A DNA stretch of 64,000 bases from IMG/VR virus record IMGVR_UViG_3300045988_163768; one strand, 5' to 3'. A program made the position numbers and the translations under genes. The notes beneath the pieces are model-generated. The model ran no database searches. It had not been told where the DNA came from and saw only the letters and a list, made by a program, of their open reading frames with translations. This document shows positions 1 through 64,000 of the stretch, one piece after another. Numbering within the stretch: the stretch's first letter is position 1; each line of letters starts with the position of its first letter. Source of the DNA: a virus.

Positions 1-672
1 CTAACAGAATATAGCTTTGAAGAAAAAATTCTAAAACACCTTCCAGAAGATTTTGATTATGATTATCATTATGGAGCTACAAAAATTGTTTTTATCTTGC
101 CTGATAAAAATTTTGTAATTAAGATTCCTTTTTCAGGATGCTACGTATATAAAGAGATTGAAACAAAAGCTGAGAAAGGGGCAAAATATAAATGGATTAG
201 CAGTTATTCTAAATTTACAGGTGCACAGTCACCAATGAGGGCGGAAGGCGACGAATGGGACTATTGTCAAGTTGAATGTGACATTTATGCTTTAGCAGAA
301 GAAGAGGCAGTAGAAGATTTTTTTGCAAAAACTGAATGTATTGGTTTTATTCACGACTACCCTATTTATGTGCAAGAAATTGCGAAAATTTATAAGGATA
401 TATACCCTTCTCGCGAAACCGAAAAAACAAAATATAAAAAAAAATATACTGAAAAAGATTATGAAAAAATTGATTCTCTTTGCTATGATCACAATTATGA
501 CTATTTTAATATGTATTGGTTATGTGATGCTTTTAAGTATTATGGAGAAATAAAAGGAGAAGAATTTTTGCAGTTTATTAAAAATGTCCGTGTAGAGGAT
601 TTACACAAGGCTAATATTGGGTATATAGGAGATAGACCTGTTATAATTGATTACTCTAGCTTTAATAATTAA
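1..672 (+). CDS. hypothetical protein, 5' partial (reading frame open from window start)
   Basis: Frame 1 is open from nt 1 to the stop at 672, and the same strand and frame continue into the ORF-track entry 97-672. Confidence 0.5.
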   Translation, partial: LTEYSFEEKILKHLPEDFDYDYHYGATKIVFILPDKNFVIKIPFSGCYVYKEIETKAEKGAKYKWISSYSKFTGAQSPMRAEGDEWDYCQVECDIYALAEEEAVEDFFAKTECIGFIHDYPIYVQEIAKIYKDIYPSRETEKTKYKKKYTEKDYEKIDSLCYDHNYDYFNMYWLCDAFKYYGEIKGEEFLQFIKNVRVEDLHKANIGYIGDRPVIIDYSSFNN

Positions 673-698
673 TGTTAGGTTTAAAAGGAGGGCGGATT

Positions 699-878
699 AT
701 GGATTTGTTTCATATTATTTTATCTTTTTTAATAGGGATTTTTGGCGGCTTTGAGCTTTTTTATATTGTAAAATTTTATAAAGCAAGAGACTTGTATGAT
801 ATGGAAAAATATTTAAAAAAACTTTTATTATTTTCTGTCTTATTATTAATTGTATCTATTGCTTGTATTATAATGTAG
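699..878 (+). CDS. small membrane protein (hydrophobic)
   Basis: ATG at 699 preceded by AAAGGAGGG; hydrophobic stretch ILSFLIGIFGGFELFYIV. Confidence 0.45.
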   Translation: MDLFHIILSFLIGIFGGFELFYIVKFYKARDLYDMEKYLKKLLLFSVLLLIVSIACIIM

Positions 879-896
879 TCATTAGGAGGAGAAAAT

Positions 897-1097
897 ATGC
901 GAGATAGAGAAATAGTTTGTGAGTACTATACATATGCAGGTGGACCTTGCTCTAAAAGAAAAACAAAAGTATGGTTTAGAAAAACATGTCAAAAATGCAA
1001 ACAGTATAGGGCATTAAAAGGCGGAAAACCAGCTCGTCTTAATTTAAAAAAAGAGAAAAGAGAGAAATTTGAAAAAAATAGGAGGAATTGGCTATAA
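897..1097 (+). CDS. small basic Cys-containing protein
   Basis: RBS AGGAGGAG before ATG; stop overlaps the next start as TAATG. Confidence 0.45.
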   Translation: MRDREIVCEYYTYAGGPCSKRKTKVWFRKTCQKCKQYRALKGGKPARLNLKKEKREKFEKNRRNWL

Positions 1098-1528
1098 TGA
1101 TTACTTCTTTTAATGGAGAATACAGTTTTTTATCAAATTTTTATCCATGTCAAATAGAATATTATGGTGTAAAATATCCAACTTCTGAACACGCATTTCA
1201 AGCGGCAAAAACGCATAATATAATGCAAAAAGAAGCGATTAAAAAAGCTGATACACCAGGTAAAGCAAAACGATTAGGAAGGAAGGTAGAAATAAGAAGT
1301 GATTGGGAAGAAGTAAAAGATCAGGTTATGTATGAAATTATCTTAAACAAATTTAAAAATAAAGAAATGAAAGCTAAATTATTAGCGACCAATAATGAGC
1401 AATTAGTGGAGGGAAACTATTGGCATGATAATTATTGGGGCTCTTGTGTATGTTTAAAATGTTGGCAAAAGCCGAAAGAAAATAAACTTGGTAAAATTTT
1501 AATGAGAGTTAGAGAAGAATTAAAATAA
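1097..1528 (+). CDS. NADAR/YbiA-like (DUF1768) N-glycosidase family protein
   Basis: Motifs FLSNFYP...EHAFQAAK are typical of the YbiA/NADAR family; ATG at 1097 is coupled to the upstream stop. Confidence 0.65.
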   Translation: MITSFNGEYSFLSNFYPCQIEYYGVKYPTSEHAFQAAKTHNIMQKEAIKKADTPGKAKRLGRKVEIRSDWEEVKDQVMYEIILNKFKNKEMKAKLLATNNEQLVEGNYWHDNYWGSCVCLKCWQKPKENKLGKILMRVREELK

Positions 1529-1686
1529 GGTAGTGAATAAATGTTGTCGTCTCATTAGATTTTTGGAGAAAGCTCTACCTTAAATATAACCGATGGTGTG
1601 GGTATGAAGAAATAAAAGAATTAGATTTAAGACAGGCAGAAGTCTATATTAAAACTATGCCTGTCTTAGAGCCAATGATTGAAAGT

Positions 1687-1717
1687 GAGCTGCCTTTAAA
1701 GCTCGCTTTATTTTTTT
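1687..1717 (+). terminator. rho-independent terminator
   Basis: Hairpin GAGCTGCCTTTAAAGCTC followed by a T-run. Confidence 0.5.
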
Positions 1718-1735
1718 AAAAAAATATGATATAAT
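1707..1735 (+). promoter_or_regulatory. phage promoter (weak -35, extended -10 TATGATATAAT)
   Basis: TGnTATAAT at 1727-1735. Confidence 0.4.
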
Positions 1736-1790
1736 AAATATATCAAAAGAAAGAAAAAGAGAAAGAAAAAGTAGAGGAATTAAGCTCACT

Positions 1791-1818
1791 TTGTTTTTTA
1801 AAAAAAATATGATATAAT
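1791..1818 (+). promoter_or_regulatory. phage promoter (second copy, tandem)
   Basis: TTGTTT, 16 nt, then TATGATATAAT. Confidence 0.4.
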
Positions 1819-1851
1819 AAAATAAAGAAAAGAGAAAAGAGGCGGAGAATA

Positions 1852-2184
1852 ATGAGAGTTTATATCTATGCTATGGAAAATACTTATTGTGGATTATATG
1901 GTATGTACGATGTTGTTGTAGAAGAAATGGATGATGAAAAAGCCGCAAAACAAGCAAATGAAATTGGTAGAGAAATGTCCGATGATATTATGGTAACTTA
2001 TGATTCCGATTTTCAGGATCTTGTTGAAGATGAAGATGCGTGGGAAGAGAATCTCTGCTGGGGATGTTTTAAAATTCGTGACGATGTGACTTTAACAACA
2101 AAAGAATTAAATGATGAAGCTTATGGCTATGGAGATCGTTTTTCTAAATTTATTGAAAAGTATTGTGAGCCAGAAGGACTTTAA
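1852..2184 (+). CDS. hypothetical acidic protein
   Basis: ORF with RBS GGCGGAG; no recognisable motif. Confidence 0.4.
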   Translation: MRVYIYAMENTYCGLYGMYDVVVEEMDDEKAAKQANEIGREMSDDIMVTYDSDFQDLVEDEDAWEENLCWGCFKIRDDVTLTTKELNDEAYGYGDRFSKFIEKYCEPEGL

Positions 2185-2195
2185 GGAGGAATTTT

Positions 2196-2411
2196 ATGAA
2201 TCTAGCATATGGACTTTTTATGGCGGAAGCAGAAGGTTTTTTAAAAGAATCAACCGCAATAGACAAAGTAATTGAAGACTTGATTGGAATTAAGCAGTTA
2301 GGTTTAAATCCAGGAAACTATCTGGAAGAAGCTTTATCCAGTCATGGTTTAAGATCATATGATTTATCTTTGGAAGAAATTTATTGTATAAAAAGTAAAG
2401 TTGGCTTTTAA
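2196..2411 (+). CDS. hypothetical protein
   Basis: RBS AAGGAGGA 7 nt before the ATG. Confidence 0.4.
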   Translation: MNLAYGLFMAEAEGFLKESTAIDKVIEDLIGIKQLGLNPGNYLEEALSSHGLRSYDLSLEEIYCIKSKVGF

Positions 2412-2427
2412 AATATTGAAAAGAAAG

Positions 2428-2456
2428 TTGAAAAGTTTAAAAATTTTTGGTATAAT
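2428..2456 (+). promoter_or_regulatory. promoter
   Basis: TTGAAA, 17 nt, then TGGTATAAT. Confidence 0.5.
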
Positions 2457-2492
2457 ATATACATAAAGAAGAGATGAAAAGGAGAAAAGAGT

Positions 2493-2876
2493 ATGACAGA
2501 AAAAATTACAAAAAAGGGCTACTTTGAAATGATTGAAGAGATCGTAAGAGCAAGCGATGATTCTCGTGTGGAAGATATCCTTAACTTCATTGAACACGAA
2601 AAAGAGCTGCTGGAAGCAAAAAGAGTTAAAGCTCAGGCAAAAGCAGAAAAAACTAGAAATGAGGGCGATGAGCTGAGAAAAGCGGTTCAGAGCTGTCTGA
2701 CTGATGAATTTCAGATTATTTCTGATATTTTCGCACAGATTGATGGCGAAGATGTTACTCAGCCGAAGGTTACTGCTCGTCTGAACCAGCTGGTTAAAGC
2801 GGGTATTGCTGAAAAAGAGCAGGTTAAAACTGAAGATGGCAAGCGTATGGCTTATAGACTGGTTGATCAGGCTTGA
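2493..2876 (+). CDS. hypothetical protein with atypical codon usage (CTG/CGT/CCG-rich)
   Basis: RBS AAAGGAGAAAAG; locally higher GC and enterobacterial-like codon choice unlike its neighbours. Confidence 0.45.
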   Translation: MTEKITKKGYFEMIEEIVRASDDSRVEDILNFIEHEKELLEAKRVKAQAKAEKTRNEGDELRKAVQSCLTDEFQIISDIFAQIDGEDVTQPKVTARLNQLVKAGIAEKEQVKTEDGKRMAYRLVDQA

Positions 2877-2944
2877 TAGCTGGTTTATAAAAAATATATT
2901 GGGTAAGAGGGACTTTGTCCCTCTTATTTGAGTGAGGAGAAAAT

Positions 2945-3760
2945 ATGAAATTTTGTGTAGACTATGTTAAAGATTTTCCTTATTTAAAAGAAGTAGATGA
3001 ATTAAATATTTCTTTTAATAAGCGAGATTTATCTTTATTAGACTTTTTACTGTTACATAAAGATAAAAGGATAAATATAGAAATTAGAGATATTCAAGAA
3101 TTTATAGATGATGATAGTATAAGCTTATTTAAAGCTTATTTAGAAAAGTATCCAGACTTAAATTTTTATTTAAAATTACCGGTTTCCGCGGATTTTGAGA
3201 GGTTTTATTCTATTGTTAAAGAATCAAAGCTTAATTTTTATTATGATAAATATATAAATTCATGGGATACACTTTATTCTTTTGTTAATATGGGCGTATC
3301 AGATGTATATATAACAGAAGAATTAGGTTTTGAATTAGACAAAGTTAGTTCTTTTTGTCACTCTAAAGGAGTAAAAGTAAGAGCTTTCCCTAATGTGTGT
3401 CAGAATAGTTGGGTGGGAGTTCCAGACATAAAAGGATTTTTTATTAGACCCGAAGATGTATCTTTATACGAACCATATATTGACACTCTTGAGTTTTACA
3501 AAAGCAAAAATTCTTTAGGGACTTTATATCGAGTGTATGCAAAAGAGAAGAAATGGTTTGGACAATTAAAAGAATTAATTCTTAGTTTTAATGAAGATCT
3601 TGATAGCAGGTGTATTTTGCCTATTTTTTCAGAAAAGAGAATTAGTTGCGGAAAGAAGTGCCTTAAAGGAGAAAGCTGTAGAATATGTGATAATATAAAA
3701 AAATTATCTGATGTATTAGAACGAGAAAAAATTATAATTAAACCTTTAGACAATAATTGA
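2945..3760 (+). CDS. hypothetical protein (C-terminal Cys cluster CGKKCLKGESCRIC)
   Basis: RBS GAGGAGAAAA; 271 aa. Confidence 0.45.
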   Translation: MKFCVDYVKDFPYLKEVDELNISFNKRDLSLLDFLLLHKDKRINIEIRDIQEFIDDDSISLFKAYLEKYPDLNFYLKLPVSADFERFYSIVKESKLNFYYDKYINSWDTLYSFVNMGVSDVYITEELGFELDKVSSFCHSKGVKVRAFPNVCQNSWVGVPDIKGFFIRPEDVSLYEPYIDTLEFYKSKNSLGTLYRVYAKEKKWFGQLKELILSFNEDLDSRCILPIFSEKRISCGKKCLKGESCRICDNIKKLSDVLEREKIIIKPLDNN

Positions 3761-3817
3761 TTTTTAATAAATTTTATTATATAATATATATACATAAAGA
3801 ATAAAGGAGAAAAAGAT

Positions 3818-4132
3818 ATGGCAAGAGGAGCAGCAGCTAAGGAAGAAATTGTTAATCGGCTTTTAAGCACATTTGAAGGAGCTTTTAAATTCGATAAAGA
3901 AATTCGTATTCCAATGATGGAGAATGGCGAGGAAGTCCAAATTAAAGTAACTTTGACCTGCTCAAAAGTTAATGTAGATCGCGGAAGTGATGCGGCTTTG
4001 CCTGGAGTATCGCAGACAAAAGATAAGCCAGCAGTAAGCTCTATTTCAAATGCAACAGATTCATCTTTAATTGAACCAACAGCAGAAGAGAAAGCCAATG
4101 TAAAGGCTCTAATGGAGAGATTAGGGCTTTAA
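3818..4132 (+). CDS. hypothetical protein
   Basis: RBS AAAGGAGAAAAAG. Confidence 0.4.
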   Translation: MARGAAAKEEIVNRLLSTFEGAFKFDKEIRIPMMENGEEVQIKVTLTCSKVNVDRGSDAALPGVSQTKDKPAVSSISNATDSSLIEPTAEEKANVKALMERLGL

Positions 4133-4156
4133 AAGATAAAAGAAAGAGGTATCATT

Positions 4157-4447
4157 ATGAGTCATGTATATAAGGTTAGCGAATGGCAAGGAGCTTCGGG
4201 TAAATGGTATTGTAATGATACTTCTGATTTAGCGGGGATAGCTGGTAAATGGTGGATTCCCGCGAGGCTATTAAAAATGTCTTTAGAAAAATACATTCTT
4301 CTTTTGAGGGATTCGTTTCATGCTACTATTGAAAGCTATAATGATAAAACTGACGTATTGATTTTTTATTGGGAAAATTATGCGGATTGTCATAAATACT
4401 TACTATGGATAAATTCTATGTCAAGAAAGATTAACTTTATTGTTTGA
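4157..4447 (+). CDS. hypothetical protein
   Basis: RBS GAAAGAGG. Confidence 0.4.
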   Translation: MSHVYKVSEWQGASGKWYCNDTSDLAGIAGKWWIPARLLKMSLEKYILLLRDSFHATIESYNDKTDVLIFYWENYADCHKYLLWINSMSRKINFIV

Positions 4448-4515
4448 ATTTTATAAAATATTATATCATAATAATGTTATAAAATATTTTTATAATATAG
4501 GACAAAAATCTTAAA

Positions 4516-4544
4516 TTGATTTTTTGAAAAAATTATGATATAAT
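4516..4544 (+). promoter_or_regulatory. promoter
   Basis: TTGATT, 17 nt, then TATGATATAAT. Confidence 0.6.
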
Positions 4545-4759
4545 AAATACATAAGAAATGAAAAAATAAAGAACCAACGTACCGATGATTACGTTGTAAA
4601 ATAAGACAGTCGCAGAGGCAGGACGGGAGAGTAGCCAATTCAATGCGTAGAGGAGATTCGCACCTCTGAAGCCCAGTGATGCACTCCCTTTGCAGCGAAA
4701 TCTGCAAAAGCTATCAACTACCCCACAGAAGAGCATTGGCTAGACTCAGTTGGGGATAT

Positions 4760-4837
4760 GCGGGATTAGCTCAGTCAAGGTTAGAGCAGTCGCCTTATAA
4801 GCGATGTTTGTCCTGGGTTCGAATCCCAGATTCCGCA
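4760..4837 (+). tRNA. tRNA-Ile (anticodon TAT)
   Basis: Acceptor GCGGGAT/ATTCCGC, D-arm GCTCAGT...GAGC, anticodon loop CTTATAA, T-arm CTGGGTTCGAATCCCAG. Confidence 0.6.
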
Positions 4838-5003
4838 TTGTAACAATGAAATAATTACTTTAAAATTCATTTTAGAGTAAGAGATCCTATGGTCTTATTA
4901 TAAAGAATTTTCTTATTTGAAAATCTTTATTTGAAAATGATTCTTAATTATTTTTAAACTGTTCTTTATAGGGATCAAAAACTAAAAAGAAAGCGAGAAA
5001 ACA

Positions 5004-5666
5004 ATGAAAAATCTTACAAAAGTGTTAATAATTGGCGGAATGATGTTCAGTTTAAGTTTGCCAGTTTCCGCGGCAAACGTTGAATATCAAAATAAATTTA
5101 ATTCAGAGCCAGTTCTTATTGCTGTTGATGAAAATAACGATTTTCAAATAGTAGATTCAGAAAATCAGAATGTACTTTTTTCATCTAAAAGAGTAGATGA
5201 AGAAGTATATACTACAGCAAATTTGAATATTCGAAATATTCCTTCTATCGACTCAGAGCGAATAATGGTATTAAAGTCAAATACTGAAGTGCATAGAATT
5301 GGAATAAGTGGAGAGTATGGTTGGGATATCATTGAAATAGATGGTAAACAATATTTTGCATGGAACGAATATTTAAGTACAGAGCAAGATTATATAGATT
5401 TATCTATAGAAGATAATGTAGTTGAGTATATATATGAATATACTAATTCTGCAAAAGAAATTATTGCTCAGAGAGAATCTGGTGGCGATTACAATGCTGT
5501 CAGTCCAACAGGAGAGTATATAGGAAGATACCAATTAACATATACTATGTTAAATGGAGATTATTCCGCAGAAAATCAAGAGCGAGTTGCAGAGCAATAT
5601 GTAGCGGAAAGATACGGAAGCTGGGATGCGGCGTTAGCTTTTTGGGATGCTAATGGCTGGTATTAA
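5004..5666 (+). CDS. secreted protein with C-terminal IsaA/SceD/Apf-like lytic transglycosylase-like domain
   Basis: Signal peptide MKNLTKVLIIGGMMFSLSLPVSAA; C-terminal motif RESGGDYNAVSPTGEYIGRYQL resembles staphylococcal IsaA and lactobacillus Apf domains. Confidence 0.4.
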   Translation: MKNLTKVLIIGGMMFSLSLPVSAANVEYQNKFNSEPVLIAVDENNDFQIVDSENQNVLFSSKRVDEEVYTTANLNIRNIPSIDSERIMVLKSNTEVHRIGISGEYGWDIIEIDGKQYFAWNEYLSTEQDYIDLSIEDNVVEYIYEYTNSAKEIIAQRESGGDYNAVSPTGEYIGRYQLTYTMLNGDYSAENQERVAEQYVAERYGSWDAALAFWDANGWY

Positions 5667-5675
5667 ATAGTAAGA

Positions 5676-5746
5676 GGGCAGTTGGTGCAATGGCAGCATA
5701 AAAGTCTCCAAAATTTTAGATTTAGGTTCGATTCCTAAACTGCCTG
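5676..5746 (+). tRNA. tRNA-Trp (anticodon CCA)
   Basis: Acceptor GGGCAGT/ACTGCCT, anticodon stem AAAGT/ATTTT with loop CTCCAAA, T-arm TTAGGTTCGATTCCTAA. Confidence 0.55.
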
Positions 5747-5753
5747 TTTTCTT

Positions 5754-5782
5754 TTGATTTTTTATAAAAATTATGATATAAT
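5754..5782 (+). promoter_or_regulatory. promoter
   Basis: TTGATT, 17 nt, then TATGATATAAT. Confidence 0.6.
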
Positions 5783-5816
5783 ATTTATATAAGAAATGAG
5801 AAAGAGGGAATAAAAT

Positions 5817-6140
5817 ATGAGCAAAGTTAAAACTTTTATTTGGGTTGACGATGAAAGACCTATTCCAAAAAATTTAATGTGGTTGGGTGAAGAAAAAGTT
5901 GTTTGTAGAACTTATAGACAAGCGATTAAAGCTTTAAAAACTTATTGTTATCAAGGTAATGTCTTTCTTAGTTTAGACCATGACTTAGGTCAAAAGAAAA
6001 CAGGATATGACATTGCAAAATATATTGTAGAAAATAAAATTCCTTTATACGGTTTTGTTTGTCATTCAATGAATCCTGTTGGGAGGTCTAATATTGAAGA
6101 TTTACTTTGTCATTATGGATATTTTTTAGGATGTAAATAA
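5817..6140 (+). CDS. hypothetical protein
   Basis: RBS AGAGGGAATAAAATATG; 107 aa. Confidence 0.45.
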   Translation: MSKVKTFIWVDDERPIPKNLMWLGEEKVVCRTYRQAIKALKTYCYQGNVFLSLDHDLGQKKTGYDIAKYIVENKIPLYGFVCHSMNPVGRSNIEDLLCHYGYFLGCK

Positions 6141-6164
6141 AAAAGTTATGACAAAAATCTTAAA

Positions 6165-6193
6165 TTGATTTTTTGAAAAATTTATGATATAAT
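6165..6193 (+). promoter_or_regulatory. promoter driving a noncoding stretch
   Basis: TTGATT, 17 nt, then TATGATATAAT; no ORF follows for about 300 nt. Confidence 0.6.
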
Positions 6194-6494
6194 AAATACA
6201 TAAGAAATAAAGAAAAACATATGGCTTAGACTTTTTTAGCAAGAATGAATCCAAGGTTGTGCCAGAAAACAAGCTAGGAAATTTCGAGTTTAGGGCTTTG
6301 TACTTTAAAAGCCTAGGCGTTTAGAGATTGCGGAAAGTGCGTATTCCTCACTTAGTTAGCCTGTAAGTAATTAAATGAACTAAAAGATGTCTGCGTACTT
6401 AGAAGGAAAAAAATAAACTAGGTTAAACCTGGCTGAAAAAAATAGACCTAGATACCATGGTAGGGGTTAAAATTGTTCCTAAGTTTAAAACAAT

Positions 6495-6523
6495 TTGATT
6501 TTTTAAAAAAATTATGCTATAAT
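6495..6523 (+). promoter_or_regulatory. promoter upstream of tRNA-Tyr leader
   Basis: TTGATT, 17 nt, then TATGCTATAAT. Confidence 0.6.
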
Positions 6524-6690
6524 AAAGGTATATTTCAGATACCTCGTAGCGGAAAAATCTGACGTTAATGAACAAAACGAGAAAATTGTTCTAATCTTTG
6601 GTAATTTGTAGAGATGGTAAATTACTTGGGGTACTATTAAGGCTCCAGAAGCATCGTCTTCTAAAGGATAGCTGTCCAACTTAATAATGA

Positions 6691-6772
6691 TGGGGAGTAA
6701 CCCAGCGGCGAGGGTAGCGGTCTGTAAAACCGTGACAAAGAAACGTCGTAGGTTCGAGTCCTACCTCCCCAA
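6691..6772 (+). tRNA. tRNA-Tyr (anticodon GTA), long variable arm
   Basis: Acceptor TGGGGAG/CTCCCCA, anticodon loop CTGTAAA, variable arm GACAAAGAAACGTC, T-arm GTAGGTTCGAGTCCTAC. Confidence 0.6.
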
Positions 6773-6841
6773 TTAAGATGGACACAGCAATGTTGCGTAA
6801 TATTGGGGATATTAAGTGCAAAAATAATTCCATCTTGTTTT

Positions 6842-6925
6842 GGCTCTGTAGCCTAGTTGGTTATGGTACCACTCTGTCACAGTGGAATAACACGGGTTCG
6901 AGTCCCGTCAGAGTCGTTTGGCTAA
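6842..6925 (+). tRNA. tRNA-Asp (anticodon GTC)
   Basis: Acceptor GGCTCTG/CAGAGTC, anticodon stem CCACT/AGTGG with loop CTGTCAC, T-arm ACGGGTTCGAGTCCCGT. Confidence 0.6.
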
Positions 6926-7024
6926 CAAAGCAAAAATGTATGATGACAACATACATTTTTTATGAACTTGTCATTCATATTTTTTATAAATTAAAGGTTG
7001 GATATTTGCCGGCACTTTAATTTT

Positions 7025-7098
7025 GGGGTTATAGTTCAGTCGGGATGAACGCTTGTTTTGCAAACAAGAGGTCGGGAGTTCGAGTCTCCCTAACTCCA
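7025..7098 (+). tRNA. tRNA-Ala (anticodon TGC)
   Basis: Acceptor GGGGTTA/TAACTCC, anticodon stem CTTGT/ACAAG with loop TTTGCAA. Confidence 0.6.
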
Positions 7099-7165
7099 CG
7101 CTTTGTTTCCGTCTTTGCATTGCAAAGCCAAGTAACTGAAGAACGGAACGATAGGTTACTTAAAT

Positions 7166-7194
7166 TTGATTTTTATAAAAAATTATTATATAAT
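7166..7194 (+). promoter_or_regulatory. promoter
   Basis: TTGATT, 17 nt, then TATTATATAAT. Confidence 0.55.
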
Positions 7195-7284
7195 ATATAA
7201 GTAATAAAAATAAAGAGACGCTAAAAGCAATTTCAAAAATTTGACTGTAAATCAAATCTCAAGGTGAGTACGCGTCTCGGATAA

Positions 7285-7355
7285 TGCTCCTTGGTGTAGT
7301 GGTAGCACATCGCACTTTGACTGCGACGGCATGGGTTCGAATCCCGTAGGAGCCG
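7285..7355 (+). tRNA. tRNA (anticodon TTG, Gln-type); a second TTG tRNA lies at 10358
   Basis: Anticodon stem TCGCA/TGCGA with loop CTTTGAC, T-arm ATGGGTTCGAATCCCGT; 1:72 is mispaired. Confidence 0.45.
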
Positions 7356-8223
7356 CTCGGATTATTAGTTATCCAACAACGCACTAACTTCGGCGAACAC
7401 GTTTGAAAAACTAATCGGCTGGCTTCAGGTCGTTAAATAAGCGTGGTGACACGTATAAAGCATGAAAATGCCTCCTTCTAAAGAGGAGTAATAGAAAGCC
7501 AATACTTACTAACGTTCCAACCTAAAGTTTTGGGGCATCCGCTGAGGACAATGGTTGGTCGGGCATCATGGGAAAGGTGCTATAAAATAAACTCAGAAAT
7601 GAGTGGATAGTAAGGTTGTTTTATGGTGCAAGTTCCGCAAGAGCAAGTGCTGTATTTAATTAGTCATTTCTGACTTAAATCGAAAGATAGTTGGAATAGC
7701 TTAAAGTAAGTCGATAGCAAGACGAGCAGGGTTGCGATGAGTGGGCTGTACTCAAAAGGTATAGATGCTCAAATGTGTACCTCGTAATCCATAATATATG
7801 TACATGATTGCATTGGATATTTAATCAGGAAGAGTCTGATTTGGTTTTCTAATATATTATATGAAAATAAAACATTTACTTATACAGCAAAAGTGTACAT
7901 GACTACATAGAGAAAAGCGACTTATTGTTCTGTAATATGGACACATATTGAACTCGCAAGGTGAGATATGAAAAAGTACAATTAGGTGCAACTCTAAGAG
8001 ACTGCAATCTTTGAATCCCGCAAGGAAGAATGTGCTGAAAGGAAATTTATAATACTATGTAGTAAGAGTTTGCCAGGAGCCACTGAAACTGGTGTCGCTA
8101 TTAGCTACGGATTAATCGTTCGTGTGATTACTTACTTCCAACGGTAAGCAAAGCTAATTATAATAGGTCAATAATCTCAGCCTAATAAAAAATTATTAAG
8201 GCGAGGAAACTCGCTTTTTAAAT

Positions 8224-8295
8224 GCCGGTATAGCATAGTTGGCAATGCGACTGATTTATAATCAGTAAACCGGGGTTCGAATCCCTCTACCGGCT
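8224..8295 (+). tRNA. tRNA-Ile (anticodon TAT), second copy
   Basis: Perfect acceptor GCCGGTA/TACCGGC, anticodon stem ACTGA/TCAGT with loop TTTATAA, T-arm GGGGTTCGAATCCC. Confidence 0.55.
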
Positions 8296-8513
8296 CGCAA
8301 ATCCTTTATTAAATGCGGTGAACGGCATACACAGCAATAGAGTGTAGGGCACAGCGGAAAAGGTACCTGTACTGGCTCCGCCGGGGTAAAGGCTTGAACC
8401 TAGGCAAGATCGCACCCACAATTCACAGTTATGTCACTGTGACATATCCGAAAAGGAGAAATTAAATGAGTCGCCATGGTAGACGGCAAGTTCGCAATAG
8501 TCTACTACAATAA

Positions 8514-8587
8514 AGAGTATGTGGTGTAATGGTAGCACACGAGTTTTGGGAACTTGAGGCGGCGTTCAAATCGCACATATTCTACTA
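8514..8587 (+). tRNA. probable tRNA-Pro (anticodon TGG); fold only partly resolved
   Basis: GTGGTGTAATGGTAGCACA D-region, anticodon stem CGAGT/ACTTG with loop TTTGGGA, TTCAAATC T-loop; two acceptor registers possible. Confidence 0.35.
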
Positions 8588-8707
8588 ACACGTGCAAATT
8601 TTTCTCACGTGGCTAAATAAGCTCTAGTGATGAAATTGGTAAACACAATACAACACAACACAATATTTAAGCTGCTGTGGGTTCGAGTTTCACTTAGAAT
8701 ATTTTAA

Positions 8708-8787
8708 GGGTGAGTGGTGTAATGGTAGCCACGCCAGTCTTAGGAACTGGTGCCTCGTGCGTGCGGGTTCGAATCTCGCCTCGCCTA
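8708..8787 (+). tRNA. tRNA-Leu (anticodon TAG), long variable arm
   Basis: Acceptor GGGTGAG/CTCGCCT, anticodon stem CCAGT/ACTGG with loop CTTAGGA, variable arm TGCCTCGTGCGT, T-arm GCGGGTTCGAATCTCGC. Confidence 0.6.
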
Positions 8788-9409
8788 TGAACAAGTTACA
8801 ATATGATGGTAAGCAGTTCAGGAGCTTTAAACGGTGCTATCCATTAGGTTAATAACCTTGTTATAATTGTAAGTCTGAGTAGTGGTTAATTGAAAAGAAA
8901 CTGCATTATAACAAAATAATTAAATATTTATAACCCGTGTGCGATTTGATCTTAATTTTATTTAACTAGCTAAATTTTATTAAGAAAAATTGGGTAATCG
9001 CTGAGACAAGGTTTGAGGAGTAGTAAGTCACTGTTTTATGAAAGTAGTAATAATGAGCTAGAAAAAATACTATAAGTAATTTAATAAGTACGAGCTAAAG
9101 TATATAACTATTAGGGTGGTTCGATTCCAGCCCCACGGGACTATGGTGCCGCAGTCACTTAATCCAGATTAAATCTGATGGGTGTTATGAAACGGTTAAA
9201 TGGACTTTGAGAGACAGCCAAACCGCCGTAAGGAGTAGGCGGTATAAAACGAACTAAACCATCTTTCAAGAATCCAGGCTATGAAAAGAGTACAATTACT
9301 TGATCGAGACCTAAGCCCCATGGTACTAGAGGAGCATGCGTGAATGTCAGACCTTATTCAAATAAGTTAGGGCTAAAAAGTACCTGAAACGCTAGGCAAA
9401 AAATCTTAA

Positions 9410-9438
9410 TTGATTTTTTAAAAAATATATGATATAAT
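9410..9438 (+). promoter_or_regulatory. promoter upstream of split tRNA
   Basis: TTGATT, 17 nt, then TATGATATAAT. Confidence 0.6.
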
Positions 9439-9541
9439 AAATACATGAAAACAAAGTATTAAAGATGCATTACAGCAATGAATTTCTGTATAGATAAAAG
9501 GAGTTTTTATAATAAGAGCATCTTGTAAATCAACGTTTTAA

Positions 9542-9573
9542 TGCCCTGTAGTCCAATGGTAGAACGGCTGGCT
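9542..9573 (+). tRNA. tRNA-Asn-like 5' half (acceptor, D-arm, 5' anticodon stem)
   Basis: TGCCCTGTAGTCCAATGGTAGAACGGCTGGCT closely matches the 5' half of E. coli tRNA-Asn; its partner strands lie at 10311-10350. Confidence 0.55.
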
Positions 9574-10310
9574 GTGCGGGAGTAGCATAAGTAATGCATT
9601 TGAACTATGGTCAACAGTGATTAACTCATAATGTTAATTCTTTATATTTATAAAATAGAAAAGGAGAAAAATTATGAGTAATAATATTAAAGCTGTTACA
9701 GATTTTAGAAAGAGAAGAAAGGAAAACTTAGTAAAAGTATTAGGTTCTTGTTGTAGCTTATGTGGATATAATAAATGTGTTGGAGCTTTAGAGTTTCATC
9801 ATATATATAAATCCAGAAGATAAAAAGTATCAATTATCCAGTGGAAATTGTCATAATATTGAAGAAGATTTAGAAGAAGTAAAAAAAAATGTCTTTTAGT
9901 CTGTTCAAATTGTCATAGAGAAATTCATACAACTAATTTGTATGAAGGAATTGATTTATGGAAATATCAAGTTTATAATGATAATTATGCGAATGAATTG
10001 ATACAAGAAAATAAAAAAGAAGAACGAAAATGTTCTAATTGCGGAATAAAAATTAGTCGTTTTTCTAAAACTGGTTTATGTCCATCATGTGCTCAATTAA
10101 AAAGACGAATTATTGAAAGACCTGATAGAGAAGAATTAAAAAAATTAATTCGAGAGTTACCTTTTACTAAAATTGCAGAAAAATATAATTGTAGTGATAA
10201 TACAATTAGAAAATGGTGCGATAAAGAAAATCTCCCTCGAAAAAAATCTGAGATTGATAAATACACTGATGAGCAATGGGAAAATATTTGAGTTCAAATC
10301 TCAACTTCTG
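9574..10310 (+). mobile_element. 737-bp insertion or intron in the tRNA anticodon loop, carrying a frameshifted HNH endonuclease gene
   Basis: Separates complementary halves of one tRNA: GCTGG...CCAGC anticodon stem and TGCCCTG...CGGGGCA acceptor. The 5' end reads GTGCGGG and the 3' end ...TTCTG. Confidence 0.5.
9674..10291 (+). pseudogene. HNH homing endonuclease, disrupted by two frameshifts (or requires recoding)
   Basis: Frame 1 gives MSNNIK...CCSLCGYNKC...LEFHHI then stops; HNH core LLVCSNCHREIHTTNLYEG continues in other frames after the runs ATATATATAAA and A9 (9887-9895); the last 117 aa form ORF 9938-10291. Confidence 0.55.
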
Positions 10311-10350
10311 ATTAACCAGCGTGTTGTGGGTTCAATTCCCACCGGGGCAG
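10311..10350 (+). tRNA. tRNA-Asn-like 3' half (3' anticodon stem, variable loop, T-arm, acceptor)
   Basis: ATTAACCAGCGTGTTGTGGGTTCAATTCCCACCGGGGCAG pairs with 9542-9573; removing 9575-10311 would give a CTGTTAA loop (GTT, Asn). Confidence 0.5.
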
Positions 10351-10357
10351 TTTATAA

Positions 10358-10429
10358 TGGGGTATCGCCAAGCGGTAAGGCATCGGACTTTGACTCCGAA
10401 ATACGCTGGTTCAAATCCAGCTACCCCAG
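10358..10429 (+). tRNA. tRNA-Gln (anticodon TTG)
   Basis: TGGGGTATCGCCAAGCGGTAAGGCA...CTTTGAC...GGTTCAAATCCAGCTACCCCAG, near-identical architecture to E. coli tRNA-Gln with U1-A72. Confidence 0.7.
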
Positions 10430-10782
10430 CTCAAATCTGAGAAATTGAAGAACCTCAGTCATAGATGACCTATGAAATTCTTCCAAGGTTGTTTCGTACT
10501 ATCAGCCTTGTAAATCAATGGGAAGTATGAGTACGGGATGAAGGGCTTACACTTCGCCGTCCTTGTAAGCTAAGGACTTGACAGAGATGGTATCGAAAGC
10601 TAATTTCATTAAAAGCGTCATCTTTTAATGAAGTGGAAAAATAGATACATACAGCAATTATACTGCTCATATAGGGCACTTTCCTGCTAAGAAAGAATAT
10701 TTCAGTATCTAGCTATTTTATCCTGTCTTTTTAAGCACACTATTTCTACAGGAACGGTTAATGAAAAGGCTGATAAAGGAGA

Positions 10783-10974
10783 TTGAATATGTATATTTGT
10801 CCTACTTGTAAAAAAGGATTTGAAAAAGAAGAAAATCTTACAAAACATTTTCTTTCCTGTTGGAAAGAGCAACATCCATCTCATGTTTCTAAATCCGCCC
10901 CAAGGAGTGAGAATACTGAAACTAGAAAGGTAAATAAAGATATTATAAAGTTCTTTAATTCTTTTAAGGAGTGA
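10783..10974 (+). CDS. small C2H2-like zinc-finger protein
   Basis: RBS AAAGGAGATTGAATATG; CPTCKK...H...SC. Confidence 0.4.
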   Translation: MNMYICPTCKKGFEKEENLTKHFLSCWKEQHPSHVSKSAPRSENTETRKVNKDIIKFFNSFKE

Positions 10975-10978
10975 CAAG

Positions 10979-11329
10979 ATGGCGGAAGTATTAGTAAAAA
11001 CTCATTTAGTAGTAACAGATGTGCACGAAGAATATGATATCAACTGGTGCGGTAGGATTCTTGATGTAAGACCAAAGATTAAAAATAATATGCCTGTCTT
11101 TGTAGTAGTTAGTTCTAGAGGAAGAATGGAAGTTAATACTACTGACATGCAAAGAGTTGAAAGATGTGCTAAACTATTAACTGCTCCAAGAGGTAGACAA
11201 GCAGTTACGACAGATACGGCTCGTATCTTTATCGTAGAAGAAAATGAAAATGAAGTTTTGATGGGCGTTTTAACTCATAATCATGTTAAAAGTTATGCAC
11301 CAATGTTTGATAAAGTTGATTTTGTTTAG
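10979..11329 (+). CDS. hypothetical protein
   Basis: RBS TAAGGAGTG; 116 aa. Confidence 0.45.
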   Translation: MAEVLVKTHLVVTDVHEEYDINWCGRILDVRPKIKNNMPVFVVVSSRGRMEVNTTDMQRVERCAKLLTAPRGRQAVTTDTARIFIVEENENEVLMGVLTHNHVKSYAPMFDKVDFV

Positions 11330-11336
11330 AAAATGA

Positions 11337-11420
11337 GGGAGTGTAAACGGCTAAGGAGTCCGACCTGACTGTAAATCAGGTGGCATTTGCATCGAGTGGG
11401 TTCGATTCCCTCCACTCCCA
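11337..11420 (+). tRNA. class II tRNA with anticodon GTA (Tyr-type), second copy
   Basis: Acceptor GGGAGTG/CACTCCC, anticodon stem CCTGA/TCAGG with loop CTGTAAA, variable arm GGCATTTGCATC, T-loop TTCGATT. Confidence 0.5.
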
Positions 11421-11736
11421 CGCTGTGGCGAAGGAACACACATAAAACTCCTTAACTGTGATAGACCTGGTTAAAAGCTAATGAAGTTAGTCCGCGAGGA
11501 TGCGGTAGACTTGAATGTCAAGCTAATCATTAGATCAAAGGGAAAACTTTATATAAATGATCGTTGGTAATACCATTTATGTGAAAGATGCTTATAATAC
11601 CAACTTAATAAGCATCAAGTGCGTTAAAGCTGATCGTACATATTATAACACTCTTTCGTCTAAAAGGAATAGGATATTACCCTCTCAAGGTAAAGATAAC
11701 AGTTCGAGTCTGTTAAGAGTGATTAAAAAATCTTAA

Positions 11737-11765
11737 TTGATTTTTTAAAAAATATATGATATAAT
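11737..11765 (+). promoter_or_regulatory. promoter
   Basis: TTGATT, 17 nt, then TATGATATAAT. Confidence 0.6.
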
Positions 11766-11787
11766 AAATATATCAAAAGAAAAGAAA

Positions 11788-11861
11788 CACACCATCGTCT
11801 AGCAGGTACAGGATAGAAGCCTTTCAAGCTTCAGACGCGAGTTCAAGTCTCGCTGGTGTGA
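11788..11861 (+). tRNA. tRNA-Glu (anticodon TTC)
   Basis: Acceptor CACACCA/TGGTGTG, anticodon stem GAAGC/GCTTC with loop CTTTCAA, T-arm GCGAGTTCAAGTCTCGC. Confidence 0.6.
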
Positions 11862-11950
11862 TTTTAAGACAGATACTGCAATTTTATTTTAAGAAGAGAA
11901 CTTTTAATTCTTTTGGCTTAACAAATCTGTCTTGTAAATTAAAAATCTTA

Positions 11951-11979
11951 ATTGATTTTTTAAAAAATATATGATATAA
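11951..11979 (+). promoter_or_regulatory. promoter (duplicate of 11737 copy)
   Basis: Identical 45-nt block AAAAATCTTAATTGATTTTTTAAAAAATATATGATATAATAAATAT. Confidence 0.6.
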
Positions 11980-12192
11980 TAAATATATCAAAAGAAGAAA
12001 GGAAATGATATTTATGTTTGATGATTTTGACTTAGGTACACAGTGTGAAGAATTTTATGATGAGTCCAAATATTGGGAATTCATTATGAACGAGGAGCCA
12101 ATAGAAGAAGAGTAATAAGTTTTTTAGCTTTATAGTTAAGCAGTCTAAGACTAATTCTGAGAACCTGGGTTTGAATCCCAGTACAAATATGC

Positions 12193-12265
12193 GGCTCCGT
12201 GGTCTAAGGGTTAGGATACGACCCTTTCAAGGTCGTAATGCTGGGTTCAAGTCCCGCCGGGGTCA
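12193..12265 (+). tRNA. tRNA-Glu (anticodon TTC), duplicated copy
   Basis: Acceptor GGCTCCG/CGGGGTC, anticodon stem CGACC/GGTCG with loop CTTTCAA; downstream flank also duplicated. Confidence 0.5.
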
Positions 12266-12367
12266 TTTAAGACAGAAACAGCAAACAATTATATTATTTC
12301 AAGGAAAGAACTTTTAATTCTTATAAATCTAAAATAAACTGTCTTGTAAAAAAGGAGAAAATTTTTT

Positions 12368-12595
12368 ATGACTGACAAAGAAAAATTACTTGGTGGAATC
12401 AAATTGATTCAATCTGCTTGTCACAATAGTCCTTTTATTGTAGAAGATTTTCTTGATGAGGATTTTACTGAATTAAAAAAACAGTATTCTTCCTTACCCG
12501 CTTCCAGAGTTTCTTTTATAATTGCGAATGGTTATGAAAGAGAACCAGTAGGTTTTGATTTTGATGAATTGGGAAATTTTCTCGGAAGATTTTAA
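12368..12595 (+). CDS. hypothetical protein
   Basis: RBS AAAAGGAGAAAA. Confidence 0.4.
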   Translation: MTDKEKLLGGIKLIQSACHNSPFIVEDFLDEDFTELKKQYSSLPASRVSFIIANGYEREPVGFDFDELGNFLGRF

Positions 12596-12598
12596 TAT

Positions 12599-12673
12599 CG
12601 CGGGGTAGAGCAGCCTGGAAGCTCGCTTGGCTCATAACCAAGAGGTCGTGGGTTCGAATCCCACCCGCCGCAA
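12599..12673 (+). tRNA. initiator tRNA-fMet (anticodon CAT)
   Basis: CGCGGGGTAGAGCAGCCTGGAAGCTCGCTTGGCTCATAACCAAGAGGTCGTGGGTTCGAATCCCAC closely parallels E. coli tRNA-fMet, including three G-C pairs in the anticodon stem and a C1 mismatch. Confidence 0.7.
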
Positions 12674-13077
12674 TTTTGTCTTTTATTTACAGATAAACCT
12701 AGGAAGTTATTAGTAAATAAGAACAAACGTTCTTCATGCGGAGATGAAGTGACTTTAGTGGTTTGAATAAGGAAACCGTTCCCGAATGTGGGTGAAAGTA
12801 AGATTCGTTAGTGCTTCTCTTATCTTTTGCTAATATAGCTAAAAAATAGAAGCGTGGTAAAAGCTGGGTGACGTCATATGAAACGCGGATACCAAACGCC
12901 GCGAGTGCAAGAAACCAGTGTTGCACATCTCTTTCTTTAAAATGTATTGTAAAAATTACATAGGTTTATTTTGTGCCTTTCTGTAAAAACAAAATATTAA
13001 ATTCCTCTTTCTGAGCAAGGTAGCGACTATTTAGGTGGCGGTGGTGTAAGCATATAGCATAGGCTCTAAAAATAATT

Positions 13078-13105
13078 TGAAAAAAATAAAAAATTATGAT
13101 ATAAT
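13078..13105 (+). promoter_or_regulatory. promoter
   Basis: TTGAAA, 16 nt, then TATGATATAAT. Confidence 0.5.
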
Positions 13106-13144
13106 AAATATATCAAAAGAAAAGAAAAGAAAAAAGAAATATAA

Positions 13145-13218
13145 GCTTAAGTAGCTCAGTTGGTTAGAGCACATGTCTGATAAGCATGAGGTCGGTGGTT
13201 CAAGTCCATTCTTAAGCA
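13145..13218 (+). tRNA. tRNA-Ile (anticodon GAT)
   Basis: GCTTAAGTAGCTCAGTTGGTTAGAGC...CTGATAA...GGTGGTTCAAGTCCATTCTTAAGC resembles E. coli tRNA-Ile. Confidence 0.7.
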
Positions 13219-13544
13219 TCAAGTTTATAGGCTTACTTTTTAAAAACCTACGATAGTCAAAAGCATATGGGCAGACAATAGATATGCAATGCAATGCAAG
13301 TGAATTTTCTTGTCCGAGCGATTCGGTTAAATCGTGGAGGCAGAAGTGCCTGTTAAAAAGTACTGCGGACGTCCATTGTAATTAAAGTATCAAATAATTA
13401 AATAATTTTGCAGACTGATAAATTAAATCTTTTGTCTTTGAAAGTTGGATAGATATAACTTTCTATTAGCAAAGCCTTTAATGTCAATGCTTAATATAAG
13501 GTTTTATCCTCTTGGAGTAAAGAGCCTTTGAATCTATTCATTTT

Positions 13545-13626
13545 GGGTGTGTGACGGAAAGGTATACGTGGCGGACTTAAAATCCGCTGACTTAGAGTCA
13601 TGTGAGTTCGAATCTCATCACGCCCA
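13545..13626 (+). tRNA. tRNA-Leu (anticodon TAA)
   Basis: Acceptor GGGTGTG/CACGCCC, anticodon stem GCGGA/TCCGC with loop CTTAAAA, long variable arm, T-arm GTGAGTTCGAATCTCAT. Confidence 0.6.
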
Positions 13627-13712
13627 CTGTTCATGAAACTGTTTTCCTTCCTTTAGGGTGTTAATTCCCTTATAATAAATTAACAAACTGAAGAGTTTAA
13701 CACTCTTCATTT

Positions 13713-13797
13713 GGAGGTATGCTGCAACTGGCGAGACAGAGCGGACTTAAAATCCGCTACATTAGAAACACTGTGGGTTCGAATCCCACTACCTTCA
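13713..13797 (+). tRNA. tRNA-Leu (anticodon TAA), second copy with divergent D region
   Basis: Acceptor GGAGGTA/TACCTTC, identical anticodon arm GCGGACTTAAAATCCGC, T-arm GTGGGTTCGAATCCCAC. Confidence 0.45.
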
Positions 13798-13801
13798 TTA
13801 A

Positions 13802-13880
13802 GCTCTTATGGCGGAATGGCATACGCAGTAGTCTCAAAAGCTACGGAGAAATCATTTGGGTTCGAGTCCCAATAGGAGCA
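13802..13880 (+). tRNA. tRNA-Leu (anticodon CAA)
   Basis: Acceptor GCTCTTA/TAGGAGC, anticodon stem GTAGT/GCTAC with loop CTCAAAA, 11-nt variable region, T-arm TTGGGTTCGAGTCCCAA. Confidence 0.5.
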
Positions 13881-14025
13881 TTAAAACCTTCGTTATAAAT
13901 ATCTCAACAGGGTGTTTACCTTACGGTAGTATTTGCGGAGAGAGGATAGTTCAGCGTAAGAGATATACGAGACTATGTAAGTTATCGGCAAGTCAGTAGG
14001 TTTCTGCGAAGGTTACCTACACTAA

Positions 14026-14098
14026 GCGGGAATGGCGGAATGGCATACGCGTGAGTCTTAGGAACTCAATTTTGTGGGTTCGAGTCCCACTTCCCGTA
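14026..14098 (+). tRNA. tRNA with anticodon TAG (Leu codon CUA) but a short variable loop
   Basis: Acceptor GCGGGAA/TTCCCGT, anticodon stem TGAGT/ACTCA with loop CTTAGGA, 5-nt variable loop, T-arm GTGGGTTCGAGTCCCAC. Confidence 0.45.
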
Positions 14099-14405
14099 TC
14101 CTATGATATAAAATTAGACTAAAGAGTCATAGGTAATTAAATTATTTATTTTAGATGTTATTTTTCACTTTATCAAGAAGTCAAGAGAAGGTTTGGAATC
14201 CTTTGTAAGCAACTTGCATCTAGGCTTCAGTAAAGTTGAAAACACTTAAGCTTAAGTTTTAAAATTAAAAGATGGAATTTTTAGATGACATGTGGTTTGT
14301 TTGCTTTATTGCTTTATCCCAAAAGTAAAAAAGTAAAAAGTAAAACTAGTAAATGGAGTTTTTAGACTGTTTTTCTCGTATAGGAAGCATATAAAACGGT
14401 CACAG

Positions 14406-14478
14406 GGGAAGATGGCTTATATGGTAAAAGCGTAGGACTGAAAATCCTAAGATGTAGGATCGTTACCTACTCTTCCCA
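14406..14478 (+). tRNA. tRNA-Phe (anticodon GAA) with unusual T-loop ATCGTTA
   Basis: Perfect acceptor GGGAAGA/TCTTCCC, anticodon stem TAGGA/TCCTA with loop CTGAAAA. Confidence 0.5.
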
Positions 14479-14481
14479 TCT

Positions 14482-14569
14482 GTGCGGTTGGCAGAGAGGC
14501 TGATTGCAGTGGATTGCTAATCCACGAACCGGGGAAACCGGTTCAGAGGTTCGAATCCTCTACCGCACG
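14482..14569 (+). tRNA. tRNA-Ser (anticodon GCT)
   Basis: Acceptor GTGCGGT/ACCGCAC, anticodon stem GTGGA/TCCAC with loop TTGCTAA, long variable arm GAACCGGGGAAACCGGTTC, T-arm AGAGGTTCGAATCCTCT. Confidence 0.65.
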
Positions 14570-14570
14570 T

Positions 14571-14599
14571 TTGAAAATAATAAAAAATTATGATATAAT
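14571..14599 (+). promoter_or_regulatory. promoter
   Basis: TTGAAA, 17 nt, then TATGATATAAT. Confidence 0.55.
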
Positions 14600-14630
14600 T
14601 ATTATATCAAAAGAAAAGGAGATTGATAAT

Positions 14631-14975
14631 ATGTTTACAGACCTGAATATGTATAATTATAAGTTTTATACTTCAAAAAATCTTGTTGTGGCGGTTACCA
14701 CATACGCGGGAAAAATTGTTAAAGGGAAAGCAAAATGCAACCCAGAGGATACATTTGATCTGGAGAAAGGAAAAGCTCTTGCCGCAGTAAGATGCAATGC
14801 AAAAATTGCAAAGAAAAGGGTTAAGAGAGCTTCTGGTAAATTTGAAGAAGCAATCGAAAGATATAATAAAGCGTCAGAATATCTTGAAGAAATGACTGCT
14901 TATATTAACGATGCAGAAATTTTGGAGCAGAGAGCAGAAGATGAACTCGCTGAAGTGCTTTCAGATTTTAAATAA
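14631..14975 (+). CDS. hypothetical protein
   Basis: RBS AAAGGAGATTG; the longer track ORF from 14514 overlaps tRNA-Ser and the promoter, so the internal ATG is chosen. Confidence 0.45.
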   Translation: MFTDLNMYNYKFYTSKNLVVAVTTYAGKIVKGKAKCNPEDTFDLEKGKALAAVRCNAKIAKKRVKRASGKFEEAIERYNKASEYLEEMTAYINDAEILEQRAEDELAEVLSDFK

Positions 14976-15123
14976 TTAAATAAATAAAGGCTTACTTATC
15001 ACACAGCAATCATACGATAATAGAGAATAGAATAGATAGTTTTATATTTTATATAAAACTTGAGAGAGAGTTTTAGTTTATTTGCTCTTAAAACTAAGTA
15101 ACCAAAAGTAAGCCTTGTATATG

Positions 15124-15207
15124 CCGCAGTACCTTAGTGGGGAGGAGGCTCTGTCTTGAAAACAGCTGCTCCGAGAGGGGCTGTAGGTTCGAATCCTACC
15201 TGCGGCG
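15124..15207 (+). tRNA. tRNA-Ser (anticodon TGA)
   Basis: Acceptor GCCGCAG/CTGCGGC, anticodon loop CTTGAAA, long variable arm TGCTCCGAGAGGGGC, T-arm GTAGGTTCGAATCCTAC. Confidence 0.6.
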
Positions 15208-15263
15208 TTCGAGATAGTTAAATATCTCAAAAGTAAAAAAAATGGGAAGGAGAAATATAAAGA

Positions 15264-15497
15264 ATGAAAATACATAATGTAACCGATATTGATAAGTTTT
15301 TCAAAGTAGTTAACTCTTGTGAAGGTAAAGTAGAGTTAGTAACAGGGCAGGGTGACAGACTTAACTTAAAGTCTACATTAACACAATATGTAGCTTTGGC
15401 AAAAGTTTTTTCTGATGGAAAGATTCCTGAAATGGAATTAGTTTGTTATGAGAAATCTGATGTGACTAAATTTATGGAGTATATGTTAAATGCCTAG
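15264..15497 (+). CDS. hypothetical protein
   Basis: RBS GGAAGGAGAAATATAAAGAATG. Confidence 0.4.
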   Translation: MKIHNVTDIDKFFKVVNSCEGKVELVTGQGDRLNLKSTLTQYVALAKVFSDGKIPEMELVCYEKSDVTKFMEYMLNA

Positions 15498-15867
15498 TAG
15501 AAGAAATAGAGCCTATTACCGCAAGCAAAGAATTAAACATATCAAAAGAAAAAAGAATATTAGTGAACATTGTTATGGGTATGACTGGTATCAAGTAGAT
15601 GGAGCTTACTCAAAAGGTAAGATTCATTGCTCTTGTCCACTCTGCTCAGCAAAAACTAATAATAAAAGGCGGCATGGATATAATCATTCTAAAAATTGGA
15701 AACCTTCTGATTTAAAAAAAATTGAAGATATGGATTATCAAGAGCATGGTTTCCGCACATGTGAAGCGGATGTAACAGAAAGCTGGGACGATATAATTGT
15801 AAACGATGTTTCAGTAGATGGAATTCCTCTTGATGGTCATTATTTTGACAATGTAATAGATTTTTAG
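15490..15867 (+). CDS. hypothetical Cys/His-rich protein
   Basis: Overlaps upstream gene by 8 nt; CSCPLCS motif. Confidence 0.4.
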   Translation: MPSRRNRAYYRKQRIKHIKRKKNISEHCYGYDWYQVDGAYSKGKIHCSCPLCSAKTNNKRRHGYNHSKNWKPSDLKKIEDMDYQEHGFRTCEADVTESWDDIIVNDVSVDGIPLDGHYFDNVIDF

Positions 15868-15966
15868 TTTCTTATTACTTTTTCCTTTCTCTTTTGGTTT
15901 AAAGTTTATAATCTTATTTTTAGGTTTTTTAAGAATTATAAATGAAAATTGAAAGGAGAACTTTAG

Positions 15967-16167
15967 ATGGGATATTGTGTAATAAGAAATAACAATAAGT
16001 ATATTTACAATTTAGTTGAGATAATTTGTGATCTTGAGTCTGATGTAGTAAGTATACCGACTACTTTTTCTCCAGGAAGTAAAGTTTTTGTTGTGGAGAG
16101 TTCTTCATATTATATGCTAAATGCATCAAAAGAGTGGAAGAAACTAGTAAAGACGGGAAGGAGTTAA
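15967..16167 (+). CDS. hypothetical protein
   Basis: RBS GAAAGGAGAAC. Confidence 0.35.
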   Translation: MGYCVIRNNNKYIYNLVEIICDLESDVVSIPTTFSPGSKVFVVESSSYYMLNASKEWKKLVKTGRS

Positions 16168-16248
16168 TGGTTCTATTGAAGAATTAAATAACAAAATTAA
16201 GACACTTTCAACAAATGTTTTATATAAACCAGATAGTAAAAATCTTAA

Positions 16249-16277
16249 TTGAAATTTTAAAAAATTTATGATATAAT
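16249..16277 (+). promoter_or_regulatory. promoter
   Basis: TTGAAA, 17 nt, then TATGATATAAT. Confidence 0.55.
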
Positions 16278-16364
16278 AAATATATAATAAAGATAAAGAC
16301 AAAAACAGCAATTTATAAGCATTTAATTGGGGATTAAAGAAGCTAAGTTATTTTGTCTTGTTCG

Positions 16365-16438
16365 CGGGATGTGGTCTAGTTTGGTAAGACGCTGGATTTG
16401 GGTTCCAGAAATCGCAGGTTCGAATCCTGTCATCCCGT
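16365..16438 (+). tRNA. tRNA-Pro (anticodon TGG)
   Basis: Perfect acceptor CGGGATG/CATCCCG, anticodon stem CTGGA/TCCAG with loop TTTGGGT, T-arm GCAGGTTCGAATCCTGT. Confidence 0.6.
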
Positions 16439-16440
16439 TT

Positions 16441-16511
16441 GCGGAAGAGAGAAACGGTTTACTCGGTAGGCTCATAACCTAAAGACATCAGGTTCGACTC
16501 CTGTTTCCGCT
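16441..16511 (+). tRNA. tRNA-Met or Ile2 (anticodon CAT, elongator type)
   Basis: Acceptor GCGGAAG/TTTCCGC, anticodon loop CTCATAA, TTCGACT T-loop. Confidence 0.5.
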
Positions 16512-16514
16512 ACT

Positions 16515-16587
16515 GTGGCTGTGGCAGATAAGGTAATGCATTAGATTGTGACTCTAAATTATATGGGTTCAAATCCCATCAGTCACC
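16515..16587 (+). tRNA. tRNA-His (anticodon GTG)
   Basis: Acceptor GTGGCTG/CAGTCAC, anticodon stem TTAGA/TCTAA with loop TTGTGAC, T-arm ATGGGTTCAAATCCCAT. Confidence 0.6.
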
Positions 16588-16855
16588 TAGTAAGCTGCTA
16601 TGAGGTTTACGAACACACTTAGTGTGGAGGAGAAATGCATAGGTCTTGCATAACAGACTGGCGTTATGTCGTTCAAGAAGAGATGGTGTATTAACGAACC
16701 TCACTTCGAATCTACGAGAAAGATTCAATAAAGATTAGTCGTTATATGCTTTTTAAGAGGAAAATAAGTTTGAGCGTCAAACTTGACTCACAATAACTTT
16801 TATGGCTTATGTTATTGTGGAAAGCCAAAAATTATAAAATGAAAAGGAAAATACT

Positions 16856-17092
16856 ATGAAAGTATCTATAGTAGCATATTTAGATTATTTAATAGGTCGT
16901 CTTAGACATGGTCATTTAGAAGGAGTTCTATATATCCCAGATGAAGATGCGAAATTATTTAAAGATAATCCTGCAAAGTATTTAAAAAATCATCCTGATT
17001 ATAAAGATTATTTAGACCTTATAGTAGATGATTTTGAAGTAGAAGATATGGGAGATATTGACATGGTATCTTTTAAAACTTTAGGTTTTTAG
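16856..17092 (+). CDS. hypothetical protein
   Basis: RBS AAAAGGAAAATACTATG. Confidence 0.4.
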   Translation: MKVSIVAYLDYLIGRLRHGHLEGVLYIPDEDAKLFKDNPAKYLKNHPDYKDYLDLIVDDFEVEDMGDIDMVSFKTLGF

Positions 17093-17164
17093 AGGATATA
17101 ACTCAGTTGGAAGAGTATCAAACTTTTAATTTGAGAGTCGTGGGTTCAAGTCCCACTATCCTCA
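17092..17164 (+). tRNA. tRNA-Lys (anticodon TTT)
   Basis: Perfect acceptor GAGGATA/TATCCTC, D-arm ACTCAGTTGGAAGAGT, anticodon stem TCAAA/TTTGA with loop CTTTTAA, T-arm GTGGGTTCAAGTCCCAC. Confidence 0.7.
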
Positions 17165-17175
17165 CTAAGCGTTAA

Positions 17176-17204
17176 TTGATTTTTTAAAAAAATTATGATA
17201 TAAT
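17176..17204 (+). promoter_or_regulatory. promoter
   Basis: TTGATT, 17 nt, then TATGATATAAT. Confidence 0.6.
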
Positions 17205-17340
17205 AAATATATATAAAAGCACATACAGCAAATTCTACTATGTAGATTACTGGTTCGAATCCAGTTTTGTGATGAAAGTTTACAAATAGCTTAATAGGTC
17301 AAGCAACATTAAATTGAGTGCTTTGCAATATCATAAATAA

Positions 17341-17413
17341 GGCTTCTTGATTAAGTGGTTAAGACATTATCATCTTACGGTGATGTTAGAGGTTCGACTC
17401 CTCTACCGTTCAC
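17341..17413 (+). ncRNA. tRNA-like element, possibly degenerate tRNA-Arg (ACG)
   Basis: Anticodon-like hairpin CATC-TTACGGT-GATG and canonical T-arm AGAGGTTCGACTCCTCT, but no 5' strand found to pair with the 3' acceptor ACCGTTC. Confidence 0.25.
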
Positions 17414-17527
17414 TGATTTTGTCTGATTCTTGGCTGAATGTAGAAACTAAAAAATAATCCGCAAAAATCGCATTTTGAAAATTCTGGTATACTGTAAGTG
17501 TAAAGAAAAACAAAAAGGAGCAGAAAA

Positions 17528-45060: not shown

Positions 45061-46042
45061 ATGTAACAGTGCCTGTTATACCTTTTCCTGCTCATCACAG
45101 GGGTTATTTGGACAATATAATAAAATGAGTTCCATTTGGAATTCATATATGTTATAAAAGAAGAATAGCTAACGGGGGAGCCTAAGTCAGAAGATATGGT
45201 AGTCCCGTGGGAAGGACGTAAAACATGAAAGCAATTTACAAATGGACTAATCTTCAAAATAATAAAATTTATATAGGTAAATCTGTAGATGTTGCAAGGA
45301 GATTAAGAAATTATAGAGATGAAGTTAAAAAAAATAAACAACGACCTATAATTTCTGCAATTAGAAAATACGGATTTGAAAATTTTAATTTTGAAATTGT
45401 TGAAATATGTGATTCTTTAACTAATCAAGAAATATTAGAAAGAGAGCAATGTTGGATTGATTTTTATAATTCTAAAGATAGAAATTTTGGGTATAATATA
45501 TTAGATGCTGGGGATACTCCTGGAGAGGAATATTCAATAGGAAGCAGAAACAATAAAGCGAGATTAAATGAAGAAAAAGTTTTAAATATTAGAGAAATGA
45601 TTTTTCTTCAAAATATTCCTCCTGCGGAAGTATATAAAATATATTCTACTGAAATTAGTTATGATGCTTTTTGTAAAGCTTATCGAGGAAATACTTGGAA
45701 AAATGTTGATACATCAATGATAAGAGATATATCTTCGGAAGTAAAACGAAAAGGAAATAAAAAAGCTAAATTAACTAAAGAGGATGTTAAAGAAATTAGA
45801 AGATTAGCAGAACAAGAAAATTTGAACATTAGTGAAATATATGATAAGTTTCTTGGTGTTTGTACGAGAGGAACAATTAAAAGAGTAGTAAATTACATAA
45901 CATGGAAAAACGTTTAATCCTGTATCGACTAGTAGCGGATCGGCTACGTAGGATTGCTATTGATACGCAATTCGAAATGGGTATTCTACAAAATATTGGT
46001 AGTAAGAGATAGTCAGTACTTATAGAAATATAAGAGAGTATG
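45061..46042 (+). mobile_element. group I-type intron (982 nt) carrying a GIY-YIG homing endonuclease gene
   Basis: 5' exon ends in T, insert ends in G; the flanking ORFs rejoin as DADVDG|AHIKNLFYTF, matching GyrB DADVDGSHIRTL. Confidence 0.6.
45225..45917 (+). CDS. intron-encoded GIY-YIG homing endonuclease
   Basis: AIYKWTN...KIYIGKS...R..NY motif; paralog of 18455 and 51470. Confidence 0.7.
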   Translation: MKAIYKWTNLQNNKIYIGKSVDVARRLRNYRDEVKKNKQRPIISAIRKYGFENFNFEIVEICDSLTNQEILEREQCWIDFYNSKDRNFGYNILDAGDTPGEEYSIGSRNNKARLNEEKVLNIREMIFLQNIPPAEVYKIYSTEISYDAFCKAYRGNTWKNVDTSMIRDISSEVKRKGNKKAKLTKEDVKEIRRLAEQENLNISEIYDKFLGVCTRGTIKRVVNYITWKNV

Positions 46043-46438
46043 GCACACATTAAAAATCTTTTTTATACTTTTATATGGAACTTTTGTCCAGAACTTATAA
46101 AGGATGGATATGTTTACGCGGGAGTTCCACCTTTATATAAAATTACTATTGGAAAAGAATATAAATACTTAAAAAATGATGAAGAATTAGAGGTATTTAA
46201 AAAAGCCAATACAGGAAAGAAGTATTTGGTTGGGCGTATGAAGGGATTAGGTGAAATGTCAGTAGACGAGACAGAAGAAACTCTAACAGATCCTGAGAAA
46301 AGAATTATCAGACAGATTACAGTTGAAGATGTTTCCGCAACAGATATTCTATTTAATCAGCTAATGGGTGCGGGAGTTACTGCAAGAAAAGCTTATATTA
46401 AAAGTCATAGCCAAGAAGCTACTTACAATGCAGAGTAA
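46043..46438 (+). CDS. type II topoisomerase subunit B, exon 2
   Basis: HIKNLFYTFIWNFCPELIKDGYVYAGVPPLYKI and RMKGLGEM match the GyrB C-terminal region. Confidence 0.7.
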   Translation, partial: AHIKNLFYTFIWNFCPELIKDGYVYAGVPPLYKITIGKEYKYLKNDEELEVFKKANTGKKYLVGRMKGLGEMSVDETEETLTDPEKRIIRQITVEDVSATDILFNQLMGAGVTARKAYIKSHSQEATYNAE

Positions 46439-46460
46439 TCTAATGATTATGAATACGAAT

Positions 46461-46498
46461 AAGAAAGATACTTATGTAAAAGCATCTTTCTTATTTTA
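46461..46498 (+). terminator. rho-independent terminator
   Basis: AAGAAAGATACTTATGTAAAAGCATCTTTCTT followed by a T-run. Confidence 0.6.
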
Positions 46499-46567
46499 TT
46501 ATTAACAAATAGATAAAAGATAATTTATGTATAGAATTATGCTTTCTCTTTAAAAAGTTAATTAAAC

Positions 46568-46596
46568 TTGGAAATAATAAAAAAATATGTTATAAT
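46568..46596 (+). promoter_or_regulatory. promoter
   Basis: TTGGAA, 17 nt, then TATAAT. Confidence 0.45.
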
Positions 46597-46660
46597 AGTA
46601 TTATAAGAATCAAATTATTAAATATAATGATTTTAAACAAAGATACAGGAGCGAGATTCA

Positions 46661-49009
46661 ATGCATAGTATAAATGATGTAACAAATGAACTGAAGAAGA
46701 ACTTTATAGAATACGCAGTCGCGGTAAACACAGATAGAGCGATCCCCGATGCCAAGTCAGGGTTGAAGCCTGTAGCAAAGCGTATTCTCTGGTCTTCTTA
46801 TGAAGAAGGGCGTAGTTTTAATAAACCTCATATTAAAAGTGCTAGAATAGTAGGAGATGTTATGGGCAAGTATCATCCGCATGGGGACAGCTCAATCTAC
46901 GGTGCTCTAGTCCGTCTCTCTCAAAACTGGGTATTGCGATACCCTCTTATTGACTGGCATGGTAACAACGGAAATATTGCAGGGGATGGACCTGCTGCAT
47001 CTCGTTATACAGAAGCAAGATTAAGTAAAATTGCGGAAGATGGCTTATTATCTGGATTAAAAAAGAAAAATGTTGATTTTATTCAAAATTATGATGAAAC
47101 TCTGGATGAACCAGTAACTTTACCAGCCATTTTTCCAAACTTACTGTGTAACCCAAATACTGGAATTGGAGTTGCCATCGCCTGTAACTGGCTTCCGCAC
47201 AATCTTAAAGAAGTTGCACAAGCTATCTATGATTATATGGAAGGGAAAGAACCTTCTTTGCCAGGACCAGATTTTCCAACAGGTGGAATTATAATAAATA
47301 GTAAAGATATTCCGCAGATTATGAAAACTGGACATGGTTCTGTTAAAGTCCGCGGAAAATATAAAATTGAAAAAAATAACATTGTCTTTTATGAAATTCC
47401 TTATGGAACTACTATTGAAGGATTACTGACTGAAATAGGTGATGTTTGTGATTCAAAAGAGATAGAAGGAATTTCTGAAATCCGCGATGAAACAAACAAA
47501 AAAGGAATTAGACTTGTAATCGAGTGTAAAAAAGATTCGAACTTAGATTCAATAGCAAAAAAGCTTTATTCTAAAACAAACCTTCAAACAAGCATATCAT
47601 ATAATCAAGTCGCATTAGTTGATAAAGTACCAACTGAGTTAAATTTATCTGACTGCTGTAAGATATATATAGAACACAATATTGAATGTTTAAAAAAAGA
47701 ATTAACCTTTGATTTAAAGAAAGCAAAAGATAGATTGCATATTATAGAAGGTCTTTTGATAGCTTTGGAAGATATTGATAATGTAATTTTTTTAATTAAA
47801 AAGTCAGAAAATTCAGAAGCCGCGAAAAATAAACTGATTGAAATTTATAAGCTGTCTGAAATTCAAGCTAAATCCATTTTGGCAATGAGATTATCTAGTT
47901 TAGCTCGTTTGGAAAAAATAACACTTGAGAATGAGAAAAAAGACTTGCTAATTAAAATTGCAGAATTGAAATTACATATTTCAAGTAGGGATTTACAATT
48001 ATCTGATATTAAAACTAAGTTAGAATCATTAGTAAAAAAATATGGTGATAATAGAAGAACTGAGTTAATTCACCTTGACATTAAACCAGAAGAAAAAGAA
48101 GTTGCGGAAGTTGTTCCAGAGGATGTAGTCGTTATTATGACCCAAAATGGGGATATTAAAAGAATTCCTTTGAAATCTTTTAAAGTTCAAAAGAAAAATG
48201 GAAAAGGAGTCAAAAGCGAAAATGACGCCACATTAGATGTTATATCTACAAATACTATTGATACTCTTATGATTTTTACATCTAAAGGTAAAATGTATAG
48301 ATTTTTAGTAGATAACGTGCCAACTGGAACTAATTTATCAAAAGGAATAAATATCAATACTTTAATAAATATAGAAAAAGATGAAAAAGTTATTGCTATT
48401 ACTTCTTTGCACAGAAAGACAAAAGCAAAATATGTTATTTTCATAACTAAGCAAGGTTTAATTAAGAAAACTTCTTTAGAGGAATATACAAAAGTAAAAA
48501 GAAGTACAGGTATTGCTGCGATAAATTTAAAAAATAACGACTCTCTAGCTAACGTAACTTTCATAGAAAAAGAAGAAATGATAGTTATAACAAAGAATGG
48601 TATGGCTATCCATTTTCCTACAGATGAAATCAACCCTATTGGACGAGTTACTGCGGGTGTTAAAGCTATTAAGTTAGATGAGAATGATGAAGTTGTTGCG
48701 GGATTACCAATTAATAAGAAGGATGATTGTTTAGCTATTGTTACAACAAGAGGTCTAGGAAAGAAGATATCTTTAGAGGAATTGCCGCTTCAGCAAAGAG
48801 CGGGAAAGGGAGTTATCATTTATAAAACTACGGATACTTCTGGAGTGATTGTTGGCGGAGGTATGGTCGATGATTCAGATAATTTGTTAATTGTAGGAAA
48901 GCCAAAATCAATATGTATATCTACAAAAGATATTCCTAAGTTGAGCCGCACAAGCATAGGAAATATTATGTTAAAAAATAGTTTGATCTCTTCTATTGTT
49001 AAGTTATAA
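46661..49009 (+). CDS. type II topoisomerase subunit A (GyrA/ParC/gp52-like)
   Basis: Active-site region AASRYTEARL (catalytic Tyr) and an N-terminal region like GyrA. Confidence 0.75.
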   Translation: MHSINDVTNELKKNFIEYAVAVNTDRAIPDAKSGLKPVAKRILWSSYEEGRSFNKPHIKSARIVGDVMGKYHPHGDSSIYGALVRLSQNWVLRYPLIDWHGNNGNIAGDGPAASRYTEARLSKIAEDGLLSGLKKKNVDFIQNYDETLDEPVTLPAIFPNLLCNPNTGIGVAIACNWLPHNLKEVAQAIYDYMEGKEPSLPGPDFPTGGIIINSKDIPQIMKTGHGSVKVRGKYKIEKNNIVFYEIPYGTTIEGLLTEIGDVCDSKEIEGISEIRDETNKKGIRLVIECKKDSNLDSIAKKLYSKTNLQTSISYNQVALVDKVPTELNLSDCCKIYIEHNIECLKKELTFDLKKAKDRLHIIEGLLIALEDIDNVIFLIKKSENSEAAKNKLIEIYKLSEIQAKSILAMRLSSLARLEKITLENEKKDLLIKIAELKLHISSRDLQLSDIKTKLESLVKKYGDNRRTELIHLDIKPEEKEVAEVVPEDVVVIMTQNGDIKRIPLKSFKVQKKNGKGVKSENDATLDVISTNTIDTLMIFTSKGKMYRFLVDNVPTGTNLSKGININTLINIEKDEKVIAITSLHRKTKAKYVIFITKQGLIKKTSLEEYTKVKRSTGIAAINLKNNDSLANVTFIEKEEMIVITKNGMAIHFPTDEINPIGRVTAGVKAIKLDENDEVVAGLPINKKDDCLAIVTTRGLGKKISLEELPLQQRAGKGVIIYKTTDTSGVIVGGGMVDDSDNLLIVGKPKSICISTKDIPKLSRTSIGNIMLKNSLISSIVKL

Positions 49010-49042
49010 AACTTAACAATAGAAGAATAAAGGAGGTTTATA

Positions 49043-50152
49043 TTGGTTTTTAGTAAGGAAAAAATTGAATCTTTATATCCAGGGGCAGGAGAATTGATGA
49101 TTGAGCCTATGCTAATTCATTCTTCTACAAAAGAACAATTAAAGAGAGCTTGTTCAAGTGGAGAATATTTTGGTCAGCTTAAAAAAGATGGAGCTTTTTA
49201 TCAGTTTGTTAAAAATGAAAATTGTTATTTATTTGGGCGGACAGTAAGTAAGAAGACTGGACTTCTAACAGAGAAGCATGATAATGTCCCTCATATAGTT
49301 AATGCTTTAGAGTGTTTGCCAGACAAGACTGTTTTAATTGGAGAAATTTATTATCCAGGAGGAAGTTCTAAAAATGTTACCCCCATTATGGGAAGTTTGG
49401 CTGGTAAAGCAATAGAAAGACAAAATGGTTCATATGGATTGATTCATTATTATATCCATGATATTTTAATATATAATGGCTATAACTTATTAAATACTGG
49501 CAGTTTAGTTAGATATAATATATTAAAAGAAGTCTGGAAAAAATATAATTTGAAAAAATATAATTTTCTTGAGCTTGCAGAGGTGTGGGAAAATAATTTA
49601 TATGAAAGAGTTGGAAATGCCTTATCCGCAGGTGAAGAGGGAATGGTTTTAAAAAAGAAAAATGGGATATATCAGCCTGGAAAACGCCCAGACAGCAATT
49701 TAAAAGCGAAAAAGGTAGATTTTATAGATGCTATTATTATAGGATTCGAGGAGCCTACAAAAGAATACTATGGAAAAGAATTAGACTCTTGGGGTTTTTG
49801 CATTAATAAGAATGGTATTAGGATGCAAGGGACTTATAAAGAACTTCTTAAGATGGGAAAAGAAATAATTCCAGTGACAAAACCTTATTATTATAATTGG
49901 CATAATGCCAGAATAAAAATAGGGGCATATGATGATAAGGGAACTATTATTGATATAGGTACTATTCATTCTGGAATTTCTGATGAATTAAAAGAAGATA
50001 TGTCTAAGAATCCAGAAAATTATCTTAATCATGTAGTAAAGATACAATGTATGGAACTAGATTCTAACGAAAAAACAATTAGACATGGCTTTTGGAAAGG
50101 TTTAAGAGAAGATAAAGATGCAAAAGACTGTACAGTAAGTAGCATTTTTTGA
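49043..50152 (+). CDS. ATP-dependent DNA ligase
   Basis: Motif I KKDGAF (KxDG), motif IV EGMVLK, motif V LKAKK. Confidence 0.7.
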   Translation: MVFSKEKIESLYPGAGELMIEPMLIHSSTKEQLKRACSSGEYFGQLKKDGAFYQFVKNENCYLFGRTVSKKTGLLTEKHDNVPHIVNALECLPDKTVLIGEIYYPGGSSKNVTPIMGSLAGKAIERQNGSYGLIHYYIHDILIYNGYNLLNTGSLVRYNILKEVWKKYNLKKYNFLELAEVWENNLYERVGNALSAGEEGMVLKKKNGIYQPGKRPDSNLKAKKVDFIDAIIIGFEEPTKEYYGKELDSWGFCINKNGIRMQGTYKELLKMGKEIIPVTKPYYYNWHNARIKIGAYDDKGTIIDIGTIHSGISDELKEDMSKNPENYLNHVVKIQCMELDSNEKTIRHGFWKGLREDKDAKDCTVSSIF

Positions 50153-50177
50153 TTTTTTAAAAAATTTTTGGTATAAT
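50149..50177 (+). promoter_or_regulatory. promoter
   Basis: TTGATT, 17 nt, then TGGTATAAT. Confidence 0.5.
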
Positions 50178-50183
50178 ATAAAT

Positions 50184-50366
50184 ATGAAAAATAAAGAAAT
50201 AAAAGATTTAGCATTTAAAATAGTGAAGATGGAACAAGAACTTTCTAAGGGTAAAAATGTTCAAGAAAATATGAAGGAAATTCAAGAAATATCGAAAACG
50301 TTATCTTTAGAAGATATGTTAATGATAGATGATTATATAACCAAAAATAAATTATTGACAAATTAA
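50184..50366 (+). CDS. hypothetical small protein
   Basis: 60-aa ORF flanked by two promoter copies. Confidence 0.3.
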   Translation: MKNKEIKDLAFKIVKMEQELSKGKNVQENMKEIQEISKTLSLEDMLMIDDYITKNKLLTN

Positions 50367-50383
50367 AAAATTTTTGGTATAAT
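50355..50383 (+). promoter_or_regulatory. promoter with consensus -35
   Basis: TTGACA, 17 nt, then TGGTATAAT. Confidence 0.55.
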
Positions 50384-50466
50384 ATTTATATAAAATATAA
50401 GATGAAATCATCTAGTATAACAAAACAAAATAAAATATATTATGTTTAAATTAAAGGAGAAAGAAA

Positions 50467-50742
50467 ATGGCAGCATTAAAAGAAAATTCAAGAAAAGTAT
50501 TTGATTATGTAAAGAGTGTAGATGGACAGAATGTAACAGCGGCAGATATCGCAGAAGCAACTGGTCTTGAAGTAAGAAGCGTAAATGGTATCGTAACTTC
50601 TGCTTTCCAGAGAAAAGGTCTAATGGAAAGAGTTCCGTCAGAGATTGAGCTTGAAGATGGCACTCATAAAGCAGTTAAATTTATTCGCTTGACCGACGAA
50701 GGTCGTGCTTTCGATCCAGATGTAACAGAACAGGCTGAGTAA
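50467..50742 (+). CDS. small winged-helix-like DNA-binding protein (paralog family)
   Basis: DIAEATGLEVRSVNG...FIRLTDEGR; paralogous to 52578-52955; elevated GC. Confidence 0.45.
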   Translation: MAALKENSRKVFDYVKSVDGQNVTAADIAEATGLEVRSVNGIVTSAFQRKGLMERVPSEIELEDGTHKAVKFIRLTDEGRAFDPDVTEQAE

Positions 50743-50757
50743 TCATAAATTTTAAAA

Positions 50758-50797
50758 GGGTTAAGCTAATTATTAGTTTAACCCATTCTTTTTATTT
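50758..50797 (+). terminator. rho-independent terminator
   Basis: GGGTTAAGCTAATTATTAGTTTAACCC followed by a T-rich run. Confidence 0.55.
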
Positions 50798-50980
50798 AAG
50801 GAGGATACCAATATTGTTTATATAATATTCTTTTTATTTATTAGTATTATTTTTTTATTTTATGGGATATATTTAACAATAAAATCAAAAAATACTATTA
50901 TATATAATAATAAAAAGGAAGAGGAAGAAAAAGAAGCCTTATTAAGAGAATTAAATTCTTTAGTTTTCCAGAAACGCAAT

Positions 50981-51793
50981 TTGATAATGCAGATTAAAGG
51001 CAAGCAGAGAGAATTATCTTTGCTTACAGAGCAGCAATCTGATGCTTTTAAAACTTTTTGTCAAAAGAAAAATGATATATTAGACCAATTAAGTGATTTT
51101 AAAGAAAGTCAACTAAAAGAGTACAACAGTTATAAAGATAAAATTAAATATGCAAAAGAACAATATGTTTTAGAATTAGAAAAAGCGTATGAAGATATAG
51201 AATTAAAATATGACTTATATAAAGCTAAGACTGATAAAGAGAAAAAGGAAATTGATGAATCTTTACATAAAATAAAAGAATCACTGAGTGCTGGCGTACA
51301 GGCTCAACTCCGCGAAAGAGAAAAAGAAGAAGCGATTAACTTTTATAAATTAACTATTACAGATAATGAATTATCAGATATAATGGCATTAAATAAAATA
51401 AAAGTTTCTTTTCATCAACCTGTTGTTTTAAACAAAATTATTTGGTCAACTTATTTTCAAAAACAGACAACTGAAATGTGTAATAGAATATTAGGAACAG
51501 CAGCTAAATGCGGCATTTATAAAATTACAAATTTATTAACTAAACAATGTTATATTGGACAGAGTGTTAATATTCAAGATAGATTTAAGCAGCACGTTAA
51601 ATGCGGATTGGGAATAGATGCTTCCGCAACAAACAAATTATATAAAGCAATGCAGCAAGATGGAGTCTGGAACTTTTCTTTTGAACTGATGGAAGAATGT
51701 TCAAGAACAGAATTGAACGAAAAAGAAAAATTTTGGATTCAAATGTATCAAAGTGATATTTATGGTTATAATAGCACTTCTGGAAATAAATAA
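50981..51793 (+). CDS. GIY-YIG endonuclease domain protein with N-terminal coiled-coil extension; start uncertain
   Basis: C-terminal CGIYKITN...CYIGQSVNIQDRF..H (paralog of 18455). The frame stays open back to 50777 with RBS AAGGAGGA at 50797 and a TM-like segment, but no ATG follows the RBS. Confidence 0.55.
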   Translation: MIMQIKGKQRELSLLTEQQSDAFKTFCQKKNDILDQLSDFKESQLKEYNSYKDKIKYAKEQYVLELEKAYEDIELKYDLYKAKTDKEKKEIDESLHKIKESLSAGVQAQLREREKEEAINFYKLTITDNELSDIMALNKIKVSFHQPVVLNKIIWSTYFQKQTTEMCNRILGTAAKCGIYKITNLLTKQCYIGQSVNIQDRFKQHVKCGLGIDASATNKLYKAMQQDGVWNFSFELMEECSRTELNEKEKFWIQMYQSDIYGYNSTSGNK

Positions 51794-51814
51794 AATGAGA
51801 TTAAAGGAGAATAA

Positions 51815-52495
51815 ATGGGACAAATTATTATTAACGAAAGAACTACTAAAGATCCAATTACATTAATTGGAGAAATGTCCGGAGTTTGTTATAACGCTCC
51901 TATAGATAATAAAGAGAAAAATTACAAAAGAGGTATTCATAACTTAAAAAGTGGGCATGGAAGAACTTGGGAATTTCCCGATGTGTATTTAACTTTAGAT
52001 GGATATTCTGCAAGAGTCATTAGAGAATTGTATACGCATATTGGCGGGATGCCTACAAGGGTTCAGGCTTCCACTAGATATATAGACTACGCAAAAAATA
52101 ATTTTAAATACATTACCCCGCATAGTATTAAAAAAGAAAAAGGTGCTAGTTTATTGTGGGATGAATTAATGGCTATTATAAATGAAACACTATTAACTTT
52201 AGAGCAAGTTTATAATATCCCACATGAGGACACTGCGAATGGACTTCCGCTTGGAATGACTACTGTTGTTTCTTGTAAAATTAACTTAAGAACTTTAATA
52301 GATATGTCCCATCAAAGAATGTGTACTTGTGCCTATTGGGAGTATCGTGAATTATTTAATGATTTAATTAAAGCTTTAAAACAATATTCTGAAGAATGGG
52401 AATATTTAGTTACAAATTATTTTTGTCCTAAATGTGAGTATCTTGGCTATTGCAATGAAGGCGAGAGAAGTTGCGGAAGAAAACCTCTTAAATAA
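51815..52495 (+). CDS. thyX: FAD-dependent thymidylate synthase ThyX
   Basis: R..RH....S..Q.S.RY region and C-terminal NLRTLIDMSHQR...YWEYRELF resemble ThyX motifs. Confidence 0.6.
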   Translation: MGQIIINERTTKDPITLIGEMSGVCYNAPIDNKEKNYKRGIHNLKSGHGRTWEFPDVYLTLDGYSARVIRELYTHIGGMPTRVQASTRYIDYAKNNFKYITPHSIKKEKGASLLWDELMAIINETLLTLEQVYNIPHEDTANGLPLGMTTVVSCKINLRTLIDMSHQRMCTCAYWEYRELFNDLIKALKQYSEEWEYLVTNYFCPKCEYLGYCNEGERSCGRKPLK

Positions 52496-52506
52496 AATAT
52501 ACTTAT

Positions 52507-52535
52507 TTGAATTTTATTAAAATAAATGTTATAAT
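52507..52535 (+). promoter_or_regulatory. promoter
   Basis: TTGAAT, 17 nt, then TGTTATAAT. Confidence 0.5.
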
Positions 52536-52577
52536 TATTGTATAATAATAAAAGAGAAAGAAAGGTTATATAAAATT

Positions 52578-52955
52578 ATGACAAAAAAAGAAAAATTTAT
52601 AAATTTTATTCAATCAGAGATTTTTGAAAGAGAAGATATATATATGAGACAATGCGGTAAAGATTGGGAAGATATTAAAAATTTTTGGAGCCAGTTTTTA
52701 AACGATAAGAAAAACTCTAGCAATAGTGAAATGACAGAGAATGGCTCAAAGATTTTAAAATATATGCAATCTAATGAAGATAAATATAATAATCTTTTTA
52801 CTTCAAAAGAAATTGGAGAGGGACTTTTTATGTCATCTCGTTCAGTTTCTGGTTCAATGAGAAAAATTATTGCAAATGGTTTTGTTGAAAAAGTTGGTAA
52901 AGATCCAGTAACTTATAGTTTAACTGATGAAGGAAGAAATAAACAGATAGATTAG
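52578..52955 (+). CDS. small winged-helix-like protein (paralog family)
   Basis: SRSVSGSMRKII..GFVEKVGKDPVTYSLTDEGR. Confidence 0.45.
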   Translation: MTKKEKFINFIQSEIFEREDIYMRQCGKDWEDIKNFWSQFLNDKKNSSNSEMTENGSKILKYMQSNEDKYNNLFTSKEIGEGLFMSSRSVSGSMRKIIANGFVEKVGKDPVTYSLTDEGRNKQID

Positions 52956-52961
52956 TATAGA

Positions 52962-52990
52962 TTGACAAAGTTTAAAATTTTTGATATAAT
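52962..52990 (+). promoter_or_regulatory. promoter with consensus -35
   Basis: TTGACA, 17 nt, then TGATATAAT. Confidence 0.55.
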
Positions 52991-53002
52991 AGTTATATAA
53001 AG

Positions 53003-53031
53003 ATTTTGAATAAATAAATAAATAAATAAAT
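53003..53031. repeat. microsatellite (AATA)n in 5' UTR
   Basis: AATAAATAAATAAATAAATAAATAAAG. Confidence 0.7.
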
Positions 53032-53056
53032 AAATAAAGAGTAGGAGAACAAAAAT

Positions 53057-54007
53057 ATGCGTAAAGCAATTAATACAGAGCATATCGAGGGTAGAGTATA
53101 CGAACATGAATTGACAATTAAAACAGTTCAAAATCAGCAGTCAAGTAATTATGGAAAAGAATTCATTTCAGGTACATTAAGTGTAGCTGTAGATGAAGAG
53201 GGTATGAATATTGTAGAAGTACACTTTACATACGTGACAGAAACAACAAAAGCTGGTAAGAAAAACGCTACTTATACAGCTTTGAAGAAAATTATTGATG
53301 AAGGAAAAGCATGGATTACAGATGGAAAAGATGAAGCAACAAAAGTAAAAATTGATACTGCTCTTGCTTTAAATGATTTCTATGTTAATGAAGACACTTT
53401 AGTATCACAGAAAGTGAATGAGGGTGGATTTGTTACTATTGTTAGTAATTTATGTAAAGAAAATGAAAGAAATACCTTTACAACAGATATGCTTATGACT
53501 TCCATGAATAGAGTGGAAGCAAATGAGGAAAAAGGTATTTTAAATGATTACTTAACAATCAGAGGGGCAATTTTTAATTTCAAAAATGATATTTTACCAG
53601 TGGAGTTTGTATTAAAAAATCCAGAAGGTATTAAGTACTTTGAAAATTTAGATTTTTCTTCTTCAGAACCTTTATTTACAAAAGTATGGGGAAGAATTAA
53701 TTGCAGAACTATTGTAGTAGAGCAGAGAGAAGAATCAGCTTTTGGCGGAGAAGTAGCAGTAAAAAGCTATGAGAAGAAATCAAAAGAATGGGAGATTATT
53801 GGAGTATCTCTTGTGCCATATGATTTTGGAGATGAAAATGTTTTAACCGCGGAAGAAGTTACTCAGGCTATGCAGAATAGAGAGGTTCATCTTGCCGAGG
53901 TTAAGAAGAGAAGAGAGGAATATTTGGCTCAGAAAGCTGCTAATGGTAATTTTTCTTCTCCTAAAACTTCAACTGTTTCAGTAAGCAATGGCGGTTTTAA
54001 TTTTTAA
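53057..54007 (+). CDS. putative single-stranded DNA-binding protein (OB-fold-like)
   Basis: N-terminal ..HIEGRVYEHELTIKTVQN..SGTLSVAV pattern resembles an SSB OB-fold; lies in the replication cluster; weak. Confidence 0.3.
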   Translation: MRKAINTEHIEGRVYEHELTIKTVQNQQSSNYGKEFISGTLSVAVDEEGMNIVEVHFTYVTETTKAGKKNATYTALKKIIDEGKAWITDGKDEATKVKIDTALALNDFYVNEDTLVSQKVNEGGFVTIVSNLCKENERNTFTTDMLMTSMNRVEANEEKGILNDYLTIRGAIFNFKNDILPVEFVLKNPEGIKYFENLDFSSSEPLFTKVWGRINCRTIVVEQREESAFGGEVAVKSYEKKSKEWEIIGVSLVPYDFGDENVLTAEEVTQAMQNREVHLAEVKKRREEYLAQKAANGNFSSPKTSTVSVSNGGFNF

Positions 54008-54010
54008 TGA

Positions 54011-54036
54011 TTGGGAGCTTAGCTCCCAATTTATTT
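54011..54036 (+). terminator. rho-independent terminator
   Basis: TTGGGAGCTTAGCTCCCAA followed by TTTATTT. Confidence 0.55.
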
Positions 54037-54098
54037 AACTTAATAATGGCGAATAATAAATAATAAATTAAATAAAGAAAGTTAGAGGAAAGATAATT

Positions 54099-54191
54099 AT
54101 GGGAATTGATTTACTTAACATTAAACCGCATCAAGTATCAAGAGATTTAAGAGGATACAGTGTATTCTTCTATGGAGAGCCTAAGAGTGGT
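54099..54191 (+). CDS. AAA_24/RecA-like ATPase, exon 1 (ends within Walker A GEPKSG)
   Basis: MGIDLLNIKPHQVSRDLRGYSVFFYGEPKSG; RBS GAGGAAAGATAATTATG; stop follows 2 codons into the intron. Confidence 0.55.
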
Positions 54192-55184
54192 GAATAGAGA
54201 GAGAATTTTTGCCACGATAATATGGGGAAATTGCGGGGATAGAATATAATCAATAAAGACTAAGTTATAATAGCGATATTATAATGGCAAGTAGTAATGT
54301 GCTTGGTATAGTAAAACGTTTATTGTAGTTCCAATCCGCAGCCAAGTGTCTCACGGAGACAAAGGTTCAACGACTAGGTTTTATAACCGTAGATTTTATA
54401 ATCGAAATACCCGTAGGTATTTAGGAGGAATAATTATGGAAAAACAAGAAATTTGGAAAAAAATTTTAATTAACGGTCAAGAAACTTTTTATAGTGTATC
54501 TAATTATGGTAATGTGCGTAATGATTCAACTAAAACCTTATTAGGAGGATCAGTTACTAATAATGGTTATCGTATGGTGCATTTACGTTATCGAATAGAT
54601 AAGAATTGCTCAGTTCATAGATTGGTTATGAAAGCATTTAAACCTTGTGAAGAGATGGATGAATTGCAAGTTAATCATATAGATGGAAATAAATTAAATA
54701 ATAATATAGATAATTTAGAGTGGTCAACAGCATTAGAGAATATGCGTCATAGTTACACTAGTAATTTACAACAACATGAAATGAAAGAATGTCATCAATA
54801 TGATTTAAGTGGCAATTACATTCAGTCTTTTGTAAATGGTTATGAAGCTGCACAAAAGCTTAATTTGGATTACACTAGTATATGGAGATGTATAACAGAA
54901 CAACAGCAGCATTATAAACAATATCAGTTTAAATCGTATAAAAAAGATAAGATCAACTGTTGGAGTAATTCAAACAAGAAAATAGTTTATGTATATGATA
55001 ATAATGGTAATTTTATTGACTCTTATAATTCACAAAAAGAGTGTGCTAAAGCTTTTGGAGTTGCACCTTCATCTATTTGCCGATATTTAAAAGGTATTCG
55101 TAAATTAAAAGGTTTTGTTTTTTCTGATATTCCTTTATAAATATTTGAAGATATAGTCTGATGTATTATATTATATAATATATG
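54192..55184 (+). mobile_element. group I-type intron (993 nt) carrying an HNH homing endonuclease gene
   Basis: Exon 1 ends T, insert ends G; rejoined Walker A reads GEPKSG|KTT. Confidence 0.55.
54436..55140 (+). CDS. intron-encoded HNH homing endonuclease with C-terminal DNA-binding module
   Basis: HRLVMKAF...QVNHIDGNKLNNNIDNLEW, an HNH_3 signature; RBS TTAGGAGGAATAATTATG. Confidence 0.7.
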   Translation: MEKQEIWKKILINGQETFYSVSNYGNVRNDSTKTLLGGSVTNNGYRMVHLRYRIDKNCSVHRLVMKAFKPCEEMDELQVNHIDGNKLNNNIDNLEWSTALENMRHSYTSNLQQHEMKECHQYDLSGNYIQSFVNGYEAAQKLNLDYTSIWRCITEQQQHYKQYQFKSYKKDKINCWSNSNKKIVYVYDNNGNFIDSYNSQKECAKAFGVAPSSICRYLKGIRKLKGFVFSDIPL

Positions 55185-56123
55185 AAAACGACGATCGCAA
55201 CCAAGTTTCCCCGCCACCTGTTACTGGCTTTTGAAAAAGGATACAATGCGATTCCTGGAGCAATGGCTCAGCCAATTAACACCTGGGCGGAATTTAGAAA
55301 AGTACTGAGACAATTAAAAGATGAAAAAGTAAAAGAACAGTTCGAAACAGTTATTATAGACACGGCAGACATCGCATATGATTTATGCGAGAAGTATATT
55401 TGTGCTAATGCGAAAAGACCAGATGGCGGATTCGGAGTAGATTCTGTTAGTGATATCCCATTCGGGAAGGGGTATACTCAAGTCGCTAAAGAATATGATG
55501 AATGTTTACGTTCTATTATTCAAATGGATTACGGTTTAGTTTTAATTAGTCACTCAGTAGATAAAACTTTTAAAGATGAGCAAGGTCAAGAGTATAATCA
55601 GATCGTTCCTACCTTAGGAAATAAACCTAGAGCGATTGTATCTCGAATGTGCGATATTATAGGCTATTCTCGTAGTGTTCAAGATGAAGAAGGTAAAACT
55701 TCAACTAAGTTATTTATGCGTGGAACGCCAAGATATATTGCAGGCTCTCGTTTTAAATATACTCCAGATTACATTGATTTTAATTATCAAAGCTTAGTTG
55801 ATGCTATTGGCATGGCTATTGATAAACAAATGGAAGAAGATGGAAGTGAGTATTTTACAGACGAAAGATCAAACTTATATAAAGACACAAGAGCAGAATT
55901 AGATTTTGATGAATTATTGAATAGTTTCAATACTATTGTAAATGATTTAATCATGCAAAAATCTAATGAGGAATTTAAAGAATATTGGCAGCCTAGAATC
56001 GTTCAAATTACAGATAGATATTTGGGAAAAGGTATGAAAGTTAGTCAATGTTCAAGAGATCAAGTTGAGGCTTTAGATTTGATTGTCACTGATTTAAAAG
56101 AATTAATAAAAAGTGTGGATTAG
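55185..56123 (+). CDS. AAA_24/RecA-like ATPase, exon 2
   Basis: KTTIATKF...VIIDTADI..DLCE.., an AAA_24-like core lacking its own Walker A, which exon 1 supplies. Confidence 0.55.
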   Translation, partial: KTTIATKFPRHLLLAFEKGYNAIPGAMAQPINTWAEFRKVLRQLKDEKVKEQFETVIIDTADIAYDLCEKYICANAKRPDGGFGVDSVSDIPFGKGYTQVAKEYDECLRSIIQMDYGLVLISHSVDKTFKDEQGQEYNQIVPTLGNKPRAIVSRMCDIIGYSRSVQDEEGKTSTKLFMRGTPRYIAGSRFKYTPDYIDFNYQSLVDAIGMAIDKQMEEDGSEYFTDERSNLYKDTRAELDFDELLNSFNTIVNDLIMQKSNEEFKEYWQPRIVQITDRYLGKGMKVSQCSRDQVEALDLIVTDLKELIKSVD

Positions 56124-56136
56124 TCCACACTTTTTT
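56113..56136 (+). terminator. rho-independent terminator
   Basis: GTGTGGATTAGTCCACAC followed by TTTTTT. Confidence 0.65.
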
Positions 56137-56163
56137 GATATTTATTAAAAAATATGTTATAAT
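56135..56163 (+). promoter_or_regulatory. promoter
   Basis: TTGATA, 17 nt, then TGTTATAAT. Confidence 0.5.
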
Positions 56164-56191
56164 ATTTGTAGAAAGAAATAAGGAGTTTTAA

Positions 56192-56707
56192 ATGAGCCAT
56201 TTTGTAACGTGTATTTATTGTAAAAAACGTTTTGATAGAGATAAAATAGAAACAACTCAAATTTCTGCAAGAAGATATGCACATAAAGAATGTGCGGAAA
56301 AGAATCAAAAGGAAAAAAGTCAGGAAGAACAAGACTTAGAAAAATTAGAGCAATATATTATGAAATTGTTTGATGAACCTTATATTAACGCTAGAATTAA
56401 AAAACAAATTAAAGATTACAAAGCTATGTATAATTATACTTATAGTGGAATGTTAAAATCTTTGATTTGGTTTTATGAAATTAAAGGAAATTCAATAGAA
56501 AAAGCGAACGGCGGGATTGGTATTATCCCTTTTATATACAAGGATGCTTTACAATATTATTATAGCTTGTATTTAGCGAAATTATCAAATGAAAATAAGA
56601 ATATTGAAGAATACAAACCTAAAATAAAATATATAGAAATTACCCCTCCTTCCGCGATTCGAAAGATGAAAAGGCTATTTAATTTAGACAGTAAGGAGGA
56701 AGAATGA
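56192..56707 (+). CDS. zinc-ribbon protein upstream of DnaB (possible helicase loader or accessory)
   Basis: N-terminal CIYCKKRFDRD...RRYAHKEC is the same motif as the N-terminus of the AAA+ protein at 29427. Confidence 0.4.
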   Translation: MSHFVTCIYCKKRFDRDKIETTQISARRYAHKECAEKNQKEKSQEEQDLEKLEQYIMKLFDEPYINARIKKQIKDYKAMYNYTYSGMLKSLIWFYEIKGNSIEKANGGIGIIPFIYKDALQYYYSLYLAKLSNENKNIEEYKPKIKYIEITPPSAIRKMKRLFNLDSKEEE

Positions 56708-56708
56708 A

Positions 56709-58247
56709 GTGGGAAAATATGTAGATATCCCATCTATTATTCAAGTTATTGGGGGAATTTATTTAAACCCTAATTTACTAGATGAAGATGGAAAATACTT
56801 TTTTAATGAAGAAGATTTTACAGAAGAATTTCATAAAATTCTTTTTGGGTCTATATATAATTTACATGAATTAGGTGCTAAAGAAATTTCTATCAATGCG
56901 ATAGAAGATTATTTAGAGCAAAGACCAAAAAGCTATGCAGTTTATAAGGCTAATAAGGGACAAGAATATCTTCAAAAATTAAGTAAATCAGTACAATTAG
57001 CGGCTTTTGATTTCTATTATAATAGAATGAAAAAGATGACTCTGCTAAGAATGTATCAAAGTATAGGAATGGACTTATCATGGCTATATGATATAGATAA
57101 CATCATGGATGTTAAAAAGAAACAAGCTCAAGAAGATTGGTTAGACAACTCATCTATTGAAGATATCGCAGAGATCATTGACAAAAAAATTACTGATATA
57201 AGATTAAAGTATGTAGATGATGCTTCTAATGGTGCGGAACTAGCAGGCAATGGGGCATTAGAACTGCTCGAACGCTTAAGAGAGACCCCTGAAGCAGGAT
57301 ATCCTTTATTCGGACCCTTGATAAATACTGTAACTAGAGGGGCTAGATTAAAGAAATTTTATTTGCGATCAGCCGCAACTGGAGTAGGAAAAACAAGAGC
57401 GATGATCGCAGACGCATGCTCTATTGCCTGCGATGAAATTTATGATTCTAAAGAAGAAAAATGGATTTCAAATGGAACTAAAGAACCAACAATCTTTATT
57501 TCAACAGAACAAGAGAAAGATGAAATTCAGACTATGATAATTGCTTTTTTATCTGATGTAGATGAAGAGCATATTATTTCTGGAGAATATTATGCTGGAG
57601 AATGGGAGCGTGTTATTTACGCGGCAAATCTTTTAAAGAGATGTCCATTATATATAGAACAATTACCAGATTTTTCTCTAAAAGATATTGAGAATACTAT
57701 TAAACGTGGAGTTAGAGAATATGATGTTAAATATGTATTCTTCGATTACATACATACAAGCATGAAAATTCTAAGTGAAGTTTCGTCTAAAACTGGAGTG
57801 AGAGGATTGAGAGAGGATAATATCCTTTTTATGATTTCAATCCGTTTAAAAGATATGTGTAACCAGTATGGTATTTTTATTATGACAGCAACTCAGTTAA
57901 ATAGTAGTTATATAACAGCTCAGCAATATGACCAAAATCTTTTAAGAGGAGCTAAGTCTATTGCTGATAAAATTGATTGTGGTATGATTATGCTTGAAGT
58001 TGATAATGATGATCGTACGGCTTTAGAAAATGTTTTAGCTCAAGGCGGATTTGAGACTCCTCAAATTAAAATATCTATTTATAAAAATCGTAGGGGTAGA
58101 TATAAAGGAATTTTATTGTGGTGTAAGGCGAATAGAAGTGTTTGTAAAATTGAACCAATGTTCGCAACAAATTATAATTACGAGTTAATTCCAATAGAAG
58201 ATTTAAAAATAAAAGTTAAATCTAATAATAAAGAATCTGCATTTTAA
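56709..58247 (+). CDS. replicative DNA helicase, DnaB-like
   Basis: Walker A AATGVGKT, Walker B FFDYIH, TATQLNS motif. Confidence 0.7.
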   Translation: MGKYVDIPSIIQVIGGIYLNPNLLDEDGKYFFNEEDFTEEFHKILFGSIYNLHELGAKEISINAIEDYLEQRPKSYAVYKANKGQEYLQKLSKSVQLAAFDFYYNRMKKMTLLRMYQSIGMDLSWLYDIDNIMDVKKKQAQEDWLDNSSIEDIAEIIDKKITDIRLKYVDDASNGAELAGNGALELLERLRETPEAGYPLFGPLINTVTRGARLKKFYLRSAATGVGKTRAMIADACSIACDEIYDSKEEKWISNGTKEPTIFISTEQEKDEIQTMIIAFLSDVDEEHIISGEYYAGEWERVIYAANLLKRCPLYIEQLPDFSLKDIENTIKRGVREYDVKYVFFDYIHTSMKILSEVSSKTGVRGLREDNILFMISIRLKDMCNQYGIFIMTATQLNSSYITAQQYDQNLLRGAKSIADKIDCGMIMLEVDNDDRTALENVLAQGGFETPQIKISIYKNRRGRYKGILLWCKANRSVCKIEPMFATNYNYELIPIEDLKIKVKSNNKESAF

Positions 58248-58321
58248 AGCAAATCGAGAACATATCCTTATATTTTTATCTTTTAAAATTTTATATCTTA
58301 AAAAGAAGAGTAGTAATAAAT

Positions 58322-58535
58322 TATGGGTAAGTTTGTAGATTTAACAGGTAAAAAATTTGGAAAATTAGCTGGTCTTAAAGAGAAGTCCTAAAAAAGTAAA
58401 AATATTTATTATGATTGTCAATGTGAATGTGGAAATCTTAGAACAGTTGATGGAACTTCCTTACGAACAGGGCATACAACTTCTTGTGGGTGTATTAATT
58501 ATTCCATAGGAGAAAAAATATTGAAAATATATTAA
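58322..58535 (+). pseudogene. degenerate homing-endonuclease-like gene (frameshifted)
   Basis: MGKFVDLTGKKFGKLAGLKEKS then stop; continues in another frame as YYDCQCECGN...GHTTSCGC after an A-run; typical N-terminal motif of phage HNH/AP2 endonucleases. Confidence 0.45.
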
Positions 58536-58771
58536 AGAGTATAAACCAGTGGAATTAAAAAATAAAAGATTTGATTTTACTTACTAGAGATAATGATAAT
58601 AAAATTATTTTATTAATTGAATTTGACGGTAGACAGCCTTATGATATCAATACAAAATATTATAGTGAGAAAAACAACACCAAAATGACATGGTAAAAAA
58701 TCAATGGTGTCAAAATAATCATATTTCTTTAATAAGAATACTATATACAGAAAGAGATAAAGGAGTATAAT

Positions 58772-58987
58772 ATGTGGATTTATTGGAAAGAGCAATGTAA
58801 ATATTGTAAAAATCAAGGTAAATGTGGATATGAAGAAAAAGTAAAAAAATATATAGAAGATTTATCTGCCGTTGAAAGTAAAGGTATTTATGGTACATTA
58901 AATTTTAAATGTGATTATAATGTAATTGATGAAGATTTATATTATAAAAATAATCCTGGAGAGAATCAGGGTCATTGTCAGGGATAA
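58772..58987 (+). CDS. hypothetical Cys-rich small protein
   Basis: RBS AAAGGAGTATAATATG. Confidence 0.4.
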   Translation: MWIYWKEQCKYCKNQGKCGYEEKVKKYIEDLSAVESKGIYGTLNFKCDYNVIDEDLYYKNNPGENQGHCQG

Positions 58988-58991
58988 AAAT

Positions 58992-59261
58992 ATGGGACAG
59001 ATGATATTAGTAGATGAGAATGAATATTATAAATTTAAAAGAGATGCAGAAATATGTAATTTATTAATTAAAAAATTAGATGAAGAATGTAAAATTCTAT
59101 ATTCAGATATTCCATATTGGTGTGACTATGGAACTAATGCGGATGTCGCATTTATTCAAATAGATACTATGTCACATGATATTAAAAAATATCAAAATAA
59201 AGGTTTAATTAATAGTATAAAAAATTTGTATAAGTTTTTAAAGGACAACAAATATGTATAA
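58992..59261 (+). CDS. hypothetical protein
   Basis: Internal ATG chosen; 8-nt overlap with the primase start. Confidence 0.4.
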   Translation: MGQMILVDENEYYKFKRDAEICNLLIKKLDEECKILYSDIPYWCDYGTNADVAFIQIDTMSHDIKKYQNKGLINSIKNLYKFLKDNKYV

Positions 59262-60390
59262 GTATGATAAAGATGAATTAAAAATAAATCTTTCAATAGA
59301 GCAGGTATTTGAATTAGTGGCGGAATTAGGCGGAGAGCCAAAAATGGAAAATGGTTTTTTTATTTCTAAAACAATATGTCATAATCATGCTGGAGAAGGC
59401 TCTTATAAATTATACTATTATGACAATACTAAACTTTTTAGATGTTATACTGATTGTGGGATTAGTTTTGATATATATGAACTTGTAAAAAAAATAAAAA
59501 ACAACAACAAGGACTTAAAAGTTTACTATAGTAAAGAAGGAAAGACTTGTTATCGAGAATGGGAACTTTTTGATGCTGTTGAATTTGTTGCAATATATTA
59601 TGGATATTCACCAAAAACATTTGATTTTCAAAAGATTCAAGAGAAATTAAAAGATTGGGAAGTTCTTAATAATTATGAGCAAATAAACAAAGATGAACAA
59701 GAGCAAAGAGTAGAATTAAGAATTTTTGATAATAAAATTTTACAGTATTTACCTCGTCCGCGAATAATAACTTGGGAACAAGAGGGAATAAAAAAGGAGG
59801 TAATGGATCATAGGGGCATCGCCTATGATCCTAAAAACCAAGGTATAGTAATTCCGCATTATGATATAAATAATCAATTAGTTGGAATAAGAGAAAGAAC
59901 TTTAATTAAAGAAGAAGAAAATTTTGGAAAATATCGACCAGCTATTCTAAATGGAGTTATGTATAACCACCCTCTAGGCTTTAACTTATATAATCTTAAC
60001 AATAGTAAAAATAATATAAAAATAATTAAAAAAGTTATTGTTTATGAAGGAGAAAAATCATCTCTTCTATACGCAAGTTTTTTTGGCGAAGAAAATGATA
60101 TTAGTGTCGCAGTTTGCGGCAGCTCTTTAATTACCTACCAAGTCAAGCTATTGTTATCTTTAGGAGTCGAAGAAATAATTATTGCTTTTGATAAACAATT
60201 TAAAGAGATCGGGGATAAAGAATGGGAGAGATGGACAAAAAAACTTTATGATATTCATACAAAATATGGTGCATATGTTCAAATTAGCTATTTGTTTGAT
60301 AAAAAAGACTTATTAGATTATAAAGATAGTCCAGTCGACAAAGGAAAGGAAACTTTTTTAAAATTATTTAAAAATAGAATTATGTTATAG
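59254..60390 (+). CDS. DNA primase (DnaG-like zinc-binding and Toprim domains)
   Basis: CHC2 zinc finger CHNH...CYTDCG; Toprim acidic motifs VYEGEKS and IAFDKQ. Confidence 0.65.
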   Translation: MYKYDKDELKINLSIEQVFELVAELGGEPKMENGFFISKTICHNHAGEGSYKLYYYDNTKLFRCYTDCGISFDIYELVKKIKNNNKDLKVYYSKEGKTCYREWELFDAVEFVAIYYGYSPKTFDFQKIQEKLKDWEVLNNYEQINKDEQEQRVELRIFDNKILQYLPRPRIITWEQEGIKKEVMDHRGIAYDPKNQGIVIPHYDINNQLVGIRERTLIKEEENFGKYRPAILNGVMYNHPLGFNLYNLNNSKNNIKIIKKVIVYEGEKSSLLYASFFGEENDISVAVCGSSLITYQVKLLLSLGVEEIIIAFDKQFKEIGDKEWERWTKKLYDIHTKYGAYVQISYLFDKKDLLDYKDSPVDKGKETFLKLFKNRIML

Positions 60391-60651
60391 CGATGTCCGA
60401 TAGATTTGGGTACTTTTATATAGTTTATTAAAGAAAGATACTATAGTAAGCCATCTTATGAGTCATTAGAGAGTTCTTTGTCTTGGATGGAAATTATTAT
60501 TAGAGAAAATAATATTAAAAAAAATAGCAATGCCGAAAATTAGATGTGAATTAGATAAATTAAAATGGAATAAAGTAAAAGAAATATTATTTAATGTATT
60601 TTAAAAATATAGATGTTGAAATTTTAGTTTATTATTTATAAGGAGAGTATT

Positions 60652-60897
60652 ATGATTAAAATAATAAGAAAAGGAACAAGAAAAATTCAAGAATGTAAGG
60701 AATGTGGATGTTTATTTAGTTATGAAAAAGAAGATGTAACAACAAAATCAAACTGTTTGGGCATCATGCCAGTTTATTATGAAAAATATATTAATTGTCC
60801 TCAATGTAAAAAAATATTACTTTGGAAGAAATTAAATGTCCTCAATGTGAAAAAAATATTACTTTGGAGGAAATTAAATGAAATACCAGTTAATTAA
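60652..60897 (+). CDS. small zinc-ribbon protein; 3' end formed by a 42-bp tandem duplication
   Basis: CKECGC...CPQC; repeat unit at 60797-60880. Confidence 0.4.
   Translation: MIKIIRKGTRKIQECKECGCLFSYEKEDVTTKSNCLGIMPVYYEKYINCPQCKKILLWKKLNVLNVKKILLWRKLNEIPVN
60797..60880 (+). repeat. 42-bp direct tandem duplication spanning the gene junction
   Basis: TCCTCAATGT(G)AAAAAAATATTACTTTGGA(A/G)GAAATTAAATG x2. Confidence 0.7.
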
Positions 60898-62677
60898 ACC
60901 TGTTAATTTAAAATATTCCGCGATAGAGCAAATTTTAACAAATCGTGGAATCAAACATGAAGATATTAAACATTATTTGAATACTACTGATAATGACATT
61001 TATTCGCCTTTAGAGTTAGGAGAAAAGGTATTAAAAGAAGGCGTTGCTGTACTTTTAAAAGCAATTTATAATAATACAAAAACTTTAATCATAGTAGATT
61101 CTGACTGTGATGGTTTTACTAGCAGTGCTGTTTTAATTAACTTTTTATATGACCATTTTCCGCGATATACTCTTTCAAAAGTAGAGTGGTTAGTTCATAG
61201 CGGGAAACAGCATGGATTAAAGGATTGTAAAGATATAATTCTTGAAAAAGACTATTCTTTAGTCATTTGCCCAGATTCTTCAAGTAACAATTTTGAAGAA
61301 CATAAAATGTTAAACGAGAAAGGGATAGATGTTTTAGTTCTAGACCATCATAAAGCTGATCATATAAGTGAAAATGCTATTGTTATAAATAATCAATTAA
61401 GTGACTATCCAAATAAACAGCTATCTGGTGTTGGTATAGTATGGCAATTTTGCAGATATATAGATTTAATTATGAAAACTAATTATGCCGAAGATTATGT
61501 AGATTTAGTTGCATTAGGTCTAATGGCAGATATGATGAGTATGACTTCTTTTGAGACTAGGCATTTAATTACAAAGGGATTTAAAAATGAAAATATCCAG
61601 AACCCTTTTATCGTATATATAGCAGATAGAAATAGTTATTCATTAGGAAAAAATATCACTCCTATGGGAGCTGCGTTTTACATTGCACCTTTTGTTAATG
61701 CTATTGCTAGAAGCGGTACTTTAGAAGAAAAACATATTGTTTTTAAATCAATGCTTAAATTTGAAGCTTCAAAAAAAATACCTTCTACAAAAAGGGGACA
61801 TAAAGAAGGAGAAGAAGAGCCATTAGTGCTTCAAGCAATTAGAACTGCAATCAATGTTAAAAATCGACAGACAAAAGCTCAAGATGTAGGAATGACACTC
61901 TTAGAAGATAAAATTGAAAAGAAACATTTATTAGATCACAAAGTGCTATTGTTTTTACTTAAACCAGGGGAGATCAATTCTAATATAGCTGGATTAATTG
62001 CGAATAAATTTATGTCAAAGTATCAAAGACCTTGTTGCATTTTAATTCAAGTTGAAGATGAAAATAAGATTTTTTATCAAGGTTCTGCGAGAGGATATGA
62101 GAAAGGCGGAGTTGCTAATTTTAAAAAATTGTGTGAATCCGCACCAGGGGTAGAATTCGCGGAAGGACATCCAAACGCCTTTGGTTTGAGTCTATATCTA
62201 GGTCAAAAAGACTATGATGAAGAAGTTTGGGGTGAATCTATACTTTTGTTTTTAGATTATACAGATGAAGTTCTTAAATTCATGTCGTCTGAACCAATTT
62301 ATTTAGTAGATTATATTTACGAAGGAAATCAAGTTAAAGTAGAAAATATTCTTGATATAGCTTCATTAGATTATCTTTGGGGAAAAGATATGGAAGAACC
62401 TTTAGTTGCGGTTAAAGGTTTAATAATTACAAAAGACATGATAACTTTAATGTCACCAGATAAAAAACCCACTTTAAAAATAACTTTACCAAATAATATT
62501 TCTTTAATTAAATTCAATTCTTCTCAAGAGGAATACGAAAAATTATCTTCAGAGGATGGATATGTAGCTATTGATTTGGTAGGTAAATGTAATAAGAATG
62601 AATGGCAAGGATATGTAAATCCTCAAATTTTTATTGAAGATTATGAAATTGTTGATTCTAGTCAATATTACTTTTAA
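60878..62677 (+). CDS. DHH-family phosphoesterase, RecJ-like exonuclease
   Basis: Motifs DSDCDG, LVLDHHKADH (DHH), GHPNAFG. Confidence 0.65.
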   Translation: MKYQLIKPVNLKYSAIEQILTNRGIKHEDIKHYLNTTDNDIYSPLELGEKVLKEGVAVLLKAIYNNTKTLIIVDSDCDGFTSSAVLINFLYDHFPRYTLSKVEWLVHSGKQHGLKDCKDIILEKDYSLVICPDSSSNNFEEHKMLNEKGIDVLVLDHHKADHISENAIVINNQLSDYPNKQLSGVGIVWQFCRYIDLIMKTNYAEDYVDLVALGLMADMMSMTSFETRHLITKGFKNENIQNPFIVYIADRNSYSLGKNITPMGAAFYIAPFVNAIARSGTLEEKHIVFKSMLKFEASKKIPSTKRGHKEGEEEPLVLQAIRTAINVKNRQTKAQDVGMTLLEDKIEKKHLLDHKVLLFLLKPGEINSNIAGLIANKFMSKYQRPCCILIQVEDENKIFYQGSARGYEKGGVANFKKLCESAPGVEFAEGHPNAFGLSLYLGQKDYDEEVWGESILLFLDYTDEVLKFMSSEPIYLVDYIYEGNQVKVENILDIASLDYLWGKDMEEPLVAVKGLIITKDMITLMSPDKKPTLKITLPNNISLIKFNSSQEEYEKLSSEDGYVAIDLVGKCNKNEWQGYVNPQIFIEDYEIVDSSQYYF

Positions 62678-62750
62678 CTACCGGGCGGTCTACGCCCGAC
62701 TCTGAGAACTGAAAGTGGTTTTGGATTTTTTTAGACCAAAAATTATTTTT

Positions 62751-62779
62751 TTGATTTTTCTTTAAAAAAATGTTATAAT
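62751..62779 (+). promoter_or_regulatory. promoter
   Basis: TTGATT, 17 nt, then TGTTATAAT. Confidence 0.5.
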
Positions 62780-62826
62780 ATAAGTAAAAGTATATATTTA
62801 TAAGATAAGATAAGGAAAGGTAAAAT

Positions 62827-64000: not shown

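Follow-up and report, generated by a model that had tools for sequence, protein, structure and literature searches.

The tRNA-Asn(GUU) gene at positions 9542 to 10350 of a 64,000-nucleotide viral sequence (IMG/VR record IMGVR_UViG_3300045988_163768; the whole stretch is referred to here as the window) was split by a 737-nt insert between anticodon-loop positions 35 and 36, which raised the question of whether and how a mature tRNA could be made from this locus. The tRNA introns of bacteria and phages are thought to be self-splicing ribozymes, and enzyme-dependent tRNA splicing is held to be archaeal and eukaryal. The original prediction offered three options: an unusual self-splicing tRNA intron, an HNH insertion that had killed the tRNA-Asn gene, or a split tRNA with another processing route. 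The last of these came closest, but it missed the tRNA shape of the insert itself, which points to the route. Here, we propose that the insert is probably a mobile tRNA-mimic intron that is excised by RNase P and RNase Z, with the exons being sealed by an ATP-dependent RNA ligase. No published description of a tRNA-shaped intron excised by RNase P and RNase Z was found.

The interrupted tRNA-Asn gene and its exons

The 5' exon (positions 9542 to 9575; all features described here were on the plus strand) contained the acceptor 5' strand, the D-arm, the anticodon stem at 9567 to 9571, and C32, U33, G34, and U35 (9572 to 9575). The 3' exon (10313 to 10350) contained U36, A37, and A38, followed by the anticodon stem 3' strand (10316 to 10320), the T-arm, the acceptor 3' strand, and a discriminator G, and it did not encode CCA. 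When joined, the two exons formed a 72-nt cloverleaf with the tRNA-Asn(GUU) loop CUGUUAA, and the predicted spliced exon junction was GTAGAACGGCTGGCTGTTAACCAGCGTGTTGTGGG. Removal of positions 9575 to 10311, as originally predicted, gave the same product as removal of positions 9576 to 10312.

ARAGORN agreed with the predicted split when it was run with its intron option, because it called a tRNA-Asn at 9542 to 10350 with a 737-nt insert. Without the intron option, there was no tRNA-Asn among the 32 tRNAs that it called in the window; the split gene was the sole tRNA-Asn of the array, as had been claimed. Asn codons made up 6.1% of the 7,056 codons in 14 long open reading frames (ORFs). As a side observation, Asn genes were miscalled by ARAGORN as "His," "Thr," or anticodon ATT.

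The arrangement of tRNA-Asn gene and insert was not a product of chance, because the same arrangement recurred in many diverged phage contigs. The 7-nt loop alone was no proof of RNA splicing, since deleting any clean insertion restores the gene. The case for splicing rests on the conserved tRNA-like ends of the insert and on the conserved exons, which kept canonical cloverleafs in about 30 diverged intron-bearing cases.

A decaying HNH endonuclease gene within the intron

The intron (9576 to 10312, or equivalently 9575 to 10311) contained an ORF for an HNH homing endonuclease with a C-terminal helix-turn-helix region (9674 to 10291), preceded by a Shine-Dalgarno sequence at 9660 to 9666. The HNH identity was based on matches to PHROG HNH families (best E = 7.9e-17); no HNH model passed in a Pfam search of the repaired ORF, and the helix-turn-helix match was weak. 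More than 600 homologues of the ORF were found, and the residues that were invariant across 36 relatives included C27, H42-H43, N77, C78, and H79. As originally predicted, the window's copy was frameshifted. Relative to a near-identical contig with an intact 203-aa ORF (L001), it had slippage insertions of 4 nt in the (AT)n run at 9801 to 9809 and of 2 nt in the A run at 9881 to 9889. The sequence outside the ORF came to 98 nt (9576 to 9673) plus 21 nt (10292 to 10312), in line with the predicted 120 nt or so.

A single lineage thus displayed three states of the HNH gene: intact in L001, frameshifted in the window, and deleted in L364, which had a 151-nt ORF-less version of the intron. The RNA elements were intact in the window even though the endonuclease gene had decayed via two slippage frameshifts. 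Sequence comparison also revealed presence/absence polymorphism of the HNH intron and its spread between alleles, and intron-less tRNA-Asn genes with an identical anticodon arm exist. Acting on DNA, the HNH enzyme would spread the intron into such intron-less tRNA genes with a matching anticodon arm.

No match of the insert to the known intron types examined

The insert was neither a group I nor a group II intron. An Rfam search at E ≤ 10, which included the group I and group II models proposed as a check in the original prediction, yielded no group I, group II, or self-cleaving ribozyme match in positions 9400 to 10500 or in the 151-nt ORF-less derivative, and a search at E ≤ 1 on L002 yielded no match to an intron or ribozyme family. 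For group I introns, we looked for a P3-P9 core via covariance model and a ribozyme of at least about 180 to 200 nt; there was no RF00028 match, and some members were only 44 to 70 nt in length. Group I introns also follow a U|...G rule. The only boundaries that restored CUGUUAA broke this rule, with either A (10311), as the original prediction had noted, or U (10312) as the last intron nucleotide, and the alternative U|...G boundaries would give the anticodon AUU. Group I P1/P10 pairings drawn by hand revealed no conserved U.G pair and no guide sequence.

In the case of group II introns, the criteria were a 5' GUGYG, a 3' AY, domain V, and a six-domain RNA of more than 400 nt, usually with a reverse transcriptase ORF. 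There was no RF00029 match, the ORF was that of an HNH nuclease, and the size was too small. The group II-like 5' end that had been noted originally (GTGCGGG) was a coincidence that arose from placing the boundary 2 nt off: the GU corresponds to exon nucleotides 34 and 35, and GCGGGAG is the 5' strand of an acceptor-like stem. Self-splicing was therefore not supported, as there was no Rfam match, the 5'-U/3'-G rule was broken, and the derivatives were too small for either ribozyme. A bulge-helix-bulge intron was also rejected since the motif (3-nt bulge, 4-bp helix, and 3-nt bulge) was absent from the exon-intron junctions. The junction consisted of a 4-by-4-nt internal loop followed by a 7-bp helix; the 5' site coincided with the end of that helix, and the 3' site was located 1 nt (or 4 nt) past it.

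The intron ends form a tRNA-like structure

The intron began with GCGGGAG (9576 to 9582), the 5' strand of an acceptor-like stem whose 3' strand was CUUCUGA (10305 to 10311), followed by a discriminator-like U (10312). Positions 2 to 7 of this stem were paired, and G1 and A72 formed a mismatch. After the 5' strand came U8 and A9 (9583 to 9584) and a D-arm, GCAU-AAGUA-AUGC (9585 to 9597), with A14 and a short (5-nt) D-loop that lacked GG. The T-arm, UUGAG-UUCAAAU-CUCAA (10288 to 10304), which had a canonical T-loop, adjoined the acceptor-like 3' strand directly, which placed a 7-bp acceptor stem on a 5-bp T-stem; the stop codon of the ORF (10289 to 10291) was located in the 5' strand of the T-arm. 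An anticodon arm with a 7-nt loop was absent. It was replaced by a long arm that enclosed the ORF, with a 5' strand (9598 to 9629) that paired with a 3' strand at about 10248 to 10285, within the last codons of the ORF; the smallest members had a 9-nt linker instead. Neither ARAGORN nor RF00005 called the intron as a tRNA. The structure also contained conserved single-stranded motifs in the UGG-N-CAA region.

This structure was conserved among 19 members. Positions 2 to 6 of the acceptor-like stem were paired in 19 of 19 members and position 7 in 18 of 19, with three to five pair types per position. Cognate strands paired at 6.68 of 7 positions compared to 3.54 of 7 for non-cognate strands, and none of 20,000 permutations reached the observed value. 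G53-C61 was invariant (19/19), and the T-stem displayed compensatory changes. Overall, 93.4% of pairs were formed compared to 66.5% in shuffled and 41 to 48% in slid controls, with covariation of 0.754 versus 0.230. RNAalifold recovered the acceptor, D, and T helices, with compensatory changes in 11 of 15 pairs, and the minimum free energy (MFE) fold of the 151-nt ORF-less version was a cloverleaf (z = -4.06). As for the long arm, RNAduplex gave -18.2 kcal/mol for cognate and -10.3 kcal/mol for non-cognate strands across the 19 members, and the MFE fold of the 151-nt derivative agreed. In the first helix and T-arm scans, host tRNAs and chance matches in AT-rich sequence predominated, and anchor-defined tests were used instead; an anchor-only test was bimodal.

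A family of introns of 44 to 862 nt with a shared boundary rule

A blind scan identified 31 such introns, ranging from 44 to 862 nt, in phage tRNA genes. ORF-less versions retained exactly the tRNA-like ends. In addition to the 151-nt version in the window's own lineage, there was a 54-nt intron in L188 that had almost the same ends but interrupted a tRNA-Asn with another body. Other members of 44 to 70 nt were essentially an acceptor stem plus a T-arm, and those of 44 to 45 nt consisted of a 7-bp stem, a 9-nt linker, a T-arm, and NCCA, with nothing else. A 14-mer D-arm search of IMG/VR, for which the 14-mer was too short, gave 120 matches that were mostly not intron loci; it also brought in the true members L084, L128, L188, and L198, which were recognized by the later scan. 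A GenBank search for phages yielded tRNA matches only and no related phage. The only hosts found were metagenome-assembled genome (MAG) bins of gut and rumen Clostridia/Bacillota; no isolate was found.

The boundaries of these introns followed the limits of a mature tRNA. When the tail length was left unbiased, the removed length corresponded to nucleotides 1 to N73 in seven of eight CCA-less introns and to nucleotides 1 to A76 in 18 of 19 CCA-encoding introns. L064 and L206 were exceptions to the tail rule, as they needed 2 nt after the acceptor stem. Because ARAGORN alone was too lenient as a control for this rule, a strict filter (5-bp stem and 7-nt loop) was used. The tails also tracked the resident tRNA genes: the seven NCCA-tailed introns were all found in arrays whose tRNA genes encode CCA, and of the 12 CCA-less introns, 10 were in CCA-less arrays (Fisher P = 7e-4). 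Insertions were mostly located between 34/35 and 36/37. The nucleotide preceding the intron was U in 27 of 31 introns and the first intron nucleotide was G in 26 of 31; some 5' exons of the relatives ended in C, G, or A, and the relatives' introns ended in CCA or N73.

Proposed excision by RNase P and RNase Z and sealing by an RNA ligase

The ends of the removed segment (acceptor nucleotide 1 and N73 or N73-CCA) corresponded to the cleavage sites of RNase P and RNase Z. The intron ends pair into a 7-bp acceptor-like stem stacked on the T-arm, with U8-A9 and the D-arm following the 5' strand, and the long arm stands in for the anticodon arm and houses the HNH gene in its loop. In the proposed pathway, RNase P would cut the precursor between exon U35 and intron G+1, as it does at tRNA 5' ends. 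RNase Z or an equivalent 3' endonuclease would make the other cut, which in the window would follow the discriminator-like U10312 and in relatives that encode CCA would follow the CCA. The tRNA body would hold the halves together, leaving a 3'-OH and a 5'-phosphate in the anticodon loop, and an ATP-dependent RNA ligase would join them into tRNA-Asn(GUU). The G1/A72 mismatch of the window-type intron was a point against this route.

RNase Z cuts CCA-less precursors after N73 and CCA-containing precursors after the CCA, and the product has a 3'-OH (PMC7479834; PMC1540738). Because CCA inhibits RNase Z of the B. subtilis type (PMC7479834), excision of the CCA-type introns would require either a different nuclease or an RNase Z that tolerates CCA.

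A candidate for the sealing enzyme was an Rnl5-like ATP-dependent RNA ligase with an N-terminal OB fold and a PF09414 domain (34888 to 36132; Pfam RNA_ligase, 1e-19; PHA02142 OB, 4.9e-18). Its best solved relative was the Naegleria gruberi RNA ligase (5cot; E = 1.9e-25), and genes for a kinase-like protein and a phosphoesterase lay near the ligase gene. Co-occurrence of this candidate ligase with the intron was seen on only a few contigs: among the matches listed (80 loci), which came from a single-protein query that covers close relatives only, were a close relative of the window, with the ligase (L284) and the tRNA-Asn intron (L364) on one contig, and three other intron-bearing IMG/VR contigs. 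Rnl5-type ligases such as NgrRnl prefer nicks in duplex RNA. A nick in the anticodon loop is not a duplex nick unless it is splinted, which counts against Rnl5-type sealing. The 5' strand of the long arm contained UUAAC (9621 to 9625), which was antisense to positions 34 to 38 of the ligated loop, and its fifth base matched nucleotide 34 in 10 of 11 aligned introns; speculatively, this sequence might act as a splint across the exon junction.

Alternative explanations

One alternative was that proteins remove the intron without RNase P and RNase Z. Specifically, a dedicated phage or host endonuclease would recognize the intron-end helix near the anticodon stem and cut both strands, and a phage kinase, phosphoesterase, and ligase would heal and seal the ends, as in archaeal/eukaryal tRNA splicing or T4 anticodon-loop repair. 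The window encoded possible end-healing partners of the ligase, namely, an AAA_33 P-loop kinase-like protein (36953 to 37444) and a Metallophos_2 phosphoesterase (37454 to 37987); a set of kinase, phosphoesterases, and ligase is required only when the ends are a 2',3'-cyclic phosphate and a 5'-OH. Another class of tRNA introns with endonuclease genes had a terminal helix and a 1-nt overhang without a T-arm, and therefore the common denominator might be another enzyme. However, such an endonuclease leaves unexplained the invariant G53-C61, the T-loop, and the U8/D-arm, as well as the shift of the 3' boundary by exactly 3 nt with CCA, which goes along with whether the resident tRNA genes encode CCA. 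There was also no bulge-helix-bulge motif at the junctions, and no candidate endonuclease was found. Thus, we consider this explanation unlikely.

The second alternative, that a selfish insertion inactivated the tRNA-Asn gene and is never spliced, was among the options raised in the original prediction. Here, the tRNA-like ends would be what is left of a donor tRNA gene that had traveled with the HNH cassette. The decaying ORF in the window and a relative that had lost the tRNA-like ends together with most of the tRNA (L003) were consistent with this idea, and any clean insertion trivially gives the loop back on deletion. It does not fit with the canonical exons in about 30 diverged lineages, the compensatory substitutions at the intron ends, the ORF-less derivatives that retained only the tRNA-like core, or an array without a second tRNA-Asn. 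Inactivation was therefore judged to be distinctly unlikely.

A third possibility, that of a new small ribozyme that splices or cleaves itself and resembles a tRNA by coincidence, seemed very doubtful. RF00028 misses some divergent introns, and divergent ribozymes can escape Rfam (PMC13011429); the conserved single-stranded motifs would also fit such a ribozyme. On the other hand, the 44- to 45-nt members have only the stem, linker, T-arm, and NCCA listed above, no self-cleaver matched at E ≤ 10, and there was neither a conserved terminal G nor an exon-binding guide. Finally, split tRNAs exist in some archaea and ligation was the least supported step of the proposed route, but it is most improbable that the excised halves are never joined and act as a nicked or split tRNA or in another role, because the nick at 35/36 falls inside the anticodon and, without ligation, it is difficult to see why selection would keep both exons intact.

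Implications and relation to known systems

Excision by RNase P and RNase Z followed by ligation remains our preferred reading. We see about an even chance that gut Bacillota phages carry an unrecognized class of intron in tRNA anticodon loops: a tRNA or minihelix mimic of 44 to 860 nt, with or without a homing-endonuclease gene, that is removed by RNase P and RNase Z, the universal enzymes of tRNA end maturation, rather than by a ribozyme or a splicing endonuclease, and whose exons are rejoined by an RNA ligase. If so, the intron would be of a kind not previously described, and tRNA splicing would have a third route, one that depends on proteins and RNase P, is built from housekeeping enzymes, and would be the first in bacteria and their phages. 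An additional, housekeeping role would be suggested for the RNA ligases and end-healing enzymes of many large phages, and tRNA genes in phage arrays would be being missed or misassigned by annotation tools. The 44- to 54-nt introns would also provide a compact natural module for programmed RNA excision.

The closest introns in host gene and position were the group I introns of Patescibacteria, which are located in tRNA-Asn(GUU) at position 35/36, range from 184 to 894 nt, sometimes carry HNH genes, and self-splice in vitro (PMC13011429). They shared the gene, the site CUGU|UAA, the class of homing endonuclease, and the difficulty for annotation tools. In contrast, they match RF00028 or a related model and have a 5'-exon U and a 3'-terminal G, whereas the phage intron matched no model, lacked a terminal G, folded like a tRNA, and had derivatives as small as 44 nt.

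Archaeal and eukaryal tRNA introns are recognized via a bulge-helix-bulge and removed by a splicing endonuclease and an RNA ligase (PMC4090602; PMC3400036). The proposed logic was similar in that an intron is excised from the anticodon loop, the tRNA body holds the halves, and the ligation is enzymatic. However, those introns are at 37/38 with a bulge-helix-bulge, whereas the phage introns were mostly between 34/35 and 36/37, lacked the motif, and had a bacterial host. In addition, the putative recognition element of the phage intron is an intron-internal tRNA mimic, and the expected ends are a 3'-OH and a 5'-phosphate rather than a cyclic phosphate and a 5'-OH.

tRNA-like elements that direct RNase P and RNase Z cuts include the MALAT1 mascRNA, mitochondrial tRNA punctuation, and engineered tRNA-flanked guide-RNA arrays. 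In these systems, as in the proposed pathway, an embedded tRNA-shaped module directs cuts at its 5' end and after the discriminator base, but the released flanks are never rejoined. The flanks of the phage module are two tRNA halves that need ligation, and therefore the module is an intron.

In T4, Pnkp and Rnl1 repair also relies on a phage ligase, which rejoins a broken tRNA anticodon loop (PMC3400036). The T4 break is made by a host defense nuclease, whereas the break in the phage intron precursor would be a programmed step of expression, and the ligase of the window was Rnl5-like and not Rnl1-like. As in the phage intron, the ends of tmRNA form an acceptor stem and a T-arm, and the interior carries an ORF. 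Unlike tmRNA, the phage intron was located inside another tRNA, its ORF was that of a 203-aa nuclease, and no tag-peptide architecture or pseudoknots were seen. The Rfam tmRNA model gave a weak match to the T-arm of the intron at 10289 to 10303.

Identification of an interrupted tRNA-Asn gene

The tRNA array of the window (4759-20682) contained 32 tRNA genes when calling was done without introns, and no tRNA-Asn was found among them. When introns were allowed, ARAGORN identified a tRNA-Asn at 9542-10350 with a 737-nt insert (9576-10312). Joining 9542-9575 to 10313-10350 yielded a 72-nt cloverleaf with the anticodon loop CUGUUAA, and the deletion of 9575-10311 offered as an alternative in the original prediction gave the identical product. 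The split tRNA-Asn with an HNH insert described in that prediction was real and was borne out in every particular. In addition, tRNA-Asn genes with the identical anticodon arm and no intron were present in 25 viral contigs.

A tRNA-like fold of the intron

Taken from its two ends inward, the intron is a tRNA mimic. GCGGGAG (9576-9582) and CUUCUGA (10305-10311) form an acceptor-like stem in which G1 and A72 are mismatched, a weak point shared by introns of the window type. The 5' strand is followed by U8-A9 and a D-arm (GCAU-AAGUA-AUGC, 9585-9597); the 3' strand is directly abutted by a T-arm (UUGAG-UUCAAAU-CUCAA, 10288-10304) and followed by a single discriminator-like U (10312). Because the segment 3' of the D-arm pairs with the final codons of the ORF, the ORF occupies the loop of a long arm standing in for the anticodon arm.

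A natural derivative of this intron was found in L364 (IMG/VR contig 3300045988_178161), whose RNA ligase (L284) was 97% identical to that of the window. L364 carried the same tRNA-Asn, with about 93% DNA identity in the flank, and a 151-nt intron in which the ORF was deleted from the Shine-Dalgarno sequence to about codon 190 and both non-coding ends remained. RNAfold returned the cloverleaf described here unprompted for the 151-nt derivative (-33.5 kcal/mol, z=-4.06), and for the pre-tRNA containing this derivative it returned the cloverleaf nested in the anticodon loop.

Many phage tRNA genes harbor a homologue of the HNH protein in the anticodon loop, and 19 intron members with 18 distinct acceptor 5' strands were aligned. 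Acceptor positions 2 to 6 were paired in all 19 members and position 7 in 18, with three to five pair types per position; cognate strands formed 6.68 of 7 pairs and non-cognate strands 3.54 of 7, and none of 20000 permutations reached the observed total. Because the members were partly selected by acceptor pairing, the test was repeated with helix positions set by the D-arm and T-arm anchors alone. The result was bimodal, with 15 anchor pairs at 6 to 7 of 7 and the remainder centered on 2 to 3. Unprompted, RNAalifold recovered all three helices (acceptor, D, and T), and 11 of the 15 pairs showed compensatory changes. By pair counting, 93.4% of cells were paired, compared to 66.5% after shuffling and 41 to 48% when the partner was slid; the covariation score was 0.754 versus 0.230. 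The closing G-C pair of the T-stem was invariant, like G53-C61 of tRNAs, and the long arm was more stable in RNAduplex with cognate (-18.2 kcal/mol) than with non-cognate (-10.3 kcal/mol) strands.

Intron boundaries and the intron family

To locate the 3' boundary, the 5' cut was set at acceptor nucleotide 1, and the tail (the bases after the acceptor 3' strand) giving a 5-bp anticodon stem and a 7-nt loop was sought. The tail required was 1 nt in five CCA-less introns, 4 nt in five N73-CCA introns (N73 being the discriminator position), and 2 nt in one further intron (L064).

A blind scan of 470 loci and the window, which called for a terminal helix with an abutting T-arm whose removal restored a canonical tRNA, yielded 31 distinct introns of 44, 44, 45, 45, 54, 58, 63, 64, 64, 68, 68, 70, 119, 123, 151, 465, and 616 to 862 nt. 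The smallest consisted of a 7-bp stem, a 9-nt linker, a T-arm, and NCCA, and nothing more. The hosts were genes for tRNA-Asn (nine), Lys (eight), Glu (four), Gln (three), and Pro, Leu, Asp, Thr, and Phe (one each); the other two were left unassigned, as the restored loop was non-canonical. Loop length alone is insufficient to fix the register, which tRNA identity supports. Two hosts called His by ARAGORN (L016 and L018) were assigned to Asn because G73 was present and G-1 was absent.

In a version of the scan that was unbiased over tail length, a single total length worked: nucleotide 1 to N73 for 7 of the 8 CCA-less introns, and nucleotide 1 to A76 for 18 of the 19 CCA-encoding ones. Against this rule, L064 and L206 required a 2-nt tail. 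All seven NCCA-tailed introns were in arrays with CCA-encoding tRNA genes, and 10 of 12 CCA-less introns were in arrays whose tRNA genes encode no CCA (Fisher p=7e-4, a value qualified by the relatedness of the sequences). The exon base before the intron was U in 27 of the 31 introns, and the first intron base was G in 26.

Alternative explanations

A clean insertion without splicing, which would leave the tRNA-Asn dead, by itself accounts for the loop restored upon deletion, so the case for splicing rests on other evidence. About 30 diverged lineages have intact exons, compensatory evolution keeps the tRNA-like helices of the intron, and these helices are exactly what the ORF-less derivatives retain. 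Also counting against a dead gene are the CCA concordance between intron tails and resident tRNA genes and the fact that the array has no other tRNA-Asn, although Asn codons made up 6.1% of 7056 codons sampled. Decay looks like the related locus L003, where the tRNA-like ends have been lost along with the greater part of the tRNA.

The suggestion of a group I or group II ribozyme failed. Rfam detected only tRNA in the window at gathering thresholds, and no intron or self-cleaving ribozyme family in 9400-10500, or any family in the 151-nt intron stretch of L364, at E<=10. The boundaries that give back a 7-nt loop leave an intron terminating in A or U, not G, and the supposed group II-like start (GUGCG) takes in exon nucleotides G34 and U35. 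We regard the natural deletion series as decisive. In locus L188, a 54-nt intron with ends (GCAGGAGUAGCAUAAGUAAUGC...AUUUGAGUUCAAAUCUCAACUUCUGAU) almost those of the window and L364 intron interrupts a different tRNA-Asn body with the anticodon arm in common, and neither 151 nt nor 54 nt is large enough to contain either ribozyme.

Proposed excision and sealing

Both boundaries coincide with the positions at which tRNA precursors are cut by RNase P and RNase Z. RNase P would cut 5' of intron nucleotide 1, and RNase Z would cut after the discriminator, or after CCA in CCA-containing introns. Both enzymes give the downstream fragment a 5'-phosphate. RNase Z cleaves directly after the discriminator of CCA-less substrates or directly after CCA, leaving a 3'-OH (PMC7479834), and the Thermotoga tRNase Z makes its cut exactly 3' of A76 (PMC1540738). 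With this end chemistry, the tRNA-Asn halves would have a 3'-OH and a 5'-phosphate in the anticodon loop, making them a substrate for sealing by an ATP-dependent RNA ligase. A candidate is encoded at 34888-36132 (PF09414 match plus an N-terminal OB fold); its best solved relative was the Naegleria gruberi RNA ligase (E=1.9e-25), and genes for a P-loop kinase-like protein and metallophosphoesterases were located nearby. A weak point of the route is that NgrRnl-type ligases favor duplex nicks. Another is that CCA is inhibitory to B. subtilis-type RNase Z (PMC7479834).

A conserved UUAAN at intron nucleotides 43 to 48 (window 9621-9625) is antisense to positions 34 to 38 of the ligated loop across the junction, and its fifth base matched nucleotide 34 in 10 of 11 aligned introns. 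Speculatively, it could serve as a splint for a nick-sealing ligase, or it could reflect chance in AT-rich sequence.

On the best-supported reading, these elements are a new intron class, shaped like a tRNA and carrying an endonuclease, whose processing falls to tRNA maturation enzymes together with a ligase. We consider it highly probable that the intron is tRNA-like and undergoes splicing as RNA; the specific RNase P, RNase Z, and ligase route, which we infer in its entirety, seems reasonably likely.

Among known systems, the nearest are the group I introns of Patescibacteria, which lie at 35/36 of tRNA-Asn, four of them with HNH genes; the site and the kind of nuclease are alike, but the RNA is different (PMC13011429). 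The logic of the proposed route is similar to that of archaeal and eukaryal tRNA splicing and to the RNase P and RNase Z processing of MALAT1 mascRNA. In full-text searches covering a minority of subscription journals, we came across no account of introns shaped like a tRNA, or of introns removed with the help of RNase P, in the tRNA genes of phages; an earlier one may exist.

Candidate RNA-repair genes were scattered at 24684-26473 and 33712-37987: an Rnl5-like ligase, an AAA_33 kinase-like protein, three calcineurin-like phosphoesterases, and a Pol-beta-type nucleotidyltransferase.

The HNH endonuclease and intron mobility

The repaired translation of the insert ORF matched PHROG HNH-endonuclease families (best E=7.9e-17), and there were more than 600 homologues of about 203 aa. 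In L001, a near-identical 939-nt contig, the ORF was unbroken. Relative to L001, the window ORF was longer by 4 nt at 9801-9809, an (AT)n run, and by 2 nt at 9881-9889, an A run; together these take the reading frame out and then back. An intact ORF in L001, a frameshifted ORF in the window, and a deleted ORF in L364, all in one lineage, correspond to a classic homing-endonuclease cycle. The near-identical intron ends in the other tRNA-Asn body of L188 indicate lateral spread into the shared anticodon arm.

L003 (2004-2078 and 3001-3612) had a CUA-anticodon (amber suppressor-type) tRNA and an in-frame TAG in the HNH ORF, which together suggest stop-codon recoding.

A second set of endonuclease-bearing tRNA introns was observed in L042 (979-1804), L054 (1031-1843), L026 (962-1805), L058 (976-1828), L022 (940-1844), L232, L263, and L267. 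Their protein matches the window HNH protein in the C-terminal DNA-binding domain and differs in the N-terminal part. These introns have a 5- to 9-bp terminal helix with a 1-nt 3' overhang, adjoined by conserved AACU... and ...AGCA (or AACA) motifs, no T-arm, and non-coding RNA far too short for a ribozyme. Another interrupted tRNA (L002, 677-1249) had a 497-nt insert nearly filled by a 152-aa PDDEXK_5 ORF (743-1201), of the family of the cyanobacterial tRNA-fMet intron endonuclease; Rfam gave no group I match to this insert at E<=1.

Further genes of the homing-endonuclease type, three of them GIY-YIG and the fourth HNH_3/NUMOD, were located at 18455-19129, 45225-45917, 50981-51793, and 54346-55140. 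One GIY-YIG gene lies between gyrB (43549-45066), whose Toprim domain is curtailed, and gyrA (46661-49009), so gyrB may be split or intron-bearing.

Other features of the array and the window

Neither tRNA-Thr nor tRNA-Val turned up among the tRNAs of the window. The tRNA at 8224-8296 has the anticodon loop UUUAUAA (UAU, "Ile"), and its L364 orthologue has CUUGUAA (UGU, Thr), reflecting an anticodon switch (G35A plus C32U) or a sequencing error. Outside the called tRNAs, the sites 17249-17272, 17388-17411, 18213-18237, and 20447-20503 held canonical T-arms that were orphans, each with an acceptor-like 3' strand, and a 57-nt Rfam tRNA match (41.4 bits) not called by ARAGORN; one of the T-arms (18190-18240) resembles the 3' part of a tRNA and overlaps the end of a small ORF. 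All of these could represent remnants of tRNAs or additional genes that are interrupted. A ROOL RNA (RF03087, 219.5 bits) was located within the tRNA array of a related phage (L002, 5301-5902) and was not found by Rfam in the window. The window also encodes, at 20781-22262, 26803-28368, and 30759-33245, a protein with major-vault-protein shoulder and repeat domains, a DUF2828/DUF7788 protein, and a band-7/flotillin protein, a combination that is unusual for a phage.

Follow-up and report, generated by a model that had tools for sequence, protein, structure and literature searches.

A Sak4-like ATPase gene very probably interrupted within its Walker A motif by a mobile group I intron with an HNH endonuclease

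The gene at positions 54099–56123 of the window, the whole 64,000-nucleotide stretch of viral DNA that was analyzed, is very probably a Sak4-like ATPase gene interrupted inside its Walker A motif by a mobile group I intron that carries an HNH endonuclease gene. The joined exons encode a 343-residue AAA_24/Sak4-like ATPase of the SPbeta YorG type with the P-loop GEPKSGKT, and the insertion point lies between codon 31 (Gly) and codon 32 (Lys) of the Walker A loop. The coordinates of exons, insert and intron elements are given in Table 1.

The split gene and its intron-less alleles

The joined protein matches PF13479 (AAA_24) over profile positions 2–195 of 195 (130.4 bits, E = 1e-37, cut-off 27) and PHROG 124 (phrog_124, Sak4-like; 1.6e-50), in agreement with the initial annotation, which had recognized an AAA_24/Sak4-like gene split inside Walker A. 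The family name suggests a role in ATP-dependent single-strand annealing or recombination. The gene belongs to a module, YorF-YorG-YorH-DnaB, that is syntenic with relatives. Roughly 3,500 homologs of the ATPase were found. The isolate relatives, among them Enterococcus phage VRE9_4 (52% identity) and SPbeta yorG (31%), are uninterrupted and syntenic, and every isolate homolog is a single protein spanning the junction. These uninterrupted homologs include the first 31 codons; none indicates that the downstream ORF is complete without them.

The initial annotation had also described a 31-codon ORF with a good RBS, ending in ...SVFFYGEPKSG and followed by a stop. Its coordinates, the GAGG RBS and the 31 exon codons stand, from the ATG at 54099 to the residues ...GEPKSG ending at 54191, while the mechanical ORF has 32 codons, as one intronic GAA precedes the stop (GAA TAG). 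The downstream ORF starts at 55182 with an ATG made of the final three intron bases, and no Shine-Dalgarno sequence precedes it. The predicted ligated-exon junction reads ...AAGAGUGGU|AAAACGACG... The junction 54191|55185 is exact, because a contiguous 343-residue protein from public metagenomes (P0001) is 100% identical to the predicted spliced product and the intron-less DNA across the junction is AGTGGT|AAAACG. The DNA of P0001 and that of the intron-less allele L002 have the same junction as predicted, with no sliding possible. The 993-nt insert, the junction that gives GEPKSGKTT, and the U at the exon end and G at the insert end (U54191, G55184) had thus been correctly proposed. The intron-less target of the putative endonuclease would be ...GAGCCTAAGAGTGGTAAAACGACG..., and a duplex target would hold GAGCCTAAGAGTGGTAAAACGACGATCGC; the intron-less allele L001 has a GGC variant at this site.

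Presence or absence of the insert is polymorphic at this one precise site among alleles with 95–100% protein identity: L001–L003 and L132 are intron-less, and L004–L011, L135 and the window are intron-bearing. The closest clade comprises ~168 contigs with the intron-type allele versus ~12 intron-less contigs. The anticipated mis-annotation by gene callers is widespread, with at least 29 protein clusters of 313 residues starting MKTT... that correspond to exon-2-only calls, one of them in RefSeq (WP_440972221.1, "ATP-binding protein [Megamonas funiformis]"). Public databases, RefSeq included, thereby hold dozens of 313-residue "ATP-binding proteins" devoid of Walker A, together with orphan 32-residue ORFs; recognition of the intron restores one functional recombination ATPase to the annotation.

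Table 1. Positions of the gene, the insert and the predicted intron elements in the window
Feature	Position	Strand	Remarks
Terminator-like hairpin closing the upstream YorF-like gene	54009–54031	+	Before the ATPase gene's own RBS
RBS of exon 1, GAGG	54085–54088	+	Read directly
Exon 1	54099–54191	+	31 codons, MGIDLLNIKPHQVSRDLRGYSVFFYGEPKSG; first half of Walker A loop
Predicted group I intron, 993 nt	54192–55184	+	Terminal guanosine G55184
P1	54187–54215	+	Exon GUGGU 54187–54191 / internal guide GCCAC 54211–54215; wobble U54191·G54211 at 5' splice site
P10 guide strand UUUU	54207–54210	+	Partner: first four exon 2 bases AAAA (55185–55188); 90.6% of cells paired
Predicted catalytic core, 5' part	54221–54415	+	Rfam RF00028 match 54219–54415 and pair counts
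P3	54221–26 / 54410–15	+	
P4	54232–37 / 54335–40	+	
P5	54242–45 / 54328–31	+	
P5a	54251–57 / 54319–25	+	
P5b	54264–72 / 54277–85	+	GCGA loop
P5c	54288–93 / 54300–05	+	
P6	54341–43 / 54364–66	+	
P6a	54347–52 / 54356–61	+	
R element and P7 5' strand	54365–76	+	
P7.1	54377–80 / 54385–88	+	
P7.2	54392–95 / 54400–03	+	
P8 5' strand GUAUUU	54417–54422	+	Partner 55139–55144; 100% paired; 3 pairs changed on both sides
Shine-Dalgarno AGGAGG of endonuclease ORF	54424–54429	+	
HNH homing endonuclease ORF (putative), 234 residues	54437–55140	+	NUMOD4, HNH_3, NUMOD1 x2, I-HmuI-like C-terminal DNA-binding domain
Predicted catalytic core, 3' part	55139–55184	+	
P8 3' strand	55139–44	+	Overlaps stop codon of endonuclease ORF
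J8/7 and S element	55148–58	+	AAGAUAUAGUC
P7 3' strand	55154–59	+	P7 invariant in 8/8
P9 hairpin	55161–70 / 55174–83	+	
Exon 2	55185–56123	+	KTTIATKF... to stop codon; remainder of Sak4-like/YorG-type ATPase
Terminator-like hairpin 3' of the ATPase gene	56108–56135	+	

Structure of the insert and covariation in its family

A partial Rfam match, a hand-built full structure and covariation in eight relatives support the assignment of the insert to group I introns. The R (GTTCAACGACTA) and S (AAGATATAGTC) elements of the core occur in exact form nowhere in the 64-kb window except in the insert, where their order and strand are correct. The group I identity proposed in the initial annotation is borne out in part by covariance scanning: RF00028 (Intron_gpI) matches the insert locally at 54219–54415, in the P3–P6/R domain (27.8 bits, E = 1e-4), a score under the curated gathering threshold of 50 bits because the 704-nt ORF in P8 splits the model. 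When the whole window is scanned at E ≤ 0.01 the insert match drops out and no other group I match is found. The same intron family reaches 39.5 bits (E = 7e-8) in relatives; L217, one of the relatives, has in this gene an intron free of an ORF that scores 70 bits. A group II intron and an intein were rejected: the insert matches neither, it carries no reverse-transcriptase ORF, and the host frame is broken by a stop at the second intron codon.

The P8 strands 54417–54422 and 55139–55144 pair, which places the endonuclease ORF in the loop of P8. Helix P2 is absent from the structure. Two 4-bp hairpins of P7.1/P7.2 type (54377–88 and 54392–54403) are invariant in 8/8 sequences, hence without covariation. 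By architecture only, the intron may be IA-like and belong to subgroup IA (IA2-like).

Covariation was assessed in eight family members from diverged phages that have differing exon-1 peptides; all eight share the G|K insertion site. In these sequences 94.9% of cells are paired versus 35–46% in slid controls; since the structure under test was built on the window sequence, the slid-partner control is biased in its favor. Both sides have changed in 28 of the 76 pairs, and the observed covariation score was reached by none of 500 shuffles. P3, P4, P7, P7.1 and P7.2 are invariant in the eight sequences and are backed by conservation rather than covariation. In P9 of L005 and L007 the substitution G55163>A turns a G·U into an A-U pair. 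The U·G of P1 is found in 8/8 and two P1 pairs show compensatory changes that track the exon (UAGGU/GCCUA, GCGGU/GCCGC). This co-variation of guide and exon makes sense only if P1 has to form.

Endonuclease, proposed splicing and mobility

The HNH_3 endonuclease with a strong RBS that had been seen in the insert is the 234-residue ORF behind AGGAGG. All its domains score above cut-off (HNH_3 6.4e-13, NUMOD4 2.8e-10, NUMOD1 4.1e-14, I-HmuI_NUMOD-like 4.9e-10), and it matches phrog_59 (9e-45). Its sole PDB match is I-HmuI (1U3E; E = 1.5e-8) over the N-terminal ~100 residues, where VHRLV and (D/N)H.DGNK.NN...NL.W align, including the DH..N..N core. The protein is 61% identical in L106, whose ribozyme has diverged too, and at most 37% identical to any HNH protein of deposited phages. 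An I-HmuI-like HNH protein of this kind would be expected to nick DNA site-specifically.

From the anatomy, the intron-less alleles, the covariation and the population pattern we infer the following course of splicing, catalysis, nicking and homing. In the pre-mRNA the exon end GUGGU would pair with the guide GCCAC to form P1, whose U·G wobble marks the cleavage site, and the P3–P9 core would fold round a guanosine pocket in P7 (G54372–C55158, beside the bulged C54371). A free guanosine would attack after U54191; P10 (AAAA/UUUU) would then align exon 2 while the terminal G55184 occupies the pocket. Exon ligation would yield an mRNA for the 343-residue protein with its GEPKSGKT loop intact. Unspliced, translation would halt at the second intron codon, and exon 2 itself is not preceded by an RBS. 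The I-HmuI-like HNH enzyme would be translated separately from the P8 loop. In mixed infections it most likely nicks intron-less gene copies near the insertion site, and recombinational repair would copy the intron into the nicked allele (homing).

The intron differs at 0–3 positions in 993 nt (99.7–100% identity) between genomes that differ at ~45 of 939 nt in exon 2 (~5%), and the window exons have 19 differences from an intron-less allele, fewer than from other intron-bearing alleles. A near-identical intron in exon backgrounds ~5% diverged points to recent homing. No clear co-conversion tract was detected: among intron-bearing alleles the exon differences closest to the insert are at 54185, 7 nt before it, and at 55193, 9 nt after it, so any such tract would be very short. 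Codon differences among intron-bearing genomes (40–41 synonymous vs 6 non-synonymous) reveal purifying selection; exon 1 in the sister intron-bearing genomes has synonymous changes only. The exons are also open in relatives with differing exon-1 peptides (L106, L212, L213).

These data bear on the alternatives to a mobile, splicing intron. Rather unlikely, yet the one that survives best, is that a genuine group I intron has come to depend on proteins for its folding, or that its endonuclease is inactive and inheritance is vertical only. It would fit the AT-richness of the intron, its short helices, the absence of P2 and of an evident co-conversion tract, and the 4/8 validated introns of the Bastillevirinae survey that spliced only in vivo (PMC11878797). 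As half of the validated introns in that related survey spliced only in infected cells, the 993-nt intron may not be strictly self-splicing. Against loss of mobility, the near-identity of the intron in diverged exon backgrounds, with intron-less alleles coexisting, is an argument that it moved laterally in recent times. Nor is the HNH ORF damaged: its catalytic core aligns to I-HmuI, and it keeps the 61% identity found in L106. Much less probable is a decayed, splicing-dead element, be it what is left of an intron or an HNH gene, originally free-standing, that came to lie here, in an ATPase gene that is now a pseudogene or dispensable. Such an element would fit the Rfam score below gathering, the tolerance of phage genomes to many endonuclease insertions, and the extra GIY-YIG genes nearby in sister genomes. 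It is contradicted by exons that both remain open and under purifying selection, even the isolated 31-codon exon 1, and by the guide sequence that co-varies with the exon; moreover, a crippling insertion in a conserved replication/recombination gene would not become as common as the contig counts above indicate. An assembly or chimera artefact, or two separate genes that resemble one when joined, has practically no probability: the window DNA is probably metagenomic, but the arrangement recurs base for base in many independent assemblies (ENA, Logan, JGI, IMG/VR) and the isolate homologs are all one protein across the junction.

Related elements and a possibly contested insertion site

The ORF of the intron in the SPO1 DNA polymerase gene is likewise placed in P8. 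That system, with I-HmuI (PDB 1U3E), resembles the mobile intron proposed here in being a phage group I intron at a conserved motif of a DNA-metabolism gene, and in having an HNH endonuclease with NUMOD-type DNA-binding modules whose ORF lies in a loop outside the ribozyme core; the host gene there is a polymerase, here a Sak4-like ATPase. For the core, partial nucleotide matches are best with Staphylococcus and Bacillus Herelleviridae. Deposited phage introns align with the ribozyme over no more than 48% of the query, at 71–81% identity, without extended similarity; weak matches to the core include the PhiPA3 intron. Herelleviridae introns (Twort orf142/nrdE; Staphylococcus phage polA with I-KsaIII; the Bastillevirinae survey, PMC11878797) similarly belong to large Firmicute-type phage relatives and have IA-like cores, as the present intron may. 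phrog_59 HNH proteins are the commonest cargo of Herelleviridae introns, some genes have two or three introns, and there is one double colonization by HNH and LAGLIDADG introns. The introns reported in the survey lie in genes for DNA polymerase, terminase, thymidylate synthase and ribonucleotide reductase and in no others; the Sak4-like/AAA_24 gene is outside the host genes named there (PMC11878797). The T4 td, nrdB and nrdD introns (IA2) would share the splicing chemistry with the 993-nt intron. Like it, they have a freestanding ORF within a peripheral loop, and the additional helices of P7.1/P7.2 type that they carry between P7 and P3' are comparable to the two predicted here; T4 introns home when infections are mixed, a property presumed in the present case. 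They differ by their GIY-YIG endonucleases (I-TevI/II), by double-strand breaks and by ORFs placed in other loops.

A megablast search of 50,697 phage records matched the region over just 58 nt, in HNH genes of Staphylococcus epidermidis phages, with no deposited close relative. The general core pattern AATCCGCAGC...GTTCAACGACTA, searched in viral contigs, picked up over 120 group I introns of various sorts, among them some on giant-virus contigs; only L106 is a true relative. A family-specific pattern had zero matches in genome contigs and gave no clue to a prophage or host. The element is a selfish one of the classic kind, but its host gene was not found among the reported hosts: in the literature library that was searched, no paper connects a group I intron with a Sak4/AAA_24 gene. 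The Sak4-like/YorG-type ATPase gene would join the short list of intron-hosting phage genes, which comprises DNA polymerase, ribonucleotide reductase, thymidylate synthase, terminase, lysin and few others.

Relatives mark this gene as a hot-spot for introns. In some of them an unrelated LAGLIDADG-bearing intron is inserted 3 nt upstream of the HNH intron site, at S|G; L133 is such an allele. Rfam gave no match on the L133 insert. The MAFFT alignment of the LAGLIDADG-type introns is too poorly registered for pair counts, and a per-sequence helix check was used instead, in which the hand-built helices stay complementary in four diverged copies. The ATPase gene of L217 has four inserts, two of them separated by a 12-nt micro-exon. 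Haloarchaeal MCM helicase inteins (PMC10643990) are comparable in that several selfish elements crowd a nucleotide-binding region and may interfere; they splice at the protein level, whereas here RNA-splicing introns lie 3 or 12 nt apart. The PhiPA3 intron endonuclease (PMC11620839), likewise encoded by an intron in a phage essential gene, is used when phages that infect the same cell compete. A similar competitive role is one possibility that the near-sweep of the intron allele in the clade of the window would fit.

The P-loop DNA may be a contested landing site of at least two unrelated group I intron families (HNH at G|K, LAGLIDADG at S|G) that replace each other in near-identical phages and coexist only 12 nt apart in L217; near-fixation of the HNH intron would then reflect use of the endonuclease as a weapon against co-infecting phages that are intron-less or carry the rival intron, as in PhiPA3, rather than purely selfish spread. 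This extended proposal is speculative and considered doubtful. The clade of roughly 130–150-kb phages is widespread in public metagenome assemblies, and its 1-kb gene occurs empty, with the HNH intron, with the LAGLIDADG intron 3 nt away, or with up to four inserts. Without amounting to a new principle, this variety is a natural setting in which to follow how homing elements compete and how a pair of ribozymes manages when only 12 nt of exon separate them. A split DnaB gene is also present in L004, where Rfam found no match. Note that in L217 the base before the 5' junction of insert A is G rather than U.

Interruption of the ATPase gene and its annotation

The initial annotation placed an insert within the Walker A motif of an AAA_24/RecA-like ATPase gene, and a check of the sequence 53900–56400 and of the ORF list found this layout exact to the single base. 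The joined exons code for a 343-residue protein that matches Pfam AAA_24 over its full length (profile 2–195 of 195, E 1e-37) and PHROG 124, "Sak4-like ssDNA annealing protein". The adjoining genes are of YorF, YorH and DnaB type and the neighbourhood is the SPbeta yorF-yorG-yorH-yorI replication/recombination module, SPbeta yorG being 31% identical to the joined protein. The nearest isolates are Enterococcus phages of roughly 134–142 kb (52% identity), in which the gene is uninterrupted and syntenic.

A homologue search of 5.8 billion proteins yielded a contiguous 343-residue protein (P0001) with 100% identity to the product expected from splicing and four further contiguous proteins at 99% identity. 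DNA coding for contiguous proteins (contigs L001–L003) has the gene neighbourhood of the window and reads ...AAGAGTGGT|AAAACGACG... across the site. This intron-less sequence is not reproduced when the junction is shifted by one base either way, so the insert extends exactly from 54192 to 55184. The ATG chosen by gene callers for the exon 2 ORF (55182–55184) consists of the final three bases of the insert and has no Shine-Dalgarno sequence upstream. The mis-annotation that had been foreseen, an ATPase devoid of Walker A, is real: the same search contains at least 29 clusters of 313-residue proteins starting MKTT..., which are exon-2-only calls from intron-bearing genomes and include RefSeq WP_440972221.1. 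Between the window and its sister intron-bearing genomes the exons carry 40–41 synonymous and 6 non-synonymous codon differences, all changes in the detached exon 1 being synonymous. This preponderance of synonymous differences indicates that the split gene is still under selection as one protein.

Coordinates of the split ATPase gene and of the intron elements read directly from the sequence
Feature	Position	Strand	Description
Exon 1	54099–54191	+	ATG start; 31 codons ending ...SVFFYGEPKSG, then GAA TAG; GAGG ribosome-binding site upstream of the ATG
P1	U54191·G54211	+	GUGGU/GCCAC
P10		+	AAAA/UUUU
P8	54417–22 / 55139–44	+	encloses the ORF
HNH ORF	54437–55140	+	234 residues; AGGAGG seven bases upstream
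Two small hairpins		+	lie after P7 and before P3', where subgroup IA introns typically have P7.1/P7.2
S element and P7 3' strand	55154–59 (P7 3' strand)	+	S element AAGAUAUAGUC
P9		+	10 bp
Terminal G	55184	+	
Exon 2	55185–56123	+	resumes 993 nt downstream with AAA ACG ACG... (KTTIATKF...); stop at 56123

Predicted ribozyme structure and HNH endonuclease

Rfam Intron_gpI matches locally at 54219–54415 (27.8 bits, E 1e-4), spanning P3, P4, P5, P6 and the R element; this falls short of the 50-bit gathering threshold, the model being interrupted by the ORF. The rest of the 64-kb window contains neither an exact R element nor an exact S element. Family members of the HNH intron, fetched from viral and metagenome contigs by the pattern of the P7.1–P7.2 stretch (L106, L212, L213/L215, L216, L217 and L218), all occupy the same G|K position of the same gene. 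Their exon 1 peptides have diverged, as in L106 (GPPKIG|KTT), whose HNH protein has only about 61% identity. In an ORF-deleted alignment of eight sequences (A1), scored for a structure of 76 pairs, standard pairs fill 94.9% of the cells versus 35–46% when partners are slid by 1–3 columns. Both sides change in 28 of the 76 pairs, and the covariation score of 0.372, versus 0.134 for shuffles, was reached by none of 500 shuffles. Covariation is found mainly in P1, P5, P5a, P5b (whose GNRA loop is kept), P5c, P6, P6a and P8; P3, P4, P7, P7.1 and P7.2 are without variation in the eight sequences. The internal guide tracks its exon (GUGGU/GCCAC, UAGGU/GCCUA, GCGGU/GCCGC) and the U·G pair is present in 8 of 8 sequences, features that are hard to explain otherwise than by a need for P1 to form, that is, by an RNA that would splice. 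The partial Rfam match, the full structure and the covariation support the group I reading of the originally noted insert, which is very probably a functional intron that restores the P-loop. Note that L007, another HNH-intron allele, differs from the window by a double change (G54227>A and A54409>G) of bases opposed at the inner end of P3, where G·A becomes A·G; this may be a conserved non-canonical pair.

The intron ORF carries NUMOD4, HNH_3, two NUMOD1 repeats and an I-HmuI-type carboxyl-terminal module. It is a member of phrog_59, the family to which intron-encoded endonucleases of Bastillevirinae phages most often belong (PMC11878797). Among solved structures it matches only I-HmuI of phage SPO1, by analogy with which the protein should nick a single strand close to where the intron is inserted. 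No protein of deposited phages exceeds 37% identity to it. Within its gene, 58 nt (54667–54724) are 91–93% identical to HNH genes from phages of Staphylococcus epidermidis, among them Terranova and BE04; outside this stretch, the region gives no nucleotide match to deposited phages.

Probable intron mobility and multiple insertions

The intron shows 0–3 differences over 993 nt and exon 2 of the same genomes about 45 over 939. The window exons are separated from an intron-less allele by 19 differences, all of them synonymous, fewer than separate them from the other intron-bearing alleles. A near-identical intron in exons of such divergence and affinities indicates that the same intron recently entered different allelic backgrounds. 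Rough counts in the closest clade, of contigs that are not independent genomes, give about 168 for the HNH-intron type, about 22 for a second (LAGLIDADG) intron type and about 12 for the intron-less one. A search for a co-conversion tract found no clear one. The intron is likely to be currently mobile through its predicted HNH enzyme, a claim less certain than that of a functional intron restoring the P-loop. At position 3093 of the intron-less allele L001 (equivalent to window 54191) the Gly codon is GGC, not GGT, despite the 100% identical protein; were this allele invaded, the U·G pair could not form. The Gly codon 5' of the insertion site in 70 intron-less relatives is GGA (31), GGT (25), GGC (12) or GGG (2).

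In contigs L133 (exon 2 98% identical) and L150–L152 (79%) the gene is split 3 nt upstream of the HNH-intron site, after AGU (Ser), by an unrelated insert of about 1.1 kb (1368–2500 in L133) with a two-motif LAGLIDADG (LAGLIDADG_3) ORF, and exon 2 calls start xGKTT (314 residues). An Rfam scan of this insert gave no match. Four diverged copies have the full series of group I helices in order: P1, which includes U·G, P2, capped by a GNRA loop, and P3–P9.2. The ORF sits between P7 and P3', complementarity survives many sequence changes and all four copies end in G.

Four inserts are found in the ATPase gene of L217, a 106-kb contig (reverse strand, reverse-complement coordinates 2813–6300). A LAGLIDADG-type intron after ...YGE is followed by a 12-nt micro-exon (CCGAAAAGCGGU, PKSG) and by the HNH-type intron at G|K. 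Ahead of ILDTAD (Walker B) lies the third insert (insert C), a group I intron without an ORF that scores above the Rfam threshold (70 bits, E 5e-17), and the fourth, also ORF-less and of the LAGLIDADG-intron type, lies after IPYG. At the 5' junction of the first insert, the preceding base is G (or A) instead of U, and P1 is fully Watson-Crick. L212 (reverse strand) has, about 220 nt beyond the 3' end of its HNH intron at G|K, another group I-like core (GGGCAATCAGCAGCCAAG...AAGGTTCAACGACTA) that splits the gene after ...VIDTA (Walker B), a position and intron type shared with insert C. The ATPase gene is an intron hot-spot.

Known systems and other features of the phages

As to mechanism, the element fits the textbook picture of a mobile group I intron in a phage. 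Its closest parallels are SPO1/I-HmuI, the Twort introns, the polA introns of Staphylococcus phages and the Bastillevirinae introns, with T4 td as a parallel for the subgroup IA-like features; the ribozyme has only short matches (71–81%) to deposited phage introns. Multi-intron genes and double colonisation by HNH and LAGLIDADG introns were already described, and the hosts listed in the same 2025 survey are confined to genes for polymerase, terminase, thymidylate synthase and ribonucleotide reductase (PMC11878797). No Sak4/AAA_24 gene with an intron emerged from the literature search, and the novelty appears to be the host gene. The principle will not surprise a specialist; what is useful is that the host gene appears to be new, that the P-loop site is crowded and that annotation is affected.

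The DnaB gene, intact in the window (56709–58247, 512 residues), is split in L004, L005, L006 and L008 (~5623–6600) into 365 residues, a 230-residue GIY-YIG ORF and the remainder; an Rfam scan of these sister genomes detected no intron in the split gene. Additional GIY-YIG genes lie in L002 (1247–1984, between DUF7123 and YorF) and in L001 (1–719, upstream of thyX). They are missing from the window at these places, showing that endonuclease content varies among near-identical phages.

In-frame TAG codons are found in the ATPase gene of relatives that are roughly 70% identical (L149, L183, L187, L192–L194, L196, L200, L202, L203 and L205–L209). In the P-loop, TAG takes the place of the E codon (G-TAG-PKSGKT), and several of these relatives have another TAG at a Gln position (NI*PHQ versus NIQPHQ), which suggests that TAG is decoded as an amino acid in these phages. 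The window has no sign of such reading. It carries an array of 32 tRNA genes on the + strand (4759–20682), several of them duplicates, that together serve most amino acids; no suppressor anticodon is among them. Within the array, a full-length match to GOLLD RNA (RF02032) is found at 7729–8183 (+; E 4e-25, 100.2 bits where gathering requires 150), and a weak match to the Y RNA-like YrlA (RF02553; E 2e-4, 37 bits where gathering requires 69) directly follows tRNA-Lys at 17216–17327 (+).
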